Shown here: positions 1-64,000 of the stretch, one piece after another
How positions within the stretch are numbered: the stretch's first letter is position 1
Layout: each line of letters begins with the position of its first letter
NCBI GenBank assembly: GCA_965203905.1
Contig: CBDBDQ010000005.1
Location: 1,952,001-2,016,000 of the forward strand
Direction of reading: 5' to 3'
From: Spirochaetia bacterium
GTDB taxonomy: Bacteria; Spirochaetota; Spirochaetia; SZUA-6; Bin103
Length of the DNA stretch: 64,000 bases
Notes under the pieces: generated by a model
Database searches by the model: none
Told to the model about the DNA's origin: nothing
What the model saw: the letters and a program-made list of their open reading frames with translations, nothing else
Position numbers and translations under genes: made by a program

Positions 1-2
1 CC

Positions 3-377
3 CTAACAGGGCGCTACTACCTTGTGGTATCGTTTGGCCTGTTCCTCAGTTACGATCGCGCGCGCGTCGAAACTCGACCCGTCCGTGGGAGCGGCACCTT
101 TCCTTATACATCGTGATCGTGAATGCCTCGTGCGGCATCTCCTCGTAGTAGCCTGATCCGGCAGTAACTCTATCGACTCGATCACGAACTCATCGAAGTC
201 GCAGTGGATGGTCGTAGCGGCGGCGTGGTTGAAGCCGTGTTGCTGTAGGTCGGTGACGGAGCACATGCTGCACTCCACCAGCACGCGAGCCGTGTTCTCG
301 GTGAGCGGCATCACGCTCGTGCTGACGCAGCCCGACAAGACCAGAGTGGCAACCGCCGCGGCGAGCATTCGTCTCAT
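3..377 (-). CDS. Small predicted lipoprotein (possible compensating frameshifts)
   Basis: Signal peptide with lipobox LSGC and an AGGAG RBS. The Arg-rich middle reads more protein-like in another frame (VTAGSGYYEEMPHEAFTITMYK). Confidence 0.6.
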   Translation of the reverse strand: MRRMLAAAVATLVLSGCVSTSVMPLTENTARVLVECSMCSVTDLQQHGFNHAAATTIHCDFDEFVIESIELLPDQATTRRCRTRHSRSRCIRKGAAPTDGSSFDARAIVTEEQAKRYHKVVAPC

Positions 378-448
378 CTTGACTCCTATCCGCCTCCCAG
401 AGGACTATGCTCCAATGAATCCTGGACGCCCCGGGCTCCCATGGCCGT

Positions 449-748
449 CTACAAGTTCTCAAATATGTCATTTGCCTGATAAAAGGTTATGGCCATGCAC
501 TTATCGCACTTGGCAGACACGAGAGGTCCTGTGGGAGGGGGGAATGACTGATAAGATCCGCCTTTCTTCCACGGCACCCGAACGCCCATCATCGTAACCA
601 GGACCGGCAGTATCCCACGGTCAAACGATTGGCAGGTGGGGCACGGATAGTTGCCATCCTGCTCTATCCATCTCTGAATCTCTTCAACCCCTGCCGGGGT
701 AAGCACACCCTTGGTGTAGTCGTATGTACGTTTATCCAGGACAGCCAC
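449..748 (-). CDS. Small zinc-ribbon-like protein
   Basis: CPTC...CDKC Cys pairs; GGAGG RBS upstream of GTG; non-repetitive composition. Confidence 0.6.
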   Translation of the reverse strand: MAVLDKRTYDYTKGVLTPAGVEEIQRWIEQDGNYPCPTCQSFDRGILPVLVTMMGVRVPWKKGGSYQSFPPPTGPLVSAKCDKCMAITFYQANDIFENL

Positions 749-810
749 TGGCTTCCTCCATCAGTAGCCCTCGGGGCAGTCGAACACGAACAGGTGTCAT
801 CAATTACCGC

Positions 811-1563
811 TCACTGCAGGTCGATGGTCCTGAGCCGGTCGCCTTCCGACACCAGCAGCTTCGTCCCTGCCGCGTCCCCGTCCAGATCCGTGATGTAGCG
901 AGTCGTAGCCTGCTCCAGCGCCCGCAGCCTGCTGTGTGGCTTGGCCTTAGTGAATGCGTAGATCGTCGCTTGATTCGCGCAGTGCACGAAGATGGTCGAG
1001 TCGTTCGCGTGCAACGCCTCGGGATCCGTGCACCCAGCCGACCGCAGCGTGCTCTTGGTCACATCCCTGGAGCTGACCCGGCTTCCGTTGGACCGCCGAA
1101 AGGCGAACAGCTGCTCGGGGCCGTCGTTGTCTCCGCTGTTCGAGATCCAGATGGTGTTGGCGTCACCTGAGATCCCGCCGGGAATGGTGAAGTCCTCGTC
1201 GCTGAAGTCGAACGAGTCGAGCTGTTTCCCGTCGGAGATCCGAAATCGGAGGATGTCGTCGTTCCCGCTGTCCAGCACGTAGAGGGTGTCGCCGTAGCCC
1301 CAGATGCCCTCCATGCGGCCCACGGCGGAGATGTCGAACTGGCGGCCGCCGTCGAGCTTGCTGCCCGTCGCGTCCGCCTGGAACGCGGTGTACTGCGTCG
1401 CGGCCCACAGGGTGCCGTCCGCGGCCATCCAGATCCCGCGCGGGTGGGAGGTGTCCACTCGTGTGGAGGATCCTCCTGGCTGGTCGCATCCGCCAACCAA
1501 AACTAGAACCACGACGAGCCCCAGCATTAGGGCCGTCCCTTTGCACCACTGGTGATCGCGCAT
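811..1563 (-). CDS. Secreted lipoprotein with beta-propeller-like repeats
   Basis: AGGAGG RBS before ATG 1563; hydrophobic stretch + GGC lipobox; repeated GIW/GIS..D.TLW/TLY/TIW blades. Confidence 0.7.
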   Translation of the reverse strand: MRDHQWCKGTALMLGLVVVLVLVGGCDQPGGSSTRVDTSHPRGIWMAADGTLWAATQYTAFQADATGSKLDGGRQFDISAVGRMEGIWGYGDTLYVLDSGNDDILRFRISDGKQLDSFDFSDEDFTIPGGISGDANTIWISNSGDNDGPEQLFAFRRSNGSRVSSRDVTKSTLRSAGCTDPEALHANDSTIFVHCANQATIYAFTKAKPHSRLRALEQATTRYITDLDGDAAGTKLLVSEGDRLRTIDLQ

Positions 1564-2455
1564 CAGTAGTCCTCCTGTGTCGCCCGCACCCACAGGCGCC
1601 GGGCCGAGTTGAACAGACACACCGATCTCGCGATTGGTTGGGTTCTGGCTATTCACTCCAAGGCCGGGTAGCTACTCCCTGCCTGCACGGAGCTGTTGTA
1701 TTGACCAGCGACCCGGCATGAGCGAGTCGATGCGTCTGTTCAGGGTGACATTGTGTCGATGCCGGAGGCGTTGTTCAAGCAGACCACACGAACGAACGGG
1801 TACGAACGGAAGTCTCGCTATCAGTCCAGGCGTCGGGTCAGTGGCCAGTTACACGAGGCAGCGCCCTTGATGCCGTCCTGCACGCTTTTGCCGATGATTA
1901 CACCGCCGGTTGATCGTCGAAGCGGTGATCATCGTGGTGCCTTGCGCTGGGCACCGGCATGCCCCACCTGGCCGCGCCGTGGCTGCCGCTCGGGGGTCTG
2001 GCCGTGTGGCTGACCTGCTTCCTGGCGATGCGCGTCTACGTGGTCGGCATCCGCCGCCTCGGCGCTGCCGAGTGGGCCACTGCCGGCGCCGGCGCCGCGC
2101 TGGCGGCCGGGGCGCTCCTGATCGGGACCCGTGCGGACGCTGGCGTTGTTCATCCTCTCTCGAACGCTGCTCCTCTCTCTTGCGGCCCTCGGGTCGCTGC
2201 TGAAGGAACTGCACCTGCGCCGCGGCACCCGGCGCGCACCCGTAACTTTTACGAAACCGCGACGGAGACGTTTCTCCGAGGTGCGGCGGGATTGACGGTC
2301 GAGCATCCAGCATGCCGTCAATACGATCCAGCCTCGTCGTCCATTCCGAGACGGTCGCTATCGCAGGACGGCTTGATTCCCTCACCACCCGGCGCTTCCT
2401 TGTCGGCCCCGACCGATTCGCCTCTCGTGCCCGTCTCTACCAAGGGCGCAGCACG

Positions 2456-3037
2456 CTAAAAGGCAATCCCGAGGTCTACTCCCAAGCCGATCGATGGGCC
2501 GCCCACGCTGAATTTGCCCTTGATGTCAGCAGTATCCGCGAACACATGGTGATAGCCCGCCTGCAGCCGCGGAGTGATCGCCACTGGCCCCCACAAGACT
2601 CGGTACCCGAAGTGGGCGCGGGCGCCGATCTGCACCGCGTCCACCACGCTGCTTTGGTACCGCGCGTGGAGGTAACCGGACTCCAGCGAGACGCCCGCAA
2701 ACAGGCCGAGCGGGGCGCGCTCGGTCAGAAAGTAGTGGGCGCCGACGGCGCCGCCCAGGCTCCACAGCTCATAGTCGTCGGCATCCACCCCCACCACTTC
2801 GATCAGAGCGCCGGTCAGGCTACCCTTCGCGTTGAAGTAGGTCGCCACCACGACGATGCTCCAGTGCTGATCCAGCGCCAGCTCCAGTGATCCGCTGTAG
2901 ACCCCGAACAACGGGCCCATCAAGTTGACCCCCGCGATGCCGCTTACCGGCTGCTCCTGGGCGAATCCCGGGATAGCCGCGGCCATGCTGCCGGCTGCCA
3001 CCAGCACGGCAATGACTCTGAAGCGGTTGCACCTCAT
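2456..3037 (-). CDS. Outer-membrane beta-barrel-like protein (DUF3575-like)
   Basis: Signal peptide ending GFA-QEQ; amphipathic beta strands; C-terminal LGIAF (terminal Phe). Confidence 0.65.
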   Translation of the reverse strand: MRCNRFRVIAVLVAAGSMAAAIPGFAQEQPVSGIAGVNLMGPLFGVYSGSLELALDQHWSIVVVATYFNAKGSLTGALIEVVGVDADDYELWSLGGAVGAHYFLTERAPLGLFAGVSLESGYLHARYQSSVVDAVQIGARAHFGYRVLWGPVAITPRLQAGYHHVFADTADIKGKFSVGGPSIGLGVDLGIAF

Positions 3038-3149
3038 GTGATACCTACTTGGCCGGCGAGGGACAGGAACAGTTCGGCACGGGGCTGGTTTCTCCTTTGG
3101 CTTGCGATCAGGCCATGTTGCCATGTTGGCACCGACAGATATCCAGATC

Positions 3150-4230
3150 GCCTGACCCGGTGCCCATTCCTCGAGCTCCTGGTCCATCGCGGCGACGGCA
3201 AGGGGAATCTGGGACTGGAAGAACCTGCGCGAGTAGCCATTCTTCAGCGCCCGCCGAAGCTGGAAGTGGTCCGCGCCGTCCAGCCCGGTGACCACGCGGG
3301 CGTACCCACCTCGTGGGCGAATCCGGACCACTGCTCCCAGGAGCGCAGGTGCGTCTTGCCCTCCCGTACCATGAACACGTTGGCTTCCCGACCCGCCAGA
3401 ACAAGCAGCCTACGGCCCGGCGCCTGGACCTCGAAGATCGGCCCGTGGCGCCGGTACTGCTCGGTCAGGTAAGCACGCAGGTTCCCCATGAGCTGCAGCG
3501 CATGGCCCAGCACGGGCAGCCGGCCTGAGGCCACCGGCCAGCCGCCACCGGCGCGCCGGATCCGCTGGCGCAGCTCCTCCCGGTAGGCGACGCTTACCTT
3601 GCGAACCGCGCCGGTCACCGACTGCCCAATCAGGTCCAGCCGCGCCACCAACGTGATTCGCTCCTGCAACTCTGCATACTCGGAGGGGGTGAGAATCCGC
3701 TCGAAGGCGCCGCAGGCGTGGGCGAGGCTGACGATGCACACTTCCTCCGGCGTCGGAACATCCTCAGTGAACAGGACGCCCATGATCCGGTCGCGGATCT
3801 CTCGCTCCTGTTCCTCATCGACAACGGGATAGCGCCGGGTGCGCGACACTCGGGGTGTCAGAGAGAAGATGCCACCGCCATCGTCGGTGTCCAGGATCCC
3901 GCGCTGCACCAGCCGGGCCAGCGCTCTGGTTTGCAGTTGGTCGGCGTTCCCGGCAACCCGGCGCACCCAGAAGTCGGCGGGCAGGTTCGGGTGCGCCGCC
4001 ACGACGGCATCGATGTCGGCCAGAATCGGATCCAGCAGGTCATCGCCGGTAGCGGTGGAATCCAGCAGGATGAGGGCGCTCGGGTCGGTGTCGATCCTGC
4101 CTTCAAGGGACAGATCCATCAGCGCCGCCCCGGCCAGGGCGTATCCAAGGATGCGGTCCGGGACATCGGAGAAGTCGCCGGTCTTCTCGTCCAACAGCAA
4201 GAGCAACAGCTCTTCAGCTAATCGCAGCAT
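3150..4230 (-). pseudogene. GPP34 (GOLPH3/Vps74) domain fused to a frameshifted, truncated cytochrome P450
   Basis: N-term LAEELLLLLLD...ALAGAALMDLSLEGRI (GPP34), then LPVLGHAL...YRRHGPIF (P450 N-term). Continues in another frame near 3300 as GLDGADHFQLRRAL. No heme-Cys motif. Confidence 0.7.
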
Positions 4231-4593
4231 GTGTTACCGGCCTTCACGGTCAGCCGCGGGTCGGTAGCCGGCGTAGCGGCCGTAACCGGTTTCGTCTCCC
4301 GGTCCAACTCCGCGCGACTGCTGGCATCAGTTGTCCAGTCTCTCCTCGATGCGCTGAAGCGTGGTCGTCCACAAGGGTCGATTAGGCGGACCCCGAATCG
4401 CCTTTGTGAAACGGTTGCACCATCCCCCGTGAGATCCCCTTTGACCTGGGGGGCCTCTTGACGGCAGTTCGCCGAGCGCATTATAGATGGGCTATTGTGA
4501 GATCAGCATGATGAAGCAGGCTATAGTTCGTGATTTTCCGTGATATGTTCAGTAAACTGCCGCTTCGAAGGCCTGTCCGGAGGATGACCAGCG

Positions 4594-6948
4594 ATGCAGA
4601 GCCCTGACGACTGTGAGCAAGGCAACAACGCGCTGCACGAGCGCATCTCCGCCCTGAGCGCGGCAATTCTGCGCATCAGCGACAGCCTCGACCTCGACAC
4701 CGTGCTGCGCGAGGTGGTAGCCGGAGCCCGCGCGCTCACCCGCGCCCGCATCGGCGTCATCGCGACAATCGACGACGCCGGACAGCCCCTGGACTTCGTC
4801 AGCTCGGGCATCTCCGCCGACGACCACCGGCAGCTCGAGGCCTGGCCTGACGGGCCACGCCTGTTCGAGCATATCCGTGACCTTCCCTCACCCTTCCAAC
4901 TCAGCGACCTGTCCGCTTTCGTGCGCGGGCTTGGTTTCTCCGCAGATCTGGTGCCCTGGAAGAGCATTGTGGGTACCGCGATGCGCCATCGGGGTGTGCA
5001 TGTCGGCAGCTTCTACCTCACCGACAAGGAAGGCGGGCGCAAGTTCACCAACGAGGACGTGGAAGTCCTCGTCCTGTTCGCTTCGCAGGCAGCCGCCGCA
5101 GTCGCCAACGCTCGCACCTACCGCAACGAGCTGCGCGCGCGGACCAAGCTCGAGGCACTGATCGACACCTCCCCAGTCGGCGTCGCGGTCTTCGATGCCA
5201 AGACGGGAACCTTGACCTCCATCAATCGCGAGGCGCAGCGGATTGTCAAAGTCCTGTGCGGCCCGGGCCAGTCTCCGGCAGAGCTGTTGCACGTGATCAC
5301 CTGGCGCCGCGCCGATGGCAGCGAGATTACGCTGGACCGACTCCTGACCTCGGAGCTGAATACCGCCGCCAAGGTACGCGCAGAGGAATTCGTGCTCTCG
5401 GTCCCCGACGGCCGCAGCGTTACCACGCTGGTCAACGCGACGCCGATCCACTCCGCCGATGGCGCTGTCGAGTCGTTGGTCGTCACTGTGCAGGATCTGG
5501 CACCGCTCGAAGAGCTGGAGCGCTCGCGTGCCCAATTCCTGAGTATGGTGAGCCATGAACTGCGCGCGCCGCTGACCTCCATCAAGGGATCAGCCGCCAC
5601 CGTCCTGGGCGCCACTCAGCCCCTGGAATGGGCCGAAGTCCTGCAGTTCTTCCGCATTATCGACGACCAGGCCGATCACATGCGCGGCTTGACTGCCGAC
5701 CTGCTCGATGTGGGTCGCATCGACACCGGCACCATCACAATCGTCCCCGAGCCGTCGGAGGTGACCGCCTTGGTGGAGCAGGCGAGGAACACGTTCCTCA
5801 GCGGCGGCGGCCGGCACGCCGTCTCCATTGACCTGCCGCCGGACCTGCCTCAGGTGAAGGCTGACCGGCGCCGCATCGTCCAGGTCCTGAATAACCTCTT
5901 TTCCAATGCCTCCCAGCATTCCCCGACCTCATCCCCGATCCGGGTCGCCGCGGTGCAAGAGGCGGTGCACGTGGCGATTTCGGTCTCCGACCAAGGCAGG
6001 GGCATGCCGCAGGAGCGGCTTTCGCAGCTGTTTCGGAAACACATCGGTGTCGGGGACGCGGAGCGCGGACTCGGCAGCTCCGGCTTGGGACTCGCCATCT
6101 GCAAGGGGTTGGTGGAAGCCCACGGTGGCCGCATCTGGGCCGAGAGCGCCGGTGAGGGCCAGGGCATGCGGGTCACCTTCACGATTCCTGTAGCGGACAC
6201 CGCCGCCGGCTCGGCGCGCGAACTCGCCCCAAGCAGGTCGCGCGCGTGGGAAGGACCCGAGGCGACACGCATCCTCGTGGTAGACGACGATCCGCTGATG
6301 CTGCGCTACGTGCGCGACGCACTCGCCGCCGCGGGCTACGACCCGATCGTCACCGGTGACCATCAGGAGTTGGCCCACATCATCCGCCTCGAGAGGCCCC
6401 AGTTGATCGTACTGGACCTGGTGCTGCCGGGGACCGATGGGATCAAGCTGATGGAGCAGCTCCCCGAACTGGCCGATCTACCGGTCATCTTCATCTCCGG
6501 CTACGAAGGCGGCGAGACTATCGCCAAGGCTCTGGAGACCGGCGCCGCCGACTATATCGTCAAGCCGTTCTCGGCGACCGAGCTCACGGCGCGCATCAAC
6601 GCGGCGCTACGCCGGCGCACCGAACCCGAACCGGGCGAACCGTTCGTCTTGGAGGGGCTCTCCATCCACTACCTGGAACGCCGCGTGACCGTGGCGAATC
6701 GCGAGGTAAAGCTGACGGCGACCGAATACGAATTGCTGCGCGTACTCTCGGTCAACGCGGGGCGCCTGATGACCTACGACGACCTGCTGCGCCATGTGTG
6801 GCGCCTGCCCCACTCAGGCAGCTCGGAGCGGGTTCGCACTCTCGTGAAGACTCTGCGCCGCAAGCTCGGTGATGTCCCCACCAAGCCCACCTATATCTTG
6901 ACCGAGCGCGGGGTCGGCTACCGCATGCCCCGACCGAGCGAGCCGTGA
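4594..6948 (+). CDS. Hybrid sensor: GAF-PAS-HisKA-HATPase-REC-OmpR-type winged helix
   Basis: H-box SHELRAPLTSI; N-box NNLFSNA; G-boxes DQGRG and GLGLAI; REC ILVVDDD...LDL...KPF; C-term LTATEYELL...TLRRKLG...ERGVGY. Confidence 0.9.
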   Translation: MQSPDDCEQGNNALHERISALSAAILRISDSLDLDTVLREVVAGARALTRARIGVIATIDDAGQPLDFVSSGISADDHRQLEAWPDGPRLFEHIRDLPSPFQLSDLSAFVRGLGFSADLVPWKSIVGTAMRHRGVHVGSFYLTDKEGGRKFTNEDVEVLVLFASQAAAAVANARTYRNELRARTKLEALIDTSPVGVAVFDAKTGTLTSINREAQRIVKVLCGPGQSPAELLHVITWRRADGSEITLDRLLTSELNTAAKVRAEEFVLSVPDGRSVTTLVNATPIHSADGAVESLVVTVQDLAPLEELERSRAQFLSMVSHELRAPLTSIKGSAATVLGATQPLEWAEVLQFFRIIDDQADHMRGLTADLLDVGRIDTGTITIVPEPSEVTALVEQARNTFLSGGGRHAVSIDLPPDLPQVKADRRRIVQVLNNLFSNASQHSPTSSPIRVAAVQEAVHVAISVSDQGRGMPQERLSQLFRKHIGVGDAERGLGSSGLGLAICKGLVEAHGGRIWAESAGEGQGMRVTFTIPVADTAAGSARELAPSRSRAWEGPEATRILVVDDDPLMLRYVRDALAAAGYDPIVTGDHQELAHIIRLERPQLIVLDLVLPGTDGIKLMEQLPELADLPVIFISGYEGGETIAKALETGAADYIVKPFSATELTARINAALRRRTEPEPGEPFVLEGLSIHYLERRVTVANREVKLTATEYELLRVLSVNAGRLMTYDDLLRHVWRLPHSGSSERVRTLVKTLRRKLGDVPTKPTYILTERGVGYRMPRPSEP

Positions 6949-7051
6949 CGGGAACCCTGGGCGGTCACGAGCGCTTGCTTGGTCTCGCTCGTGCGACCAG
7001 CTTACCAACCAGGGCCTGCGCCTTCCGTCTTGGTGCGCTCAGAGTGCCGGC

Positions 7052-7288
7052 TTACGCCTTCGGCAGCGCCTCCAACCATCGTTCGACATCCTCACGTCGC
7101 CAGCCGACGGCGCGTGACCCGTCGCCCCCGAGCCTGACTGGCGCAGGGAAGTCGCCAGCACGTACACGTCGCCATAGCGATGTGCGGGAAAGTCCTATCA
7201 AAGCCAGCACTGCTGGCGTTCGCAAGATTGCAGGAAGAGAATCACGGGCCGAAGCTGTCGGTCCGTTGGAGTAGGAGTGGTCGGGCAT
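7052..7288 (-). CDS. AlpA-family regulator / excisionase-like protein
   Basis: ILRTPAVLALIGLSRTSLWRRVRAGDFPAPVRLG..RAVGW signature; directly downstream of the integrase. Confidence 0.88.
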   Translation of the reverse strand: MPDHSYSNGPTASARDSLPAILRTPAVLALIGLSRTSLWRRVRAGDFPAPVRLGGDGSRAVGWRREDVERWLEALPKA

Positions 7289-7377
7289 CGGAAACCCCTA
7301 TAGGCCCTAAGGTGGGCGGCATGCACAATTAGTCATGTAGGAGTCAGTCCAACTTTCGCGTTTCACGGCGTGGCTTG

Positions 7378-8586
7378 TCAACCCGTGTCAGTCCGTCCTG
7401 TCCGTCCTAAATCCCCATCAGCTGGCAAGAGGTAGTCGCTCCACGCGTCCATGAGCTGCCGTCGCCGCTCGAACAGGTCGGAGCGCATATAAGCGCCTTC
7501 GACTCCGCCCACAACATGCGCAAGCGCCGCCTCGGCCAATTCCCTCGATTCGTCGTTCTCCGCGCACCAGGAACGGAACGACGTACGGAACCCGTGCATC
7601 GTGGCGTTGATGCCCAACCCGTTGAACAGCTTGCTCGTCGTCCTGTTCGCCATCGCCTTGCCGGTCGGTGACGGAAACAGCAGGCCCGAGCCATCGTCCA
7701 GCTTCTGCGCTTCGGCCAGCACTTCCAGCGCTTGCGTCGACAACGGTACCCGATGCTCACGGCCGGACTTCATTCTCTCGGCAGTCAAGGTCCACACCCC
7801 GGCAGGTAGATCGACCTCGCTCCAGGTGGCAAGCCGAGCCTCTCCCAATCGAGCCGCCGTCAAGATCGCGTACTCTATCAGCAGCTTGGTTCCTTGCCAC
7901 GCGGCGGACGCCCGGATCTTCGCAAGCGCCCCCGCCACCTCTCGATGATGAAGCGCCCGCCGGTGCCTCCTCGGGGCAGTCCCGTTCTTGGGCAGCACCT
8001 GCGAAATGGCGTCGCCGGCCGGATTGTCACTCCGATGCCCGGCGCCAATCGACCACCGCATCACCGCGCCTATCCGATGCCGCAGTCGCCTAGCGGTCTC
8101 GTGCTTCCCACCGTTCCAGATCGGCGTCAGCACGGACAGAATGTCAGCGCTGGTGATGGCGCCGATCGGCTTGCTCCCGATCAGCGGAGAGACGAACCGC
8201 CTGAACGATGAACGCCAGATGTCGGCGGTACGCGGATTACGCCAGGTGCTGGCGTGTATCTCGATGACAATCTCTGCCGCCTTGTCGAAGCTCGGTGTGG
8301 CTGATCCCTGCCTCGGGTCGTGCCCCTGGTAAACGGCCCGTGCGTTCTCCAGCGCCGCCTCCCGGGCTTCGGCCAGGTTGACGATAGGGAACGGGCCAAG
8401 CCCGACGTTGCATGGCTTGCCGTTGATCCGCAGCCGCTGGCTCCATGACTTGGCCACGCCGCCGTGTGCCCGCGGCTTCACCAGGAGGCTCAAGCCGTGC
8501 CCGCCGTGGCCGTCGCCGTAGCGGCCGGGTCGCTTGACGGTGCGGACGAAGGAAGCGCTCAGTCTCTTGGGACGTATCTGAGGCAT
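7378..8586 (-). CDS. P4-like tyrosine integrase with N-terminal arm-binding domain
   Basis: GLSLLVKP...GLGPFPIVNLAEARE arm domain; catalytic residues R (AARLGE), K (MKSG), HGFR, LAH, AY all intact. Confidence 0.93.
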   Translation of the reverse strand: MPQIRPKRLSASFVRTVKRPGRYGDGHGGHGLSLLVKPRAHGGVAKSWSQRLRINGKPCNVGLGPFPIVNLAEAREAALENARAVYQGHDPRQGSATPSFDKAAEIVIEIHASTWRNPRTADIWRSSFRRFVSPLIGSKPIGAITSADILSVLTPIWNGGKHETARRLRHRIGAVMRWSIGAGHRSDNPAGDAISQVLPKNGTAPRRHRRALHHREVAGALAKIRASAAWQGTKLLIEYAILTAARLGEARLATWSEVDLPAGVWTLTAERMKSGREHRVPLSTQALEVLAEAQKLDDGSGLLFPSPTGKAMANRTTSKLFNGLGINATMHGFRTSFRSWCAENDESRELAEAALAHVVGGVEGAYMRSDLFERRRQLMDAWSDYLLPADGDLGRTGRTDTG

Positions 8587-8605
8587 GGTCGCGGCCTTGA
8601 GTTGA

Positions 8606-8771
8606 TGCGGTGTACGGTTATCACTTACGGTAGCACCATATGCGTGAAAATATGCGGTATACGACGAAACGTCAAGCGACAGGCGATTGGCGTTAAATGA
8701 CGTGATATACGTTACTTAACAGAACAAAGTGGAACAACCGGAAACACCAATTCAGTAGCCTGTTCGACTAC
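8606..8771. promoter_or_regulatory. Putative attachment site (arm repeats + core)
   Basis: T(A/G)CGGT repeats at 8606, 8613, 8626 and 8653. Core GTAGC-CTGTTCG-ACTAC at 8755-8771 is an imperfect inverted repeat around a 7-bp spacer. Confidence 0.55.
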
Positions 8772-10178
8772 GCGGTGCGCGAGTTGGGCTACAGCGAGGG
8801 TGCCGCCTGGCGCCGCATAAAGGCTATGCGCCTGTGCTCCGATACCGACGGAACACGCGAGCGGCTGCAGGACGGCTCGCTCTCCCTGAGCGCGGCGGCG
8901 CAGTTGCAGAACACCTTCGATCTCCTGCAGCGCACGGCCACCGCCGCCGCGGACCCCGGCTCGGCACCCGCGGCACCGGAGCTGCTGCCGCTCGGCACGG
9001 GGCCGGCTCCGGAGGCGGGGGCTTCCGGGACCGGGGCAGCGGCGCCAGCGCGACCGGTGCCGGCGCTGAACGCGGCGCAGCGGCAGGAACTGGTGGCGCA
9101 GGCGAGCGGCAAGAGCACCCGCGAGGTGAAGCAGTTGTTGGCCGGGGTGGCTCCCGAGCTGGCGCGGCCGGCGGATCGCATGCGGGCGCTGGGCGAAGGC
9201 CGCTGGGAGCTGAAGGTGGCGATCGACTCCGCCTGTCAGTGCGGGATCGAGCAGCTACGGGCACTGCTGTCGCACGTGGACCCGCACCTGACGCTGGGGC
9301 AACTGGTGGAGCGGCTGGTGCAGGACGGGCTGCAGCGCTACGACCCGGGGCGACCGCCACGCGGGCGCAAGAGTGGGCGCGGGGAGGCGAGCGCGGGCCA
9401 GGCGCTGGAGCCGAAGACGCAGGAAGAGCCGGCGGGCGGGGCGACTTCGCCGGCGAAGCGGGGCGCGCAAGAGCAACCCGGAGTGCCGGCGCCGGAGGGC
9501 ACTATCACCGGTGGCAGCACCCCGGCGCCGGTAGCGCTGTCCGCAGAGGAACCCACGCGCGGGAATGGCGGCGCCGGCATCTCGGCGGTGGCAGCGCTGT
9601 CCGCGCCGCCGGCGGGGCGCGAGACTTGTGGCAGCACCCCGGTGAGTGCCAAGCCGGCGGTGGCGGCGCCCGGCACCACTCCTTCGGCGGCGAAGTTGGT
9701 GGCTGGTTGTGGGTCCCGCGTCTCCGTACCGACGCCACGGCCGACACCACCGGCAGTCCAGAGCATGCCAACCGCGCGGGCAGCGGCGGATCGCGGTCGC
9801 ATCGCTCCTTCGCCAGCGAAGCGGGCCGGGGCGGCGAAGCGGGCCGGAGCCGTGCAGGTCGATCGCCATTCGCGACCGCAGCCGGCGCCAGCCGGCCCGT
9901 CCGGAGGCAGCACGCAGCCGCCCCACCGGGCGCGTCGATCCCGGTATATTCCGGCACCAGTGCGGCGCGAGGTGTGGCGCCGCGACGGCGGCTGCTGCAG
10001 TTACGTCGATCGGCACAGCGGGCGGCGCTGCGGGTCCCGCTTCCTGCTGGAGCTCGACCACATCGTTCCCTTCGCGCTCGGCGGCAGCGCTGAGCCCGGG
10101 AACTTGCGCCTTCGCTGTCGAGCCCACCACCGCTTCCGGCATCGGGAGGACGCGCCGTCGCCAGACGGGGCCACGTGA
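8751..10178 (+). pseudogene. 5'-truncated HNH endonuclease, copy 1 (DUF222-like N-term, Pro/Ala linker, C-term HNH)
   Basis: Close paralog of 23397-25031 but begins at FSSLFDY and lacks the first 56 residues; in-frame stop upstream at 8703. HNH motif ELDHIVPFALGG...NLRLRCRAHH is intact. Confidence 0.8.
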
Positions 10179-10402
10179 TCGGCGCCCGGCGGGGTGCGAG
10201 GTGGGCGGTCGGGTGTCGGTCCGAGGGGATTTGCAGCCGGCTTGTCGCGCAGCGTGGGATAGTCCTGAAGGCTCACACAGGCGTCGTGTCCGCGTCCCAA
10301 TATCGTGATATGGTAATGTAGTGTACCCAGCGCCAATCTGGAAGCCGCCGCCCGCTACAAGGGCTGCGAATAGAGCCCGGTCGTTCGTAGTGAGACTGCA
10401 AT

Positions 10403-11506
10403 ATGAGTAATAGACTCAAGAAACTCACAGTAAAGGGATTCAAAACGGTCGCTTCATGCATTGATTTTGAGTTCGGATCGCTTACGGCTCTAATCGGCGC
10501 CAATGGCGCTGGGAAGTCGAACTTCATTTCTTTTTTTCGAATGCTGAGCTGGGCGCTTGCAGATCCCAATAACCTGGAGCGGTATGTAGGCCGACAGGGA
10601 GGTGCCAGCACCCTCCTACATGATGGTCCGAACAACACTCGAGAGATTGAAACCGAGATTACAATTGTCACGGATACGGGTACCAACCAGTACGCGTTTC
10701 GATTGGCCTATGCGGCGGGAGACACCTTTATATTTGATTACGAGCGTTACGAGTTCTCCCGTTCACCAGATACGGTTCCGTACCGGAACGAACTAGCGGT
10801 CGGAGGCCGTGCGCCACAGCTTCTTTACTTGGCTTCGTATGACAAGACTGCCCGTTTCCTACGCGATCTGCTGAGGCGTATAGTCGTATATCAATTCCAC
10901 AATACATCAGACACGGCACGGGTACGGGGAAGATGGACGATCGATGATAGCCGATGGCTGAAGGAGGATGCTGGTAATCTAGCGCCAGTCCTGCTGAGGC
11001 TAAGAGAGGATGAGGGTGTGTATTATCAGCGAATTGTGGAAACAATTCGCCTTATTCTTCCATTTTTTTCTGACTTTGAATTGAATCCCGATCATGGGAG
11101 TCTACTCCTTCAGTGGCGTGAGCGGGACCGCGATCAGGTGTTCGGAGCGCCCCAGGCAGCGGACGGTATGTTGCGTGCGATGGCTCTCGTTACGCTCCTG
11201 TTGCAGCCAGAACAGGATTTGCCGGACGTCCTGTTCATAGACGAACCTGAGCTTGGGCTGCACCCATACGCAATTAACCTCATCGGAGGCTTGATACGTT
11301 CCTTAGCGACCCGGATACAGGTCGTTGTTGCCACTCAATCGACTCAACTGATCGATTGCTTTGAACCGAGCGACGTTGTTGTCGTTGAACGCGAGCAACG
11401 TAGTTCCTCCTTCCGTCGATTGGATGCTGACCAGCTTGTCGACTGGCTAACAGACTACTCGCTCTCTGAGCTATGGGAGAAGAACGTGCTCGGCGGGCGC
11501 CCGTAG
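10403..11506 (+). CDS. ABC/AAA_21-type ATPase
   Basis: Walker A GANGAGKS; signature variant AADGM; Walker B FIDEPELGLHP; ATQS; lower GC. Confidence 0.88.
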   Translation: MSNRLKKLTVKGFKTVASCIDFEFGSLTALIGANGAGKSNFISFFRMLSWALADPNNLERYVGRQGGASTLLHDGPNNTREIETEITIVTDTGTNQYAFRLAYAAGDTFIFDYERYEFSRSPDTVPYRNELAVGGRAPQLLYLASYDKTARFLRDLLRRIVVYQFHNTSDTARVRGRWTIDDSRWLKEDAGNLAPVLLRLREDEGVYYQRIVETIRLILPFFSDFELNPDHGSLLLQWRERDRDQVFGAPQAADGMLRAMALVTLLLQPEQDLPDVLFIDEPELGLHPYAINLIGGLIRSLATRIQVVVATQSTQLIDCFEPSDVVVVEREQRSSSFRRLDADQLVDWLTDYSLSELWEKNVLGGRP

Positions 11507-11511
11507 TCGCT

Positions 11512-11991
11512 GTGAAGCTCAACTTCCTGGTTGAAGGGCAGACCGAAGAGACCTTCGTGAACAGTGTATTACGACCACACTTGGAGAGTCGTTCGATCAA
11601 CACCGAAGTGCGTTGCGTAGTTACCAGTCGAAAGGGTGGTTACGAGTATCGCGGTGGCCTCAATTCCTATACTCAAGCTCGAACTGATATAGTTCGGTGG
11701 ATGAACGAAGAACGTGATTCCAACACGCGATTCACCACGATGTTCGACCTCTACCGGATGCCGAGAGACTTTCCCGAGTACCAGAATACGGAGACCATCA
11801 CTGATCCCTACGATAGAGTTTGTAGGTTGGAGCATGCGATACGCGTTGATCTGCACGACCCGAGATTCATTCCTTACATTCAACTGTACGAATTTGAGGC
11901 CCTGATTCTGGCGGAATCCGAAACGCTATTGGTGCAGTTTCCCGACTGTACTGTTAGGGCAAACTTCTGCGCAGTCGAAGTCGAGCGATGA
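11512..11991 (+). pseudogene. DUF4276 (TOPRIM-like) protein, C-terminally truncated
   Basis: VEGQTEE, TTMFDLY and PYIQLYEFEALIL motifs; the sequence breaks off shortly after and the usual C-terminal helical part is missing. Confidence 0.7.
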
Positions 11992-12650
11992 CCTCCTTTC
12001 TCAGTGTCCGCTTGCTCCTGGTGCGCCATGGGCAGGCGCGCAATGTTCCCGGCACCAGCTACGATGCCGCGCCGCTGTCGGCACTCGGCCGGATGCAGGG
12101 AGACGCGCTGGCGAACGCGTGTGCCAGGCGCCGGCCACACGCCCTGTATGCCAGCCCCGCACCACGGGCGGCCCAGACCGCCGCCATCATCGCTGCCGGC
12201 GCCGGGCTGAGCATGGCGGTCGATGAGCGCCTGCTGGAGTACCGTTTTGGCAGCATCACCGATCCCGGACTGACGCTGGAGCAGCTGCGGGAGCGGCGCG
12301 ACGATCTCCTGGTATGGGAGCCGGATCGCAAGTTGGCGGACGACAGCGAGACGTTGCGCGCGTTCGGGCTGCGGGTGGCTGCCGCGCTCGATGAGATCGT
12401 CACCCGGCACCTCGGCGGGAACGCGGTGATCGTCGCCCACGCGGGCAGCATCGACGCGGCGCTGCGCTGGGCGATCGGCATCGACCCGGGTACCCCCGTG
12501 ATGCACGACTTCCCGATCGCCAATGCCAGCATCACCGAGCTGATCCACTGGCCGCGCGGCCGGGTTGTCGGAGGTGCGCCGCGCTACACCGAATTCGTGA
12601 GCATCGGGTCGGTAGCCCACCTGCCGGCCGCGAGCCGCAGCGAGAACTGA
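11988..12650 (+). CDS. Histidine phosphatase (phosphoglycerate mutase-like) family protein
   Basis: LVRHG, SP..RAAQTA, LLEYRFG and VAHAG motifs. Confidence 0.9.
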   Translation: MTSFLSVRLLLVRHGQARNVPGTSYDAAPLSALGRMQGDALANACARRRPHALYASPAPRAAQTAAIIAAGAGLSMAVDERLLEYRFGSITDPGLTLEQLRERRDDLLVWEPDRKLADDSETLRAFGLRVAAALDEIVTRHLGGNAVIVAHAGSIDAALRWAIGIDPGTPVMHDFPIANASITELIHWPRGRVVGGAPRYTEFVSIGSVAHLPAASRSEN

Positions 12651-12662
12651 GGAGGCGGGGGC

Positions 12663-13469
12663 TCAGGAACGCCGGCCGCTGGTGCGGTAGCGGTGCACGG
12701 CCAGCGGGGCGAACACCGCGGTCAGGAGCAGTGCCCAGAGCAGCGTGTAGAGCACCGGGTGCTGCAGCGGCCACACCTCCGGGGGCGGCGTTCCGGGCGG
12801 GATGTTGCCGAACAGCTCGCGGGTGGCCTGGGTGACGGCGGAGATCGGGTTCCAGAGGGCGAAGGTGCGCAGCACCGGCGGCAGGTTCTCGGCCGGCACG
12901 AAGGTGTTGGCGACGAAGGTGAGCGGCATGGTCACCATGAACGAGGCGTTGTTGATCACCTCGACGCTCGGCACCAGCAGGCCGATGAACGCCATCACCC
13001 AGGAAAACGCGTACGCGAACACCAGCAGCAACCCGAACCCCGCCACGGCGTCGAGCACGGAGGTGTCGATGCCCCAGCCGACCAGCAGTCCGGTCAGGGC
13101 CATGATCAGCAGCGACAGCGCGTTGTACACCACGTCGCTGAGCGTGCGCCCCACCAGCAGGGCGCTGCGCGACATGGGCAGCGCGCGGAAGCGGTTGATG
13201 ATCCCCTTCTGGATGTCCTCGGCCAGGCCGGCACCGGTGAAGGCCGCGCCGAACACCACCGTCTGGGCGAAGATCCCGGCGATCAGGAACTCGCGGTAGG
13301 AGCCGCCGGGAATGTTGATGGAACCGCCGAACACGAAGGCGAACAGCAGCACGAACATGATCGGCGACAGCAGCACGAACACCAGCACGTCGGGTACCCG
13401 CTTGATCTTGATCACGTTGCGTTTGGCGATGACCGCGGCATCGCTGATGGAGTCGAGCAGCGCCTTCAT
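12663..13469 (-). CDS. ABC-2 type exporter permease (DrrB-like)
   Basis: About six TM segments; GIINRFRALPMSR; WNPIS motif; overlaps the ATPase stop. Confidence 0.9.
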   Translation of the reverse strand: MKALLDSISDAAVIAKRNVIKIKRVPDVLVFVLLSPIMFVLLFAFVFGGSINIPGGSYREFLIAGIFAQTVVFGAAFTGAGLAEDIQKGIINRFRALPMSRSALLVGRTLSDVVYNALSLLIMALTGLLVGWGIDTSVLDAVAGFGLLLVFAYAFSWVMAFIGLLVPSVEVINNASFMVTMPLTFVANTFVPAENLPPVLRTFALWNPISAVTQATRELFGNIPPGTPPPEVWPLQHPVLYTLLWALLLTAVFAPLAVHRYRTSGRRS

Positions 13470-14506
13470 TCCGTGGCCTCCTTTGGCTCGGCGCCATGGC
13501 CGGTCAGGGACAGGAACACGTCGTCCAGGGTCGGCCGGCGCAGCCCCACGTCCTGCACCGCAACCTGCGCCCGCTCCAGCTCGCGCAACGCCTGGGCCAG
13601 CACCGCCGCGCCGCCCTCGATCGGGGTAAGCAGCGAACGGTTGCGCGGGTCGGCCTGCTGCTCGCCGACCGCGAAGCGGGCCAGCGCCCGTTGCGCCGGC
13701 GCCAGCGCGGCGGCATCGGTCACCGTGAGCTCGATCCGCTCCGCGCCGACCAGCCCCTTCAGCTCGTCGGAAGTTCCCTCGGCGATGGCCCGGCCGTGAT
13801 CGATCACCAGGATCCGGTCGGCGAGCTGATCAGCCTCCTCCAGGTACTGGGTGGTGAGCAACACCGTGGTGCCGCCGCCCACCATGCCGCGGATCACCTC
13901 CCACAGCCGGCGCCGGCCGTGCGGGTCGAGGCCGGTGGTGGGCTCGTCCAGGAACAGCACCGGCGGCGCCGCCACCAGCGCGCCGGCCAGGTCGAGGCGC
14001 CGCCGCATGCCGCCGGAATAGGTCTTGACCGGGCGGTCGCCGGCGTCCACCAGGTCGAACAGCTCCAGCAGCTCGCGGGCACGGGCGCGGGCGCGCTGCC
14101 GGCCCAGGTGATAGAGACGGCCGATCATGTCGAGATTCTCGAACCCGGTGAGGTGCTCGTCCACGGCGGCGAACTGCCCCGACAGGCCGATGCGGCGGCG
14201 CACCGCACGCGGCTGCGCCACCACGTCGGCCCCGGCGATGCGCGCGCTGCCCGCATCCGGGGTGATCAGGGTGGCGAGAATCGACACCGCGGTGGTCTTG
14301 CCGGCCCCGTTCGGACCCAGCAACCCCAGCACGCTGCCCTCGGGCACGGCCAGGTCGAGCCCGTCGAGGGCGGTGACCTGCCGGTAGCGCTTGACCAGAC
14401 CGCTGGCTTCTACCGGATGCCTGGTCCGAAAATGGCCGCCACCGCGCACTGCCCCATGCGCCGTTTTCATGGTCTTCCGTGTCTCGGAGTGACCGTGCTG
14501 ACGCAT
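13466..14506 (-). CDS. ABC exporter ATP-binding protein (DrrA-like)
   Basis: GPNGAGKT, YSGGMRRR, FLDEPTTGLD, TTQY; C-term PTLDDVFL. The start lies in the palindromic element. Confidence 0.9.
   Translation of the reverse strand: MRQHGHSETRKTMKTAHGAVRGGGHFRTRHPVEASGLVKRYRQVTALDGLDLAVPEGSVLGLLGPNGAGKTTAVSILATLITPDAGSARIAGADVVAQPRAVRRRIGLSGQFAAVDEHLTGFENLDMIGRLYHLGRQRARARARELLELFDLVDAGDRPVKTYSGGMRRRLDLAGALVAAPPVLFLDEPTTGLDPHGRRRLWEVIRGMVGGGTTVLLTTQYLEEADQLADRILVIDHGRAIAEGTSDELKGLVGAERIELTVTDAAALAPAQRALARFAVGEQQADPRNRSLLTPIEGGAAVLAQALRELERAQVAVQDVGLRRPTLDDVFLSLTGHGAEPKEATE
14420..14506 (-). repeat. ~85-bp palindromic element, copy A
   Basis: Reverse complement aligns with 42045-42127; internal inverted repeat GAAAAYG...CRTTTTC. 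Confidence 0.85.
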
Positions 14507-14631
14507 GGGGACGCCGGCACGCGCAGGAGGCTGGCAAGTCGGATCTGTCTCACTGGCCGAATATACCACGGCGAGCGGCGCCGGAGACGGTCCCTTGCAG
14601 CGGCCGGCACTATCGCTGATCAATGGGAGCC

Positions 14632-15054
14632 ATGGTGCAGGTGGCGCCCGGCCTGGCGATTCCGGAGGAGGAGCTGGACGAACGCTTCATTCTTGCCGGC
14701 GGGCCGGGGGGACAGAACGTGAACAAGGTTGCCACCTCGGTGCAGCTGCGGTTCGACGTCGCGCGCTCACCGACCCTGCCGCCGGAGGTGCGGCAGCGGC
14801 TGCTGCGAAGTTCCGGCAGGCGGCTCACCGCGGACGGGGAGCTGATCATCACCGCGCGGCGGTATCGTACCCAGGAGGCGAACCGCCGCGATGCGCGGGC
14901 GCGGCTGGCGGCCGCCATCGCCCGCGCGCTGCAGGCACCCCGGCCGCGGCGGGAGACGCAGCCCAGCCGCGCCGCGCGCGAGCGGCGGCTGCAGGACAAG
15001 GCGCGCCGCGGCGCCGTCAAACGGCAGCGCTCCCGGCCCGGCGACGAAGATTGA
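14632..15054 (+). CDS. arfB: Alternative ribosome rescue peptidyl-tRNA hydrolase ArfB
   Basis: GPGGQNVNKV motif, RTQEANR and a basic C-terminal tail. Confidence 0.92.
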   Translation: MVQVAPGLAIPEEELDERFILAGGPGGQNVNKVATSVQLRFDVARSPTLPPEVRQRLLRSSGRRLTADGELIITARRYRTQEANRRDARARLAAAIARALQAPRPRRETQPSRAARERRLQDKARRGAVKRQRSRPGDED

Positions 15055-15086
15055 CCGCGGACGGGCGGTAGCACAGGAGGCAGAAC

Positions 15087-15971
15087 TTGAAGACCATCGC
15101 CATCATCAGCCCCGGCAACATGGGGCACGCGGTCGGGCGCCTGCTCGGCGAGCGCGGATTCGACGTGGTTACCGCGCTGGCGGGGCGTTCTGCGCGGACC
15201 CGGGGACTGGCCGCGCGGGCGGGGATCCGCGATCTGGGCGGCGTCGCGGCAGTGGTCGCGGCGGCCGACCTGGTGCTGTCGATCCTGCCACCGGCGGCGG
15301 CGGTCGCGGCCGCGGAGGAGGCGGCGGCGGGCATGGCCGCAAGCGGCGCGACTCCGCCCTTTGCCGACTGCAATGCGATCGCCCCCGCCACCACCGAGCG
15401 CATCGCGGAGCTGATACGGGGCGCTGGCGCCGACTACATAGACGCCGGCATCATCGGCGGGCCGCCGGCCAACGGCGCCGGGCCGCGCTTCTATGCCTCC
15501 GGTCCGGCCGCGCACCGGCTGCAGCCGCTGCAGGGAGGCGGCCTGGCGGTGCGCGACCTGGGCGGCGCGATCGGGCGCGCGTCGGCACTCAAGATGTGCT
15601 ACGCGGCGGTCACCAAGGGCACCTCCGCGCTGCAGTTCGCCCAGCTCGCCGCCGCCAGCCGGCTGGGGGTGGGCGAGGCGCTCGCCGGCGAGCTGTCGGA
15701 GAGCCAGGGTGCGGTCTACGCGGCGATGCGGCGGTCACTGCCGGGGCTGCCGGCCAAGGCGCCGCGCTGGATCGAGGAGATGCGCCAGATCGCGGCGACC
15801 TTCGAGTCGGTAGGGGTGCCCGGGCAGTTCCACCAAGGCGCCGCCGCACTGTACGAGTTGCTGAGCGCCACCCCGTTCGCCGCTGAGCCGGAGGAGGCGG
15901 TCGACACCTCGCGCAGCCTGGAGACCACCGTGGCGGCACTGGCGCAGGTGTGCGCCGAACGCAGCCCATAG
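15087..15971 (+). CDS. NAD(P)-dependent oxidoreductase, 3-hydroxyisobutyrate/6-phosphogluconate dehydrogenase family (DUF1932)
   Basis: SPGNMG Rossmann loop; DAGIIGGPP; ASALKMCYA..TKG; AGGAGG RBS before TTG. Confidence 0.85.
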   Translation: MKTIAIISPGNMGHAVGRLLGERGFDVVTALAGRSARTRGLAARAGIRDLGGVAAVVAAADLVLSILPPAAAVAAAEEAAAGMAASGATPPFADCNAIAPATTERIAELIRGAGADYIDAGIIGGPPANGAGPRFYASGPAAHRLQPLQGGGLAVRDLGGAIGRASALKMCYAAVTKGTSALQFAQLAAASRLGVGEALAGELSESQGAVYAAMRRSLPGLPAKAPRWIEEMRQIAATFESVGVPGQFHQGAAALYELLSATPFAAEPEEAVDTSRSLETTVAALAQVCAERSP

Positions 15972-16209
15972 CCTTGAGGCCTACCAACTACGCAAAAAAA
16001 CCCGGTCTAAAGACACATGGTCTTGAAACCGCGCCATGGCAATCTTCAGCAAATCAATCGAGTGACATCTTCCGGAACTTTGTCGGGAGAAAAACTGTCG
16101 TACTTGGCCCCCGACTTACGCAGTTCATCCAAGCGATCCAGGAGTACTTGGTTCGGACTCTCGGCGACGCAGGAATCCCAAGTCCCGGGTAACTGATTGT
16201 GCCAAGCTG

Positions 16210-18300
16210 TTAGCATCCCCCATTCATCCTCAACGTCGCGGAGAGGGCCTGCAGTACTCGCTGCGGGGTAAAGGGAGTGTGGCGCAGGCGTACGCCGGCC
16301 GCGGCGAACACGGCGTTGGCGATCGCTGCAGCGGCGGGGCCGTGGACCGCTTCGCCCGCTCCCAGGCTGGGCAACTCGGGCCGGTCCAGCAGGCGCAGCG
16401 TTACCGGGGGAGCTTCGCTGAAGCGCAGCACCGGATAGGAATCCCAGTCGGTGCTGGTAATGCAGCCGCCGTCCCAGCTCACCGCTTCCTTCAGCGTCCA
16501 GCTCGCCGCCTGCAGGAACCCGCCTTCGAGCTGGTTGGCGAGACCGTCGCGATCGATGATGCGGCCGGCGTCGGCGGCGATGGTGGCGTGCTCCAGGTGG
16601 ATGCAACCCTTGCCGGGGTCCACCTCCACGTCGCACACCACGGCGACGTGGCTCTGCAGGTTCTTGTAGCGGGCCAGCGCCACGCCGCGCCCGCGCCGCG
16701 CCCCGCCGCCGGCCGCTGGCGCGGCGGCAACGGCCGCGGTCAAGACCTGGCGCATGCGCTCGTCGTGCAGATGGCGCAGCCGGTACGCCACCGGATCGGC
16801 GCCGGCGCGGACCGCGAGCTCGTCCATGAACGACTCGGTGGCGAGAACGTTGGCGAAGGCTCCCAGGCTGCGCAGTGCCGAAACCCGCACCGGGGACTCG
16901 GGCACGAACCGGGTGACGATGCTCACCTGCGGAAACCGGTACGGCGGCTCCGCATTGCGCTGAGGTCCGGCGGTCAGGCCGCCGCGGTTGCGCGCCGGCG
17001 GCGGCGCCAGCGGCTGGCGCCGGTGCCAGGCGGCGAGCAGCGTGGAGTGGCCCGGCATGCTGCCGGGCCGGGTGCCGTGGGCATGGCTGCGCACCTCGTG
17101 GCGCCAGCGCAGGACGTCGCCGCCCGCGCTCAGATCGGCGGTGCAGGTGACGATCATCGCCGTGCCGAACGGCTCCCACCGGTTCTCGTCCGCGCGCGTC
17201 CACTTGACCAGCACCGGCCGCCCCGGCGCTGCCAGGGCCAGCAGCGCCGCATCCAGCGCCACGTCGTCGGCGCCGTTGTGGCCGTAGCAGCCGGCCCCGT
17301 CGACGTGGATCACGCGGATGCCGGCGGGCGCCCGCTGCAACGCCTCGGCCAACGCGGCGCGCAGCTGGAATGGTCCCTGGGTGTGCGACCAGACGATGAG
17401 GCGACCGCTTGGCTCCAGGCGCGCCGCGGCGGCCGAGGGGCCGAGCGCGGCATGCAGCAGAAACGGACGCGAGTAGGTGGCGCTGACCGTTGCCGCAACG
17501 GTGTCCTGCGGTGCGGCGCCACGCTCCAGGACAGGGTTGGTGTGGGCCGCGGCTCGTGCCAGTGCGGAGCGGCCGTCGGCGGGCGGCAGGTAGTCCGCGG
17601 GGCCGTGCCAGCGAGCGCCCGCGGCCAGCATGTCGCCGGCGGCGATCGCCTGTTCCTCGCGTTCCGCCACCACACCGACGAAGCTGCCGTCGACCACCAC
17701 GGCCAGCACCCCGCGCATGGCGCGGGCCTCGGCGGCCGGCAGCCCGGCCAGTCGCCGGCGGTAGCCGGGAGGACGCAACACGCGGGCGTGCACCATTCCC
17801 GGCAGGCGCAGGTCGTGCACGAAGGTATCGCAGGCGCGCACCAGCGCGGCGACGCGCGCCCGCGGCGCATCGCTGCCCGGGCGCGGTGACGCTGCCCCTG
17901 GGGCACCCGGCTCCAACTCGAGGAGATCCCAGTAGTCGACGGCTGCGCCACCGCCTGCGCGCCGGCGCACGCTGCCGGCGCACAGCTCCAGTGCGCCGAC
18001 CGGAACCTTCAGCCGCGCCGCGGCGCGCCGCAGCAACTCGCCGCGGACGGTGCGGGCGGCGGCGCGTACTGCTGCGCCGGTATGCTCCATCGAGTTGCTG
18101 CCGGCGGTAACGCCGTCGTCCGGGGTCAGATCGGTATCCCCGCACTGTACCCGGATGCGGCTCGATTCCAGCGCCAGCTCGCCGCTGCAGATCAGGGTCA
18201 GGGCGTCACGCAACCCCTGGCCCAGTTCCACCTTGCCGCTGAGCACCGTGAGCGTTCCGTCGTTCTCGAAGCGCAGGCGTCCCGCGATCGCGGTGGTCAT
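16210..18300 (-). CDS. Molybdopterin-binding large subunit, xanthine dehydrogenase / nicotinate dehydrogenase B-like
   Basis: GKVELGQG, GAGCYGHNG, LRSLGA, NQLEGG and GAGE motifs. Confidence 0.88.
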   Translation of the reverse strand: MTTAIAGRLRFENDGTLTVLSGKVELGQGLRDALTLICSGELALESSRIRVQCGDTDLTPDDGVTAGSNSMEHTGAAVRAAARTVRGELLRRAAARLKVPVGALELCAGSVRRRAGGGAAVDYWDLLELEPGAPGAASPRPGSDAPRARVAALVRACDTFVHDLRLPGMVHARVLRPPGYRRRLAGLPAAEARAMRGVLAVVVDGSFVGVVAEREEQAIAAGDMLAAGARWHGPADYLPPADGRSALARAAAHTNPVLERGAAPQDTVAATVSATYSRPFLLHAALGPSAAAARLEPSGRLIVWSHTQGPFQLRAALAEALQRAPAGIRVIHVDGAGCYGHNGADDVALDAALLALAAPGRPVLVKWTRADENRWEPFGTAMIVTCTADLSAGGDVLRWRHEVRSHAHGTRPGSMPGHSTLLAAWHRRQPLAPPPARNRGGLTAGPQRNAEPPYRFPQVSIVTRFVPESPVRVSALRSLGAFANVLATESFMDELAVRAGADPVAYRLRHLHDERMRQVLTAAVAAAPAAGGGARRGRGVALARYKNLQSHVAVVCDVEVDPGKGCIHLEHATIAADAGRIIDRDGLANQLEGGFLQAASWTLKEAVSWDGGCITSTDWDSYPVLRFSEAPPVTLRLLDRPELPSLGAGEAVHGPAAAAIANAVFAAAGVRLRHTPFTPQRVLQALSATLRMNGGC

Positions 18301-18331
18301 GGCGCCGGTCGGTCCGTCACCGCGTCACGGG

Positions 18332-18787
18332 TCACCGCTGCGCGGCGGCGCGCCGGACGGCATCGAGCATGCGATTGTGCGCCCCGCAGCGGCAGATGTT
18401 GCGGTCGAGGGCGGCCTGGATCTGGCTCCGCGTCGGCGCCGGGTTGCGTGCCAGCAAGGCCGCGGCGGCGATCATCACGCCGCTCGCACAGTACCCGCAC
18501 TGCACCGCGTTGGCGTCGATGAACGCCTGCTGAATGGGGTGCAGGGCGCCGCCCGGAGCCAGCCCCTCCACGGTGACGATCTCGCTGCCGGCCACGGTGC
18601 CGGCCGGCATCCGGCAGGTGGGCGTGGGGCTGCCGTCGATCAGCACCATGCACGACCCGCACTGCTCCATCCCGCAGCCGTACTTCGGGCTGGCCAGCCG
18701 CAGGTCGTTGCGCAGCACCAGCAGCAGCGGCGTGTCCGGCGCCGCGGGCACGCGGTGCGTCGTGCCGTTGACGCGCAGGGTAGTCAT
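18332..18787 (-). CDS. (2Fe-2S)-binding small subunit (CoxS/NicA-like)
   Basis: GCGMEQCGSC, QCGYC and NICRCG motifs. Confidence 0.92.
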   Translation of the reverse strand: MTTLRVNGTTHRVPAAPDTPLLLVLRNDLRLASPKYGCGMEQCGSCMVLIDGSPTPTCRMPAGTVAGSEIVTVEGLAPGGALHPIQQAFIDANAVQCGYCASGVMIAAAALLARNPAPTRSQIQAALDRNICRCGAHNRMLDAVRRAAAQR

Positions 18788-18906
18788 CGCTGCTCCGCGC
18801 GGCCGGCGGGCGCCGGGTAACACACTCGTGAGTCCTCCACACCCGCGGTCATATCACGCTGCCGGCCGCGGGTCCAACGGGCAGCGACGGGCAGCGGCGG
18901 TTGCGG

Positions 18907-19200
18907 TTACCGGCGCCGGCGTGGCCGCCGGACAGCCTCCGGGTGGACGCAGCCGCCGTGCTGGTAGTAGCGGCAGTCGGCGTAGTAGCAGACCGGCCGC
19001 CGCACCACCGGACACTGGGCCGGGATCGCGGTGGGCTCGGCGATATCGCCCGCGACGGTCTGTCGCGAGCGGTTCGGCCGCGCCGGTGCGCCGGGGCTTG
19101 GGCTCGGCGGCGGAGCTGCCGCCGGGCGTTGTGGGGCCGCCGGCTCCTCGAACGGGAGCTCAAACTGCTCAGCCACGGCGCGCGATCCCGCGCCGGACAA
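18907..19200 (-). CDS. Small Cys-rich hypothetical protein
   Basis: QFELPF N-term and CPV...CYYADCRYY..GGC; co-oriented between metG and the 2Fe-2S gene; start may be GTG 19176. Confidence 0.45.
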   Translation of the reverse strand: MSGAGSRAVAEQFELPFEEPAAPQRPAAAPPPSPSPGAPARPNRSRQTVAGDIAEPTAIPAQCPVVRRPVCYYADCRYYQHGGCVHPEAVRRPRRRR

Positions 19201-19290
19201 CGCCGCTTTGCAGCAGCGCGAGCCTGCGGTGTCCGGTCCGCGTCGATGCCGGCAGCCTTCGACGTTGCAAAAACGGGTGCATCTTTGCGG

Positions 19291-20946
19291 CTACCGGTGG
19301 TCGGCGACCTCGGCCTTGGTGGCCGCGATCACCTTGTCCACGTCTTTCTTGTCCATGCGGGTGATCAGGGAGCGGAACTTGCCGATCGGGTGGTCGAGCA
19401 GCGGCGTGGCGGCGTCGGCCCAGGTCAGCGCGCCGGCGTTCAGGAACGTCTCCGCGCGGGTGGCCATGGCGGGCAGGATCGGCTTCAGGTAGACCATCAG
19501 CGCGCGGAAGGCGTTGATCGCGAGCGAGCAGACGCCGTGCACCTCGTCGCGGCGCGCGGGGTTCTTGGCGTGCTTCCACGGCTCGCGGTCGGCGATGTAG
19601 GAGTTGGTGCGGTCGGCCAGGGCGGTGATCTCGCGCACTGCCCGGCTTACGTCGCCGCGTTCGTACAGCTCGCCGATGCGTTTTCCGGCACCGGAGACCG
19701 CGCCCCACAGCTCGGGGTCGTGAGACGTCGCCGCCAGGCGCCCATCGAATTGCTTGCGGATGAAGCCCGAGCAGCGTGAGGCGATGTTGACCACCTTGCC
19801 CACCAGGTCGGAGTTCACCCGCTGCACGAAGTCGTCCAGGTTGACGTCGACGTCGTCGGTGTTGGGCACCAGCTTGGTGGCGAAGTAGTAGCGCAGGTAC
19901 TCGGGGTCGAGGTGGTCGAGATAGGTGGCGGCGTTGATGAAGGTGCCGCGCGACTTGGACATGCGGGTGCCGCCCACGGTGATGAAGCCGTGGGTGTGCA
20001 CCCTGGTCGGGGTGCGGAAACCGGCGCCGGACAGCACCGAGGGCCAGAACAGCGCGTGGAAGTTGACGATGTCCTTGCCGATGAAGTGGCGCACCTCGGC
20101 GCTGCTGTCAGGCCTCCAGAAGTCTTCGAAGGAGAGCCCCTCGGTACGGTCGCACAGGTTGCGGAAGCTGGCCAGGTAGCCGATCGGGGCGTCCATCCAG
20201 ACGTAGAAGTACTTGCCCTCGGTCTCCGGGATGCGGAACCCGAAGTAGGGGGCGTCGCGGCTGATGTCCCACGGCTTGAGCCCGGCGTCGAGCCACTCGG
20301 CGAGCTTGTTGGTGACCTCCGGCTGCACGGCGTCGCTGGCGGTCCACCGCTTCAGGTAGTCGCTGAACTGCGGCAGGTCGAAGAAGTAGTGCAGCGACGC
20401 CCGGCGCTCCGGCGTGGCGTCGGACAGCAGCGATCGCGGCGCGCCCAGCTCGGTGGCGTCGTAGGTGGCGCCGCAGGCGTCGCAGTTGTCGCCCGGCTGT
20501 TCGGCGGCGCCACACCGCGGGCAGGTGCCGCGCACGTGCCGGTCGGCCAGGAACAGTCCGCGCTCCGGGTCGTAGAGCTGCTCCACCTCGGCGGTGAAGG
20601 TGAGCCCCCTGGCGGCGAGGCGACGGTAGATAAGGGTCGCGAAATGCTCGTTCTCCGGCGAGTGGGTGCTGTAGTAGTTGTCGTGGCTGATGTGGAAGCG
20701 CCGGAAATCGTCGGCGTGGGCGGCGCGCAGCGGTTCGATCAGCTCCTCCGGCGTCGTCCCGCTGCGCTCCGCGAGCAGCATGGTGGCGGTGCCGTGGGCG
20801 TCGTCGGCGCACACGTAGATGCACTCGTTGCCGGCCATGCGCTGGTAGCGCACCCAGATGTCGGTCTGGATGTGCTCGAACAGGTGGCCGAGATGGACGG
20901 CGCCGTTGGCATAGGGCAGCGCGCTGGTAACGAGGATCCTGCGCAT
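19291..20946 (-). CDS. metG: Methionine--tRNA ligase (no C-terminal tRNA-binding domain)
   Basis: TSALPYANG..HLGH; CPRC/CDAC knuckle; YVWMDAPIGY; FIGKDI; RMSKS. Confidence 0.96.
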   Translation of the reverse strand: MRRILVTSALPYANGAVHLGHLFEHIQTDIWVRYQRMAGNECIYVCADDAHGTATMLLAERSGTTPEELIEPLRAAHADDFRRFHISHDNYYSTHSPENEHFATLIYRRLAARGLTFTAEVEQLYDPERGLFLADRHVRGTCPRCGAAEQPGDNCDACGATYDATELGAPRSLLSDATPERRASLHYFFDLPQFSDYLKRWTASDAVQPEVTNKLAEWLDAGLKPWDISRDAPYFGFRIPETEGKYFYVWMDAPIGYLASFRNLCDRTEGLSFEDFWRPDSSAEVRHFIGKDIVNFHALFWPSVLSGAGFRTPTRVHTHGFITVGGTRMSKSRGTFINAATYLDHLDPEYLRYYFATKLVPNTDDVDVNLDDFVQRVNSDLVGKVVNIASRCSGFIRKQFDGRLAATSHDPELWGAVSGAGKRIGELYERGDVSRAVREITALADRTNSYIADREPWKHAKNPARRDEVHGVCSLAINAFRALMVYLKPILPAMATRAETFLNAGALTWADAATPLLDHPIGKFRSLITRMDKKDVDKVIAATKAEVADHR

Positions 20947-21071
20947 GGTACGGGCAGCATAGTGGAGCCCTGTGGGCAACAGGAAGCCATGCGGCGTCGG
21001 TACTGATCTCGTAGCTTCGTGGTACGCTGGACCGGCACCGCGGATCCGGGTCCGGGTGCGACCGCAGGCAG

Positions 21072-21494
21072 GTGCAATTGAACGCAGAAACAGGTCACCT
21101 CGAGAATGGCAATCGGGCTTGCTCGACGGAGAGCTTTGCGCAACTGGTGGAGGCGGCGCGCGCGGTGTTTGCTCGCTGTCCATGGACCACGACCCGCACC
21201 GTGGAACAGTACGCCGGCGAACTCCGCGCGGAGGCTGACGAGGTGGTGCTCGCGATCGCCAACCGTGATACCGCGAATCTCCGCGAGGAGCTCGGAGATC
21301 TGCTATGGGACGTCATCGTCTGTGTATTCATCGCGGAACGCGGCGGCTGGTTCGAGCTGCACGAGGTGATGGACCAGGTGGTGGCCAAGATGCGGCGGCG
21401 CAAGCCGTTCGTGTTCGACGGCACCGAGGTCACCGAGGAGGAGGCGAAGCGGATATGGGCAGCAGCCAAGGCACGCGAGAAGCAGGCGCGGTGA
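21072..21494 (+). CDS. MazG-like nucleotide pyrophosphohydrolase (single domain)
   Basis: CPW...E..E...NLREELGDLL...KMRRRKPFVF; start uncertain. Confidence 0.85.
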   Translation: MQLNAETGHLENGNRACSTESFAQLVEAARAVFARCPWTTTRTVEQYAGELRAEADEVVLAIANRDTANLREELGDLLWDVIVCVFIAERGGWFELHEVMDQVVAKMRRRKPFVFDGTEVTEEEAKRIWAAAKAREKQAR

Positions 21495-23107
21495 GCTACA
21501 ACGGGATCGCGCAGCCCGCGGAATGGCCCCCGCGGGGGTTGTCGCGCACCTCCCGGGAGCCGGGGCCGGTGCCCTGGCTGGAGCAGCCGCCGGCGGTGAT
21601 CCCCATCGACGTGGGGCGGCAGCTCCTGGTGGACGAATTCCTGATCGCGGAGAGCTCGCTGCGGCGCGAGTTCCATACCCCGGTGCTGCACGAGGCGAGC
21701 CCCGTGCTGGTGCCTGAGACTCCGTTGGAGATGAACTTCGGGCTGTGCCCGGTGGCTTGTCCATTCAAGGACGGCGCCTTCTACGACCCCGCCGACGGCC
21801 TGTTCAAGTTGTGGTACCACGCCGGCTGGTTCGACGGCACGGCGCTGGCCACCAGCCGCGACGGGGTGCACTGGGATCGGCCCGAGCTGGACGTGGAGCC
21901 GGGCACCAACCGGGTGTTGCCGCTGCGGCCGCAGTACCAGCGCGACGGCGTCGGCGTGTGGCTCGACCAGGAGACCGACCGCGCCGACGAACGCTTCAAG
22001 ATGTTCGCCTACCACCGCCAGCGCGGCGCCGCGTACCGCTACGGCCGCGATCTGGGGGGGCCCGACACTCCCAACGACTGGACCGGAGGCCATGTCTATT
22101 CATCCCCGGACGGCATCCATTGGACCGAGCGCGCCGCCACCGGACGCTGCGGCGACAACACCACCATCTTCTACAACCCGTTCCGCAAACGCTGGGTGTA
22201 CAGCATCCGCCACAGCCACCCGGCGGTGGGCCGCCAGCGCGGCTACCGCGAGCACGCCGACCTGTTCGCCGGCGCCGCCTGGGAGTTGGAGGATATCGCC
22301 CACTGGTCAGGCCCCGACGAGCTCGATCCGCCCGCACCGGGACTCGACCACCGGGCCCAGCTCTACAACATCGACGCGGTTGGCTACGAGAGCATCCTGC
22401 TGGGGTTCTTCATGATTCACCGCGGGCCGCCGAACGAGATCTGCGACGCCGGCGGCTTCCCCAAGATCACCGAGCTGCTGGTGGGCTACAGCCGCGACGG
22501 CTTCCACTTCGACCGCCGCGACCGCACGCCGATCGTCGCCGGCACCCACCGGCCCGGCGACTGGAACCGCGACTACATCCACTCCTGCGGCGGCTGCTGC
22601 CTGATCGTGGGCGACCAGCTCTACCTCTACTTCGGGGCCTTCTCCGGCGTGTCGCCCAAGCTTGGCGCCCACATGTACGCCGGCGGCAGCACCGGCCTGG
22701 CGACCCTGCGCCGCGACGGCTTCGTGTCCCACGCGGCCGGCGCCGAGGGGGGCATGCTGACCACCCGGCCGCTGCGCTTCGGCGGCAGCCACCTGTTCGT
22801 GAACGCCGCCGCCGCGGGCGGGGAGCTGCGCGTGGAGGTGCTGGACGCCGCCGGCAAGCCCATCGAGCGCCGCTCCCGCGACCGCTGCGTGCCGGTGACC
22901 GGCGACGCCACGCAGCAGGCGGTGACCTGGGGCAACGGCGGCGGCCTCGCCGCGCTCGCGGGGCGGCCGGTGCGGCTGCGCTTCCACCTGCGCGACGCGG
23001 CGCTGTACTCGTTCTGGGTCAGCCCCGACCGCTCCGGCGCCAGCCACGGCTACGTGGCCGCGGGAGGCCCCGGCTTCACCGGCCCCACCGACACGGTCGG
23101 CCAGTAA
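21491..23107 (+). CDS. Beta-propeller glycoside hydrolase-like protein
   Basis: GRQLLVD, ATSRDGVHWDRP, SPDGIHW, SRDGFHF and GLATLRRDGF motifs; GTGA overlap with the MazG-like gene. Confidence 0.75.
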   Translation: MSYNGIAQPAEWPPRGLSRTSREPGPVPWLEQPPAVIPIDVGRQLLVDEFLIAESSLRREFHTPVLHEASPVLVPETPLEMNFGLCPVACPFKDGAFYDPADGLFKLWYHAGWFDGTALATSRDGVHWDRPELDVEPGTNRVLPLRPQYQRDGVGVWLDQETDRADERFKMFAYHRQRGAAYRYGRDLGGPDTPNDWTGGHVYSSPDGIHWTERAATGRCGDNTTIFYNPFRKRWVYSIRHSHPAVGRQRGYREHADLFAGAAWELEDIAHWSGPDELDPPAPGLDHRAQLYNIDAVGYESILLGFFMIHRGPPNEICDAGGFPKITELLVGYSRDGFHFDRRDRTPIVAGTHRPGDWNRDYIHSCGGCCLIVGDQLYLYFGAFSGVSPKLGAHMYAGGSTGLATLRRDGFVSHAAGAEGGMLTTRPLRFGGSHLFVNAAAAGGELRVEVLDAAGKPIERRSRDRCVPVTGDATQQAVTWGNGGGLAALAGRPVRLRFHLRDAALYSFWVSPDRSGASHGYVAAGGPGFTGPTDTVGQ

Positions 23108-23162
23108 GCACCGGCTGGCAACTGCGTCCGTGCGGCGCGACCGGCGCCGATGCAGGTAGCCG

Positions 23163-23252
23163 AATCCACACGAAGGACGCACGCCAAGCGTCCGACTCAC
23201 TCGCTGGGTGCATGCGTGCCAAGCATCCGACTCACTCGCCGGGTGCATGCCT
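23163..23252. repeat. Intergenic 35-bp tandem repeat preceded by AATCCACACGAA
   Basis: Units 23183-23217 and 23218-23252 (GCCAAGCRTCCGACTCACTCGCYGGGTGCATGC..); the 12-mer is shared with 57311. Confidence 0.8.
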
Positions 23253-23396
23253 GTTCTGTGGCGGGGCACGAGGAGCGCAGCCGGTACCGGCAAGAAGCCG
23301 GCTCGCGGTCACCGTCCATCCCTGGCAGAGTGCACCCTGCACCACTCCCCGTACGACACCAAGCGCACTCGCCGCAGTCGCCGCGCGACCGGCCGC

Positions 23397-25031
23397 TCAC
23401 CTGGCCCCCGCGCGTCCCGAGCCACCCTCCGTATGGCGGTAGCGATGATGGGCTCGACAGCGGAGGCGCAAGTTGCCGGGCTCCGCACCGCCGCCGAGGG
23501 CGAAGGGAACGATGTGGTCGAGCTCCAGCAGGAAGCGGGAGCCGCAGCGCCGCCCGCTGTGCGGATCGACGTAACTGCAGCAACCACCGTCGCGCCGCCA
23601 CACCTCGCGCCGTACTGGTGCCGGAATGTAGCGGGATCGGCGCGCCCGGTGGGGCGGCTGCGCGCTGCCTGCGGAGGGGCCGGCTGGCGCCGCCTGCGGC
23701 CGCGAACGGCCATCGAGGTGCGCCCCTGCCGGCTTTGCCGCCCCTGCGAGCTGCGCCCCTGCGAGCTGCGCCCCTGCCCGCTGCGCCACCCCTGCCCGCT
23801 TCGCTGGCGAAGGCGCGTGGCGACCGCGATCCACCGCTGCCGTCGCGGTCGGCCTGCTCTGGTCTGCCGGCGGCGTCGGTACGGTGGCGTGGGCCCCACG
23901 ATCGGCCACCAACTTCGGCGCCGAAGGAGCGGTGCCGGGCGCTGCCGCCGCTGGCTTGGCACGCACCGCGGTGCTGCCGCCGCAAGTCTCGCGCCCCGCC
24001 GACGGCGCGGACAGCGTGGCCACCGCCGAGGTGTCGGCACGGCCAATCCCGCACGCGGGTTCCTCTACGGACAGCGCTTTCGGCGCCGGGGTGCTGCCAC
24101 CGGCGCTCGTGCCCGCCGGCGTCGGCGGCACACCGGGTTGCTCTTGCACGCCCCGCCTCGCCGGCGAAGTCGCCCCGCCTGCCGGCCCTTCCTGCGCCGT
24201 CGGCTCCGGCGCCTGGCCCGCGCTTGCCTCCCGGCGCCTACCTCTGCGCCCGCGCGGCGGCCGCCCCGGGTCGTAGCGCTGCAGGCCATCCTGGACCAGC
24301 CGCTCCACGAGCTGCCCCAGCGTCAGGTGCGGGTCCACGTGCGACAGCAGTGCCCGCAGCTGCTCGAGCCCGCACTGACAGGCAGAGTCGATCTCCACCT
24401 TCAACTCCCAGCGGTCCTCGCCCAGCGCCCGCATGCGATCAGCAGGGCGCGCCAGCTCGGGAGCCACCCCGGCCAACAACTGCTTCACCTCGCGGGTGCT
24501 CTTGCCGCTCGCCTGCGCCACCAGCTCCTGCCGCTGCGCCGCGTCCAGCGCCGGCACCGGCTGCGCTGGCGCCGCTGCCGCGGCCCCCGAAGCCCCCGCC
24601 TCCGGCGGCGTCCCCGTGCCGCCCGGCAGCAGCTCCGGTGCCGCGGGTGCGGAGCCGGAGTCCACGGCGGTGGTGGCTGTGCGCTGCAGGAGATCGAAGG
24701 TGTTCTGCAACTGCGCCGCCGCGCTCAGGGAGAGCGAGCCGTCCTGCAGCCGTTCGCGTGATCCGGCGGTCTCGGAGCACAGGCGCATGGCTTTGATACG
24801 GCGCCAGGCGGCACCTTCGCTGTAGCCCAGCTCGCGGACGGCGTAGTCGAACAGGCTGGAGAAGCCGAGGCGCAGGTGGAGGTGGCGGGCGTGGATCTCG
24901 CGCAGGTGGTCGAGGACGGCGAGTTGCAGCGCCTGCTCGTGCAGGACGAGGGACCTGGTATGCGCCAGCAGCACCTGGTCGGGGAGCCAGGACAGCGAGG
25001 AGGAGAAGCTGGTGGCGGTCGCGGCAGGCAT
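23397..25031 (-). CDS. HNH endonuclease, copy 2, full length (DUF222-like N-term)
   Basis: N-term helical LGFSSLFDYAVRELGYSE..AWRRI; middle WELKV..EQLRALLSH; C-term RDGGCC...ELDHIVP...NLRLRCRAHH. Confidence 0.88.
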   Translation of the reverse strand: MPAATATSFSSSLSWLPDQVLLAHTRSLVLHEQALQLAVLDHLREIHARHLHLRLGFSSLFDYAVRELGYSEGAAWRRIKAMRLCSETAGSRERLQDGSLSLSAAAQLQNTFDLLQRTATTAVDSGSAPAAPELLPGGTGTPPEAGASGAAAAAPAQPVPALDAAQRQELVAQASGKSTREVKQLLAGVAPELARPADRMRALGEDRWELKVEIDSACQCGLEQLRALLSHVDPHLTLGQLVERLVQDGLQRYDPGRPPRGRRGRRREASAGQAPEPTAQEGPAGGATSPARRGVQEQPGVPPTPAGTSAGGSTPAPKALSVEEPACGIGRADTSAVATLSAPSAGRETCGGSTAVRAKPAAAAPGTAPSAPKLVADRGAHATVPTPPADQSRPTATAAVDRGRHAPSPAKRAGVAQRAGAQLAGAQLAGAAKPAGAHLDGRSRPQAAPAGPSAGSAQPPHRARRSRYIPAPVRREVWRRDGGCCSYVDPHSGRRCGSRFLLELDHIVPFALGGGAEPGNLRLRCRAHHRYRHTEGGSGRAGAR

Positions 25032-25559
25032 GGCGTAAATATAATCATGGTTGAGAAATGACCGGTTGCGGCAAGTCCCGGGACGGGCACCGGGAAGGGC
25101 TCAGGCCGGCGCTGGCGGGGTGCTGGAGGGCCTGGAGGGCGTGGCGGGATATTCCAAGGGTCGGAGGGGCCCGAACGTGCGGCAGGGGGCCGCTATGAGC
25201 AGCGCCAAACCCGTCAAGTGCTCAGCGCACTTTTTTGGCTTTTTTTTTGGCAGAATCCTGCAACGTGGAGCCGACGTGGCAGCAGTGCACCGGCGGAGAA
25301 TGGCGTTGCGGGTGGGCGGCGACACGCTCATTCCTGGACACATAGTACAGCGAACGAACCACGCACCCTGCAGGTGGCGATCTGGCAGGGACCACGCCGG
25401 GGCCATCACCGCCGCTCGGCCACACACGTGATGCAGACGTTTCGTTCAGCATGGGATGGACCTGACTCTCTCGGACTCGCTCTCTCTCGGTGGACGGCGT
25501 GGGGCGCCGTGGGCGGCGCATGGGCGGCGTGCGGCGTGGCGGCGTGGCGGCGTGTGGGC

Positions 25560-25609
25560 GTGTTGACAGTGTTGACAGTGTTGACAGGGTGGGGGCGCGT
25601 CCTTACATT
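25560..25609 (+). promoter_or_regulatory. sigma70 promoter of tRNA-Leu with triplicated -35
   Basis: TTGACA at 25563, 25572 and 25581 (GTGTTGACA x3); 17-bp spacer; TACATT at 25604-25609. Confidence 0.75.
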
Positions 25610-25623
25610 CTGAGGCTCATCCT

Positions 25624-25707
25624 GCCCGGATGGTGAAATTGGTAGACACGCTAGGTTCAGGGTCTAGTGGCCTTACGGCTGTGGAGGTTCGAGTCCTCTT
25701 CCGGGCA
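25624..25707 (+). tRNA. tRNA-Leu(CAG)
   Basis: Acceptor GCCCGGA/TCCGGGC; D-loop TGGTA; anticodon arm CTAGG-TTCAGGG-TCTAG; long variable arm; T-loop GTTCGAGTC; CCA not encoded. Confidence 0.96.
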
Positions 25708-26687
25708 TGACTGCTCCCGTGGCGGCTGGCGCCGGGTTTCGGGTCGGCCATGCCCGACATCCCCGACAGCTCACCGGATGCACCGTCATCCTTTGCCCCG
25801 AAGGCACCGTCGCCGGTGTCGACGTACGCGGCCCGGCGCCGGGTTCGCGGGAAACGGCCCTGCTGGCGGTGGACAAGCCGATCGCGCGCCTCGACGCGCT
25901 GCTGTTCACCGGTGGCAGCGCCTTCGGTCTGGCCGCCGCGGACGGCGTGATGCGCTATCTGGCCGAGCGTGGCCAGGGGCATCCTACCCGAGTCAAGCCG
26001 ATACCGCTGGTTGCCGCCAGCGTGATCTACGATCTGCTGCTGTCGGGCGGCGCCGCGTACCCCGAGGCTGAGCTGGGCTACGCGGCGTGCGGTGCGGCAC
26101 GGCCATTGCCGCTGCCGGCGGCCGCCCAGGGCAACGCCGGGGCCGGCACCGGCGCCAGCGTCGGCAAGTGGGGTGGTCCCGACGCGATGATGAAGGGCGG
26201 CGTCGGCTACGCCGAATGCAACGCCGCCGGCGCCCTGGTTGCCGCGGTGGCGGTGGTGAACTCCGTGGGAGACGTGCTGGACGCGGACGGCCGGGAGCTG
26301 GCCGGCGCCCGCGCCGCGGACGGCGGCTGGCTGGCGCGCCATACGCCGGAGCGCTGGCTGCCGCAGCAGGCGCTGGTGGTTGGCGCCGGCACCAACACCA
26401 CGCTGGTGGCGGTGCTCACCGACGCCACCATGAGCAAGCCCGAGGCCGGGCGCCTGGCGCAGCGCGCCCACGACGGCATCGCCCGCGCCGTGCTGCCCGC
26501 ACACACCACCAACGACGGCGATACCGCCTACGCCCTGGCCGCCGGGATCCGCGAGGCGCCGTTCGAGCTGATCGCGACCGTGGCGGTGGAGTGCGTCAGT
26601 GCGGCGACCCGCAACGCGGTCCGGTACGCCGCTCCGGTGGGGGGAGTGCCGGGCCTGGGGGCGGCGCCGGCCAGGTCCTCGGGATAG
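25707..26687 (+). CDS. P1 family peptidase (DmpA / S58-like)
   Basis: TGCTV, DVRG.APGSRET, GGSAFGL, GNAGAGTG, NTTL and NDGDT motifs. Confidence 0.9.
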   Translation: MTAPVAAGAGFRVGHARHPRQLTGCTVILCPEGTVAGVDVRGPAPGSRETALLAVDKPIARLDALLFTGGSAFGLAAADGVMRYLAERGQGHPTRVKPIPLVAASVIYDLLLSGGAAYPEAELGYAACGAARPLPLPAAAQGNAGAGTGASVGKWGGPDAMMKGGVGYAECNAAGALVAAVAVVNSVGDVLDADGRELAGARAADGGWLARHTPERWLPQQALVVGAGTNTTLVAVLTDATMSKPEAGRLAQRAHDGIARAVLPAHTTNDGDTAYALAAGIREAPFELIATVAVECVSAATRNAVRYAAPVGGVPGLGAAPARSSG

Positions 26688-26753
26688 CGCCCCGGAATCC
26701 GCCGCCCCACGGCGTCGTTTTCGGCCCAGCCCCGCCTACCGTACCCGACCGCG

Positions 26754-27683
26754 TCAGGTGGCGGCGGAGCGCACCCGGGCGAGCAGGTCGTCGGCGGTGG
26801 CGGCCAGGTCGAAGCGCGGCTCCCAGTCCCAGTCCCGGCGCGCGCTGGCATCGTGGTAGACGGCGGGCTGCACCGAGAGGATCTGCGTCGGCAGCTCCTG
26901 GGGCTCGAAACGGTACTCGAATCCCGGCACCCGCCGCGCCGCCGCCTGCGCCAGCTCGGCGGCACTGGCGGCAAACCCGTGCAGGTTGTAGACGCGGCGC
27001 GACAGACGTTCCTCGGGCGCCTCCGCCAGGCGCAGGATGCCGCCGGTCACGTCGCGCACGTAGATCAGCGATACGGCGACCTCGGGTGCGACCGGGAAGG
27101 TGAACGGCTCCCCGCGCGCCGCCGCCACGAAGACGTGCGACGCATAGGCGCTCACCGCGGCGGGCGGCGCGTAGGGCGACACCACGATCGGCAGGCGCAC
27201 GGCACGAAAGTCGAGCCCGCGGCTCAGGGCGAAGTAGGTGCCGACCCGCTCTACCGCCACCTTGGTGGCGCCGTAGATGTTGTCCGGCCATTGCGGGTGG
27301 TCCTCCGGCAGCGGATCGGGCAGGCGGCCGCCGTAGGTGGCCGAGGTGCTGGGAAAGAAGAAGCGCTGCACGCCGTGCGCGGCCGCCAGCTCCAGCAGCT
27401 CGACGGCGGCGCTGGCGTTGACGCGCCAGGCTCGCGGCGGGTCCGCCGCCGACGACATGGAGAGCAGCGACGCCATGTGCAGGATGCAGTGCGGCTGAAA
27501 CTCCGCCAGCAGCCGCGCCAGGCGGTCGCGGTCGGTGATGTCCGCCTGCAGCCAGGCGTCCGGCTGCTCCGGCGGCGGCGCGGCCAGGTCGACGCGCAGG
27601 GTCTCCTTGCCCCGGTTGTGCAGTTCTTCCACGAGTTGACGCGCCAGGTTGCCGCCGGCGCCGGTGACCAGATAGCGTTCCAT
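26754..27683 (-). CDS. NAD-dependent epimerase/dehydratase (extended SDR, L-threonine dehydrogenase-like)
   Basis: VTGAGGNL, FPST and YGATK motifs. Confidence 0.85.
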   Translation of the reverse strand: MERYLVTGAGGNLARQLVEELHNRGKETLRVDLAAPPPEQPDAWLQADITDRDRLARLLAEFQPHCILHMASLLSMSSAADPPRAWRVNASAAVELLELAAAHGVQRFFFPSTSATYGGRLPDPLPEDHPQWPDNIYGATKVAVERVGTYFALSRGLDFRAVRLPIVVSPYAPPAAVSAYASHVFVAAARGEPFTFPVAPEVAVSLIYVRDVTGGILRLAEAPEERLSRRVYNLHGFAASAAELAQAAARRVPGFEYRFEPQELPTQILSVQPAVYHDASARRDWDWEPRFDLAATADDLLARVRSAAT

Positions 27684-27802
27684 GGTTGCTCGTTCCAATC
27701 CGCGCCGAGCATGCCACAGGGCGGCGCCGAGGTCACCTGCCGGGGTGCCGGGACGATGCCGGGACGTGACGTCCGCGGACGGTGCGCGTTACAGTTGGGC
27801 CC

Positions 27803-28339
27803 ATGGATGAACGCGTCGCCCAATACGTGCGCGAAACGGAGTCGTTCAAGAAGCGGCTGGGCGGCTTTGCCGCCGATCTGGACGCCGCCCAACTGCGGTG
27901 GACCCCTCCCGGAATCAATAATGGGATCGGCTGGCTGGTACGCCACTGCGCCGACGAGTTCTGGTTCTGCTACGGCCAGCTCTCCGGCGCCCGCGTCCCG
28001 GCGAACCTGAACCAGTCCGGGTTCCCGGTACCTGCCGCCGGCTTCCGCCCCGCCTCCGGCCGCCCCTATCGCTGGGGCTTCCTCAGCTTCGACTTCGACC
28101 GTGACGCGCCGGGTCCCGGCCCGACCGGTGTCGAACACGTCGCCTACCTGGACCGGGCGTGGCAGGCCCTGCGCGGGTTCGTGGTCGACCGCTACGGCGA
28201 GTGGGGGGACAAGCGCTACGTGAACTGGTCCGACCGGGAGTGTTCCGGCTGGTGGTTCCTCGACCACTTCCTGCTGGACACCGCGTGGCACACCGGCCAG
28301 GCCTCCTACCTGCGCAAGCTGCTGGACGCCGCGGCATAG
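27803..28339 (+). CDS. DinB/DUF664-like protein
   Basis: NGIGWLVRHCA..E and C-term H...TAWHTGQ metal-ligand pattern. Confidence 0.75.
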   Translation: MDERVAQYVRETESFKKRLGGFAADLDAAQLRWTPPGINNGIGWLVRHCADEFWFCYGQLSGARVPANLNQSGFPVPAAGFRPASGRPYRWGFLSFDFDRDAPGPGPTGVEHVAYLDRAWQALRGFVVDRYGEWGDKRYVNWSDRECSGWWFLDHFLLDTAWHTGQASYLRKLLDAAA

Positions 28340-28346
28340 TAGCCGC

Positions 28347-29486
28347 ATGCCGCTGATTCTCGACTACGAGCCGACCGCCGCCCTGTACCGGCGCTGCGGC
28401 GAGGCGCGGCTCACCATGGCGCGCATCGGCTACAGCGACCAGCGTCACCTGCTCGGCATCGTCGAAGGCGCCGCCCGCTTCGCCCGCGACCACGCCATCG
28501 CCGAACTGCCGCTCGGCATCTTCAGCACCGTCGGCCACTACATCCTGCAGATGCTGCCCCGCTACCTGCGTGCTGACCACGTCATGCCGGCCGCCGGCGG
28601 CGACCCCGCGGCCTACCGCCGCCGGCTGCACCGCAACGCGCGGCTGGCAACCGGCTTCCTGGCCACCCTCACCAGCGCCGGCGACTCCGATTACGGCGCC
28701 GTGCACGTCATCCACCACTACGATCACGGCCATCACACCCTGCCCGGCGGGGTGCGCTCGCAGAACGAGCTGCTGCACGACCTGGAGTTCATCGACCTGT
28801 TCTCCAGCGTGATGTTCGACGACACCCACTCGCCGTTCGACGACAACGTCGCCAGCTCCGCCGAGTACCGCCGCTTCGTCGAGGCGTCGGGGCGCAGGAA
28901 GGTGATGGAGGGCTGCCTGGAGGAGGTGGCCGCCGGCGGCAAGGGGCTGGAAGCGAGTGCCAGCTCCGACCCGGACCAGATCGAGGAGTACCTGGCGCGC
29001 ACCGGGTTCGAGCTGGTGGTGCCCAACATCGGCACCGAGTCGGTCACCAACCGCCAGGTGGGCGTGCAGTGGCAGGTGCTCGAGGCACTGGCCGGGCGCG
29101 GCCTGGGGCAGCGCCTGGTGGTGCACGGCTTCAGCTCCGTGCGGCGGCTTGCGGTGACGGAACAACGCCGCCTGGGGGAGCTGGGGGTGGTGGCGATGAA
29201 CGCCTTCAGCTACATCCCGCAGGAGATCGGCCGCCGCCTGCTGCAGGAGGCCGCGGCGCTGCACGGCGCCCGCGACCCGGAACGCGGCTACCCCACCGGC
29301 TTCGCCGCCGACGGCACCCCGCGGTACCCGGATGCCGCCGGCCGCGGCGACGCCAACGTGTTCTTCGGCCCCCTGCTGGACCAACTCCGCGACCTGCAGG
29401 TGGAGCTGATCGCCGCCAGCGTCTACGAGATCCTGGACCACCTGGGCTACGCCCGCCTCGCCGGCCGCGGTGTTACCGAGGACTGA
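28347..29486 (+). CDS. Divergent class II (metal) aldolase-like protein
   Basis: HYDH, FSSVMFD...PFDDN, ME..LEE, PNIGTE and LVVHG match the class II FBA motif order. Confidence 0.65.
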   Translation: MPLILDYEPTAALYRRCGEARLTMARIGYSDQRHLLGIVEGAARFARDHAIAELPLGIFSTVGHYILQMLPRYLRADHVMPAAGGDPAAYRRRLHRNARLATGFLATLTSAGDSDYGAVHVIHHYDHGHHTLPGGVRSQNELLHDLEFIDLFSSVMFDDTHSPFDDNVASSAEYRRFVEASGRRKVMEGCLEEVAAGGKGLEASASSDPDQIEEYLARTGFELVVPNIGTESVTNRQVGVQWQVLEALAGRGLGQRLVVHGFSSVRRLAVTEQRRLGELGVVAMNAFSYIPQEIGRRLLQEAAALHGARDPERGYPTGFAADGTPRYPDAAGRGDANVFFGPLLDQLRDLQVELIAASVYEILDHLGYARLAGRGVTED

Positions 29487-29528
29487 GAGCCTGTTTAATG
29501 GTAGACTGCAGGAGGAGGCAACCTGCAA

Positions 29529-30446
29529 GTGGCTCGCACAACCAAATCCCGAGCGGACTGGGCAGCCATCGCCGGCGATTGGTCGTTCAAGGGCCGTACT
29601 GCCAAATATACCGGAGCTACAGATGGTGCGGACGGCATAGCACTGTCACCTGACACGCTGCGCAGTGGACGGGTCTCTACGAAGGTACTCCTGAGCGATA
29701 CCGAACGATGTGTTGGACGCATCCTGCTCGGATACGACGCCGAAACAGAACGCTACTTTTCCGTTGGACTAGGGGGAGACAGTTCCGCCTACACGATTGA
29801 GGAATTCATGCCCAGCCAGGGACGACGGGAACCACTGGCGCGCAAGGGGGATGCATCTCAACTCGACAACGAGAACTGGTACGATGTCGAGGTTGAGCTT
29901 CGTGCCAGGAACATTGCGCTGACCGTGAATGGGATCCTGGTGATCAACCGGACGTTACCGTATAACCCCAGCGGTGCGCAGACGGGCTTGTTCGCTCGGG
30001 GCGATGGCGAAGTGCAGTTTGAAGGATTCAGGGTCGATGGGACCCGTCCGAAAGCATTCGTCGTAATGCAATTCGAAGAAACCTACGACAACCTGTATAG
30101 AGAGGTAATCCGACCTGTTTGCGAAAAAAGCGGGTTCCAGGTAGAGCGTGCCGATGACGTGTTTCGTCCCGGCACGATTCTACAGGACATCATCAATGGC
30201 CTCCTGGACTCGGACGTGGTGATTGCGGAGGTGTCGTCGGATAACCCCAACGTGTTCTACGAGCTTGGGTATGCTCATGCGCTTGACAAGCCAACAGTGC
30301 TACTTGCTCGTCATGGAGGGGATTTTCCATTCGATATCAGAGGCTTTCGCGTAATCTTCTACGATGACACCATAGGCGGCAAGCCGCAGGTCGAAGCAAC
30401 GCTTGACAAGCATCTATCGAACATCAAGCGCGGTCAGGTCGCGTAA
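29529..30446 (+). CDS. ConA/lectin-like domain fused to nucleoside-deoxyribosyltransferase/TIR-like domain
   Basis: N-term beta-sandwich (GDWSF...WYDVEVEL...GQTGLF); C-term KAFVVMQF...VERAD...NPNVFYELGYAHAL...PFDI; lower GC; GGAGG RBS. Confidence 0.75.
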   Translation: MARTTKSRADWAAIAGDWSFKGRTAKYTGATDGADGIALSPDTLRSGRVSTKVLLSDTERCVGRILLGYDAETERYFSVGLGGDSSAYTIEEFMPSQGRREPLARKGDASQLDNENWYDVEVELRARNIALTVNGILVINRTLPYNPSGAQTGLFARGDGEVQFEGFRVDGTRPKAFVVMQFEETYDNLYREVIRPVCEKSGFQVERADDVFRPGTILQDIINGLLDSDVVIAEVSSDNPNVFYELGYAHALDKPTVLLARHGGDFPFDIRGFRVIFYDDTIGGKPQVEATLDKHLSNIKRGQVA

Positions 30447-30449
30447 CTG

Positions 30450-30836
30450 ATGCCGCGCGTCGTACACTTCGAGATCCACGCGCAGGACCCCGAGCGCGCC
30501 GTCCGCTTCTACGAGCGGGTGTTTGGGTGGAGCGCGCAGCGCTGGGGCAGCGAGGAATACTGGCTGCTCACTACCGGCTCCGCCGAGGAGCGCGGCATCG
30601 ACGGCGCCATCCTGCCGCGCCGTGGCGACCCGCCGGCAGCAGGCGCGCCGGTGAGCGGCTACGTGTGCACGGTGGAGGTGAATGACCTCGACCGCTACCT
30701 GGCCGAGGCCACCGCCGCAGGCGGAACGATTGCCGTCGCCAAGCTGGCGGTGAAGGGGGTGGGCTGGCTGGCCTACTGCCGGGACACCGAGGACAACATC
30801 TTCGGCCTCATGCAGCCGGACCCCGCCGCCGCCTGA
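30450..30836 (+). CDS. VOC (glyoxalase) family protein
   Basis: VVHFEI...FYERVFGW...DTEDNIFGL. Confidence 0.92.
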   Translation: MPRVVHFEIHAQDPERAVRFYERVFGWSAQRWGSEEYWLLTTGSAEERGIDGAILPRRGDPPAAGAPVSGYVCTVEVNDLDRYLAEATAAGGTIAVAKLAVKGVGWLAYCRDTEDNIFGLMQPDPAAA

Positions 30837-31007
30837 AACCTCGCCAGCCTGTCCGTCACCTGCCGCGGCCGGCGCCGCGGACGCGGAACCGACAACGCGT
30901 CCCAGGTCGCGGGCGTCGTGGCTCCGCAACCGCCGCCCGCGGCGGCTCCGATGTTACACATAATTAACGTGGTGTTTGCTTTGAGCGACATACGGTACGG
31001 TACACTT

Positions 31008-32873
31008 ATGCGCATGTGTGGATTTCCAAGGACCAGAGGGAAGAACTGGGCGTCCCTGCTCGCCGCCGCGGTTCTGATTCTGATACCCGGCAGCGTCCTG
31101 TGGGCGGCCGGCGTCGCGGACGAGGAGATGTCCGAGGGCGAGGCGATGAGCGAGCGCGAGAGGGCGCGCGCCGAGATCCTCGCCAAGATGACCGAGCGCC
31201 CCGGCGGCAAGGAATGGGAGCTGGGCACCGTCCGCGGTACCTGGCTCAGCTCGATCAACAACGACCCCAAGAGCTTCAACACCATGCTGGCGCGCGACGG
31301 CGACACCGCGGCCGTGGTCGGCGTGCTGTTCGACTACCTGGCCGATTACGATCCCTACACCCGCGAGTTCAAGCCCAACCTGGCCAGCTTCGAGGTGGAG
31401 GTGGACGAGGAGGCCGATACCCTCACGGTGACCTATACCCTGCGCGACGACCTCTACTGGACTGCCCTCGCCGATCCCGAATCCCGGGTGCAGGTGACCG
31501 CCGACGACATCGTGTTCTGGTATGACGAGATCGAAGGCGACCAGGAGCTGCAGCAGCCCGGCTATGCCGGACAGTTCATCGAGATGCCGGACGGCTCGGA
31601 GGCGCGCATCGAGGTGACGCGGATCGACGATTTCACGGTGGCGTTCCACTACCCGCGCATCGTCGCCAACCCGATCCTGTCCACCAACATGGAATTCGGC
31701 CCGCGCTACCTGTACGAGCCGGCCAAGCAGGAGGGCGGCGCCGAGGGCGTGCTCAACCTGTTCAGCATCGACACCGATCCCGCCACCATCCCCTCCATCG
31801 GCCAGTACTACATCGCAGAGTATGAGCCGGGAGTACGCGTGGTCCTGCAGCGCAATCCCAACTACTGGAAGAAGGATGCGGCCGGCGTCACGCTGCCCTA
31901 CATCGAGCGCGTGATCTACCAGATCGTTCCCGACAAGAACACCGAGTTTCTGCTGTTCAAGGAGGGTAACAAGGATTCTTACGGGCTGCGGCCCGAGGAC
32001 ATCGACGAGCTGCTGGCGGTGGAGGATCCCGACTTCACCGTCTACAATGGGGGCGCCTCCCTGGGCTCCGCCTTCGTGGCGTTCAACCAGAATCCGGACA
32101 CCATGGACCCGTTGGTCTACAGCTGGTTCAGCCAGACCAGGTTCCGCCAGGCGATGAGCTCGGTGCTCAACCGCGACCGTATCGCCAGCCAGGTGTACCG
32201 CGGGCTGGCCGAGCCGGCGCTGCACTTCTTCGCCCGCGCCAACCCCTATTTCGACGAGTCGATCCGGCAGCGCTTCGACTACAACCCCGACCGCGCGCGC
32301 GAGCTGCTGGCCGAGATCGGCATCCGTCCCAACGCCGACGGGCTGATGGAGGATGCCGACGGCAACCACATCGAGTTCAACATCCACGTCGGCGCCGAGA
32401 ACAACGTCGGGGTGGACATCATGAACATCTTCGCCGACGAGCTGAAGCAGGTCGGCATCACCGGCAACGTACGCCCGATCGACTTCCAGAAGCTGGTGCA
32501 GATGCTGACCAGCACCTACGACTGGCACGTGGCCACCGCCTCGCTGGGCTCCAACTACTGGCCCGAGGGGGGCAGCAACGTGTGGCAGTCGAAGGGCAAC
32601 TTCCACCTCTGGCACCCGCTGCAGGAGGAGCCCTACACCGAGTGGGAGGCGCGCGTCGACCACCTGTACAACGATGGCCGCTTCACCATCGACAAGGAGA
32701 AGGCGAAGGTGATCTACGACGAGTACCAGCAACTCCTCCTTGACCAGGTCCCGATGACCTACATCGTGTACCCGCTTGCTTTCCGAGCGGTACGCAACAA
32801 GTGGGGGAACGTGTTCTACGACACCTTGAACGGCCTCGACTCAACGTATCTCTACCTGCTCGACGCCGAATAA
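31008..32873 (+). CDS. ABC transporter substrate-binding protein, family 5
   Basis: Signal peptide; DPKSFN, PNLA, LRDDL.W, RNPNYW...LPYI, FRQAMS. Start at 31008 or 31014. Confidence 0.9.
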   Translation: MRMCGFPRTRGKNWASLLAAAVLILIPGSVLWAAGVADEEMSEGEAMSERERARAEILAKMTERPGGKEWELGTVRGTWLSSINNDPKSFNTMLARDGDTAAVVGVLFDYLADYDPYTREFKPNLASFEVEVDEEADTLTVTYTLRDDLYWTALADPESRVQVTADDIVFWYDEIEGDQELQQPGYAGQFIEMPDGSEARIEVTRIDDFTVAFHYPRIVANPILSTNMEFGPRYLYEPAKQEGGAEGVLNLFSIDTDPATIPSIGQYYIAEYEPGVRVVLQRNPNYWKKDAAGVTLPYIERVIYQIVPDKNTEFLLFKEGNKDSYGLRPEDIDELLAVEDPDFTVYNGGASLGSAFVAFNQNPDTMDPLVYSWFSQTRFRQAMSSVLNRDRIASQVYRGLAEPALHFFARANPYFDESIRQRFDYNPDRARELLAEIGIRPNADGLMEDADGNHIEFNIHVGAENNVGVDIMNIFADELKQVGITGNVRPIDFQKLVQMLTSTYDWHVATASLGSNYWPEGGSNVWQSKGNFHLWHPLQEEPYTEWEARVDHLYNDGRFTIDKEKAKVIYDEYQQLLLDQVPMTYIVYPLAFRAVRNKWGNVFYDTLNGLDSTYLYLLDAE

Positions 32874-32898
32874 CGGCGGACGTGCGGAGGCGGCGGCG

Positions 32899-34002
32899 AT
32901 GAGTCGGGCCGCGACCCGGCCGGCGGCGGCGCACCCCGGTCGGGGCGGGACGCTCCCGCGCCGGTCCCCGATCGGCCGCCGCCTCCCGCTGCTGTACTTC
33001 CTGGCCACGCGGCTGGCGTCGATGGTGGCCATCCTGCTGGTGCTGGGCCTGGCGGTGTTCGGGCTGATGAAGCTGGCCCCCAGCGACATGGTGGAGAACT
33101 ACGTCCGCGCCCAGATGCTGGTCTCCGCCGACCGGCAGGCGGACAACGTCTACACCGAGGAGCAGATCGCCGCCGCCAGGGCGCGGCTCGGCCTCGACCT
33201 GCCGTTCTATGCCCAGTATGCGCGCTGGCTCTACCAGGTGGTGGTGGAACGTGACCTGGGCCGATCGCTGATTTCGCGCGCGCCGATCCTGTTCCTGATT
33301 CAGTCGCGCATGGTCAATTCCCTGGTCCTGAACCTGATCTCGCTGGTATTCCTGACGCTGCTGTCATTTGCAACCGGCCTCTACTTTTCCTCGAAGGCGG
33401 GCACCAGGGTGGATCTGGCGGCGACCTTCACGGCGCTGCTGCTGCACGCCTTTCCCGGCATCCTGCTGCTGATCCTGCTGCAACTGTTTGCCGCCGTAAG
33501 CGGCTGGTTTCCGATCACCGCCTATCCCGATTTCCCGTTCCGAGAGGCGCCGCTGCCGTTCTCGTTCAGCTACCTGCACCACATCGCGCTGCCGCTGTTC
33601 GCCGCGTTCCTGGGCGGCGTGGGCGGCACCATGCGCTACATCCGCGCCACCATGCTCGATCAGCTCGGCCAGCCATGGGTGACCGCGTTGCGCTCGCGCG
33701 GCATCAGTGAACGGCGGATCTACGTGGTGCACGCCTTCCGCAACACCCTCAATCCCTATATCACCAGCAGCGCCGACCTGTTCGCGGGACTGTTCTCGGG
33801 GTCGCTGATCCTGGAGATCATCTTCTCCTATCCGGGCATCGGACGGCTGATGTACGAGGCGGTGCGCCAGGAGGACATCAACCTGGTGCTGGCCAACATC
33901 ATGTTCATCAGTTTTCTGATCCTGCTGGGCATGATCGCGGCCGACGTGCTGCTGGCGCTGGTCGACCCGCGCATCCGTTATTCCGGCAGCGGTGATGGCT
34001 GA
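32899..34002 (+). CDS. ABC transporter permease (DppB-like)
   Basis: LGLDLP..QY..W, DLGRS, ALRSRG, IFSYPGIG, VDPRIRY. Confidence 0.9.
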   Translation: MSRAATRPAAAHPGRGGTLPRRSPIGRRLPLLYFLATRLASMVAILLVLGLAVFGLMKLAPSDMVENYVRAQMLVSADRQADNVYTEEQIAAARARLGLDLPFYAQYARWLYQVVVERDLGRSLISRAPILFLIQSRMVNSLVLNLISLVFLTLLSFATGLYFSSKAGTRVDLAATFTALLLHAFPGILLLILLQLFAAVSGWFPITAYPDFPFREAPLPFSFSYLHHIALPLFAAFLGGVGGTMRYIRATMLDQLGQPWVTALRSRGISERRIYVVHAFRNTLNPYITSSADLFAGLFSGSLILEIIFSYPGIGRLMYEAVRQEDINLVLANIMFISFLILLGMIAADVLLALVDPRIRYSGSGDG

Positions 34003-35158
34003 GGCGGCGGCCCGCGTCGGGCGCGGCACGGTGCTGTGGCAGCGGTTGCGCGCGCGGCCGGTGGCGGCCGCGTCGGTGCTGGTGCTGGCGTTGCTGTACG
34101 GGGCCATGCTGCTGGCGGAGTTCCTGGCACCCTACGCGCCCACCACGGTGTTCCGCTTCCACACCCACCAGCCGTCGACGCTCGGTTTCTACTCGCGTGA
34201 GCTGGGGTTCGGACCGCAGGTGCAGCATCGCGTCCTGGTCGACGAGGTGACCCGACGCTACGCGCGCATTCGTGGCCAGCACTACCGGGTGCGGCTGTTC
34301 GTACGCGGCGAACCGTACCGGTTGTGGGGCCTGGTGCCGCTGCGGGTGCACCTGTTCGGCACCACGGCGCCGTACGTGGACGCGGAGGGCGCAACCGTGC
34401 ACGCGCCGGCGGGAACCGATCCCTGGCAGGGCACCGGCCAGGCGTATCCGGTGTTCCTGCTGGGATCCGATCACCTGGGCCGCGACATCTTCTCGCGCAT
34501 CCTGTACGGCTCGCGCATCTCCCTGACCATCGGCTTCATCGGCATCTCTATCTCGCTGAGCCTGGCGATCATCCTCGGCGGGCTGGCTGGTTATTACGGC
34601 GGGGCGGTGGACTGGACCATCATGCGTCTGGCCGAGTTGTTCATACTGATTCCGGGCCTCTACCTGATCCTGTTCCTGCGCTCCATCCTGTCCTACGAGT
34701 GGGACTCCGGGCAGTCGTTCGTGGTGATTACCGCCATCCTGTCGTTCGTCAGTTGGCCCGGTACCGCGCGCCTGATTCGCGGCATGGTACACAGCATCAA
34801 GACCGAGGACTTCGTGGCGGCCGCCCAGCTGCAGGGTATTCCGGCGCTGGCAATCATCGTCACCCAGATCATCCCGCAGATGGCGTCGATCCTGATCGTA
34901 AGCGTCGCGCTGGGCATCCCCGGCTTCATCCTCGGGGAAACGGTTCTCTCCTACCTGGGCCTGGGGATCACCGATCCGGCGGTGAGCTGGGGCTCGATGC
35001 TGAACCGCAACGTCACCCAGCTCAGCAACCTGCGCAGCTTCCCGTGGTTCCTCTACCCCGGCGTGGCGCTGATTCTGGTGACGCTGGCGTTCAACTTCCT
35101 CGGCGACCTGCTGCGCGACCTGTTCGATCCCTACCACCAGGAGCGGGCCCGTGGTTGA
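33992..35158 (+). CDS. ABC transporter permease (DppC-like)
   Basis: LGSDHLGRDIFSRILYGSRISL; ETVLSYLGLG; FNFLGD.LRD. Confidence 0.9.
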   Translation: MMAEAAARVGRGTVLWQRLRARPVAAASVLVLALLYGAMLLAEFLAPYAPTTVFRFHTHQPSTLGFYSRELGFGPQVQHRVLVDEVTRRYARIRGQHYRVRLFVRGEPYRLWGLVPLRVHLFGTTAPYVDAEGATVHAPAGTDPWQGTGQAYPVFLLGSDHLGRDIFSRILYGSRISLTIGFIGISISLSLAIILGGLAGYYGGAVDWTIMRLAELFILIPGLYLILFLRSILSYEWDSGQSFVVITAILSFVSWPGTARLIRGMVHSIKTEDFVAAAQLQGIPALAIIVTQIIPQMASILIVSVALGIPGFILGETVLSYLGLGITDPAVSWGSMLNRNVTQLSNLRSFPWFLYPGVALILVTLAFNFLGDLLRDLFDPYHQERARG

Positions 35159-36341
35159 GCTGGGTTTCGGTCCGCCCTACGAGGTGGTCGGGCTGACGGT
35201 GACGTTTGCTACCGAGCGCGGGCCATTGTACGCGGTGCGGGGCGTCGACCTGGAGATCCACGCCGGCACCGTGGTCGGCCTGGTGGGCGAAAGCGGCTCG
35301 GGCAAGAGCGTGACCGCGCAGGCGCTGTTGCGGCTGCTGCCGCCCCATGCCCGGGTGACGGCGCCGCGGCTGCGCTTCCGCGGCGCGGACGTCGTGACCA
35401 TGCCGCCCGCGGAGTTGCAGCGGCTGCGCGGGGGCCGGGTGGGGATGATCTTCCAGGAGCCGGCGCGCTCGTTCGATCCGATCTACTCGATCGAGCGCTC
35501 GCTGGCCGAGACCCTGCACACGCATCGTCCCGAGCTCGATCCCGAGGCGCTGCACGCGCGCTCGGTGGCGCTGCTGCAGGAGGTGGGCATCGCCGAGGCG
35601 GAGCGCCGCCTGGCCAGCTTCCCGCACCAGTTCTCCGGCGGCATGCTGCAGCGGGTGATGATCGCCCACGCCCTGGCCGCCGACCCGGAGGTGCTGATCG
35701 CCGACGAGCCCACCACCGCGCTCGACGTCACGGTGCAGGCGCAGGTGGTGGATCTGCTGCTGCGGCTGCGCGCCGCACGCCGGCTGGCGATCCTGTTCAT
35801 CAGCCACGACCTGGCCCTGGTCGGCCAGATCGCCGACCGCCTGGTGGTGATGTACGGCGGCCTGGTGATGGAGCAGGGCCCCGCGGCCGCGGTCCTGCAC
35901 ACGCCGCGGCACCCCTACACGCGCGCCCTGCTCGAAGCCCACCTGCCGCTCGGCGTGCACTACACCGAGCAGCCGCTGCACGCCATTCCCGGCAACGTGC
36001 CCGATCCGCTGCACCCGGAGCCCGGCTGCCCGTTCGCGCCGCGCTGCGCGCTGGCGGAGGCGCGCTGCAGCCGCGCCATACCGCCGCTGGTCGCCGAGCC
36101 TGCGGCCGTAGCGGGCGCGGACGAACGCGCGGCCGCCGCCGCGGATCCCGCACCGGTGAGTGCCGCCTTGCAGGTCGCGAACGCGGGTAAACCCGCCGCT
36201 CCCGCCGCACACCGGGATCCGGTGTCCGCCGGCGCGCAGCACCGCGTCCGGGCCGGGGACGCGACCGCGGCCAGCGCGCGCCCCGCCGATTCCATCCATC
36301 ATCGCTGCGTACTGCCGGGAGCGAAGGGAGTCCCATGCTGA
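35151..36341 (+). CDS. ABC transporter ATP-binding protein (DppD-like)
   Basis: GESGSGKS, FSGGM, ADEPTTALD, HPYT, GCPFAPRC. Confidence 0.9.
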   Translation: MVELGFGPPYEVVGLTVTFATERGPLYAVRGVDLEIHAGTVVGLVGESGSGKSVTAQALLRLLPPHARVTAPRLRFRGADVVTMPPAELQRLRGGRVGMIFQEPARSFDPIYSIERSLAETLHTHRPELDPEALHARSVALLQEVGIAEAERRLASFPHQFSGGMLQRVMIAHALAADPEVLIADEPTTALDVTVQAQVVDLLLRLRAARRLAILFISHDLALVGQIADRLVVMYGGLVMEQGPAAAVLHTPRHPYTRALLEAHLPLGVHYTEQPLHAIPGNVPDPLHPEPGCPFAPRCALAEARCSRAIPPLVAEPAAVAGADERAAAAADPAPVSAALQVANAGKPAAPAAHRDPVSAGAQHRVRAGDATAASARPADSIHHRCVLPGAKGVPC

Positions 36342-37222
36342 CCCTGGACGCGGTCAGCAAGCGGTTCGCCCTGAAGGCCGGCTACTTCGCCGCGGCCCGG
36401 CGCCACGTATACGCGGTGCGCGAGGTGAGCCTGCGCGTCGCGGCGGGCGAGACCTACGGGCTGGTCGGCGAGTCGGGCAGCGGCAAGACCACGACCGCGC
36501 GCCTGGCGGTGGGCATGTACCGGCCGGACAGCGGTGCCATCACCTATCGCGACCGCGCTGGCGACCTGCATCAGGTCGACCGCTCGGGTGCCCGCGCGCG
36601 GCGCGAGCTGCGCACCCGGCTGGCGTACGTGTTCCAGGACCCGGCGCGCTCCCTCAACCCGCGCATGCGGGTCGAGTCGATCCTGCTCGCCGGCCTGCGC
36701 TACACCGCGAGCTGGCGCGGCCTGGACGACGGCCGCGCCCGGGCCCTGGAAGCCCTGGAGGCGGTGGGGCTGGCCGCGCGCCACCTGAGCCGCCGCCCGC
36801 CCGACTTCTCCGGCGGCCAGCGCCAGCGCGTCGCCATCGCCCGCGCCCTGATCGTCCAGCCCGAGACCATCATCTGCGACGAGATCGTCTCCGCCCTCGA
36901 CGTGTCGATCCGCAGCCAGATCCTCGACCTGCTGCAGCGCCTGCGCCGCGAGCTGGGGCTGACCCTGCTGTTCATCTCCCACGACCTGGCCGTGGTCACC
37001 TACTTCTGCGACCGCGTCGGCGTGATGCAGGGCGGCCGGCTGGTGGAAGAGGCCGGCGCCCGCGAGCTGGTTACCAACCCGCGCCACGACTACACCCGCC
37101 ACCTCTACGCCGCCGTCCCCAGACTCCCGGAACCGTTGGAGATCCGCGGCAACCAGCCCTTGAACGAAAGCCTCATTCGAGGTCTGGAGGACGCCGAGGA
37201 GCGACGTGGCAGGTACGTCTGA
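36335..37222 (+). CDS. ABC transporter ATP-binding protein (DppF-like)
   Basis: GESGSGKT, FSGGQRQR, CDEIVSALD, HDYT. Confidence 0.9.
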   Translation: MLTLDAVSKRFALKAGYFAAARRHVYAVREVSLRVAAGETYGLVGESGSGKTTTARLAVGMYRPDSGAITYRDRAGDLHQVDRSGARARRELRTRLAYVFQDPARSLNPRMRVESILLAGLRYTASWRGLDDGRARALEALEAVGLAARHLSRRPPDFSGGQRQRVAIARALIVQPETIICDEIVSALDVSIRSQILDLLQRLRRELGLTLLFISHDLAVVTYFCDRVGVMQGGRLVEEAGARELVTNPRHDYTRHLYAAVPRLPEPLEIRGNQPLNESLIRGLEDAEERRGRYV

Positions 37223-37237
37223 ATATCGGGTCTTCAA

Positions 37238-38701
37238 CTACTCCTCCGCTACGCGAATGCGCTCCAGATCGTCGTTGAGCTCGCGCACCACCGCCGGGTT
37301 GTCGCAGTAGCGGTTGTAGACTTCTCCGGGATCGTCGGACATGTGGTAGAGCTGTCCGGGGCTGCCCGGCACCGGCCCGGAGCCGGCGCCGCCGTGGTTG
37401 CCGCGCCACACGTCGCCGGAGTCGTCGCACTCGACGATCAGCTTCCAATTGCCGGCGCGCTCGCTGGAGCGCAGCGAGAACACGCCGAGGCAGGAGTGGT
37501 GGACCAGGTGATCGCGCGCCGGACGCCCGCTCTCCCCGCGCAGCGCGGGCAACAGATCGACGCTGTCCACGGCAACCCCCTCGGGCAGCTCGGCGCCGAC
37601 GATGGCGGCGGCCGTGGCCATCAGGTCCTGGAGTCCCGCCAGCTCGTGGCACCCGCTCCCCGGCTCGATGGTGCCCGGCCAGCGCGCCAGGAACGGCTCG
37701 CGGTGGCCGCCGTCCCAGATGTGTCCCTTGTAGCCGCGCCAGTCGCCGCACGAGCGATGGCCGTAGGTGCGTCCCAGGCAGCCCGGCAGCGCGCCGTTGT
37801 CGCTGGTCACGACCAGCAGGGTGTCCTCAGCCAGCCCCAGCCGCTCCAGCGCATCCATCACCTGGCCCACCATCCAGTCGTACAGCCACACCATGTCGCC
37901 GCGTGGCCCGGCTTCGCTCTTGCCACGCGCAAAATCCGGAACCGCGCTCTCGATGCACGGCTCGTGCGGCGCCGAGGCGGCCAGGTACAGGAAGAACGGG
38001 GTGTCGGGTGAGGCGGCGCGCTGCTCCAGGTACTGGAGCGCCGTGCGGGTGAAGGTCGGATCGACCTCCTTGTGCCGCCAGCCCGGCACCATCAGGCCGT
38101 CACGGCCGCCCGGCTCGATGTCGGCCTTGCGCAGCGAGGGGATGCCCACCATGCGGTCGCCGTCGATGAACCCGTACGGAGGTTGCGCGGTGGCGCAGCC
38201 GGAGGTGCCGAAGAAGCGGTCGAAGCCCAGCTCCAGCGGCCCGCCGGTGATCGGCCTGGCGAAGTCGATCTTGGCTTCCTCGGCGGCCGGCGGAGGTGGG
38301 CTGGGCCACGGCAACTCGCGGTCCAGCAGCGAGAAGCGCTCGCCCTCCCGTACTCCCCAGCCGAGGCCCAGGTGCCACTTGCCGACGCAGGCCGTGTGGT
38401 AGCCGTGCTCGCGCAGCAGCGATGCCAGCGTCGGCCGCTCCGGCTCGATCAGTGGCAACTCGTAGTTGTACAGCACTTCCTCCCTGAGCGCGCTGCGCCA
38501 GCAGTAGCGGCCGGTCAACAGGCCGTAGCGGGTCGGCGTGCAGACCGCGGACGGCGAGTGCATGTCGGTGAAGCGCATCCCCTGGCGCGCCAGGCGGTCC
38601 ATGTTGGGGGTGGGAATCCTGGAGTCGCGGTTGTAGCAGCCCGGATCCCCGTACCCCATGTCGTCGGCAAGGAGGAAAACGATGTTCGGCAAGCGTTTCA
38701 C
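37238..38701 (-). CDS. Arylsulfatase (formylglycine-dependent)
   Basis: PNIVFLLADD, CTPTR, GKWHLG, SDNG. Confidence 0.93.
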   Translation of the reverse strand: MKRLPNIVFLLADDMGYGDPGCYNRDSRIPTPNMDRLARQGMRFTDMHSPSAVCTPTRYGLLTGRYCWRSALREEVLYNYELPLIEPERPTLASLLREHGYHTACVGKWHLGLGWGVREGERFSLLDRELPWPSPPPPAAEEAKIDFARPITGGPLELGFDRFFGTSGCATAQPPYGFIDGDRMVGIPSLRKADIEPGGRDGLMVPGWRHKEVDPTFTRTALQYLEQRAASPDTPFFLYLAASAPHEPCIESAVPDFARGKSEAGPRGDMVWLYDWMVGQVMDALERLGLAEDTLLVVTSDNGALPGCLGRTYGHRSCGDWRGYKGHIWDGGHREPFLARWPGTIEPGSGCHELAGLQDLMATAAAIVGAELPEGVAVDSVDLLPALRGESGRPARDHLVHHSCLGVFSLRSSERAGNWKLIVECDDSGDVWRGNHGGAGSGPVPGSPGQLYHMSDDPGEVYNRYCDNPAVVRELNDDLERIRVAEE

Positions 38702-38746
38702 GATGAAACATCATAACGCCAGATCGCGCTCTCGTTGACCGCCGTA

Positions 38747-38775
38747 TTGACATCGTAACTACTGGCCGGTATCCT
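38747..38775 (+). promoter_or_regulatory. sigma70 promoter of brnTA
   Basis: TTGACA-17 bp-TATCCT, ending 7 nt before the GTG. Confidence 0.7.
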
Positions 38776-38782
38776 CCATCGG

Positions 38783-39070
38783 GTGCACTTCGAATGGGAT
38801 CAGCGCAAGAATCGCACAAACCAGCGCAAGCACGGAGTCTCATTCGAGGAGGCCTCGGAGGTGTTCGGAGATCCGCTGCATCTGAGCTGGCTGGACGAAC
38901 GGTTCTCAGCCTTCGAGGAACGTTGGGTGACGATCGGGCAGACCGGGAACGGCCTGACGCTTACCGTCGCCAACCTGTTCTTCGACACGAATGGCGAAGG
39001 AATCGTGCGACTGATCTCCGCACGCAGAGCGACACCTCGGGAGCAACGACAATATGAAGAATCGATCTGA
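38783..39070 (+). CDS. BrnT family toxin
   Basis: FEWD..KN..N..KHGVSFEEA...EERW..IG...RLISARRA. Confidence 0.93.
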   Translation: MHFEWDQRKNRTNQRKHGVSFEEASEVFGDPLHLSWLDERFSAFEERWVTIGQTGNGLTLTVANLFFDTNGEGIVRLISARRATPREQRQYEESI

Positions 39071-39281
39071 CTGGGATGACTACGAACTTCCGGAGGAGTA
39101 CGACTTTTCCGGCAAACAGGCGGTACGCGGACGTTTCTACGCGCCGAAGAAGAAATCGGTGACGATCCGTCTGGACGATGATGTGGTGCTCTATTTCAGA
39201 AAACTCGCCGGGATCAAGAAGGTGGGCTACCAGTCACTGATCAACGCCGCACTGCGGGAACGGATGAACCACGGCCGATAA
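39054..39281 (+). CDS. BrnA family antitoxin
   Basis: EYDFS...VTIRLDDDV..YF......YQSLIN.LR; overlaps brnT. Confidence 0.92.
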   Translation: MKNRSDWDDYELPEEYDFSGKQAVRGRFYAPKKKSVTIRLDDDVVLYFRKLAGIKKVGYQSLINAALRERMNHGR

Positions 39282-39287
39282 CGCCGA

Positions 39288-39812
39288 CTACGTTACGTGG
39301 AAGGTGGTGGCGTATTGGACCAGCCCGAGCTTGCGGGCGACCGCCACGGACGCCGCGTTGTCCCACGATTTCACGCAGGCGAAGAACGGCTGGCACTCGC
39401 CGACGGCGTCCAGCCAGTCGCCGAACCGGGGCTGGAGCACCGACGCGCTACCCTCTGTCACGGCTACCACGCAAACGCTCTCCGGCAGATCCGGTGCGAA
39501 CCGATACGCCGGACCGTGCCACACCGACTCCACCGGGCGGTGTTCGCCGAGAACGGCGAGGAAGGGCGCCGGGTTCCACTGCTCCGGGTCCAACGAGGCT
39601 GATGCCCGCGCACAGAGGCGCTGCAGCGCGTCGGCGACGTCTCGCGGCACATCGTGGCGAAAACGCCACACGTTGCCCGCATCGGTGCGACCGAGGAACA
39701 GCCGCGGCGCCGGCCGCCCCACGGGTTCATTCGTGACCGTCATCCGCCCTTCGCCGTCCTGTGCGAAGAGCGTCGCGAGGTGCAGGCGCAGCAGCTCCCG
39801 GTGGTCGCGCAT
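39288..39812 (-). pseudogene. GNAT acetyltransferase-like protein with apparent internal deletion
   Basis: Ends SWDNAAS..VARKLG (motif B) but lacks the acetyl-CoA-binding R/QxxGxG/A motif. Confidence 0.55.
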
Positions 39813-39825
39813 CGACCGGTCCGAT

Positions 39826-41925
39826 CTACAACTCGTACAGACCCTGGAACAGCTCTGCCAGTGCGGGGTCCCGGCCGCGGATGAAGACGGGGATGCGCTG
39901 GAGTGGGGCGGGTGCGGTGATGGTGACGCCGCCCTCGTGCACGTCTTCGCCGCTCCAGGCGTCGCTCCACTCCGCGCCCGCCGGCAGGTAGACGCGGCGC
40001 TCCCGCGCCCGGTAGTCGAGGATCGGCGCCACCAGCAGGTCGGGCCCGAACAGGAACTGGTCCTCCACCTCGGCGGCGCGTTCGTCGTCCTGGAAGTCGA
40101 AGAACAGCGGACGCATCGGCGGGATGCCGCGCTCGGCGGCGACCTGCATCTGGGCCAGCACGTAGGGGCGCAGCCGTTCGCGCAGCATGATGGCGGCGCG
40201 GATATGGGGGTAGGTGTCGCCGCCGATGGTCCACGGTTCGTTGTTGTCGCGGTAGCCGTGGGTGCGGAAGATCGGCGTGAACACCCCGTACTGGTACCAG
40301 CGCACCAACAGCTCGCGGAACTCGTCGTCCTGCACCTGCGGCGTGACGAAGCCGCCGATCTCCGCCGCACCCCAGGGAATCCCCGCCATGGCCAGGTTCA
40401 GCCCCGCCATCAGGTATTCGCGCAGATGGGCGAACGACGAGGCGATGTCGTGCGCCGCCGGTGAGGCGCCGTAGCGCTGCGAGCCGGCCCAGGAGCTGCG
40501 GCAGATGGTCACCACCTCCGGCTCGCCGGCCGCGCGCAGGCCGTCGTACACGTTCTTCTGATGCGCCACCGGGTAGAAGCAGTTGGCCTCGATCCCCGGT
40601 CCGGCGTGGTAGCGCACCTTGTCGTAGTCCGCGATCAGGCTGAGGTCGTCGCACGGGTCGAGCCAGAACGTCTTGATGCCCAGATCCACGTAGTTGCGTT
40701 TCCAGCGCTGCCACAGAAATGGTCCGGCGTCCGGGTGGGTGGGATCGTACTGCAGCGTGCGCCCGCGCGGCCGGTCGGCGGGATGGCGCGGCTGCGTCCC
40801 CGGCGGGTCGCCCGGCCACCACGCCTCGGTGCCGCCAGGCCCCTTCACGTAGAGGCCGCGACGGTGGAGCTCGGCGAAGTTCTCGCTGCTCTCCTCCACC
40901 ATCACCCACGGCGAGATCATGATGCGCGCGCCCAGTTCGTCCATCTCGCGCACCATGGCCACGGGGTCGGGCCAGAACTCCGGGTCGAGCTGCCAGTCGC
41001 CCCAATGGCGCCAGTGGCGGAAGTCGATCACCAGCACCGACAGTGGCAGTCCGAGGCGCTTGAACTCGTGCGCTGCGGCCAGGAACTCTTCCTGGGTCCG
41101 GTAGCGCAGCTTGCACATCCAGAAGCCGGCCGCCCACTCGGGCAGCACCGGCGCGTGCCCGGTGACGCCGGCGTAGTTGCCCATGATGTCGGCGTAGCTG
41201 TCGCCGGCGGTGAGGTAGTAGTCGAGCTGGCGGCAGCCGCGCGACACCCAGCGGGTCATGTTGCCGCCGAATTCGACCCGACCCAGCGACGGGTTGTTCC
41301 ACAGCAGGCCGTAGCCTTCGCTGGAGACCACGAACGGCACCACGTGCTTGCAGTGGCGCTGGTACAGGTCGATCACGCAGCCCTTGAGGTCGAGGCCGCC
41401 GGTGGCGTTGAGCCCCATGCCGTAGAGCCGCTCGCCCGGCCGCGCGGCGAAGTGGTGTTCGGCGTAGTGCAGCCCCTCCTCGCCCTCCGCGGTGCGCGGC
41501 TGGAAGATGCGGGTGCCCGGGTCGTGGCAGCCGACCACGTAGTCGTGCTCCGCCAGAATCGGCACCGGCTCGGCTTCGGCTCCGCCGTCGGTGCCGGGAT
41601 GGCGGAAGAACTCCAGGCTGGCGACCGCGCGCCCGGGAGCCCGGTCGGCGAGCCGCGCCGAGATGCGGCCGTTGCGCACGGTCGCCGCGGCGTCGTCGAT
41701 GGTGACCTCGGCCGCGCCGTCGTCGGCGACCGGCTCGGTAAGCGCCCAGGCGGTGTCGAGGATGCGCGGTCCCACCGTCACCCGGACGCGCAGGCCGTCG
41801 GGTCCCCACGGCACGACGGACAGGAGCTCGACCTGCGGCTCGGCGAAGTTGCTGGCGTTCCACGGCTCGCGGGTGTGGAGCAGGCCCCCGCCCGCGCGCT
41901 TGACCCGTTGTCTTAGCGGCGTCAT
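39826..41925 (-). CDS. Glycoside hydrolase family 31 (alpha-xylosidase/glucosidase-like)
   Basis: LYGMG, GLLWNNP, KLRY..QEE, FWLD, EIGGF, RWYQYG..PIFRTHG, DQFLFGPDLLVAP. Confidence 0.92.
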   Translation of the reverse strand: MTPLRQRVKRAGGGLLHTREPWNASNFAEPQVELLSVVPWGPDGLRVRVTVGPRILDTAWALTEPVADDGAAEVTIDDAAATVRNGRISARLADRAPGRAVASLEFFRHPGTDGGAEAEPVPILAEHDYVVGCHDPGTRIFQPRTAEGEEGLHYAEHHFAARPGERLYGMGLNATGGLDLKGCVIDLYQRHCKHVVPFVVSSEGYGLLWNNPSLGRVEFGGNMTRWVSRGCRQLDYYLTAGDSYADIMGNYAGVTGHAPVLPEWAAGFWMCKLRYRTQEEFLAAAHEFKRLGLPLSVLVIDFRHWRHWGDWQLDPEFWPDPVAMVREMDELGARIMISPWVMVEESSENFAELHRRGLYVKGPGGTEAWWPGDPPGTQPRHPADRPRGRTLQYDPTHPDAGPFLWQRWKRNYVDLGIKTFWLDPCDDLSLIADYDKVRYHAGPGIEANCFYPVAHQKNVYDGLRAAGEPEVVTICRSSWAGSQRYGASPAAHDIASSFAHLREYLMAGLNLAMAGIPWGAAEIGGFVTPQVQDDEFRELLVRWYQYGVFTPIFRTHGYRDNNEPWTIGGDTYPHIRAAIMLRERLRPYVLAQMQVAAERGIPPMRPLFFDFQDDERAAEVEDQFLFGPDLLVAPILDYRARERRVYLPAGAEWSDAWSGEDVHEGGVTITAPAPLQRIPVFIRGRDPALAELFQGLYEL

Positions 41926-42044
41926 GCCGCACGACTATCGGCACGCGCCGGTGGCGTGTCAACGACGCACCGGGGTACGCTGGGGTACGCTGCCGGCTTG
42001 GGAGGATGGCATCCACACCGGATGGAGGTCGCAGAACGCATACG

Positions 42045-42127
42045 ATGAGTCACCACGGTCCGTGACACGGAAGACCACGAAAACGAGGCATGGGGCAGTG
42101 CACGGTGGCCGCCGTTTTCGGGACAGG
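42045..42127 (+). repeat. ~85-bp palindromic element, copy B
   Basis: Aligns with the reverse complement of 14420-14506 apart from a 4-nt gap and scattered substitutions; CGAAAACG...CGTTTTCG arms. Confidence 0.85.
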
Positions 42128-43183
42128 CCGATCGAGGTCATCGCCGAGGTTACCGTAGCCGCCGGCCCCAGTGCGGCGCACCGGGCGTGGCCGTCGCTGG
42201 AGCGCACGGCCGAAGGCCACCTGGTGGTTGCCTACAAGGCCGGCCCCGACCACCACCAGACCGACGACGGGGTGCTGTGGGTGGCTCGCTCGGAGGACGG
42301 CGGGCTGACGTGGCCGTTCCGGCGGCCGGTGGTCGCGGATCCGGGATGGGACGTGTTCACCCATCACGGCCTGACGCGCCTGCGCGACGGCAGCCTGCTG
42401 CTACACCGCGTGCGCGGCCGGCACCTGGGCGCGGACGAAGCCGGCGCCGCGGGTGCGGGTGCTTTCTTCGCGCGCGGCGCCTTCCTCCGTTCGCAGGACG
42501 GCGGCCGCACCTGGCTGCCGCACGGTGCGGACCTCCAGATGCCGTTCGTCAGCGCCACCGGCCGGGGCTTCTGCTACGGGAAGGTACAGGAGCTGACCGG
42601 CGGCCGGCTCATCGTACCGTTCTACGGCATGCCTGCCGAGAGCACCGACGAGCGGCAACGGGTGCTGGCCATCGTCCGCTCGGACGACGGGGGCCGCTCC
42701 TGGCGTGAGCACGCGTTCATATCGGCGAATCCGTCGTCGCCCCTGCGGCCGAGCGAGACCGACCTGCTGCGGCTGGGGGACGGCCGGCTGCTGGCCGTGG
42801 CGCGCGCCAACGGCAGGCGGTGGCTGTACCGCTCCTGGTCCGCGGACGACGGTCTCACGTGGAGCGAACTGGAGCCCACCGCGATGCCGGGGCAGTCGCC
42901 GGCGCTGCTGGCGCTGGAGTCCGGCGCCATCCTGTGCGCCTACCGCGAACGAACCGAGGCCGGGTTCGGGCTGGGCTGTGCCGTGAGCGGCGACGACGGT
43001 GCGACCTGGCAGATCCTGGACAGCCTGTACGCTGCCGGCAGCGCCGACTGCGCCTACCCGTCGCTGGTGAAGCTCCCCGGCGGCAAGCTCTATTGCGCAT
43101 TCTACACCAGCCCGCAACAGACGGCGGACGGCCCGAACACCGAGATCCGCGGACTCGTCATCGCCGACCGCACGGCGGCGTAG
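42062..43183 (+). CDS. Sialidase-like / BNR (Asp-box) beta-propeller protein
   Basis: Five Asp boxes (SEDGGLTW, SQDGGRTW, SDDGGRSW, SADDGLTW, SGDDGATW) and AYPSL. Start uncertain, within the repeat. Confidence 0.85.
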   Translation: MTRKTTKTRHGAVHGGRRFRDRPIEVIAEVTVAAGPSAAHRAWPSLERTAEGHLVVAYKAGPDHHQTDDGVLWVARSEDGGLTWPFRRPVVADPGWDVFTHHGLTRLRDGSLLLHRVRGRHLGADEAGAAGAGAFFARGAFLRSQDGGRTWLPHGADLQMPFVSATGRGFCYGKVQELTGGRLIVPFYGMPAESTDERQRVLAIVRSDDGGRSWREHAFISANPSSPLRPSETDLLRLGDGRLLAVARANGRRWLYRSWSADDGLTWSELEPTAMPGQSPALLALESGAILCAYRERTEAGFGLGCAVSGDDGATWQILDSLYAAGSADCAYPSLVKLPGGKLYCAFYTSPQQTADGPNTEIRGLVIADRTAA

Positions 43184-43256
43184 TCGCGATGTGACTCCAC
43201 CTGGTCCGTTGATCCTGAGGGTCAAATCTTCAATACTGTCAAAGGACGGAGACACG

Positions 43257-44471
43257 ATGATTACTGAACTCTCAATCGAGGGCTTCAAGAGCTTTGGTTC
43301 GCCGGCGGAGACCATCGAGTTGGATCCGCTCAACTTCGTCGTTGGAGCCAACGCATCAGGCAAGAGCAACTTGCTCTACGCGTTGAGGTTTCTGCAAAAC
43401 GCCGTCACTCATGACGTCTCGTATGCTGTCAGTGAGATGGGCGGGAGTGCGGAGGTTCGAAACAAGCGCCTGCGTCAGCGTCATCAGGCACAACCAATTC
43501 GCCTGTCTCTGAAGATAGAAAAGGACTTCAAGTTCACCTTCAGCGAAAACTCGGAACAACAACAGAATCACGGCTATGTTGTGAGGTCCCTTGAGTACAG
43601 TTTAGTGCTCGACTTGAGGAGTGAGGAAACGACTCCGAGAATCGAGATTGAGTCGCTAAGCGCCCAGGTTGAACGCGACGGAGAGTTGACCAAAGAGGGT
43701 TTGAAAAGAAACGAAGACACGGTTGTGGTCACGAATCATAGAAACAAAGAAGGGTCACAGACAATCTCAGTGCCGGAACAGGAACCGACTCGACTTGCGT
43801 TGGTGGGTGTTGGCTTTTTCTCCTTTCCGGCGACAATTCTTAGAGAGGAAATAAGAGGATGGAGGTTCCACCATTTCGTCCCGAGCGTCGCTCGACAACC
43901 ATACCGGGACGAGCCCGACGCCAGTCTCGGCCCGGCAGGCGAGAAGCTCGCGACTATTCTGCACAGGATGAGCGCGGATGAGCGAGCTTCGATTGCCCAC
44001 GGACTGAGAGCAGTAGTGCCTGGGCTCAAGGACGTCAAGACGACAAAGCTGCCGATCGAAGACACGCTGGCGTTTCAGATAGTCGAAGACAAACTGAAGG
44101 CTGCTATCAATCCTGCCTCGGTCTCCGACGGTACGGTCAGGTTGCTTTCCTTGATGGTTGTCACAACTTGGAGCGTGAGAAATTCATCTCTGATCACGAT
44201 TGAGGAGCCGGAAAATGGAGTGCATCCTCACTTGGCAGAGTATCTCGTGGACATCCTAAAATCCGCATCTGAGCATAGTCAGGTTGTCGTTACCACACAC
44301 GCCCCGGATTTGCTTGATCACCTAGAGCCGAATGAGGTGATTCTGTGCGACAAAGAGGACGGATTCACCAAGCTCAGAAAGGCATCAAGCGTCTCAGAAA
44401 TCGAGCAGTTCCGTAAGCACTTTAGCCTCGGTGAGTTGTGGTCACAAGGGGCAGTCGGAGCCGTGCCGTGA
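43257..44471 (+). CDS. ABC/AAA_21-type ATPase
   Basis: IEGFKSF, GANASGKS, SDGT, IEEPENGVHP, TTH; lower GC. Confidence 0.9.
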   Translation: MITELSIEGFKSFGSPAETIELDPLNFVVGANASGKSNLLYALRFLQNAVTHDVSYAVSEMGGSAEVRNKRLRQRHQAQPIRLSLKIEKDFKFTFSENSEQQQNHGYVVRSLEYSLVLDLRSEETTPRIEIESLSAQVERDGELTKEGLKRNEDTVVVTNHRNKEGSQTISVPEQEPTRLALVGVGFFSFPATILREEIRGWRFHHFVPSVARQPYRDEPDASLGPAGEKLATILHRMSADERASIAHGLRAVVPGLKDVKTTKLPIEDTLAFQIVEDKLKAAINPASVSDGTVRLLSLMVVTTWSVRNSSLITIEEPENGVHPHLAEYLVDILKSASEHSQVVVTTHAPDLLDHLEPNEVILCDKEDGFTKLRKASSVSEIEQFRKHFSLGELWSQGAVGAVP

Positions 44472-45055
44472 CCATCGGTGTGGGAGTAGAGGGAGCCTCC
44501 GAGCGCACATTCTGGACGAAGGTATTGCCCAAGAACTTTACCGGTGTGCGCTTCGATGTTCGCAACCTGAAGAGCAAGGAGAGTCTCATACGTGCGACGC
44601 CTCGGTTGCTGGACGCTTTTCGTAGCCTGCACTATACAGCAGGTTTCATCTTGCTGGACCGCCATCGAGATCCTTGCACCACGGCAGTGCTTCGCCACTT
44701 TGACGACTTGATTCAAGTGGAGGCTCGAAAGCCGGAGGATGCACGCTACTTGTTCATTTGCGTGGCGGTCAAGGGGCTCGAGGCGTGGTACCTCGCAGAC
44801 CCTTCGGCTATCAATACGTTGCTACCGAGAGCCGGCTACGTAGCGCCGAACGAGACTGCGATGTTGAACCCTAAGGAAAAACTGAAGGCGCTATGGAAGA
44901 AGCAATTCGGAAAGAACTCTGCGCCCAACAAAATCGGCTTTGCACAGATGATGGCGCCGCGGTTTGATCCGGAGGAGGGCACAAAGCGATCGGCGTCATT
45001 CGATTACTTCTGGAGTCGTATGGCCGCCGCTTCAAAAGCCTCAAGCGGGCCATAG
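44468..45055 (+). CDS. DUF4276-like (TOPRIM-like) protein
   Basis: VEG.SE, LLD, LEAWYLAD, PK..L, SASF.YF; GTGA overlap with the ATPase. Confidence 0.75.
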   Translation: MTIGVGVEGASERTFWTKVLPKNFTGVRFDVRNLKSKESLIRATPRLLDAFRSLHYTAGFILLDRHRDPCTTAVLRHFDDLIQVEARKPEDARYLFICVAVKGLEAWYLADPSAINTLLPRAGYVAPNETAMLNPKEKLKALWKKQFGKNSAPNKIGFAQMMAPRFDPEEGTKRSASFDYFWSRMAAASKASSGP

Positions 45056-45238
45056 TTGCGCGCACAGCCAGGCGCCGGTCGGCTACGGCGCCGAGCACAA
45101 TTCGCTCCTCTGCCTCCGTCCAGGTGCCGCGGGACTCGCTCAGGGCTGTGCCGACGGTTGGTCGCTGCCCGTCGACACCGCGCAGGCCGGATCCGCGGGC
45201 TCGTCATGGCCGACCGCACGGCGACGTAGTCGGGTTCT

Positions 45239-46252
45239 TCAACTCGCCTGCGGGCAGGGATCTGCATCTACGGGGTAGGTGCGATAGCTTACGCTCGACC
45301 GGAAGTTGCTCAGGAGGTCGGCGGCAAGTTCCGTTGCCCGGTTACGGAGTCTCACGGCAGCAGTGCGCAGGGTGTGCGCCGCCGATGCTCTGCCGTCCAC
45401 CCTTCCGAAGGAGGAGGTGCCGACCGCGCCGTGGGTCAGGACAGCGTCCGTTTCCGCGGCGCCGGCCAGGGTGATGGCCCCGCCGTTGAGGGACAGGGCG
45501 TTGGCGGGGATGTCGTACCCGTCGCCGTCCCGGTCTTCCGGTCGCACGGTGTAGCAGAAGCCGATGGACCTCTCCGGGTCGGTTTCCCAGGGTGCGGCGG
45601 GAAGGAAGCTCGCCCGCCGCGTCTCGGTGCCGATGATCAGCACCAGTTGCGGTACACCGGTCACCCTCACGGCTCGGTCGAACGCCAATGTGACCACGAT
45701 GCGGTCGTCGCGACGGTAGGTTCGGCCACGCGAGGGGTGGTGGTGGATGATGTCGTAGATCCGGGGAGCGGTAACGCGGCTGCCGTCCACCTTACGCCCG
45801 GCGTCGGCAGGCACCGGGGCGCTGGCGATCTCCGTGAAGGTGGTTCCGGCGCGGTCCTTGACGGTCCCCTCGTTGAGCGACAGCGCGTTGGCGGGGACGC
45901 TGATCCCGTCGCCGTCACGGTCCTCCGCGCCGACCGTGTAGGCGAACCGCAGGTCGCGACCGTCGAAGGAGATGGAGTGGGCCTGCGCGAGCCGGATGTG
46001 ATCCCCGACGCTGAGCGCCAATTCCGCCCGGCCCTCGTACCACTCGATGGCTCGATCGAACCGCACGGTCACCTCGATCTTCTCGCTGAGTTCGTACGTG
46101 TCCCCTTGCGCCGGGCTGTCGGCGAAGGAGACAGCCTCGACCGTCGGCGCATCAGCAGTGGATTGGGCCTCCGCGCAGCCTGCCCCCAGTCCGGTCACGC
46201 CGATGAACACCGACAGCAATGCGTACCAGGGCCGGCCGCGACTTCGCTCCAT
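45239..46252 (-). CDS. Secreted lipoprotein with two tandem Ig-like repeats
   Basis: Lipobox-like GAGC; two ~110-aa repeats TY....I.VT..FDRA...F.YTV..EDRDGDG...PANALSLN. Confidence 0.7.
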   Translation of the reverse strand: MERSRGRPWYALLSVFIGVTGLGAGCAEAQSTADAPTVEAVSFADSPAQGDTYELSEKIEVTVRFDRAIEWYEGRAELALSVGDHIRLAQAHSISFDGRDLRFAYTVGAEDRDGDGISVPANALSLNEGTVKDRAGTTFTEIASAPVPADAGRKVDGSRVTAPRIYDIIHHHPSRGRTYRRDDRIVVTLAFDRAVRVTGVPQLVLIIGTETRRASFLPAAPWETDPERSIGFCYTVRPEDRDGDGYDIPANALSLNGGAITLAGAAETDAVLTHGAVGTSSFGRVDGRASAAHTLRTAAVRLRNRATELAADLLSNFRSSVSYRTYPVDADPCPQAS

Positions 46253-46299
46253 GGCGGACAGATTACCGCCCCCGGTTCACAAGTCAAACCTGCATGATC

Positions 46300-46590
46300 G
46301 GCGCGCCACTCCCCCCGACGACATGAAACGCGGACGACGTGTCGGCGCGGAGTCTCAAGCGTTTCGGAGGCGTGTCGTGGCATCCTCAAGGGGGCGGAAG
46401 CGAGCACCGTCGTCGTAGCTCTTTTCGGTGGCGGGAGACGACTCCCTTCCCCGTTGTCAAACTGGCGCTGCGCGCTGGGCATCGAGCCCCGAACCGTACC
46501 CGGCCTGTGGCCGTGGACGAGCAGCAAATCGAACCCCGCTTGGAAGGCGGGTGTTTCCTGCACCCGGCGCGCTCGCCCGCTTCCGCCGTC
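46300..46590 (+). ncRNA. Putative IS110 bridge RNA
   Basis: Two stem-closed loops containing matches to the target (TCAA; AGCTCTT) and donor (CAGCAAA; GTTT) junctions; boundaries approximate. Confidence 0.5.
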
Positions 46591-46605
46591 AAGGAGGGTA
46601 AGCTG

Positions 46606-47892
46606 ATGAGTTACACCACTGTCGACAGCGACAGCGACACCTTGTGCACCGATGACATGCACGTGGTGTGTGCCCGCGCTGCCGGCCTCGACGTGCACAA
46701 GATGCACGTCACCGCCACGGTGCGGCTGTGCGAGGCCGGTAGCGGACCGGCGCGCACGGCCACCCGGAGTTCAGCGCGCTGCCGGAGGGCCTGCGCGCGA
46801 TGACCGAGTGGCTGCGCGGACACGGCGTCGCCGCAGCGTCCATGGAAGGCACCGGGGTCTACTGGAAGGCGCCGTTGGAGGCGCTCGAAGACGCGGGCAT
46901 CCAGGCCGATCTGCACCATGCCCAGCAGGTCAAGCAGATCCGCGGGAAGAAGACGGATGTCAACGACAGCCTGTGGCTGGCGCGCATCTGCCAGTTTGGT
47001 CTGGCGTTGCCGAGCTACGTTCCGCCGCGTCTGTTCCGGCAGCTGCGGCAGTTGACCCGTTACCGCCGTAAACTGGTCGACGAGCGCTCACGGGCGCGCA
47101 ACCGGGTCCACAAGACCCTCGACCACGACGGCTTGCGGCTCGGCGGCGTGTTGTGCGACATCTTCGGCGTCAACGGGCGGCGCATCCTCGACGGGTTGGT
47201 TGCTGGGCACTCGCCGCGTTACATCCTGGCCAATCTGACGCACCACGTGGCCGCCAAGCTGGCGCCGTTGACCCAGGCACTGGCGGCCACGCTCGAGCCG
47301 CTCGCACTGTTTCTGCTGCAGACCCAGATGGAGGCCGTCGACCGCGCCGACAGTGCCCTGGTGGCGCTGGACGAGCGCATCCGCACCGTACTGGCCGATT
47401 ACCAGCGCGCCCTGCGGCTGCTGCAAACGATTCCAGGTATCGATTACGGCAGTGCCTGCACCATCCTGGCCGAGATCGGGCCGGACCTGGGGGCGTTCCG
47501 CAAAGCGTGTTCTATCGGCCCCTGGGCCGGCGTGGCCCCGGGCAACAACAGCAGCGCCGGCAAACGTCGCTCCGGGCGCGCGCGGAAAAGGCAATCCGAC
47601 GCTGCGCGCCACGCTGGCCGAGTGCGCCCATGGGGCGGTGCGGACCAAGAGTTCGCAGTTCTACGGCCATCACCGGATGTTGGCCGGGCGCGTCGGCTAC
47701 AAAAGGGCCATCCTCGCCAGTGCCCACAAGCTGTTGCGAGTAATCCACGCCGTGCTGCGCGACGATCGACCGTACATCGATCCGGACATCGACTACGAAA
47801 AGCTGGTCGTCGAGCGCAACGCGCCGCGCTGGATGCGCATGCTCGCACGGCACGGCTTCCTCGCCGAAGCGCAAGCAGCAGCGCGCGGCTAA
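46606..47892 (+). pseudogene. IS110 transposase/recombinase, two frameshifts (~46765, ~47587)
   Basis: AAGGAGG RBS; GLDVHK, MEGTGVYW, KTDVND, TIPGI, SSAGK and AHKLL split over three frames. Confidence 0.88.
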
Positions 47893-48259
47893 AACGCACG
47901 GTTCCGTATCACGCGGCGCCGTGACGGGCCATAGCACGGGGCTGCCCGCACCGCCAAGCCGATCTGGAACCGCACCTGCCCATGCCCAAGGGCCGCCAAC
48001 CCGCGGTCACGCTCCCCGTGCGCCCAAAGCACCGGCGCGTTTCACAGCAAGAGCTCGGAGGGTAGCTCGACATGGGCTTGCCGACCGTCGAGGTAGAGGA
48101 CACCCAACTGCTGGGAATACGCGGGTGATGCCAGTAGCAAGAGAAGGGTCAGTCTAGTGATCACGATTACTTCTCCGCAAGGAAATGAGCACCAATACAA
48201 AGTAGAAAGTGATCAATACAAGATGTAAAACAGGCCATATCCGGGTCAGCAGGAAGTCG

Positions 48260-49675
48260 CTATCCCACCTTCTCTGCAACTTCCCCACTGACGTCCCCAC
48301 GGACAACGGGATACGGACCCGGTGTTAATGACGATCCGTCCGACCAGTTCTCCGCCCTGCCTTCCAGGTGTCGCGCCATCCGCGATCTGAGTTCGGCCAA
48401 GGTTTCAGCGTGCGCGTCCGCTCCGGAAAGCTCGGCCGTTTCCTGCGGATCCGACTCCAGGTCGAACAGCTGCTCGGCTCCGGTAACGGGGTTCCAGATG
48501 TACTTCCACCGGGAACTGGTCAGTGACTGGTAGCAGTTCTGCGGATGGTAACAGGGCGCGTGTTCGTGATGGTAGTACTCACGCCACTCCGCGGACTCGC
48601 CCACGACCAGTGGCAGCGTGCTCCTTCCTTCGACCGCACGCGGCGTCTCCAGTCCAGCCAGGTCCAGAAACGTCGGCATGATGTCCTCCCAGCCAACGAC
48701 GGCATCGAGTTCGAGGTTGCGCTCCCCACCGTGACCATGTGGCAGCCGGAGGATCATCGGTACGCGGGCGCTCGCCTCGTACGCGTAGGTCTTTCGCCAG
48801 AGGTTGTGGTCCCCCAGCATTTCACCGTGGTCGGAGGTAAAGCAGACGGCGGTGTCACTCATCTGTCCCGACCCCCCCAGGTATTCCGTCAGCCGACCGA
48901 TCTGTACGTCGAGGTAGGCGAGGTAGGCGAAGTACCCGGCGCGTGCGCGCTGGTTGAGGTGATCCGAAATCTTGCCCCGCCAGGCGTTCACATCCAGCGG
49001 ATATCGAGCTTCCTCCGCATGTACTGCGGCCCAGTCGCCGACAACGGGAGGCGGCATCCCACGGTCGATGAACATGTCGAAGAAGTCGCGTGGTGGACAC
49101 CACGGTGGATGCGGACCGTTGAAGGAGAGGCAGAGGAAAAAAGGCCGCGTGGGATCGCGCTTGTCGAGTCGGTCGATGGCCTGGCTGACGAGCCAGGTTT
49201 CTTCCATCTGTGTTTCCGGAAGGTGGTTCGGACGGGACATCCACGAGTTCGGGTGAACGCCATGAGCGTACTTCGCACGAGGGTGTCGGGTCTGACCCTC
49301 GATCCACTCCTCGTAGTCCTGAGGCGTGATGAGCTGCTCGAAACCGAGATGGGCGCGGCGCGGGTGGAAATGGGTCTTCCCGACATTGATGGTCTGGTAG
49401 CCGCCGCGGGAGAGCTCTCCGGCCAGGGTCTGCTCGTACGGCCAGGGAAGGTTGTCCCGGTACCCGAGAAACCCGGTCCCGTTCGGTGTGAGACCGGTCA
49501 TCAGACAGCGACGGGCCGGCACGCACGACGGAGACGGTGTGTACCCGTTGACGAAGGTAACGCCCTCGGCCGAGATGCTGTCGAGGTGAGGTGTTTCGGC
49601 AACGGGATGACCCAGGCGGCCGAGGCAGTCGCCGCGCCAGTGGTCGGTCAGGATGAGGATAATGTTAGGAGGCAT
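48260..49675 (-). CDS. Sulfatase (choline-sulfatase-like)
   Basis: PNIILILTD, CVPAR, GKTHF, SDHGEMLGDH, LFDLESDP. Confidence 0.92.
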   Translation of the reverse strand: MPPNIILILTDHWRGDCLGRLGHPVAETPHLDSISAEGVTFVNGYTPSPSCVPARRCLMTGLTPNGTGFLGYRDNLPWPYEQTLAGELSRGGYQTINVGKTHFHPRRAHLGFEQLITPQDYEEWIEGQTRHPRAKYAHGVHPNSWMSRPNHLPETQMEETWLVSQAIDRLDKRDPTRPFFLCLSFNGPHPPWCPPRDFFDMFIDRGMPPPVVGDWAAVHAEEARYPLDVNAWRGKISDHLNQRARAGYFAYLAYLDVQIGRLTEYLGGSGQMSDTAVCFTSDHGEMLGDHNLWRKTYAYEASARVPMILRLPHGHGGERNLELDAVVGWEDIMPTFLDLAGLETPRAVEGRSTLPLVVGESAEWREYYHHEHAPCYHPQNCYQSLTSSRWKYIWNPVTGAEQLFDLESDPQETAELSGADAHAETLAELRSRMARHLEGRAENWSDGSSLTPGPYPVVRGDVSGEVAEKVG

Positions 49676-50142
49676 GGAGGGCCCAATAGTCAACAGGCAG
49701 CGAGCAATACATAATTAGGAACTACGTGAGGGCTTCAGGGTGAGAACGACGGGTGATCCCACCGGAACAGGCTCGGCAACAATGGCAACGCGTTTGTCGG
49801 ATGTGTAGATGCCGTCCTGGCGATGGGAATTGTACGGCAGATACGACAGGATTGCCCGTGCTTTCTGCGAGAGCCCACTGACCGAACCGCGCCCCGCCAG
49901 GGCCAGCGAACCACCCAGGGATACACCATCGAGATCGCCAACAGCCTCTGGTCGAATGCTGCGTCCAGAGCCAGTTTCGCCCCTGGTGATGAGTTTCATC
50001 GGCATCGGCAGCTGAAACCATACGCACATACTCGGACTATTTCAAGGAGACGTGCACCTCTTCGACCCTCTGGAGTTCCTTGCCGAGCTCACCCAGAATC
50101 CCGTGCAGAATCTCTCCTCTCCAGCTTGACCCCGGAGGAGAG

Positions 50143-52590
50143 TCAGCTCCGGATGCGCTCACCGCGTGGGTCGTAAAGCGGCTCCTCCACGACCTTCGCC
50201 CCGCACCGTTCCCCAAACAGCTCCACCGCGACCGAGGTCCCTGGCGTCGCCAAGCGCACGGGCAGGTATCCGTAGGCGATGCTCTCCCGCACCGTGTAGC
50301 CATAGCCTCCGCTCGTCACCCGCCCCACCACGCCATCTCCCGCGCCGGGGTCGAGAATCGGCTCGCCGCCGAGGACGACGTGGCTCGGGTCATCAAGGGT
50401 CAGACAGCAGAGCTTGCGCTCGACGCCGGCTTCCTGGATACGTTCCAGAGCCGTCTTGCCGATGAAGTCGCCCTTCTTGAGCCTGACGGAGAACTTCATC
50501 CCCGCCTCCCAAGGATGATGCACCGCGTCGATGTCCGCGCTCCAGTAGCGGTAGCCCTTCTCGAGACGGAGAGAATCGATGGCCCTGTAGCCCGCCGCCA
50601 CCACACCGAGGGGGACGCCGGCTTCCCAGAGCCTGTCCCAGAGCCTCAGGCCGTACTCCGATGGCGCGTAGAGTTCCCAGCCGAGCTCCCCCACATAGGT
50701 AACCCGGCAGGCGAGCGTCGGCACCTCACCGATGGTCACCGGACGTGCCGTCATGTAGGGGAAGGTGTCGTTCGAGAAGTCGTCGTCGCTGACACTCTGC
50801 ACGAGTTCCCGAGCGCGTGGACCCCAGACGCCAATGGTACAGAGGCTGGCGGTGATGTCCCGTACGTGCACCGAGCCGTCGTCGGGCAGATGGGATCGAA
50901 TCCAAGACCGATCGTGCGGGCCGAAGGCGGTGCCGGTGATGAGCTGAAAACGATCTCCGCCGAGCCGCGTTACGGTAAGGTCGCACTCGATGCCGCCGCG
51001 GCGGTTGAGCATCTGCGTATAGGTGATGGAACCGAAGGGTCGATCCATCTCGTTGGTGGTAATCCTTTGCAGGAAAGAGAGTGCGGCGTAGCCATAGACC
51101 TCGATCTTCGCGAAGGACGTCTCGTCGAAGAGGGCGACACGCTCCCGGGTCGCCTGATGCTCGACGCCGATGGCCGTGGACCAGCAACGCCGCGCCCAGC
51201 CCTTCGGCTCCGGCCAGCGGGCGCCGGCCGGGACGGCCGACGCGGCCGGTTCGTTGGTGACAAACCAGTTCGGCCGCTCCCAACCGTTCTTCTCGCCGAA
51301 GACGGCTCCCAGCGCTTCGAGACGGCCGTAGAGAGGGCTGAGGCGGAGGTTGCGAACGCTTTCGCGCTCCTCGCCCGGGTAGTGGATATCGTAGTACGTC
51401 CGGTAGACCTCGGACGCACGCCCGAGAACGAACCGTCGGCTGGCCGCGTGCCGGCTGAAGCGGCGGATGTCCATCTGCCACATGTCGAGGCTCGGCTCAC
51501 CGGTGACGATCCACTCCGCCAGAGCCTTGCCGACGCCGCCACCGCCGGAAACGCCGTGGGCACAGAAGCCGCACGCGACCCAAAACCCACGCACCTCCGA
51601 CGCCTCTCCCAGAACAAACTCCCCGTCCGGGGTGAACGACTCGAGCCCGTTGACTTTCTTGACCAACTCGGCTTCCTCGAGCAAGGGAAACCGCGACCGT
51701 CCGGCTTCGAGAAGAGGCGCGAAGCGGGAGGCGTCGAAATCTCTCACGGTCGCGTGGGCGCCGGTGGGGATGGAATCCTCGCCGAAAGTCGCGCACTCCC
51801 GCTCGTATCCGCCCAGCACCAAACTGTCTTCGTCCTGGCGCAGGTAGACCAAACGATCGGGGTCGCGAATGTTCGGCAGGGTGACGCCATCGAGCTCCTC
51901 CAGCGCCGTCGTGGCGACGTACTGATGTTGCATGGGTATCAGTGGGATCGACACTCCGAGCAGGCGACCCAGACGCCGCGACCAGATGCCGGTTGCGACT
52001 ACCAGAACGTTCGTCCGGATGCGCCCCTTCGACGTGATCACGGCCCGGACCTTCCCGGCGCTGACATCGACCCCGACCACTGGGGTTTCGGCCTGAAACA
52101 CCACGCCCCGCTTGCGGGCTCGAGCCGCCAGGGCCTGGGCCAGAACCAGCGCCCGCGCCGAGCCATCGGTGGGAACATAGAGAGCGCCGCAGAGATCCTG
52201 CGAGCTCATGAGCGGGAACAGGTGCAAGGCTTCCGCGGCCGTGATCAGTTCCGCCTCGAGCCCGACGGTGCGAGCCCAGCCGGCCTGACGCTTCAATTCC
52301 TCAAGGCGTTCCGTGGACGACGCCAGGCGCAGGCTGCCCACCTGGGAGAACCCGGGCACCCCGTCGATCTCGAGCTCCTTGTAAAGGGAGACGCTGTAGC
52401 GGAGGAGCTGGGTGAGGGTGGCCGACGAGCGCAACTGTCCTACCAGCCCCGGAGCGTGGGAGGTGGTGCCACTACGCAGCGGCCCCCGGTCGAGAACGAT
52501 CAGGTCCCGCCAGCCGAGCTCGGCCAGGTGGTAGGCGATGCTCGACCCGGCGATCCCGGTTCCTACGATGACGGCCCTTGCTTCTTCCAC
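50143..52590 (-). CDS. GcvT-family FAD-dependent oxidoreductase (dimethylglycine/sarcosine dehydrogenase-like)
   Basis: GTGIAG, SGTTSHAPG, ESFTPDG, GWERPNWF, YVGELGWEL, SLRLEKGY. Confidence 0.93.
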   Translation of the reverse strand: MEEARAVIVGTGIAGSSIAYHLAELGWRDLIVLDRGPLRSGTTSHAPGLVGQLRSSATLTQLLRYSVSLYKELEIDGVPGFSQVGSLRLASSTERLEELKRQAGWARTVGLEAELITAAEALHLFPLMSSQDLCGALYVPTDGSARALVLAQALAARARKRGVVFQAETPVVGVDVSAGKVRAVITSKGRIRTNVLVVATGIWSRRLGRLLGVSIPLIPMQHQYVATTALEELDGVTLPNIRDPDRLVYLRQDEDSLVLGGYERECATFGEDSIPTGAHATVRDFDASRFAPLLEAGRSRFPLLEEAELVKKVNGLESFTPDGEFVLGEASEVRGFWVACGFCAHGVSGGGGVGKALAEWIVTGEPSLDMWQMDIRRFSRHAASRRFVLGRASEVYRTYYDIHYPGEERESVRNLRLSPLYGRLEALGAVFGEKNGWERPNWFVTNEPAASAVPAGARWPEPKGWARRCWSTAIGVEHQATRERVALFDETSFAKIEVYGYAALSFLQRITTNEMDRPFGSITYTQMLNRRGGIECDLTVTRLGGDRFQLITGTAFGPHDRSWIRSHLPDDGSVHVRDITASLCTIGVWGPRARELVQSVSDDDFSNDTFPYMTARPVTIGEVPTLACRVTYVGELGWELYAPSEYGLRLWDRLWEAGVPLGVVAAGYRAIDSLRLEKGYRYWSADIDAVHHPWEAGMKFSVRLKKGDFIGKTALERIQEAGVERKLCCLTLDDPSHVVLGGEPILDPGAGDGVVGRVTSGGYGYTVRESIAYGYLPVRLATPGTSVAVELFGERCGAKVVEEPLYDPRGERIRS

Positions 52591-52977
52591 TCGATGATCC
52601 GGTGTTGCGGTTGGATTCGGAGAATTGTCGATTGTCTATCGTCGCTTGTCGATTTAGAAAAGGTGAGGACAAGATTCCTCGAGCCCAACGACGATTCCAA
52701 CCCAGCTCTAGCGAGGGGAGATCCCATGTACGTATTCTCGGTCCTTTACAGCAATTTCTTGCCGCGTTTCGCCGCTAGCCCCTCGGCCCAAGGGCCGCAG
52801 GCCGACAGGGAGGCCCGGGAATTCCTCCGCTTGTAGAACTCGCTCCTAGTAGAAGATGGTTTGACAGAACGAGCGCCAACGGCCCATGATGGTCACACGG
52901 ACGAGCGGCAAACCCGGGACGGGATGTGCCCGGGCGTTCCTCTCACCGAATCTATCTCCGTTCAGAGGAGGATCGTC

Positions 52978-54927
52978 ATGTTCACAGGAGCCATCCCCGG
53001 GCACCGTCCCGGCGTGTTCCATGTGGCAGCTCTGCTGCTGCTTTGCCTGCCCCTGGCCGTCTTCGCAGGCGCCGAAGCGGAGGGGGCTGCGGCCACCACC
53101 GCGGTCTTATTAGATACCTCGATCAAAGAGTCCCCCATGCTGAGCGACATGGTGGAAGCGGGGAAGCTGCCGCCCCTGGCGGAGCGGCTTCCCAACGAGC
53201 CGCTGGTGCTGGAGCCGAACATCGAGATGGGCCAGTACGGCGGCACCCTGCGCGCCGTCTACGGCGGTCCCGCCGAAGGGCACACCTATGCCCGCTACGT
53301 GGTGGACCCGCTGGTGCGCTTCACCGTGGACGGCAGCGACATCGTCACCAACCTGGCCAAGAGCTTCGAGATCACCGACGACGCCCGGGTCTACACCTTC
53401 TACCTGCGCGAGGGGCTGAAGTGGTCCGACGGAGCGCCCCACACCGCGGACGACTTCCTGTTCTACGCCAACGACATCTACCTGAACAAGGAGCTCAACC
53501 CTTCGCCGTTCCGCTGGTTCACCTCCGGCGGCGAGCCGATGAAGATGGAGAAGCTCGGCGACTACGCCATTCGCGTCACCTTTGCCGAGCCATACACCCT
53601 CTTCCTGCGGCAGCTCGCCTTCCGGGGACGCCATTCTTCGGCCATCGCCGCCCCGGCCCACTACCTGAAGCAGTTCCACCCCACCTACACCGATAAGGCC
53701 ACGGTCGACCGGATGGCCAGGCAGGAGGGGCTGGACGCCTGGACCGACCTGTTCGAGGACAGAAACGATTATTGGTACAACTCCGAGCGGCCGGGTACCG
53801 GGGCTTGGCTGATCCTCACCGAGCCGGGGGAACAGTTGATCTCCTTGGAGCGCAACCCCTACTACTGGAAGGTCGATCCCGCGGGCCGTCAGTTGCCCTA
53901 CATCGACAAGGTCGAGATGCAGCTCGTCGAGGACTACGAGCTCATCGTGATCAAGGCGGCCAACGGCGAGATCGACCTGGAGTTCAATGTGCTGGGGCTC
54001 GAGGACTACACCTTCCTCAAAGAGAACGAGAAGAAGGGTGACTACCGGGTGCTGACCTACGACGGCGACCGGGCGGCCCATGTGGCCTTCTGGCCCAACA
54101 TGAGCTACCAGAACGACCCCCGCCTGGGCGAGCTCATGAGCAATTCCAGGTTCAAGGAGGCCCTGTCCCTCGGCATCGACCGCGACGAGCTCAACGAGCT
54201 GTTCTACTACGGTCTGGGTGTGCCCCGCTCCATCACGGCCATCGACTCCGAGCCCACCTACGAGGAAGATGTGGCCAGGATGCACATCGAGTACAACCCC
54301 GAGAAGGCCAACCGGATCCTGGACGAGCTGGGGTTCGACAAGAGGAACGCCAGGGGCATCCGCCTCTTTCCGGACGGCGAGCCGATCTCCTTCGTCATGG
54401 ACTGGGCCACCTCCTGGCCCGTGCACGGCAAGGTGGCCGAGGTGGTCAGCGACTACTGGCGAGACCTGGGTATCGACACCGTGGTCAAGGCCCACGAGCG
54501 CTCGGTCTTCTACGAGCTTAGCTACAGCAACTCCTTTGCGATGTCCGTGTTCCAGTCTCCGGGCACCTCCCTGGTCAACAACTGGTGGATCATACCCTGG
54601 TATCACAACAGCAACGGCTACGGCGTGTGGCACCGGACCGGCGGCGAGGAAGGGGTGGCGCCGCCCGAGGGCAGCCTGGTGCGCAAGGCCATCGACCTCT
54701 ACTATGAGGCCATGGCGGAGCCCGACTTCGACGACATGGTGGCCGGCATCAGGCAGCTCCTGCGCTGGAAGAACGAGAACCTGTGGGGCATCGGAACCGT
54801 GGGGATGCAGCCCAAGATCGGCGTGGCCTCCAACAGGCTGGGCAACGTTCCCGAGAACTCTCCCTCTGGATGGCATCTGGTGACGCCGTCCAACACGCGC
54901 CCCGAGCAGTACTTCATCAGGCAGTAG
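52978..54927 (+). CDS. ABC transporter substrate-binding protein, family 5
   Basis: AGGAGG RBS; signal peptide; GKLPPLAERLP, GQYGGTL, LREGLKWSDG, RNPYYWKVD..GRQLPYID. Confidence 0.92.
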   Translation: MFTGAIPGHRPGVFHVAALLLLCLPLAVFAGAEAEGAAATTAVLLDTSIKESPMLSDMVEAGKLPPLAERLPNEPLVLEPNIEMGQYGGTLRAVYGGPAEGHTYARYVVDPLVRFTVDGSDIVTNLAKSFEITDDARVYTFYLREGLKWSDGAPHTADDFLFYANDIYLNKELNPSPFRWFTSGGEPMKMEKLGDYAIRVTFAEPYTLFLRQLAFRGRHSSAIAAPAHYLKQFHPTYTDKATVDRMARQEGLDAWTDLFEDRNDYWYNSERPGTGAWLILTEPGEQLISLERNPYYWKVDPAGRQLPYIDKVEMQLVEDYELIVIKAANGEIDLEFNVLGLEDYTFLKENEKKGDYRVLTYDGDRAAHVAFWPNMSYQNDPRLGELMSNSRFKEALSLGIDRDELNELFYYGLGVPRSITAIDSEPTYEEDVARMHIEYNPEKANRILDELGFDKRNARGIRLFPDGEPISFVMDWATSWPVHGKVAEVVSDYWRDLGIDTVVKAHERSVFYELSYSNSFAMSVFQSPGTSLVNNWWIIPWYHNSNGYGVWHRTGGEEGVAPPEGSLVRKAIDLYYEAMAEPDFDDMVAGIRQLLRWKNENLWGIGTVGMQPKIGVASNRLGNVPENSPSGWHLVTPSNTRPEQYFIRQ

Positions 54928-54963
54928 GCTGCCTCGGACGCTGGTGAGCGAGCGCTGATACGC

Positions 54964-55027
54964 ACAGAGCCTTCCCCGCCGGCGGCGTCCCGATGGTCGG
55001 CGCCGTGGCGGCGGGGGAGGGTTTTGT
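54964..55027. terminator. Hairpin between convergent genes, probable intrinsic terminator
   Basis: ACAGAGCCTTCCCCGCC pairs with GGCGGGGGAGGGTTTTGT; T-rich tail on the + strand. Confidence 0.6.
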
Positions 55028-55067
55028 TCCGTGTGCTGCGTGGCGGCGCACGCGAGGAAGACCTTCC

Positions 55068-56207
55068 CTAGGTCGCGTACGGATCCGCCGCGTCCCTCAG
55101 TCCGTCACCGATGAAGTTGAACACCAGGACCGTGACGATCACGAACAACACCGGAAGCATGAGCCAGGGGTGCAGGGCCACCGTACGGACGCTCTGTGCG
55201 TCCTGCAGCAGCACCCCCCAACTGGTCACCGGCGGCTGCAGCCCCAGCCCCAGAAAGCTCAGGGCCGTTTCCCCCAGGATCATGAGGGGAATGCTGATGG
55301 TGATGCTCACGATCAGGTGGCTCATGAAGGAGGGCAGGAGGTGCTTCCAGATGATGCTCATCTCGCTGTTGCCGCACAGACGCGCCGCCAGCACGAAGTC
55401 CTCCTCCCTCAGGGCGAGCAGCTTGCCCCGCACCACACGGGCCAGCATGGTCCAGCCCACCAGCGAGAGAATGACGGTGATGGCGAAGTAGACGCGCAGC
55501 GGCGGCCACTGTGGCGGCAGGGCGGCGCTGAAGGCCATCCACAGCGGGATGGCGGGAAAGGAGCGGATGATCTCGATGATCCGCTGAATGACGGCGTCCA
55601 CGGTGCCGCCGAAGTACCCGGACACGCCGCCGATCAGCAGCCCGAGCAGGAAGCTGACGACCACACCGATGAACCCGATCGATAGCGAGATCCGGGCGCC
55701 GTTGAGGATGCGGGAGAGCATGTCCCGGCCGAGCTGATCGGTTCCAAGGAGAAAGATCACCCCGTCGCCTTCCACTCCGAACAGATGCAGGTCTCCCCGG
55801 TACTGCCCCCAGAACCAGTACTCGTCTCCCCGAACGAAGAGGCGCAGGGGATACATCCTGCTCCGGTCGTCGACATAGGTCCGGCGCAACGTCTCCTCGT
55901 CGATCTGCCGCACCAGGCGGTAGACGAAGGGCCGGACCAATTGACCTTCGTGGAAGATGCGCACTCGCATCGGCGGCACAAAGGCGTACTCCTTGTGGCG
56001 TTCGTGCAGGTCGTAGGGAGCGATGAACTCGGCGAATATCGCCGTCACGTAGAGCAGCACGATGATCAACACGCCCACGACCGCCAGCCTGTGCTTGCGG
56101 AACTTCCACCACATGAGCTGCCACTGCGAGGCGAGGAACCGTCTTTCTTCGAGGTCTTCTCTCTCGGTGACGGCGCTGCGTACACCGTGCTTCGTGGTGC
56201 TGCTCAC
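55068..56207 (-). CDS. ABC transporter permease (DppC-like)
   Basis: LGTDQLGRD, ETALSFLGLG, FNFIGDGLRDAADP; GGAGG RBS. Confidence 0.92.
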   Translation of the reverse strand: MSSTTKHGVRSAVTEREDLEERRFLASQWQLMWWKFRKHRLAVVGVLIIVLLYVTAIFAEFIAPYDLHERHKEYAFVPPMRVRIFHEGQLVRPFVYRLVRQIDEETLRRTYVDDRSRMYPLRLFVRGDEYWFWGQYRGDLHLFGVEGDGVIFLLGTDQLGRDMLSRILNGARISLSIGFIGVVVSFLLGLLIGGVSGYFGGTVDAVIQRIIEIIRSFPAIPLWMAFSAALPPQWPPLRVYFAITVILSLVGWTMLARVVRGKLLALREEDFVLAARLCGNSEMSIIWKHLLPSFMSHLIVSITISIPLMILGETALSFLGLGLQPPVTSWGVLLQDAQSVRTVALHPWLMLPVLFVIVTVLVFNFIGDGLRDAADPYAT

Positions 56208-56224
56208 ACATGCCCCTCCACTCT

Positions 56225-57205
56225 CTAGTACCGAATACGCGGATCGACCCACGCGAGCAGGATGTCCGATACGAGGGTGCCAACAACGGTCAGGATCGCC
56301 AGAAGCATGAGGAAGCTGCAGGCTAGGTACATGTCCTGATTGAGCAACGCACGCAGGAGCAGCGGACCGGTGGTGGGAAGCCCCAGCACAACCGAGGTGA
56401 TCGTAGCGCCTGAAATCAACTCCGGGAGAAGCCATCCGACGGTGCTGACCATTGGATTGATGGCCAGCTTAACCGGGTACTTGAACAAGAGCACGCGCTC
56501 CGTTACCCCTTTGGCTCTGGCGGTTATCACGTACTGCTTCTTGAGCTCATCGAGCAGGTTGCCGCGCATGACCCGGATGTGACCAGCGGTCCCGGCCGTA
56601 CCGACCACTACCACCGGTATCCAGAGGTGTTTCAACAGGTCCCAAACCTTCCCCAGGCTCCACGTAGCCTGGATGTACTCGGGAGAGAACAGTCCTCCGA
56701 CGCTCTGGTTGAAGAAGGCGAAGGCGACGAACATCAGGACGAGGGCCAGGAGGAAGTTGGGGGTGGCGAGACCCAGAAAGCCCAGGGCCGTAAAGAAAAA
56801 GTCGCCCGACGAGTACTGGTGCGTGGCGGAGTAGATGCCGATGGGAATGGCCACGGCATACACGAAGACCAGGCTGAAGCTGGCGACGACGACGGTCAGA
56901 ACGAGCCGGTCGCCGATGAGCTCGGCGACCGGGCGGTTGGCCTCGAAGGACCTGCCCATGTCCCCCTGCACGAAGTTCCAGATCCACCTGAAGTACTGGA
57001 TGTATACGGGCCTGTCCAGTCCGAACCGCCGCTCGAGGTTTGCGATGACCTCTTCGTCGATGGGGTTGCCGCTCATCTCCAGCATGGCGATGTAGGAGGT
57101 GAGGTAGTCGCCCGGCGGCAGCTGGATGAGGACAAAGGAGATGACAGAGATGACCAGGAGCGTTGGAACCATCATCAGGATACGCCACAGAAAATAGCGC
57201 AACAC
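56225..57205 (-). CDS. ABC transporter permease (DppB-like)
   Basis: IQLPPGD, GDMGRSF, TARAKG, DPRIRY; GGAGG RBS. Confidence 0.92.
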   Translation of the reverse strand: MLRYFLWRILMMVPTLLVISVISFVLIQLPPGDYLTSYIAMLEMSGNPIDEEVIANLERRFGLDRPVYIQYFRWIWNFVQGDMGRSFEANRPVAELIGDRLVLTVVVASFSLVFVYAVAIPIGIYSATHQYSSGDFFFTALGFLGLATPNFLLALVLMFVAFAFFNQSVGGLFSPEYIQATWSLGKVWDLLKHLWIPVVVVGTAGTAGHIRVMRGNLLDELKKQYVITARAKGVTERVLLFKYPVKLAINPMVSTVGWLLPELISGATITSVVLGLPTTGPLLLRALLNQDMYLACSFLMLLAILTVVGTLVSDILLAWVDPRIRY

Positions 57206-57310
57206 GACAGCCTCCGGTTCCCAGAAAGGGCTTACCCTCCCAGCATTCGAAACGAGGCTACAAGCCTCTGCGCGCTTTGTCAACATCCCGCATTGCCTTG
57301 CCTCAAGCTA

Positions 57311-57360
57311 AATCCACACGAACGGAGTGTGGTGCCTCATCCAAACATCCACACGAACGG
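57311..57360. repeat. ATCCACACGAACGG direct repeat, 35-bp period
   Basis: Copies at 57312 and 57347; the first forms the hairpin CCACAC-N7-GTGTGG. Confidence 0.7.
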
Positions 57361-57457
57361 CCGCGCCATGATGGGGGCGGAGCGGAAGGCAGTGACGCGG
57401 GAGACGGCGCAGGAGTACCGCCGGAACTCGCGATCCATTCGCTCGAGGTGGCCGCGG

Positions 57458-59785
57458 TCAGGCCGGCGCCGCGCGCAGGTGGCGGGGTTCGCCGGGGGCG
57501 AGGGCGAAGGTGATGCGGTGGCCGTCGCGGGTGGTTGGGACGGCACGGCCGGCGGCGTCGACGACCTGCCAGTGCTCGGGCGCGTGCAGCACGGTGCACG
57601 GCGCGGCACACTGCCCTTCCAGCGTGGCCTCGACCAGCTTGCCGTCGCGCCACGCGATTGCCACGGTGACGCCGCCCCGTGCCCGCAGCCCGGACGCGCT
57701 GCCCTCTGGCCACGCGGCCGGCAGGGCGGGCAGCAGATGGATCTCGCCGCGGTAGCTATGCAGCAGCATTTCGATCACCGCCGCGGCGCCGCCGAGGTTG
57801 CCGTCGATCTGGAAGATGCGCGGCGGGTGCAGGTCCAGCAGCGAGTCGGTGGCGAAGTCGGTGATCAGGTGATTCAGGTGTGCCCAGGCATCTTCGGCGC
57901 GGCCCAGCCGCGCGAACAGGCAGGCCGTCCACGCCCGGCTCCAGCCGGTGTGCGCGCCACCGGCCGCCAGCCGCCGCTCCAGGCTCACCTCGGCCGCCCG
58001 CCACAGATCGGGGGTCCGCTCCGGATCCAGCAGATCGCCCGGGTGCAGGCCGATCAGGTGGGAGACGTGCCGGTGCGAGGGCTCGACCTCGTCGAAGTCC
58101 TCGTTCCACTCCTGCAACTGGCCGTGGCGGCCGATCCGCAACTCCGGCAGGCGTCCGGCCAAGTCACGCCAGCGCCGCCGCAGCTCGGGGTCCAGGTCCA
58201 GGATCTCGGCCGACCGGATCGCGTAGCCGAAGGCGGCGCGGGCGAGGATCACGTCCATGGTCGCCGACACGCAGATGCTCACCGGCGGGCCGCCGTCGCC
58301 GACGAACCGGTTCTCCGGTGACTGCGAGGGCACGATCTGCAGTAAGCCGGCGTCGTCTTCGACCAGGTAGTCCTCGTAGAAGGCGGCCACCTCCTTGAAG
58401 AAGGGGTAGGCGCGGGTGCGCAGGAAGGCCGTGTCGCGCCCGTACTCGTAGTGCCACCACAGGTGCTGCGCCAGCCAGGGGGCAGCCCCGATCCACACCG
58501 CCCAGCCGTACGACTCCGGCGTCGAGCGGCCCCAGGCGTCGGTCTGGATCGGGTACCAGACGCCGCGGCAGCCGTACAGGTCCCTGGCCGCCTTGCGCGC
58601 GTGCGGCACCAGCCGTTCGATGTGCTGCAGCAGCGCCTCCACGTAGCGCTGCATGCCGGCCGGCTCGGCGGCCCAGTAGTTCATCTGCAGGTTGACGTCG
58701 TGGTGGTAGTCGCTGTCCCAGGGTGGCTCCAGGTCCTCGTTCCACTTGCCCTGCAGGTTCGCCGGCAGCGTGGCGGTGGCGGAAGAGGCACACAGCAGGT
58801 AGCGCCCGTAGTGGAAGTACAGCAGCGGCAGGCCGGGATCCGGCTGTCCCTCCCGGAGGCGCCGGATGCGCTCGTCGGTCGGCAGGTCGGGCACGCCGGA
58901 CGCCGCGGGCGCCAGGTCGAGCTGCATGCTGCCGTAGTGGCGCTCGTGCTCGCGCACGTGAGCGCGAAACAGGTCATCCCAGGTGCCCGCACCCCACGCG
59001 GATGGCACCTGCAGGCGCCGCGGGCCGCACTCCTCGGCGGCGGTTCGGCCGAAGGCGGACACGCCGATGTCGACCGCGAACACCGCCTCGGTGGCCCCTT
59101 CGCAGAGCAGTCTCCGACCGTCGACGACGCGCACCCGCCCGCCCCGGCACCACGCGTCGCCCTGCACCCGGAAGTCCACCCCGTCGCGAATGCGCCCGGC
59201 CATGGTCAGGCGCGCGCGATCCGTGCCGGCTGCTTCGGCGTCGAAGCTGAGCTCGCAGTCGGCATCGTAGGTGCGGTCGAGCCACGCCAGGCAATCGAAC
59301 GGCAGCCCGTCATGCCGCACCCGTACCAGAATCAGGTCCTCCACCAGGTGGGCGACGTACTGGCGGGTGAACGGCCTTCCCGCGACCAGGTACGACACCG
59401 TCGCACTGGCCGTGTCGAGGTCCAACTCTCTGCGGTAGTGGCCGACGGGGCCGTGGGTGAGGAACTCCAGGTACAGGTCCCCGGCCGGCTGGTACGGGTC
59501 CACCCGCTGCGGCCGGCCGCTGCCGCCGCCACCGCCGAAGGCCTCGCGGGCGGCGTGCGCACCGTCGGCGTAGTTGCCCGCCAGCAGCAGGCGCCGCACT
59601 TCCGGCAGCGCATCCCGGCGCACCTCGTTGTCCCGTTGGCGGTTCACCCCCTTCCACAGGCACTCGTGATTCAGGGCGACGCGTTCCCGCCGGAAGGTGC
59701 CGAGCACCATCGCCGCCAGCCGCCCGGTGCCGATCGGCAGTCCCTCCAACCACTCTCGCGCGGGAGCCTCGTACCACAGCTTCAT
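57458..59785 (-). CDS. Glycoside hydrolase family 95 (alpha-L-fucosidase-like)
   Basis: LPIGTGRL, YGRYLL..SS, ANLQGKWN, NLQMNYW, SPEN, HRHVSHL, FQIDGNLG. Confidence 0.93.
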   Translation of the reverse strand: MKLWYEAPAREWLEGLPIGTGRLAAMVLGTFRRERVALNHECLWKGVNRQRDNEVRRDALPEVRRLLLAGNYADGAHAAREAFGGGGGSGRPQRVDPYQPAGDLYLEFLTHGPVGHYRRELDLDTASATVSYLVAGRPFTRQYVAHLVEDLILVRVRHDGLPFDCLAWLDRTYDADCELSFDAEAAGTDRARLTMAGRIRDGVDFRVQGDAWCRGGRVRVVDGRRLLCEGATEAVFAVDIGVSAFGRTAAEECGPRRLQVPSAWGAGTWDDLFRAHVREHERHYGSMQLDLAPAASGVPDLPTDERIRRLREGQPDPGLPLLYFHYGRYLLCASSATATLPANLQGKWNEDLEPPWDSDYHHDVNLQMNYWAAEPAGMQRYVEALLQHIERLVPHARKAARDLYGCRGVWYPIQTDAWGRSTPESYGWAVWIGAAPWLAQHLWWHYEYGRDTAFLRTRAYPFFKEVAAFYEDYLVEDDAGLLQIVPSQSPENRFVGDGGPPVSICVSATMDVILARAAFGYAIRSAEILDLDPELRRRWRDLAGRLPELRIGRHGQLQEWNEDFDEVEPSHRHVSHLIGLHPGDLLDPERTPDLWRAAEVSLERRLAAGGAHTGWSRAWTACLFARLGRAEDAWAHLNHLITDFATDSLLDLHPPRIFQIDGNLGGAAAVIEMLLHSYRGEIHLLPALPAAWPEGSASGLRARGGVTVAIAWRDGKLVEATLEGQCAAPCTVLHAPEHWQVVDAAGRAVPTTRDGHRITFALAPGEPRHLRAAPA

Positions 59786-59843
59786 TACGCCATTCTGACA
59801 CACTCGCGACCTGCAACCACCAGGTGCGGTATCGTCCGGTCAC

Positions 59844-60959
59844 ATGCGCATCGATCGACTGGACGTGCACTACGTGGTGATGCCGCTCATCTACCCGTGG
59901 CGCACCGCCTACGGCGAGGACGCCGACATCCACTCGGTGCTGGTGAAGCTCTCCAGCGGCGAGCACAGCGCCTGGGCCGAGAGCACGCCGTTCTTCGCCC
60001 CGCACTACCTCAGCGAGTCCGCCGGCTCGGTGTTCTACCACGTCACCGAGGTGTTCGGGCCACACGTGGTCGGCCGCGAATACGACACCGCCGCGGAGAT
60101 CAACGAACGGCTCGGTCCGTTCAAGGGCAACTCGTTCGCCAAGGCCGCGCTCGAGATCGGCTGGTGGAGCCTCGAGAGCCGCATCACCGGAACTCCGCTG
60201 CACCGGCTGCTGGGCGGCGCCACGCGGGACGTGGTCGCCGGGGCCGACTTCGGCATCCAGGATTCGATCGAGATGCTGCTCGGCAACGTCGGCCAGGCAG
60301 TCGCCGCCGGGTTCCCGCGCATCAAGCTCAAGGTGGCCAGGGGATGGGACCTGGAGATGCTGCGCGCGGTCACCTCCAGCTTTCCGGACATGACCTTCCA
60401 CATCGACTGCAACGCCGGCTACACGCTCGACGACCTGCCGTTCTTCCGCGCGGTCGACGAGCTGGGACTGGCGTTCATCGAGCAGCCGCTGCACCACACC
60501 GACATCCTGGATCATGCAGAGCTGGCCGGGCGGATCGGTACCCCGATATGCCTGGACGAGACCATCGTCGACCCGCGCACCGCGGAGCAGGCGATCCGCA
60601 TCGGCGCCTGCCGCTACATCAACATCAAGCCGGCGCGCGTGGGCGGGCTGCAGAGTGCGCTGGCGATCCACGACCTGGCGCGCGATGCCGGCATACCGGT
60701 CTGGATCGGCGGCATGCTGGAGAGCTCGGTCGGCGGCGCCGTCTGCATCGAGCTCGCCACCCTCGACAACGTCACCTACCCGGGCGACCTGTTTCCGTCG
60801 TCCCGTTTCTACCGTCGCGATCTGGCCACGCCGCCGTTGGAATATGCCGCACCCCACACCTTCCGTCCCTTCACCTCCGATCTGCCGGCACCGGACCCGG
60901 AGATGCTGGCCGCGTGGACGCGACGGCACGCGGCCGTGACGGATCCGGCGGAACGCTGA
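59844..60959 (+). CDS. o-succinylbenzoate synthase / N-acylamino acid racemase (enolase superfamily)
   Basis: RIKLK, D.N, IEQP, CLDE, NIK..RVGG and GGMLE (MenC/NAAAR type). Confidence 0.85.
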   Translation: MRIDRLDVHYVVMPLIYPWRTAYGEDADIHSVLVKLSSGEHSAWAESTPFFAPHYLSESAGSVFYHVTEVFGPHVVGREYDTAAEINERLGPFKGNSFAKAALEIGWWSLESRITGTPLHRLLGGATRDVVAGADFGIQDSIEMLLGNVGQAVAAGFPRIKLKVARGWDLEMLRAVTSSFPDMTFHIDCNAGYTLDDLPFFRAVDELGLAFIEQPLHHTDILDHAELAGRIGTPICLDETIVDPRTAEQAIRIGACRYINIKPARVGGLQSALAIHDLARDAGIPVWIGGMLESSVGGAVCIELATLDNVTYPGDLFPSSRFYRRDLATPPLEYAAPHTFRPFTSDLPAPDPEMLAAWTRRHAAVTDPAER

Positions 60960-61034
60960 GCGGCGAACCCGGACGCGGCCGGCCTGGCGGGATGATGCAC
61001 GCGCAGGCGCCAACTGTGATACAACAGGCGAAGG

Positions 61035-62000
61035 ATGAATCCGCAGGTCTGGGCCAGGACTCTCATCGATGCCGCGGGTACGGTGATCTACGGCAAGGAG
61101 CAGGTAGTCGAGAAGCTGCTGGTGACGCTGCTGTGCCGCGGGCACGCGCTGCTGGAGGACGTGCCGGGGGTGGGCAAGACGGTGCTGGCGCGCGCCCTCT
61201 CCACCTGCCTGGGCGGTGAGTTCCGCCGCATTCAGTGCACCCCGGACCTGTTGCCGGCGGACGTGCTGGGCGGCTCGGTGTACCACGCCCAGACCGGCCG
61301 CTTCGAGTTCCGGCAGGGGCCGATCGTGACCAACATCCTGCTGGTGGACGAGATCAACCGCGCCACGCCGCGCACCCAGTCGGCGCTGCTGGAAGCAATG
61401 TCCGAGGGCCAGATCAGCGTCGAAGGCGAGACCACGCCGCTGCCCGATCCGTTCTTCATGCTGGCCACCGAGAACCCGGTGGAGTTCGAGGGCACCTTTC
61501 CGCTGCCCGAGGCGCAGCGCGACCGCTTCTTCCTCACCCTGCGCATGGGCTACCCGACGCCGGAGGCGGAGCAGGAGATCCTGCACTCCCAGCGGCGGCT
61601 GACCCATCCGGTGACCGACCTGGTGGCCGCCACCGACCTGGACACGGTACGCCGGCTGCAGCGCGAGGTGGCCGCGGTGCGGGTGGCGGCGGCCATCGAG
61701 GACCTGATCCTGGACCTGGTGGAGCGCACCCGGCATGACGGCCGGCTGGCGTACGGGGCCTCGCCACGCGCCTCGATGGCGTTGTACCAGGGCACCCAGG
61801 CACTGGCCGCCATCCGCGGCAAGAATGCCGGTGGGGCGGAGGAAGTGTGCGAGTTGGCGCCGCCGATCCTGCTCAAGCGGATCGGCGTGAAGCCGGAGCA
61901 GCTCCTGCGCGGGCTGGAGCCGGAGGCGGTGATCGACGGCATCCTGAGCGAGGTGCTGGCCGCCCATTCCCTCGCGCCGCCCGAAGGTGCCACCGGGTGA
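61035..62000 (+). CDS. MoxR family AAA+ ATPase
   Basis: EDVPGVGKT, RIQCTPDLLP, DEINRA, EGTFPLPEAQ.DRF. Confidence 0.93.
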   Translation: MNPQVWARTLIDAAGTVIYGKEQVVEKLLVTLLCRGHALLEDVPGVGKTVLARALSTCLGGEFRRIQCTPDLLPADVLGGSVYHAQTGRFEFRQGPIVTNILLVDEINRATPRTQSALLEAMSEGQISVEGETTPLPDPFFMLATENPVEFEGTFPLPEAQRDRFFLTLRMGYPTPEAEQEILHSQRRLTHPVTDLVAATDLDTVRRLQREVAAVRVAAAIEDLILDLVERTRHDGRLAYGASPRASMALYQGTQALAAIRGKNAGGAEEVCELAPPILLKRIGVKPEQLLRGLEPEAVIDGILSEVLAAHSLAPPEGATG

Positions 62001-63220
62001 AGCCACACTTGCGCTGGGGACCCGATGTCGTGGTGCCCCTGCTGCTGCTGCTGATTGTGCTGTTCGCACCGCCGCCCTTGATGCGCATCGTGGCCGCGGC
62101 CCTGCTGCTGATCCGCGCCCTGGCGCTGGGGTACACCCTGGTGGTGCGCGCCGGCGTTAGCGCCAGCCGCGGCGAGCCGCTGGTGCACGCCAACCGCTTC
62201 GCGCCCTTCACCTGCACCTTGACCGTGCGCAACCGCACCCCGCTGCCGATCCACTTTCTCACGGTGGCGGACCGCATCGGCAGCTTCGCGGCACGGCAGC
62301 CGGCGCAGTTCGTGGTCGGCCTCGGGCCCTGGGAGGAGCGCAGCTTCAGCTATGAGCTGGAGGGGCGCGAACGCGGCGAGTTCGAGCTGGGACCGGTCGA
62401 CCTGGTGGGCACCGACGCCTTCGGCTTCTTCCCCTGGCGCGCACAGCTCCCGTGTCACCAGCGGGTGATCGTCTATCCCAACATCTTCGCCCTCGACCTG
62501 CGGCACAAGCGCGGGCTGCCCTCCGGCAGCCTCAAGGTGCTCAACAAGCTCTACGAGGACGTGACCCGCTACCGCTCGCTGCGCGAGTATCAGCCCGGCG
62601 ACGAGCCCAAGCGCATCAACTGGAAGGCCAGCGCGCGCATGGGGGCGCTGTTCTCGATGGAGTACGTGCCGTCGATCTACTTCCCGGTGCTGGTGCTGCT
62701 CAACCTGACCGCCGACGACTACCCGCTGACGCAGCGCGCCCACCTGGTGGAGCGCGCCATCGAAGCCGCCGCCTCGCTGGTGTTCTACTTCGTCGGGATC
62801 GGCCAGGAGGTGGGGCTGGTCACCACCGGCCGCATCGGCCCGGCCGCGGGTGGCGACGATGCCGGCAGTGCGCTTCCCGGTGCCTACACCGTGGAGCCGG
62901 TGCGCGCCGGCTATGCCCACGCCGCCCACCTGCTGGAGCAGTTGGCGCGGGTAAACGCCGTCAGCGGGGAGCACGCCGCCAACTTCGTGGAAGTGGTGCA
63001 GCGCGGTGGCGTGAGCGTCGCCAACGGCACCCGCGTAGCGGTGGTCACCCCTCCGCTGCGGGAGGAGCAGCGCGCCGGGCTGCTGGCGCTGCGCCGGCGC
63101 GGCTACGACGTGGAGGTGTTCCTGGTCAGCACTCACCAGGCGCGCCGGGAGGACCTGGCGGTGCAGGGCCTGACCAGCCACACCGTCGGCGGCTACGGCA
63201 GGGAGCTGGTCCGTGGATGA
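61997..63220 (+). CDS. DUF58 domain protein
   Basis: LREYQPGD..KRINWKASAR; follows MoxR with a GTGA overlap. Confidence 0.88.
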   Translation: MKPHLRWGPDVVVPLLLLLIVLFAPPPLMRIVAAALLLIRALALGYTLVVRAGVSASRGEPLVHANRFAPFTCTLTVRNRTPLPIHFLTVADRIGSFAARQPAQFVVGLGPWEERSFSYELEGRERGEFELGPVDLVGTDAFGFFPWRAQLPCHQRVIVYPNIFALDLRHKRGLPSGSLKVLNKLYEDVTRYRSLREYQPGDEPKRINWKASARMGALFSMEYVPSIYFPVLVLLNLTADDYPLTQRAHLVERAIEAAASLVFYFVGIGQEVGLVTTGRIGPAAGGDDAGSALPGAYTVEPVRAGYAHAAHLLEQLARVNAVSGEHAANFVEVVQRGGVSVANGTRVAVVTPPLREEQRAGLLALRRRGYDVEVFLVSTHQARREDLAVQGLTSHTVGGYGRELVRG

Positions 63221-64000
63221 GCGCCGGCTGGCGGTCTACCGCGCCGCCATCCATCCCGCCCTGGCGCTGGCCATCCCGTTCCTGTTCCTGGTGCTGCTGG
63301 ATCGCCTGCTGCGCCTGCTGGTGCTGGACCTGGTGCTGGCACCCAATCCGCCGGGCACGGTGTTCGTTTTGTTGTTGACCGGCGGAGCGCAGGCGGCGGT
63401 GGCCAACGCGCTGAAGAAGGAAAAGGTGGGCAGTGCGCTGCCGCGCATGCGCGAGCTGCTGGTGATCCTGATCCTGGCAACGGTGGTGTTCATGACCACC
63501 CGCGGTTACCTGTTCGCGGGCGACCTGGTGCCGGCCAAGGCGGAGGTGATCTACGCCCTGGTGCTGGTGCTGATCATGTGGTTCGCCAGCTTCGGCCTGC
63601 ACCGCTCCTTCCGCGAGCGCGAGGTTTTCTTGAGTCTCCTCATCGGCAAGGAGGGGCAGCAGTTGCGCACCGCGGTGCGTTCCTACTCGGCGGAAGCCAC
63701 CGAGTCGGTGGCCCGCATGCGCCAGGTGAAGCGGGTGGTGATCTGGTTTCAGGCCCTGATCCTGCTGGCGCTGTTCGTGGCGCTGCTCGGCGGACGCGAG
63801 ATCGGCACCGGCCTGCTGCTGCTGGTGCTGCTGCACCTGGCGCTGGGCCTCACCTATACCGCGGTGCTGAACGGCTACCTTGAGGAGCAGGGCTACTTCG
63901 GGGGCGGCTTCGTGCTGGTGCCGGGGTTGCGCCGCCGCCGGGTAGGCGCCGCGCTGCTGTTCGTGGCGCTGGCGGCGCTGGTCACCTGGCCGCTGGTGGG
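63213..64000 (+). CDS. Multi-pass membrane protein (third gene of MoxR-DUF58 operon), runs off the window
   Basis: Open frame from GTG 63213 (VDERRLAVYRAAIHPAL...) with several TM segments and no stop. Confidence 0.7.
   Translation, partial: MDERRLAVYRAAIHPALALAIPFLFLVLLDRLLRLLVLDLVLAPNPPGTVFVLLLTGGAQAAVANALKKEKVGSALPRMRELLVILILATVVFMTTRGYLFAGDLVPAKAEVIYALVLVLIMWFASFGLHRSFREREVFLSLLIGKEGQQLRTAVRSYSAEATESVARMRQVKRVVIWFQALILLALFVALLGGREIGTGLLLLVLLHLALGLTYTAVLNGYLEEQGYFGGGFVLVPGLRRRRVGAALLFVALAALVTWPLV

Follow-up and report, generated by a model that had tools for sequence, protein, structure and literature searches.

The window analysed here, a 64,000-nucleotide stretch of a Spirochaetia bacterium contig (C5), begins inside an integrase-carrying genomic island, which we call E1, and leaves it at position 8771, where the island sits at a 15-bp core inside a multicopy HNH gene. 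Near this end lie a gene for a P4-type tyrosine integrase of 402 amino acids (7378..8586, minus strand), which reads into the island and away from the attachment site, and directly after it a gene for a small AlpA-like helix-turn-helix protein (7052..7288, minus strand). A non-coding stretch of 170 bp (8587..8756), the integrase-side arm of the former attP, separates the integrase from the attR copy of the core AGCCTGTTCGACTAC (8757..8771, plus strand). Beyond the island edge the displaced 3' part of HNH copy 1 runs from codon 59 to the stop (8757..10178, plus strand); it contains the C-terminal HNH domain and matches residues 56-542 of an intact second copy at 84%. This copy 2, an ORF of 544 amino acids (23397..25031, minus strand), contains the core at 24843-24857 and represents an unoccupied attB. 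The DNA of 8757-10149 is 85-92% identical to that of 23426-24857 in inverted orientation, and the two copies form inverted repeats 13 kb apart. Copy 2 is preceded by an HNH leader of ~430 nt (25032..25461, minus strand), which coverage and conservation profiles place within a 2.1-kb HNH repeat unit of ~45-55 copies. An Rfam search of copy 2 and its leader found the flanking tRNA alone, with no match in the leader.

The integrase has the three-domain P4-type architecture: an arm-binding N-terminal domain (Arm-DNA-bind_3, PF13356, E=4.2e-11, residues 9-93), a core-binding central domain (Phage_int_M, PF22022, E=8e-24, residues 100-192), and a catalytic C-terminal domain (Phage_integrase, PF00589, E=7.4e-15, residues 216-359), all above their cut-offs. 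The NCBIfam model PRK09692 matched it at E=1.2e-37, yet the score of 129.5 bits lies under the cut-off of 434. The catalytic residues of tyrosine integrases follow the order R...K...HxxR...H/W...Y; in the translation, ARLGE, MKSGREH, MHGFRTSFRSW, and GAYMRSD are candidate segments for this motif. The small protein matches Phage_AlpA (PF05930, E=3.3e-11, 43.3 bits against a cut-off of 21) and a PHROG annotated "excisionase and transcriptional regulator" (E=9.9e-12), and from these matches we presume that it is an excision regulator or directionality factor.

The preliminary description of this DNA had taken the 3-kb span 7052..10178 as the element, a span that covers the right end only. The element is really 66.75 kb long (G000:C5:1894022-1960771, 66,750 bp), with the 15-bp core at both ends and its left 57,979 bp preceding window position 1. 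The 8.77 kb within the window (1..8771) are its right-hand part; the extent of the whole island is supported by the core at both of its ends, by GC (63.0% in E1 versus 66.3% in the genome), and by chromosomal flanks that adjoin in three related species. The 5' half of the interrupted HNH gene, which had been predicted to lie at the other island end beside a duplicated core, was found there, at C5:1894022, 66.7 kb upstream and outside the window: it consists of the leader and codons 1-58, followed by the core AGCCTGTTCGACTAC, and its translation ends ...LRRGFSSLFDY. At this left junction the order is 5' HNH fragment, core, island arm; at window position 8757 it is island arm, core, HNH 3' part. 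Short-read contigs from two public runs of one study, possibly the source sample, cross 8757 and extend 49 and 67 letters beyond it. Because the contigs of two runs bridge this position, it does not represent a chimera peculiar to the assembly of this record.

The core corresponds to codons 59-63 of the HNH gene (SLFDY) and occurs twice in the 64-kb window, against 0.06 occurrences expected. These coordinates correct several details of the first reading of the junction. An abrupt start of HNH identity is real and lies 170 bp from the integrase start; it begins at AGC (8757) rather than at TTC (8751). The preceding TTC AGT is island DNA that reads ATATAGT and TTTTAGT in two sister islands of the same genome (E2 and E3, respectively); as these differ, the in-frame F-S is a matter of chance. 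Since the core begins at codon 59 of copy 2, 58 codons were displaced, and not the 56 first counted. The near-inverted repeat seen around the junction persists as GTAG...CTAC in the attR of E1-E3, but spans only 4 bp and is absent from E4, an island of another species, and from attB. Finally, a comparison of the four islands showed no conservation of the T(A/G)CGGT repeats on the integrase side.

The lineage-specific HNH repeat unit measures 2.1 kb, and this genome contains about 50 copies of it. We counted 49 exact cores in the genome, of which 43 lie in uninterrupted HNH copies, 3 in attL, and 3 in attR. When HNH copies are selected solely by protein alignment, the exact core is found in 44 of 53 N-termini, and natural variants read AGCTTG... 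(7 copies) and AGCCTT... (1 copy). Among the 15-mers of the HNH gene's first ~390 nt, the core ranks 13 of 376 in conservation (41 of 50 copies); it is thus highly conserved, although other 15-mers of this region are kept better. The five relatives checked have 9-17 exact cores each. The HNH domain match itself is weak (PF01844, E=4.6e-4; its 20.7 bits fall just under the cut-off of 21.4), and none of the best 120 of 1,484 relatives at E<=1e-5 (8,000 candidates scored) carries a name. HNH copies also recombine with one another, as is seen in the 3' HNH part beside E3, a mosaic to which two copy lineages contributed.

E2 and E3 occupy other HNH copies of the same genome at the same core, and the lengths of E1, E2, and E3 are 66,750, 67,689, and 70,263 bp. 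All three intact paralogous integrases of the genome (90-100% identity) lie ~160-170 bp from the core, each at a different HNH copy; those of E2 and E3 are 90-91% identical to the E1 integrase and equivalent in position. Pairwise, E1-E3 share 6,941, 16,696, and 6,075 bp (9-25% of the island), so little that they are separate elements and not assembly duplicates, and their 4-kb chromosomal flanks have no similarity to one another. The fourth island, E4, lies in another species (genome G001), measures 66,569 bp, encodes an integrase of 83% identity at the equivalent position, and interrupts an HNH copy whose 5' fragment is far more divergent in sequence than those of E1-E3. The alpA gene directly follows int in E1, E2, and E3; in E4, 30 kb separate int from the alpA homologue. 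In all four islands the 15 of 15 bp are the same at both ends, as in islands bounded by direct repeats; on the attR side HNH homology ends exactly at the core's first base, and on the attL side it ends at most 3 bp from the core's last base. The two HNH halves join in frame. For the left side of E3 there is a nearly identical unoccupied allele: a C5 locus with an uninterrupted HNH copy matches its left flank at 98.3% and its HNH 5' part at 98.8%. One reservation concerns the separate 107-kb contig on which E3 lies. Since the main chromosome matches the two E3 flanks at loci far apart (97-98%) and the right HNH part of E3 is mosaic, this contig represents either a strain variant or a partial chimera.

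The DNA on both sides of the core is conserved as well. The integrase-side arm has a mean column identity of 85% over four sequences (E1-E4), with the invariant blocks GTTATCACTT, AGCACCATATG, GAAACGTCAAG, GTTACTTAAC, and GAAACAC, and it contains a promoter-like site for int (TTGACG-17-TATTTT, minus strand, 8675-8647). The distal arm, ~100-130 bp long, has a mean column identity of 81% over five sequences. Scanning for the core joined to the distal arm gave no match in viral contigs and two records in metagenome contigs; the two are identical in sequence and of attL type (HNH 5' fragment, core, conserved distal arm), with no attP among them. No 7- or 8-mer is present at least twice in each of three attP reconstructions, which leaves arm-type sites undetected by this search; separately, the word GTTAY recurs in both arms and is a candidate only.

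We surveyed this integrase group at 13 loci in 24 genomes of the bacterial family. All four intact integrases of at least 83% identity abut the core at ~160-175 bp, and no tRNA lies on the attachment side at any of the 13 loci; 12 of them have no tRNA call at all, and the sole call is a 93-nt "tRNA-Ile" on the far side of int in L035. Distant sister integrases split either the HNH family at a second site (about codon 231) or a multicopy Uma2-like nuclease family. Pfam searches of the gene fragments beside the integrases of L035, L036, L037, L042, and L043 identified no split target, and tblastn with the Uma2-like protein gave nothing significant in L035, L036, L037, L038, L042, or L043. The genomes carrying these integrases are all large (6.4-8.0 Mb). 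The proposal of the preliminary description that the HNH family is the attachment site of a P4-type tyrosine-integrase island is therefore borne out: the missing gene half with its duplicated core, the placement of homologous integrases, and the bridging of the junction by independent contigs all came out in its favour.

Relatives show how the locus looks when empty. In G001, G004, and G006 the flanks of the E1-bearing HNH locus lie 97-222 bp apart with neither HNH gene nor island, and in G007 the two E1 flanks are separated by 3.6 kb with no HNH there. Excision performed in silico yields full-length ORFs of 531, 494, and 508 amino acids for E1, E2, and E3, respectively. Contigs of public runs contained neither attP (the excised circle) nor an E1-specific restored attB. 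Some contigs do end loosely at 8757, where they read as the 5' part of other HNH copies; such ends are expected from these copies with or without excision and have no bearing on it. The suggestion that excision rebuilds an intact nuclease gene as an on/off switch did not gain support: as 43 other uninterrupted HNH copies remain, switching one copy would change little.

We consider it very probable that the 66.75-kb E1 was inserted site-specifically by its P4-type integrase at the HNH core, and that the ~50-copy family offers attB sites to several islands. Recombination would take place between an island attP, composed of the ~170-bp integrase-side arm, the core, and the ~100-130-bp distal arm, and the 15-bp core of an HNH gene. 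Insertion would split one HNH copy, leaving the leader and codons 1-63 at attL, placing codon 59 onward beside int at attR, and duplicating the core. What the genomes display directly is islands integrated between perfect repeats, one site used again and again, sites still free, and relatives in which the locus is empty. Dozens of equivalent, apparently dispensable attB sites mean that several related islands can share one chromosome, and the idea that the islands gain several landing pads agrees with the count of 43 exact cores still free and with the presence of three islands in one genome. The att-adjacent integrase presumably catalyses the integration reaction, and the AlpA-like protein, judging by its domain match, may promote excision; that the islands are still active, and the manner in which they move between cells, we infer.

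The reading that survives next best assigns integration to a second tyrosine recombinase in the centre of the island (369 amino acids, E1 position 37950-39059), with the att-adjacent integrase a passenger or serving another site. Proteins with a Phage_integrase domain (354-396 amino acids) are indeed common to all four islands, and E1, E2, and E3 contain further fragments of this type. Because each island has such a protein, crediting the att-adjacent integrase rests on its position and its arm-binding domain. Both argue against the central recombinase: the att-adjacent integrase lies ~160-175 bp from the core in four of four islands and in the same orientation, it is separated from the core by conserved DNA, and it has the arm-binding N-terminal domain that Pfam does not find in the second recombinase. 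Moreover, distant homologues of the former, and not of the latter, lie directly at other split genes. We therefore regard integration by the central recombinase as improbable.

Less probable still, and in our view very unlikely, is that a single ancestral HNH::island spread by homologous recombination or gene conversion between HNH copies. Recombination within the family is evident from the E3 3' mosaic, E1 and E3 contain blocks of 98% identity, and copies 1 and 2, separated by 13 kb, form an inverted repeat. Against copying, the 4-kb flanks of E1-E3 are unrelated and only 9-25% of island DNA is common to them, the exact 15-bp repeat recurs at both ends of E4, which lies in a different species and in an HNH copy of far greater divergence, and each of the four islands has HNH homology ending at the core. 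That the core is a secondary site mimicking a tRNA-type primary site, with tRNA or tmRNA genes the normal target, has next to no chance: the core does contain GTTCGA, which is T-loop-like, and P4-type integrases mostly use tRNA or tmRNA genes (PMC4383910), but four of four islands with an integrase of at least 83% identity and one metagenome junction lie in HNH genes, 0 of 13 integrase loci in the 24 family genomes have a tRNA on the att side, and all 49 exact cores of the genome are in HNH copies or at island ends.

Site-specific insertion by the att-adjacent integrase leaves a broader possibility, which we put forward tentatively and rate slightly below even: that, in this bacterial family, one clade of P4-type integrases has come to specialise in nuclease genes that are multicopy and spread by themselves (HNH at codon 59 and at about codon 231; Uma2-like). 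If so, another selfish element family would provide self-renewing safe harbours in which several 67-kb defence islands pile up, and the repeat copies would be hot spots for large rearrangements.

The description of the element as P4-like holds for the integrase/AlpA module and a VapE-type primase-helicase, and the likeness goes no further. With P4 and CP4-57-type islands E1 shares the integrase domain architecture, the adjoining AlpA-like gene, an integrase beside att that reads inward, a short direct repeat at both ends, long conserved attP arms, and a VapE/D5-type primase-helicase. Unlike these islands, E1-E3 target a protein-coding gene of ~50 copies that stays split and is not rebuilt, they measure 67-70 kb, and no capsid-redirecting or other phage genes were found in them.

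A second comparison is with phiRv1, a prophage-like element of mycobacteria associated with the REP13E12 repeat family. REP13E12 encodes a DUF222-HNH protein; in our HNH family Pfam found no DUF222 match even at E<=1, which sets it apart from the REP13E12 / DUF222-HNH group. According to PMC9317374, phiRv1 sits within a REP13E12 repeat and uses a serine recombinase. Both systems employ a repeated chromosomal element as attB, with several alternative sites per genome. The present islands differ in having a tyrosine integrase whose attachment site comprises arms and an identity block of 15 bp, an HNH family without DUF222, another host lineage, a far higher copy number, and three co-resident islands. 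By domain content, then, the HNH target appears to resemble REP13E12 in role and not in family.

As in PICIs, a tyrosine-integrase clade (with AlpA) repeatedly prefers another mobile element's genes as new sites evolve. Unlike PICIs, the islands described here have no helper-prophage target or apparent helper relationship, are ~5 times larger with defence cargo, and use multicopy targets, so that integration has no obvious delaying or controlling effect. Regulated gene integrity, the concept founded by Mageeney et al. in 2020 in which a gene split by an island is repaired when the island excises, has a parallel in the full-length HNH ORF that in-silico excision restores; here, however, the interrupted copy is redundant, with 43 uninterrupted copies remaining, and no sign of regulated excision was seen.

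Tyrosine-integrase islands are generally seen as using single, essential, conserved targets such as tRNA genes, which are repaired on entry. Because the HNH target is redundant, apparently selfish, and in need of no repair, the cost of insertion is removed and the available sites are multiplied; with so many spare sites, three ~67-kb defence-carrying islands can co-reside. Targeting of spare sites may also help to explain the large size of the genomes that carry these integrases. Our literature search, which covered sources other than the TIGER and Islander target lists (these may list such elements), found no report of a tyrosine-integrase island targeting an HNH gene family. Elements of this kind will escape island searches that start from tRNA genes or from single-copy genes. 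For a host-associated lineage that is uncultured, the integrase offers a defined 15-bp core together with numerous natural landing pads, and the HNH repeat unit, itself a mobile element, deserves study.

We examined island gene content by Pfam, covering 66 of 67 called ORFs of E1 and 91 of the 95 ORFs of at least 140 amino acids in E2-E4 (E<=1e-5; three integrases and the E3 homologue of the kinase described below were left out). Genes were called with a GC3-based script, which may miss small or atypical ones. No Pfam family for a relaxase, coupling protein, or type IV secretion system was present in the E1-E4 ORFs scanned, and on this measure the islands are not ICEs; as many island ORFs have no Pfam match at all, divergent transfer genes are possible. 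A PHROGs search of 59 E1 ORFs gave matches to replication and integration functions and found no capsid or terminase genes; its "tail fibre" matches fall on one E1 protein, which also has Pfam collagen repeats. VapE and primase modules are present in E1, and with this gene content and a size of 67-70 kb the islands fit neither a prophage nor a compact satellite (about 10-15 kb). The backbone common to the islands comprises the int/att module, the second tyrosine recombinase, DUF6197, RadC, SSB, and the primase-helicase, and the remainder differs, with differing restriction or defence genes at the attL-proximal ends. Within the window the cargo includes a GPP34-domain protein (3244..4230, minus strand; PF05719, E=7.7e-39), whose gene belongs to a 3.8-kb block that E1 and E3 share at 98% identity, and a 784-amino-acid protein in which Pfam recognises a GAF-PAS histidine kinase fused to an OmpR-type response regulator (4594..6948, plus strand), 99% identical to its E3 counterpart.

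The right end of E1, the island that splits HNH copy 1, carries an AlpA-like gene at 7052-7288 (-) (Phage_AlpA, E=3.3e-11 in Pfam) and, at 7378-8586 (-), a 402-aa integrase (Int) whose Pfam domains, Arm-DNA-bind_3, Phage_int_M, and Phage_integrase, form the trio typical of P4-type integrases. A non-coding, comparatively AT-rich stretch of 170 bp separates the integrase from position 8757, and from there on the DNA is 85-92% identical, in inverted orientation, to copy 2, an intact HNH-domain ORF of 544 aa at 23397-25031 (-) (ORF listing, Pfam). The first identical base is that of AGC at 8757, which is codon 59 of copy 2. The preliminary description had begun the identity at codons for FSSLFDY; AGC onward is indeed HNH sequence, but the preceding TTC AGT is island DNA that differs in the sister islands. 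Because these letters differ among the islands, the in-frame F-S before the core is a product of chance. The window contains two occurrences of the core itself, the 15-mer AGCCTGTTCGACTAC, compared with 0.06 expected. Position 8757 is bridged by contigs from two public runs of a single study, possibly of the source sample; on the HNH side, these extend 49 and 67 letters past it, with 3 and 0 differences, respectively. The junction at 8757 is not an assembly artefact of this record alone.

With copy 2 as the query, the window's own genome gave 92 matches, three of which begin at residue 56: the window copy, one at 4.749 Mb of contig C5, and one on contig C3. Three short HNH N-terminal fragments lie on the same strand, 67-70 kb from the three truncated copies, and tblastn with the E1 integrase found intact paralogues (90-91% identity) adjoining the other two truncated HNH copies. 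Each of the three islands thus delimited (E1 and its sisters, E2 and E3) shows the same two junctions: on the left, the HNH leader and codons 1-58 lead into the core and a conserved island arm; on the right, (alpA) and int are followed by a conserved arm of 170 bp, then by the core, and finally by the HNH gene from codon 64. From core to core, E1 (C5:1894022-1960771) is 66,750 bp, E2 67,689 bp, and E3 70,263 bp, with a GC content of 61.6-63.0% compared with 66.3% for the genome. The missing 5' half of the HNH gene had been predicted to lie upstream next to a second core, and both are present at the far end of E1; window 1-8771 is therefore its right-hand end, and genes left of alpA belong to the cargo of the island. 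One 3.8-kb block of E1 (3148-6958, a GPP34-domain gene and a fused histidine kinase-response regulator) has a counterpart of 98% identity in E3, whereas the remainder of the islands is 80-96% identical or unrelated, which points to a recent exchange between these co-resident islands.

Pairwise, E1-E3 have only 6,941, 16,696, and 6,075 bp of DNA in common, and their 4-kb chromosomal flanks are without mutual similarity. A fourth island of 66,569 bp, E4, lies in a genome of the same genus (G001); its int is 83% identical to that of E1. It splits a much more divergent HNH copy, with the identical core at either end, and its DNA-level similarity to E1-E3 is almost confined to the int region. A further left junction (HNH 5' fragment, core, and conserved arm) occurs in two metagenome records, which hold one and the same sequence. 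In-silico excision of E1, E2, and E3 restores ORFs of 531, 494, and 508 aa. The left and right flanks of the E1-occupied HNH copy (the latter from window 10402 onwards) are 212 bp apart in G001, 97 in G004, and 222 in G006, with no HNH unit and no island between them in these three related genomes; in a further relative, G007, the locus holds 3.6 kb of other DNA. The 2.1-kb HNH unit was thus itself inserted at this locus, with E1 nested inside it. Directly right of the HNH unit at E1 lies an AAA_21 (AbiEii-like) ATPase gene (10403-11506, +). The empty locus of G001 includes a counterpart, whereas G004 and G006 gave no match to it.

The upstream flank of E3 (98.3%) and the 5' part of its HNH copy (98.8%) are nearly identical to a chromosomal locus at 5.06 Mb with an uninterrupted HNH copy, the sole copy with the core variant AGCCTTTTCGACTAC. 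The two form an occupied/unoccupied pair from very close strains, with a caveat concerning C3, the contig that carries E3. The right-hand HNH part of E3 is a mosaic of two copy lineages and its right flank matches another locus, at 2.97 Mb; C3 (106,776 bp) matches C5:5055886-5060489 and C5:2963344-2968684, two distant loci of the main chromosome, at 97-99% identity. C3 is therefore either a strain variant rearranged between inverted HNH copies or at least partly an assembly chimera.

Of the 49 exact cores in the genome, 43 lie in uninterrupted HNH copies, three at island left ends, and three at island right ends. Among 53 HNH N-termini chosen by protein alignment alone, 44 have the exact core, seven members of a second subfamily have AGCTTG..., and two are single variants. 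The core is common to 41 of 50 uninterrupted copies and ranks 13th of the 376 15-mers in the first ~390 nt, for which the median 15-mer is common to 22 of 50; it is well conserved, yet is not the single best-conserved word. Five related genomes have 9-17 exact cores each, compared with none for the reversed control. The same core at three islands, together with 43 free sites, supports the central proposal of the preliminary description, a tyrosine-integrase island using a multicopy HNH family as its attachment site, and the island-HNH junction reported there is confirmed by the second core, the sister islands, and the bridging contigs.

The HNH ORF belongs to a repeat unit of ~2.1 kb, in which a conserved leader of ~430 nt precedes its ATG and a tail of ~70 nt follows its stop codon. 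The unit of copy 2 spans 23326-25461 (-), and the genome has about 50 further units. Neither unit nor leader matched Rfam, and Pfam gave the protein weak matches to HNH and no DUF222. Of the 23 other genomes from the bacterial family, 20 have the unit, and it was found in none of 37 genomes sampled from seven other families of the order; many nameless relatives occur in metagenome assemblies. The unit looks like an uncharacterised mobile element. Copies 1 and 2 (8757-10149 and 23426-24857; 85-92% identity) lie in inverted orientation at a distance of 13.3 kb, and the stretch 10179-23396 could be flipped by homologous recombination between the two. A tRNA gene lies at 25624-25700 (+), ~160 nt beyond the copy 2 leader (Rfam tRNA, 30.5 bits; cut by the end of the searched stretch), and just downstream of copy 2, a 35-nt repeat occurs twice in tandem (23183-23252; 91% identity).

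Integrase homologues, sought in 24 genomes of the bacterial family and 37 of seven other families in the order, were found at 13 loci in six of the former and in none of the latter. No tRNA lies on the attachment side of any of the 13, which argues against the possibility that these integrases sit at tRNAs. At four loci (83-100% identity to the E1 integrase), that side is the HNH core, codons 59-63. At a decayed fourth integrase of the window's genome (C5:5363460-5364901; L045, L059), which lacks the N-terminus, contains a stop codon, and is 79% identical over residues 136-341, it is an HNH fragment starting near residue 295; the attachment junction seems to have been lost through a deletion. 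In G022, from another genus, an integrase of 45-48% identity (L047, G022:C1:2479501-2492500) lies at a member of the same HNH family split near codon 231-235; the element is ~9.9 kb with an imperfect repeat, CGTGGA(T/C)CCGCG, and the split is a second attachment site within the family. Two loci (L040, L041; 59-60%) both adjoin ...PDVVLEVDS of a second multicopy gene family, and at the remaining five, of various identities, no target gene was recognised. The second family has 15-29 matches per genome, and a full-length member has a sub-threshold match to Uma2, a putative restriction endonuclease (PF05685, E=7.5e-6, 26 bits versus a cut-off of 27). The two halves of this Uma2-like gene are 68.5 kb apart in G001 (G001:C1:2485527-2554615) and again enclose an island of about 67-70 kb. 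The second family is also represented at G004:C5:146838-148633.

Integration would follow the classical tyrosine-recombinase course, a long attP recombining with a minimal attB, with the P4-type Int as its putative catalyst. The 15-bp block of identity extends to 17-18 bp in E1. The int-side arm has invariant blocks and a promoter-like TTGACG-17-TATTTT for int, and the distal arm has the invariant block CGTTATTGCT.TCGCAACCCCTTG. AlpA may have a role, and the islands may be active at present. The idea that the island serves as an on/off switch for the nuclease is unsupported because 43 intact HNH copies remain. P4-type islands have the same integrase/AlpA module but differ in target class. The nearest analogy for a repeated element as attB is phiRv1, which lies inside a REP13E12 repeat, although its recombinase is a serine recombinase (PMC9317374); for an integrase clade with a preference for genes of another mobile element, the helper-embedded PICIs come nearest (PMC10111431). 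Outside the TIGER target lists, a literature search returned no report of a tyrosine-integrase island with an HNH gene family as its target.

E1 was searched with Pfam and PHROGs, and the larger ORFs of E2-E4 with Pfam alone. These islands of near-constant size (66.6-70.3 kb) have a small common backbone of P4-type Int, a second tyrosine recombinase (354-396 aa), DUF6197, RadC, SSB, and primase-helicase genes (VapE and D5_N in E1, VapE in E3, PriCT_2 in E4). Their attL-proximal ends vary and contain restriction or defence-type genes: two N6/N4 methylases, McrBC, and a methylase-HNH fusion in E1; a DUF499/DUF7680/DUF1156 set in E2; a TaqI_C/N6_Mtase/Eco57I-type enzyme in E3; and type I HsdM and HsdR in E4. 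The islands also contain IS elements and a group II intron. These searches found no family of relaxase, type IV secretion, capsid, or terminase proteins, and "tail fibre" matches were confined to one protein that also has collagen repeats in Pfam. The second recombinase is central in every island, at position 37950-39059 in E1 (L058:971-2080; Phage_integrase, E=1e-29), and E1, E2, and E3 have additional fragments of this type; it could act in multimer resolution, be part of a nested element, or be the true integrase.
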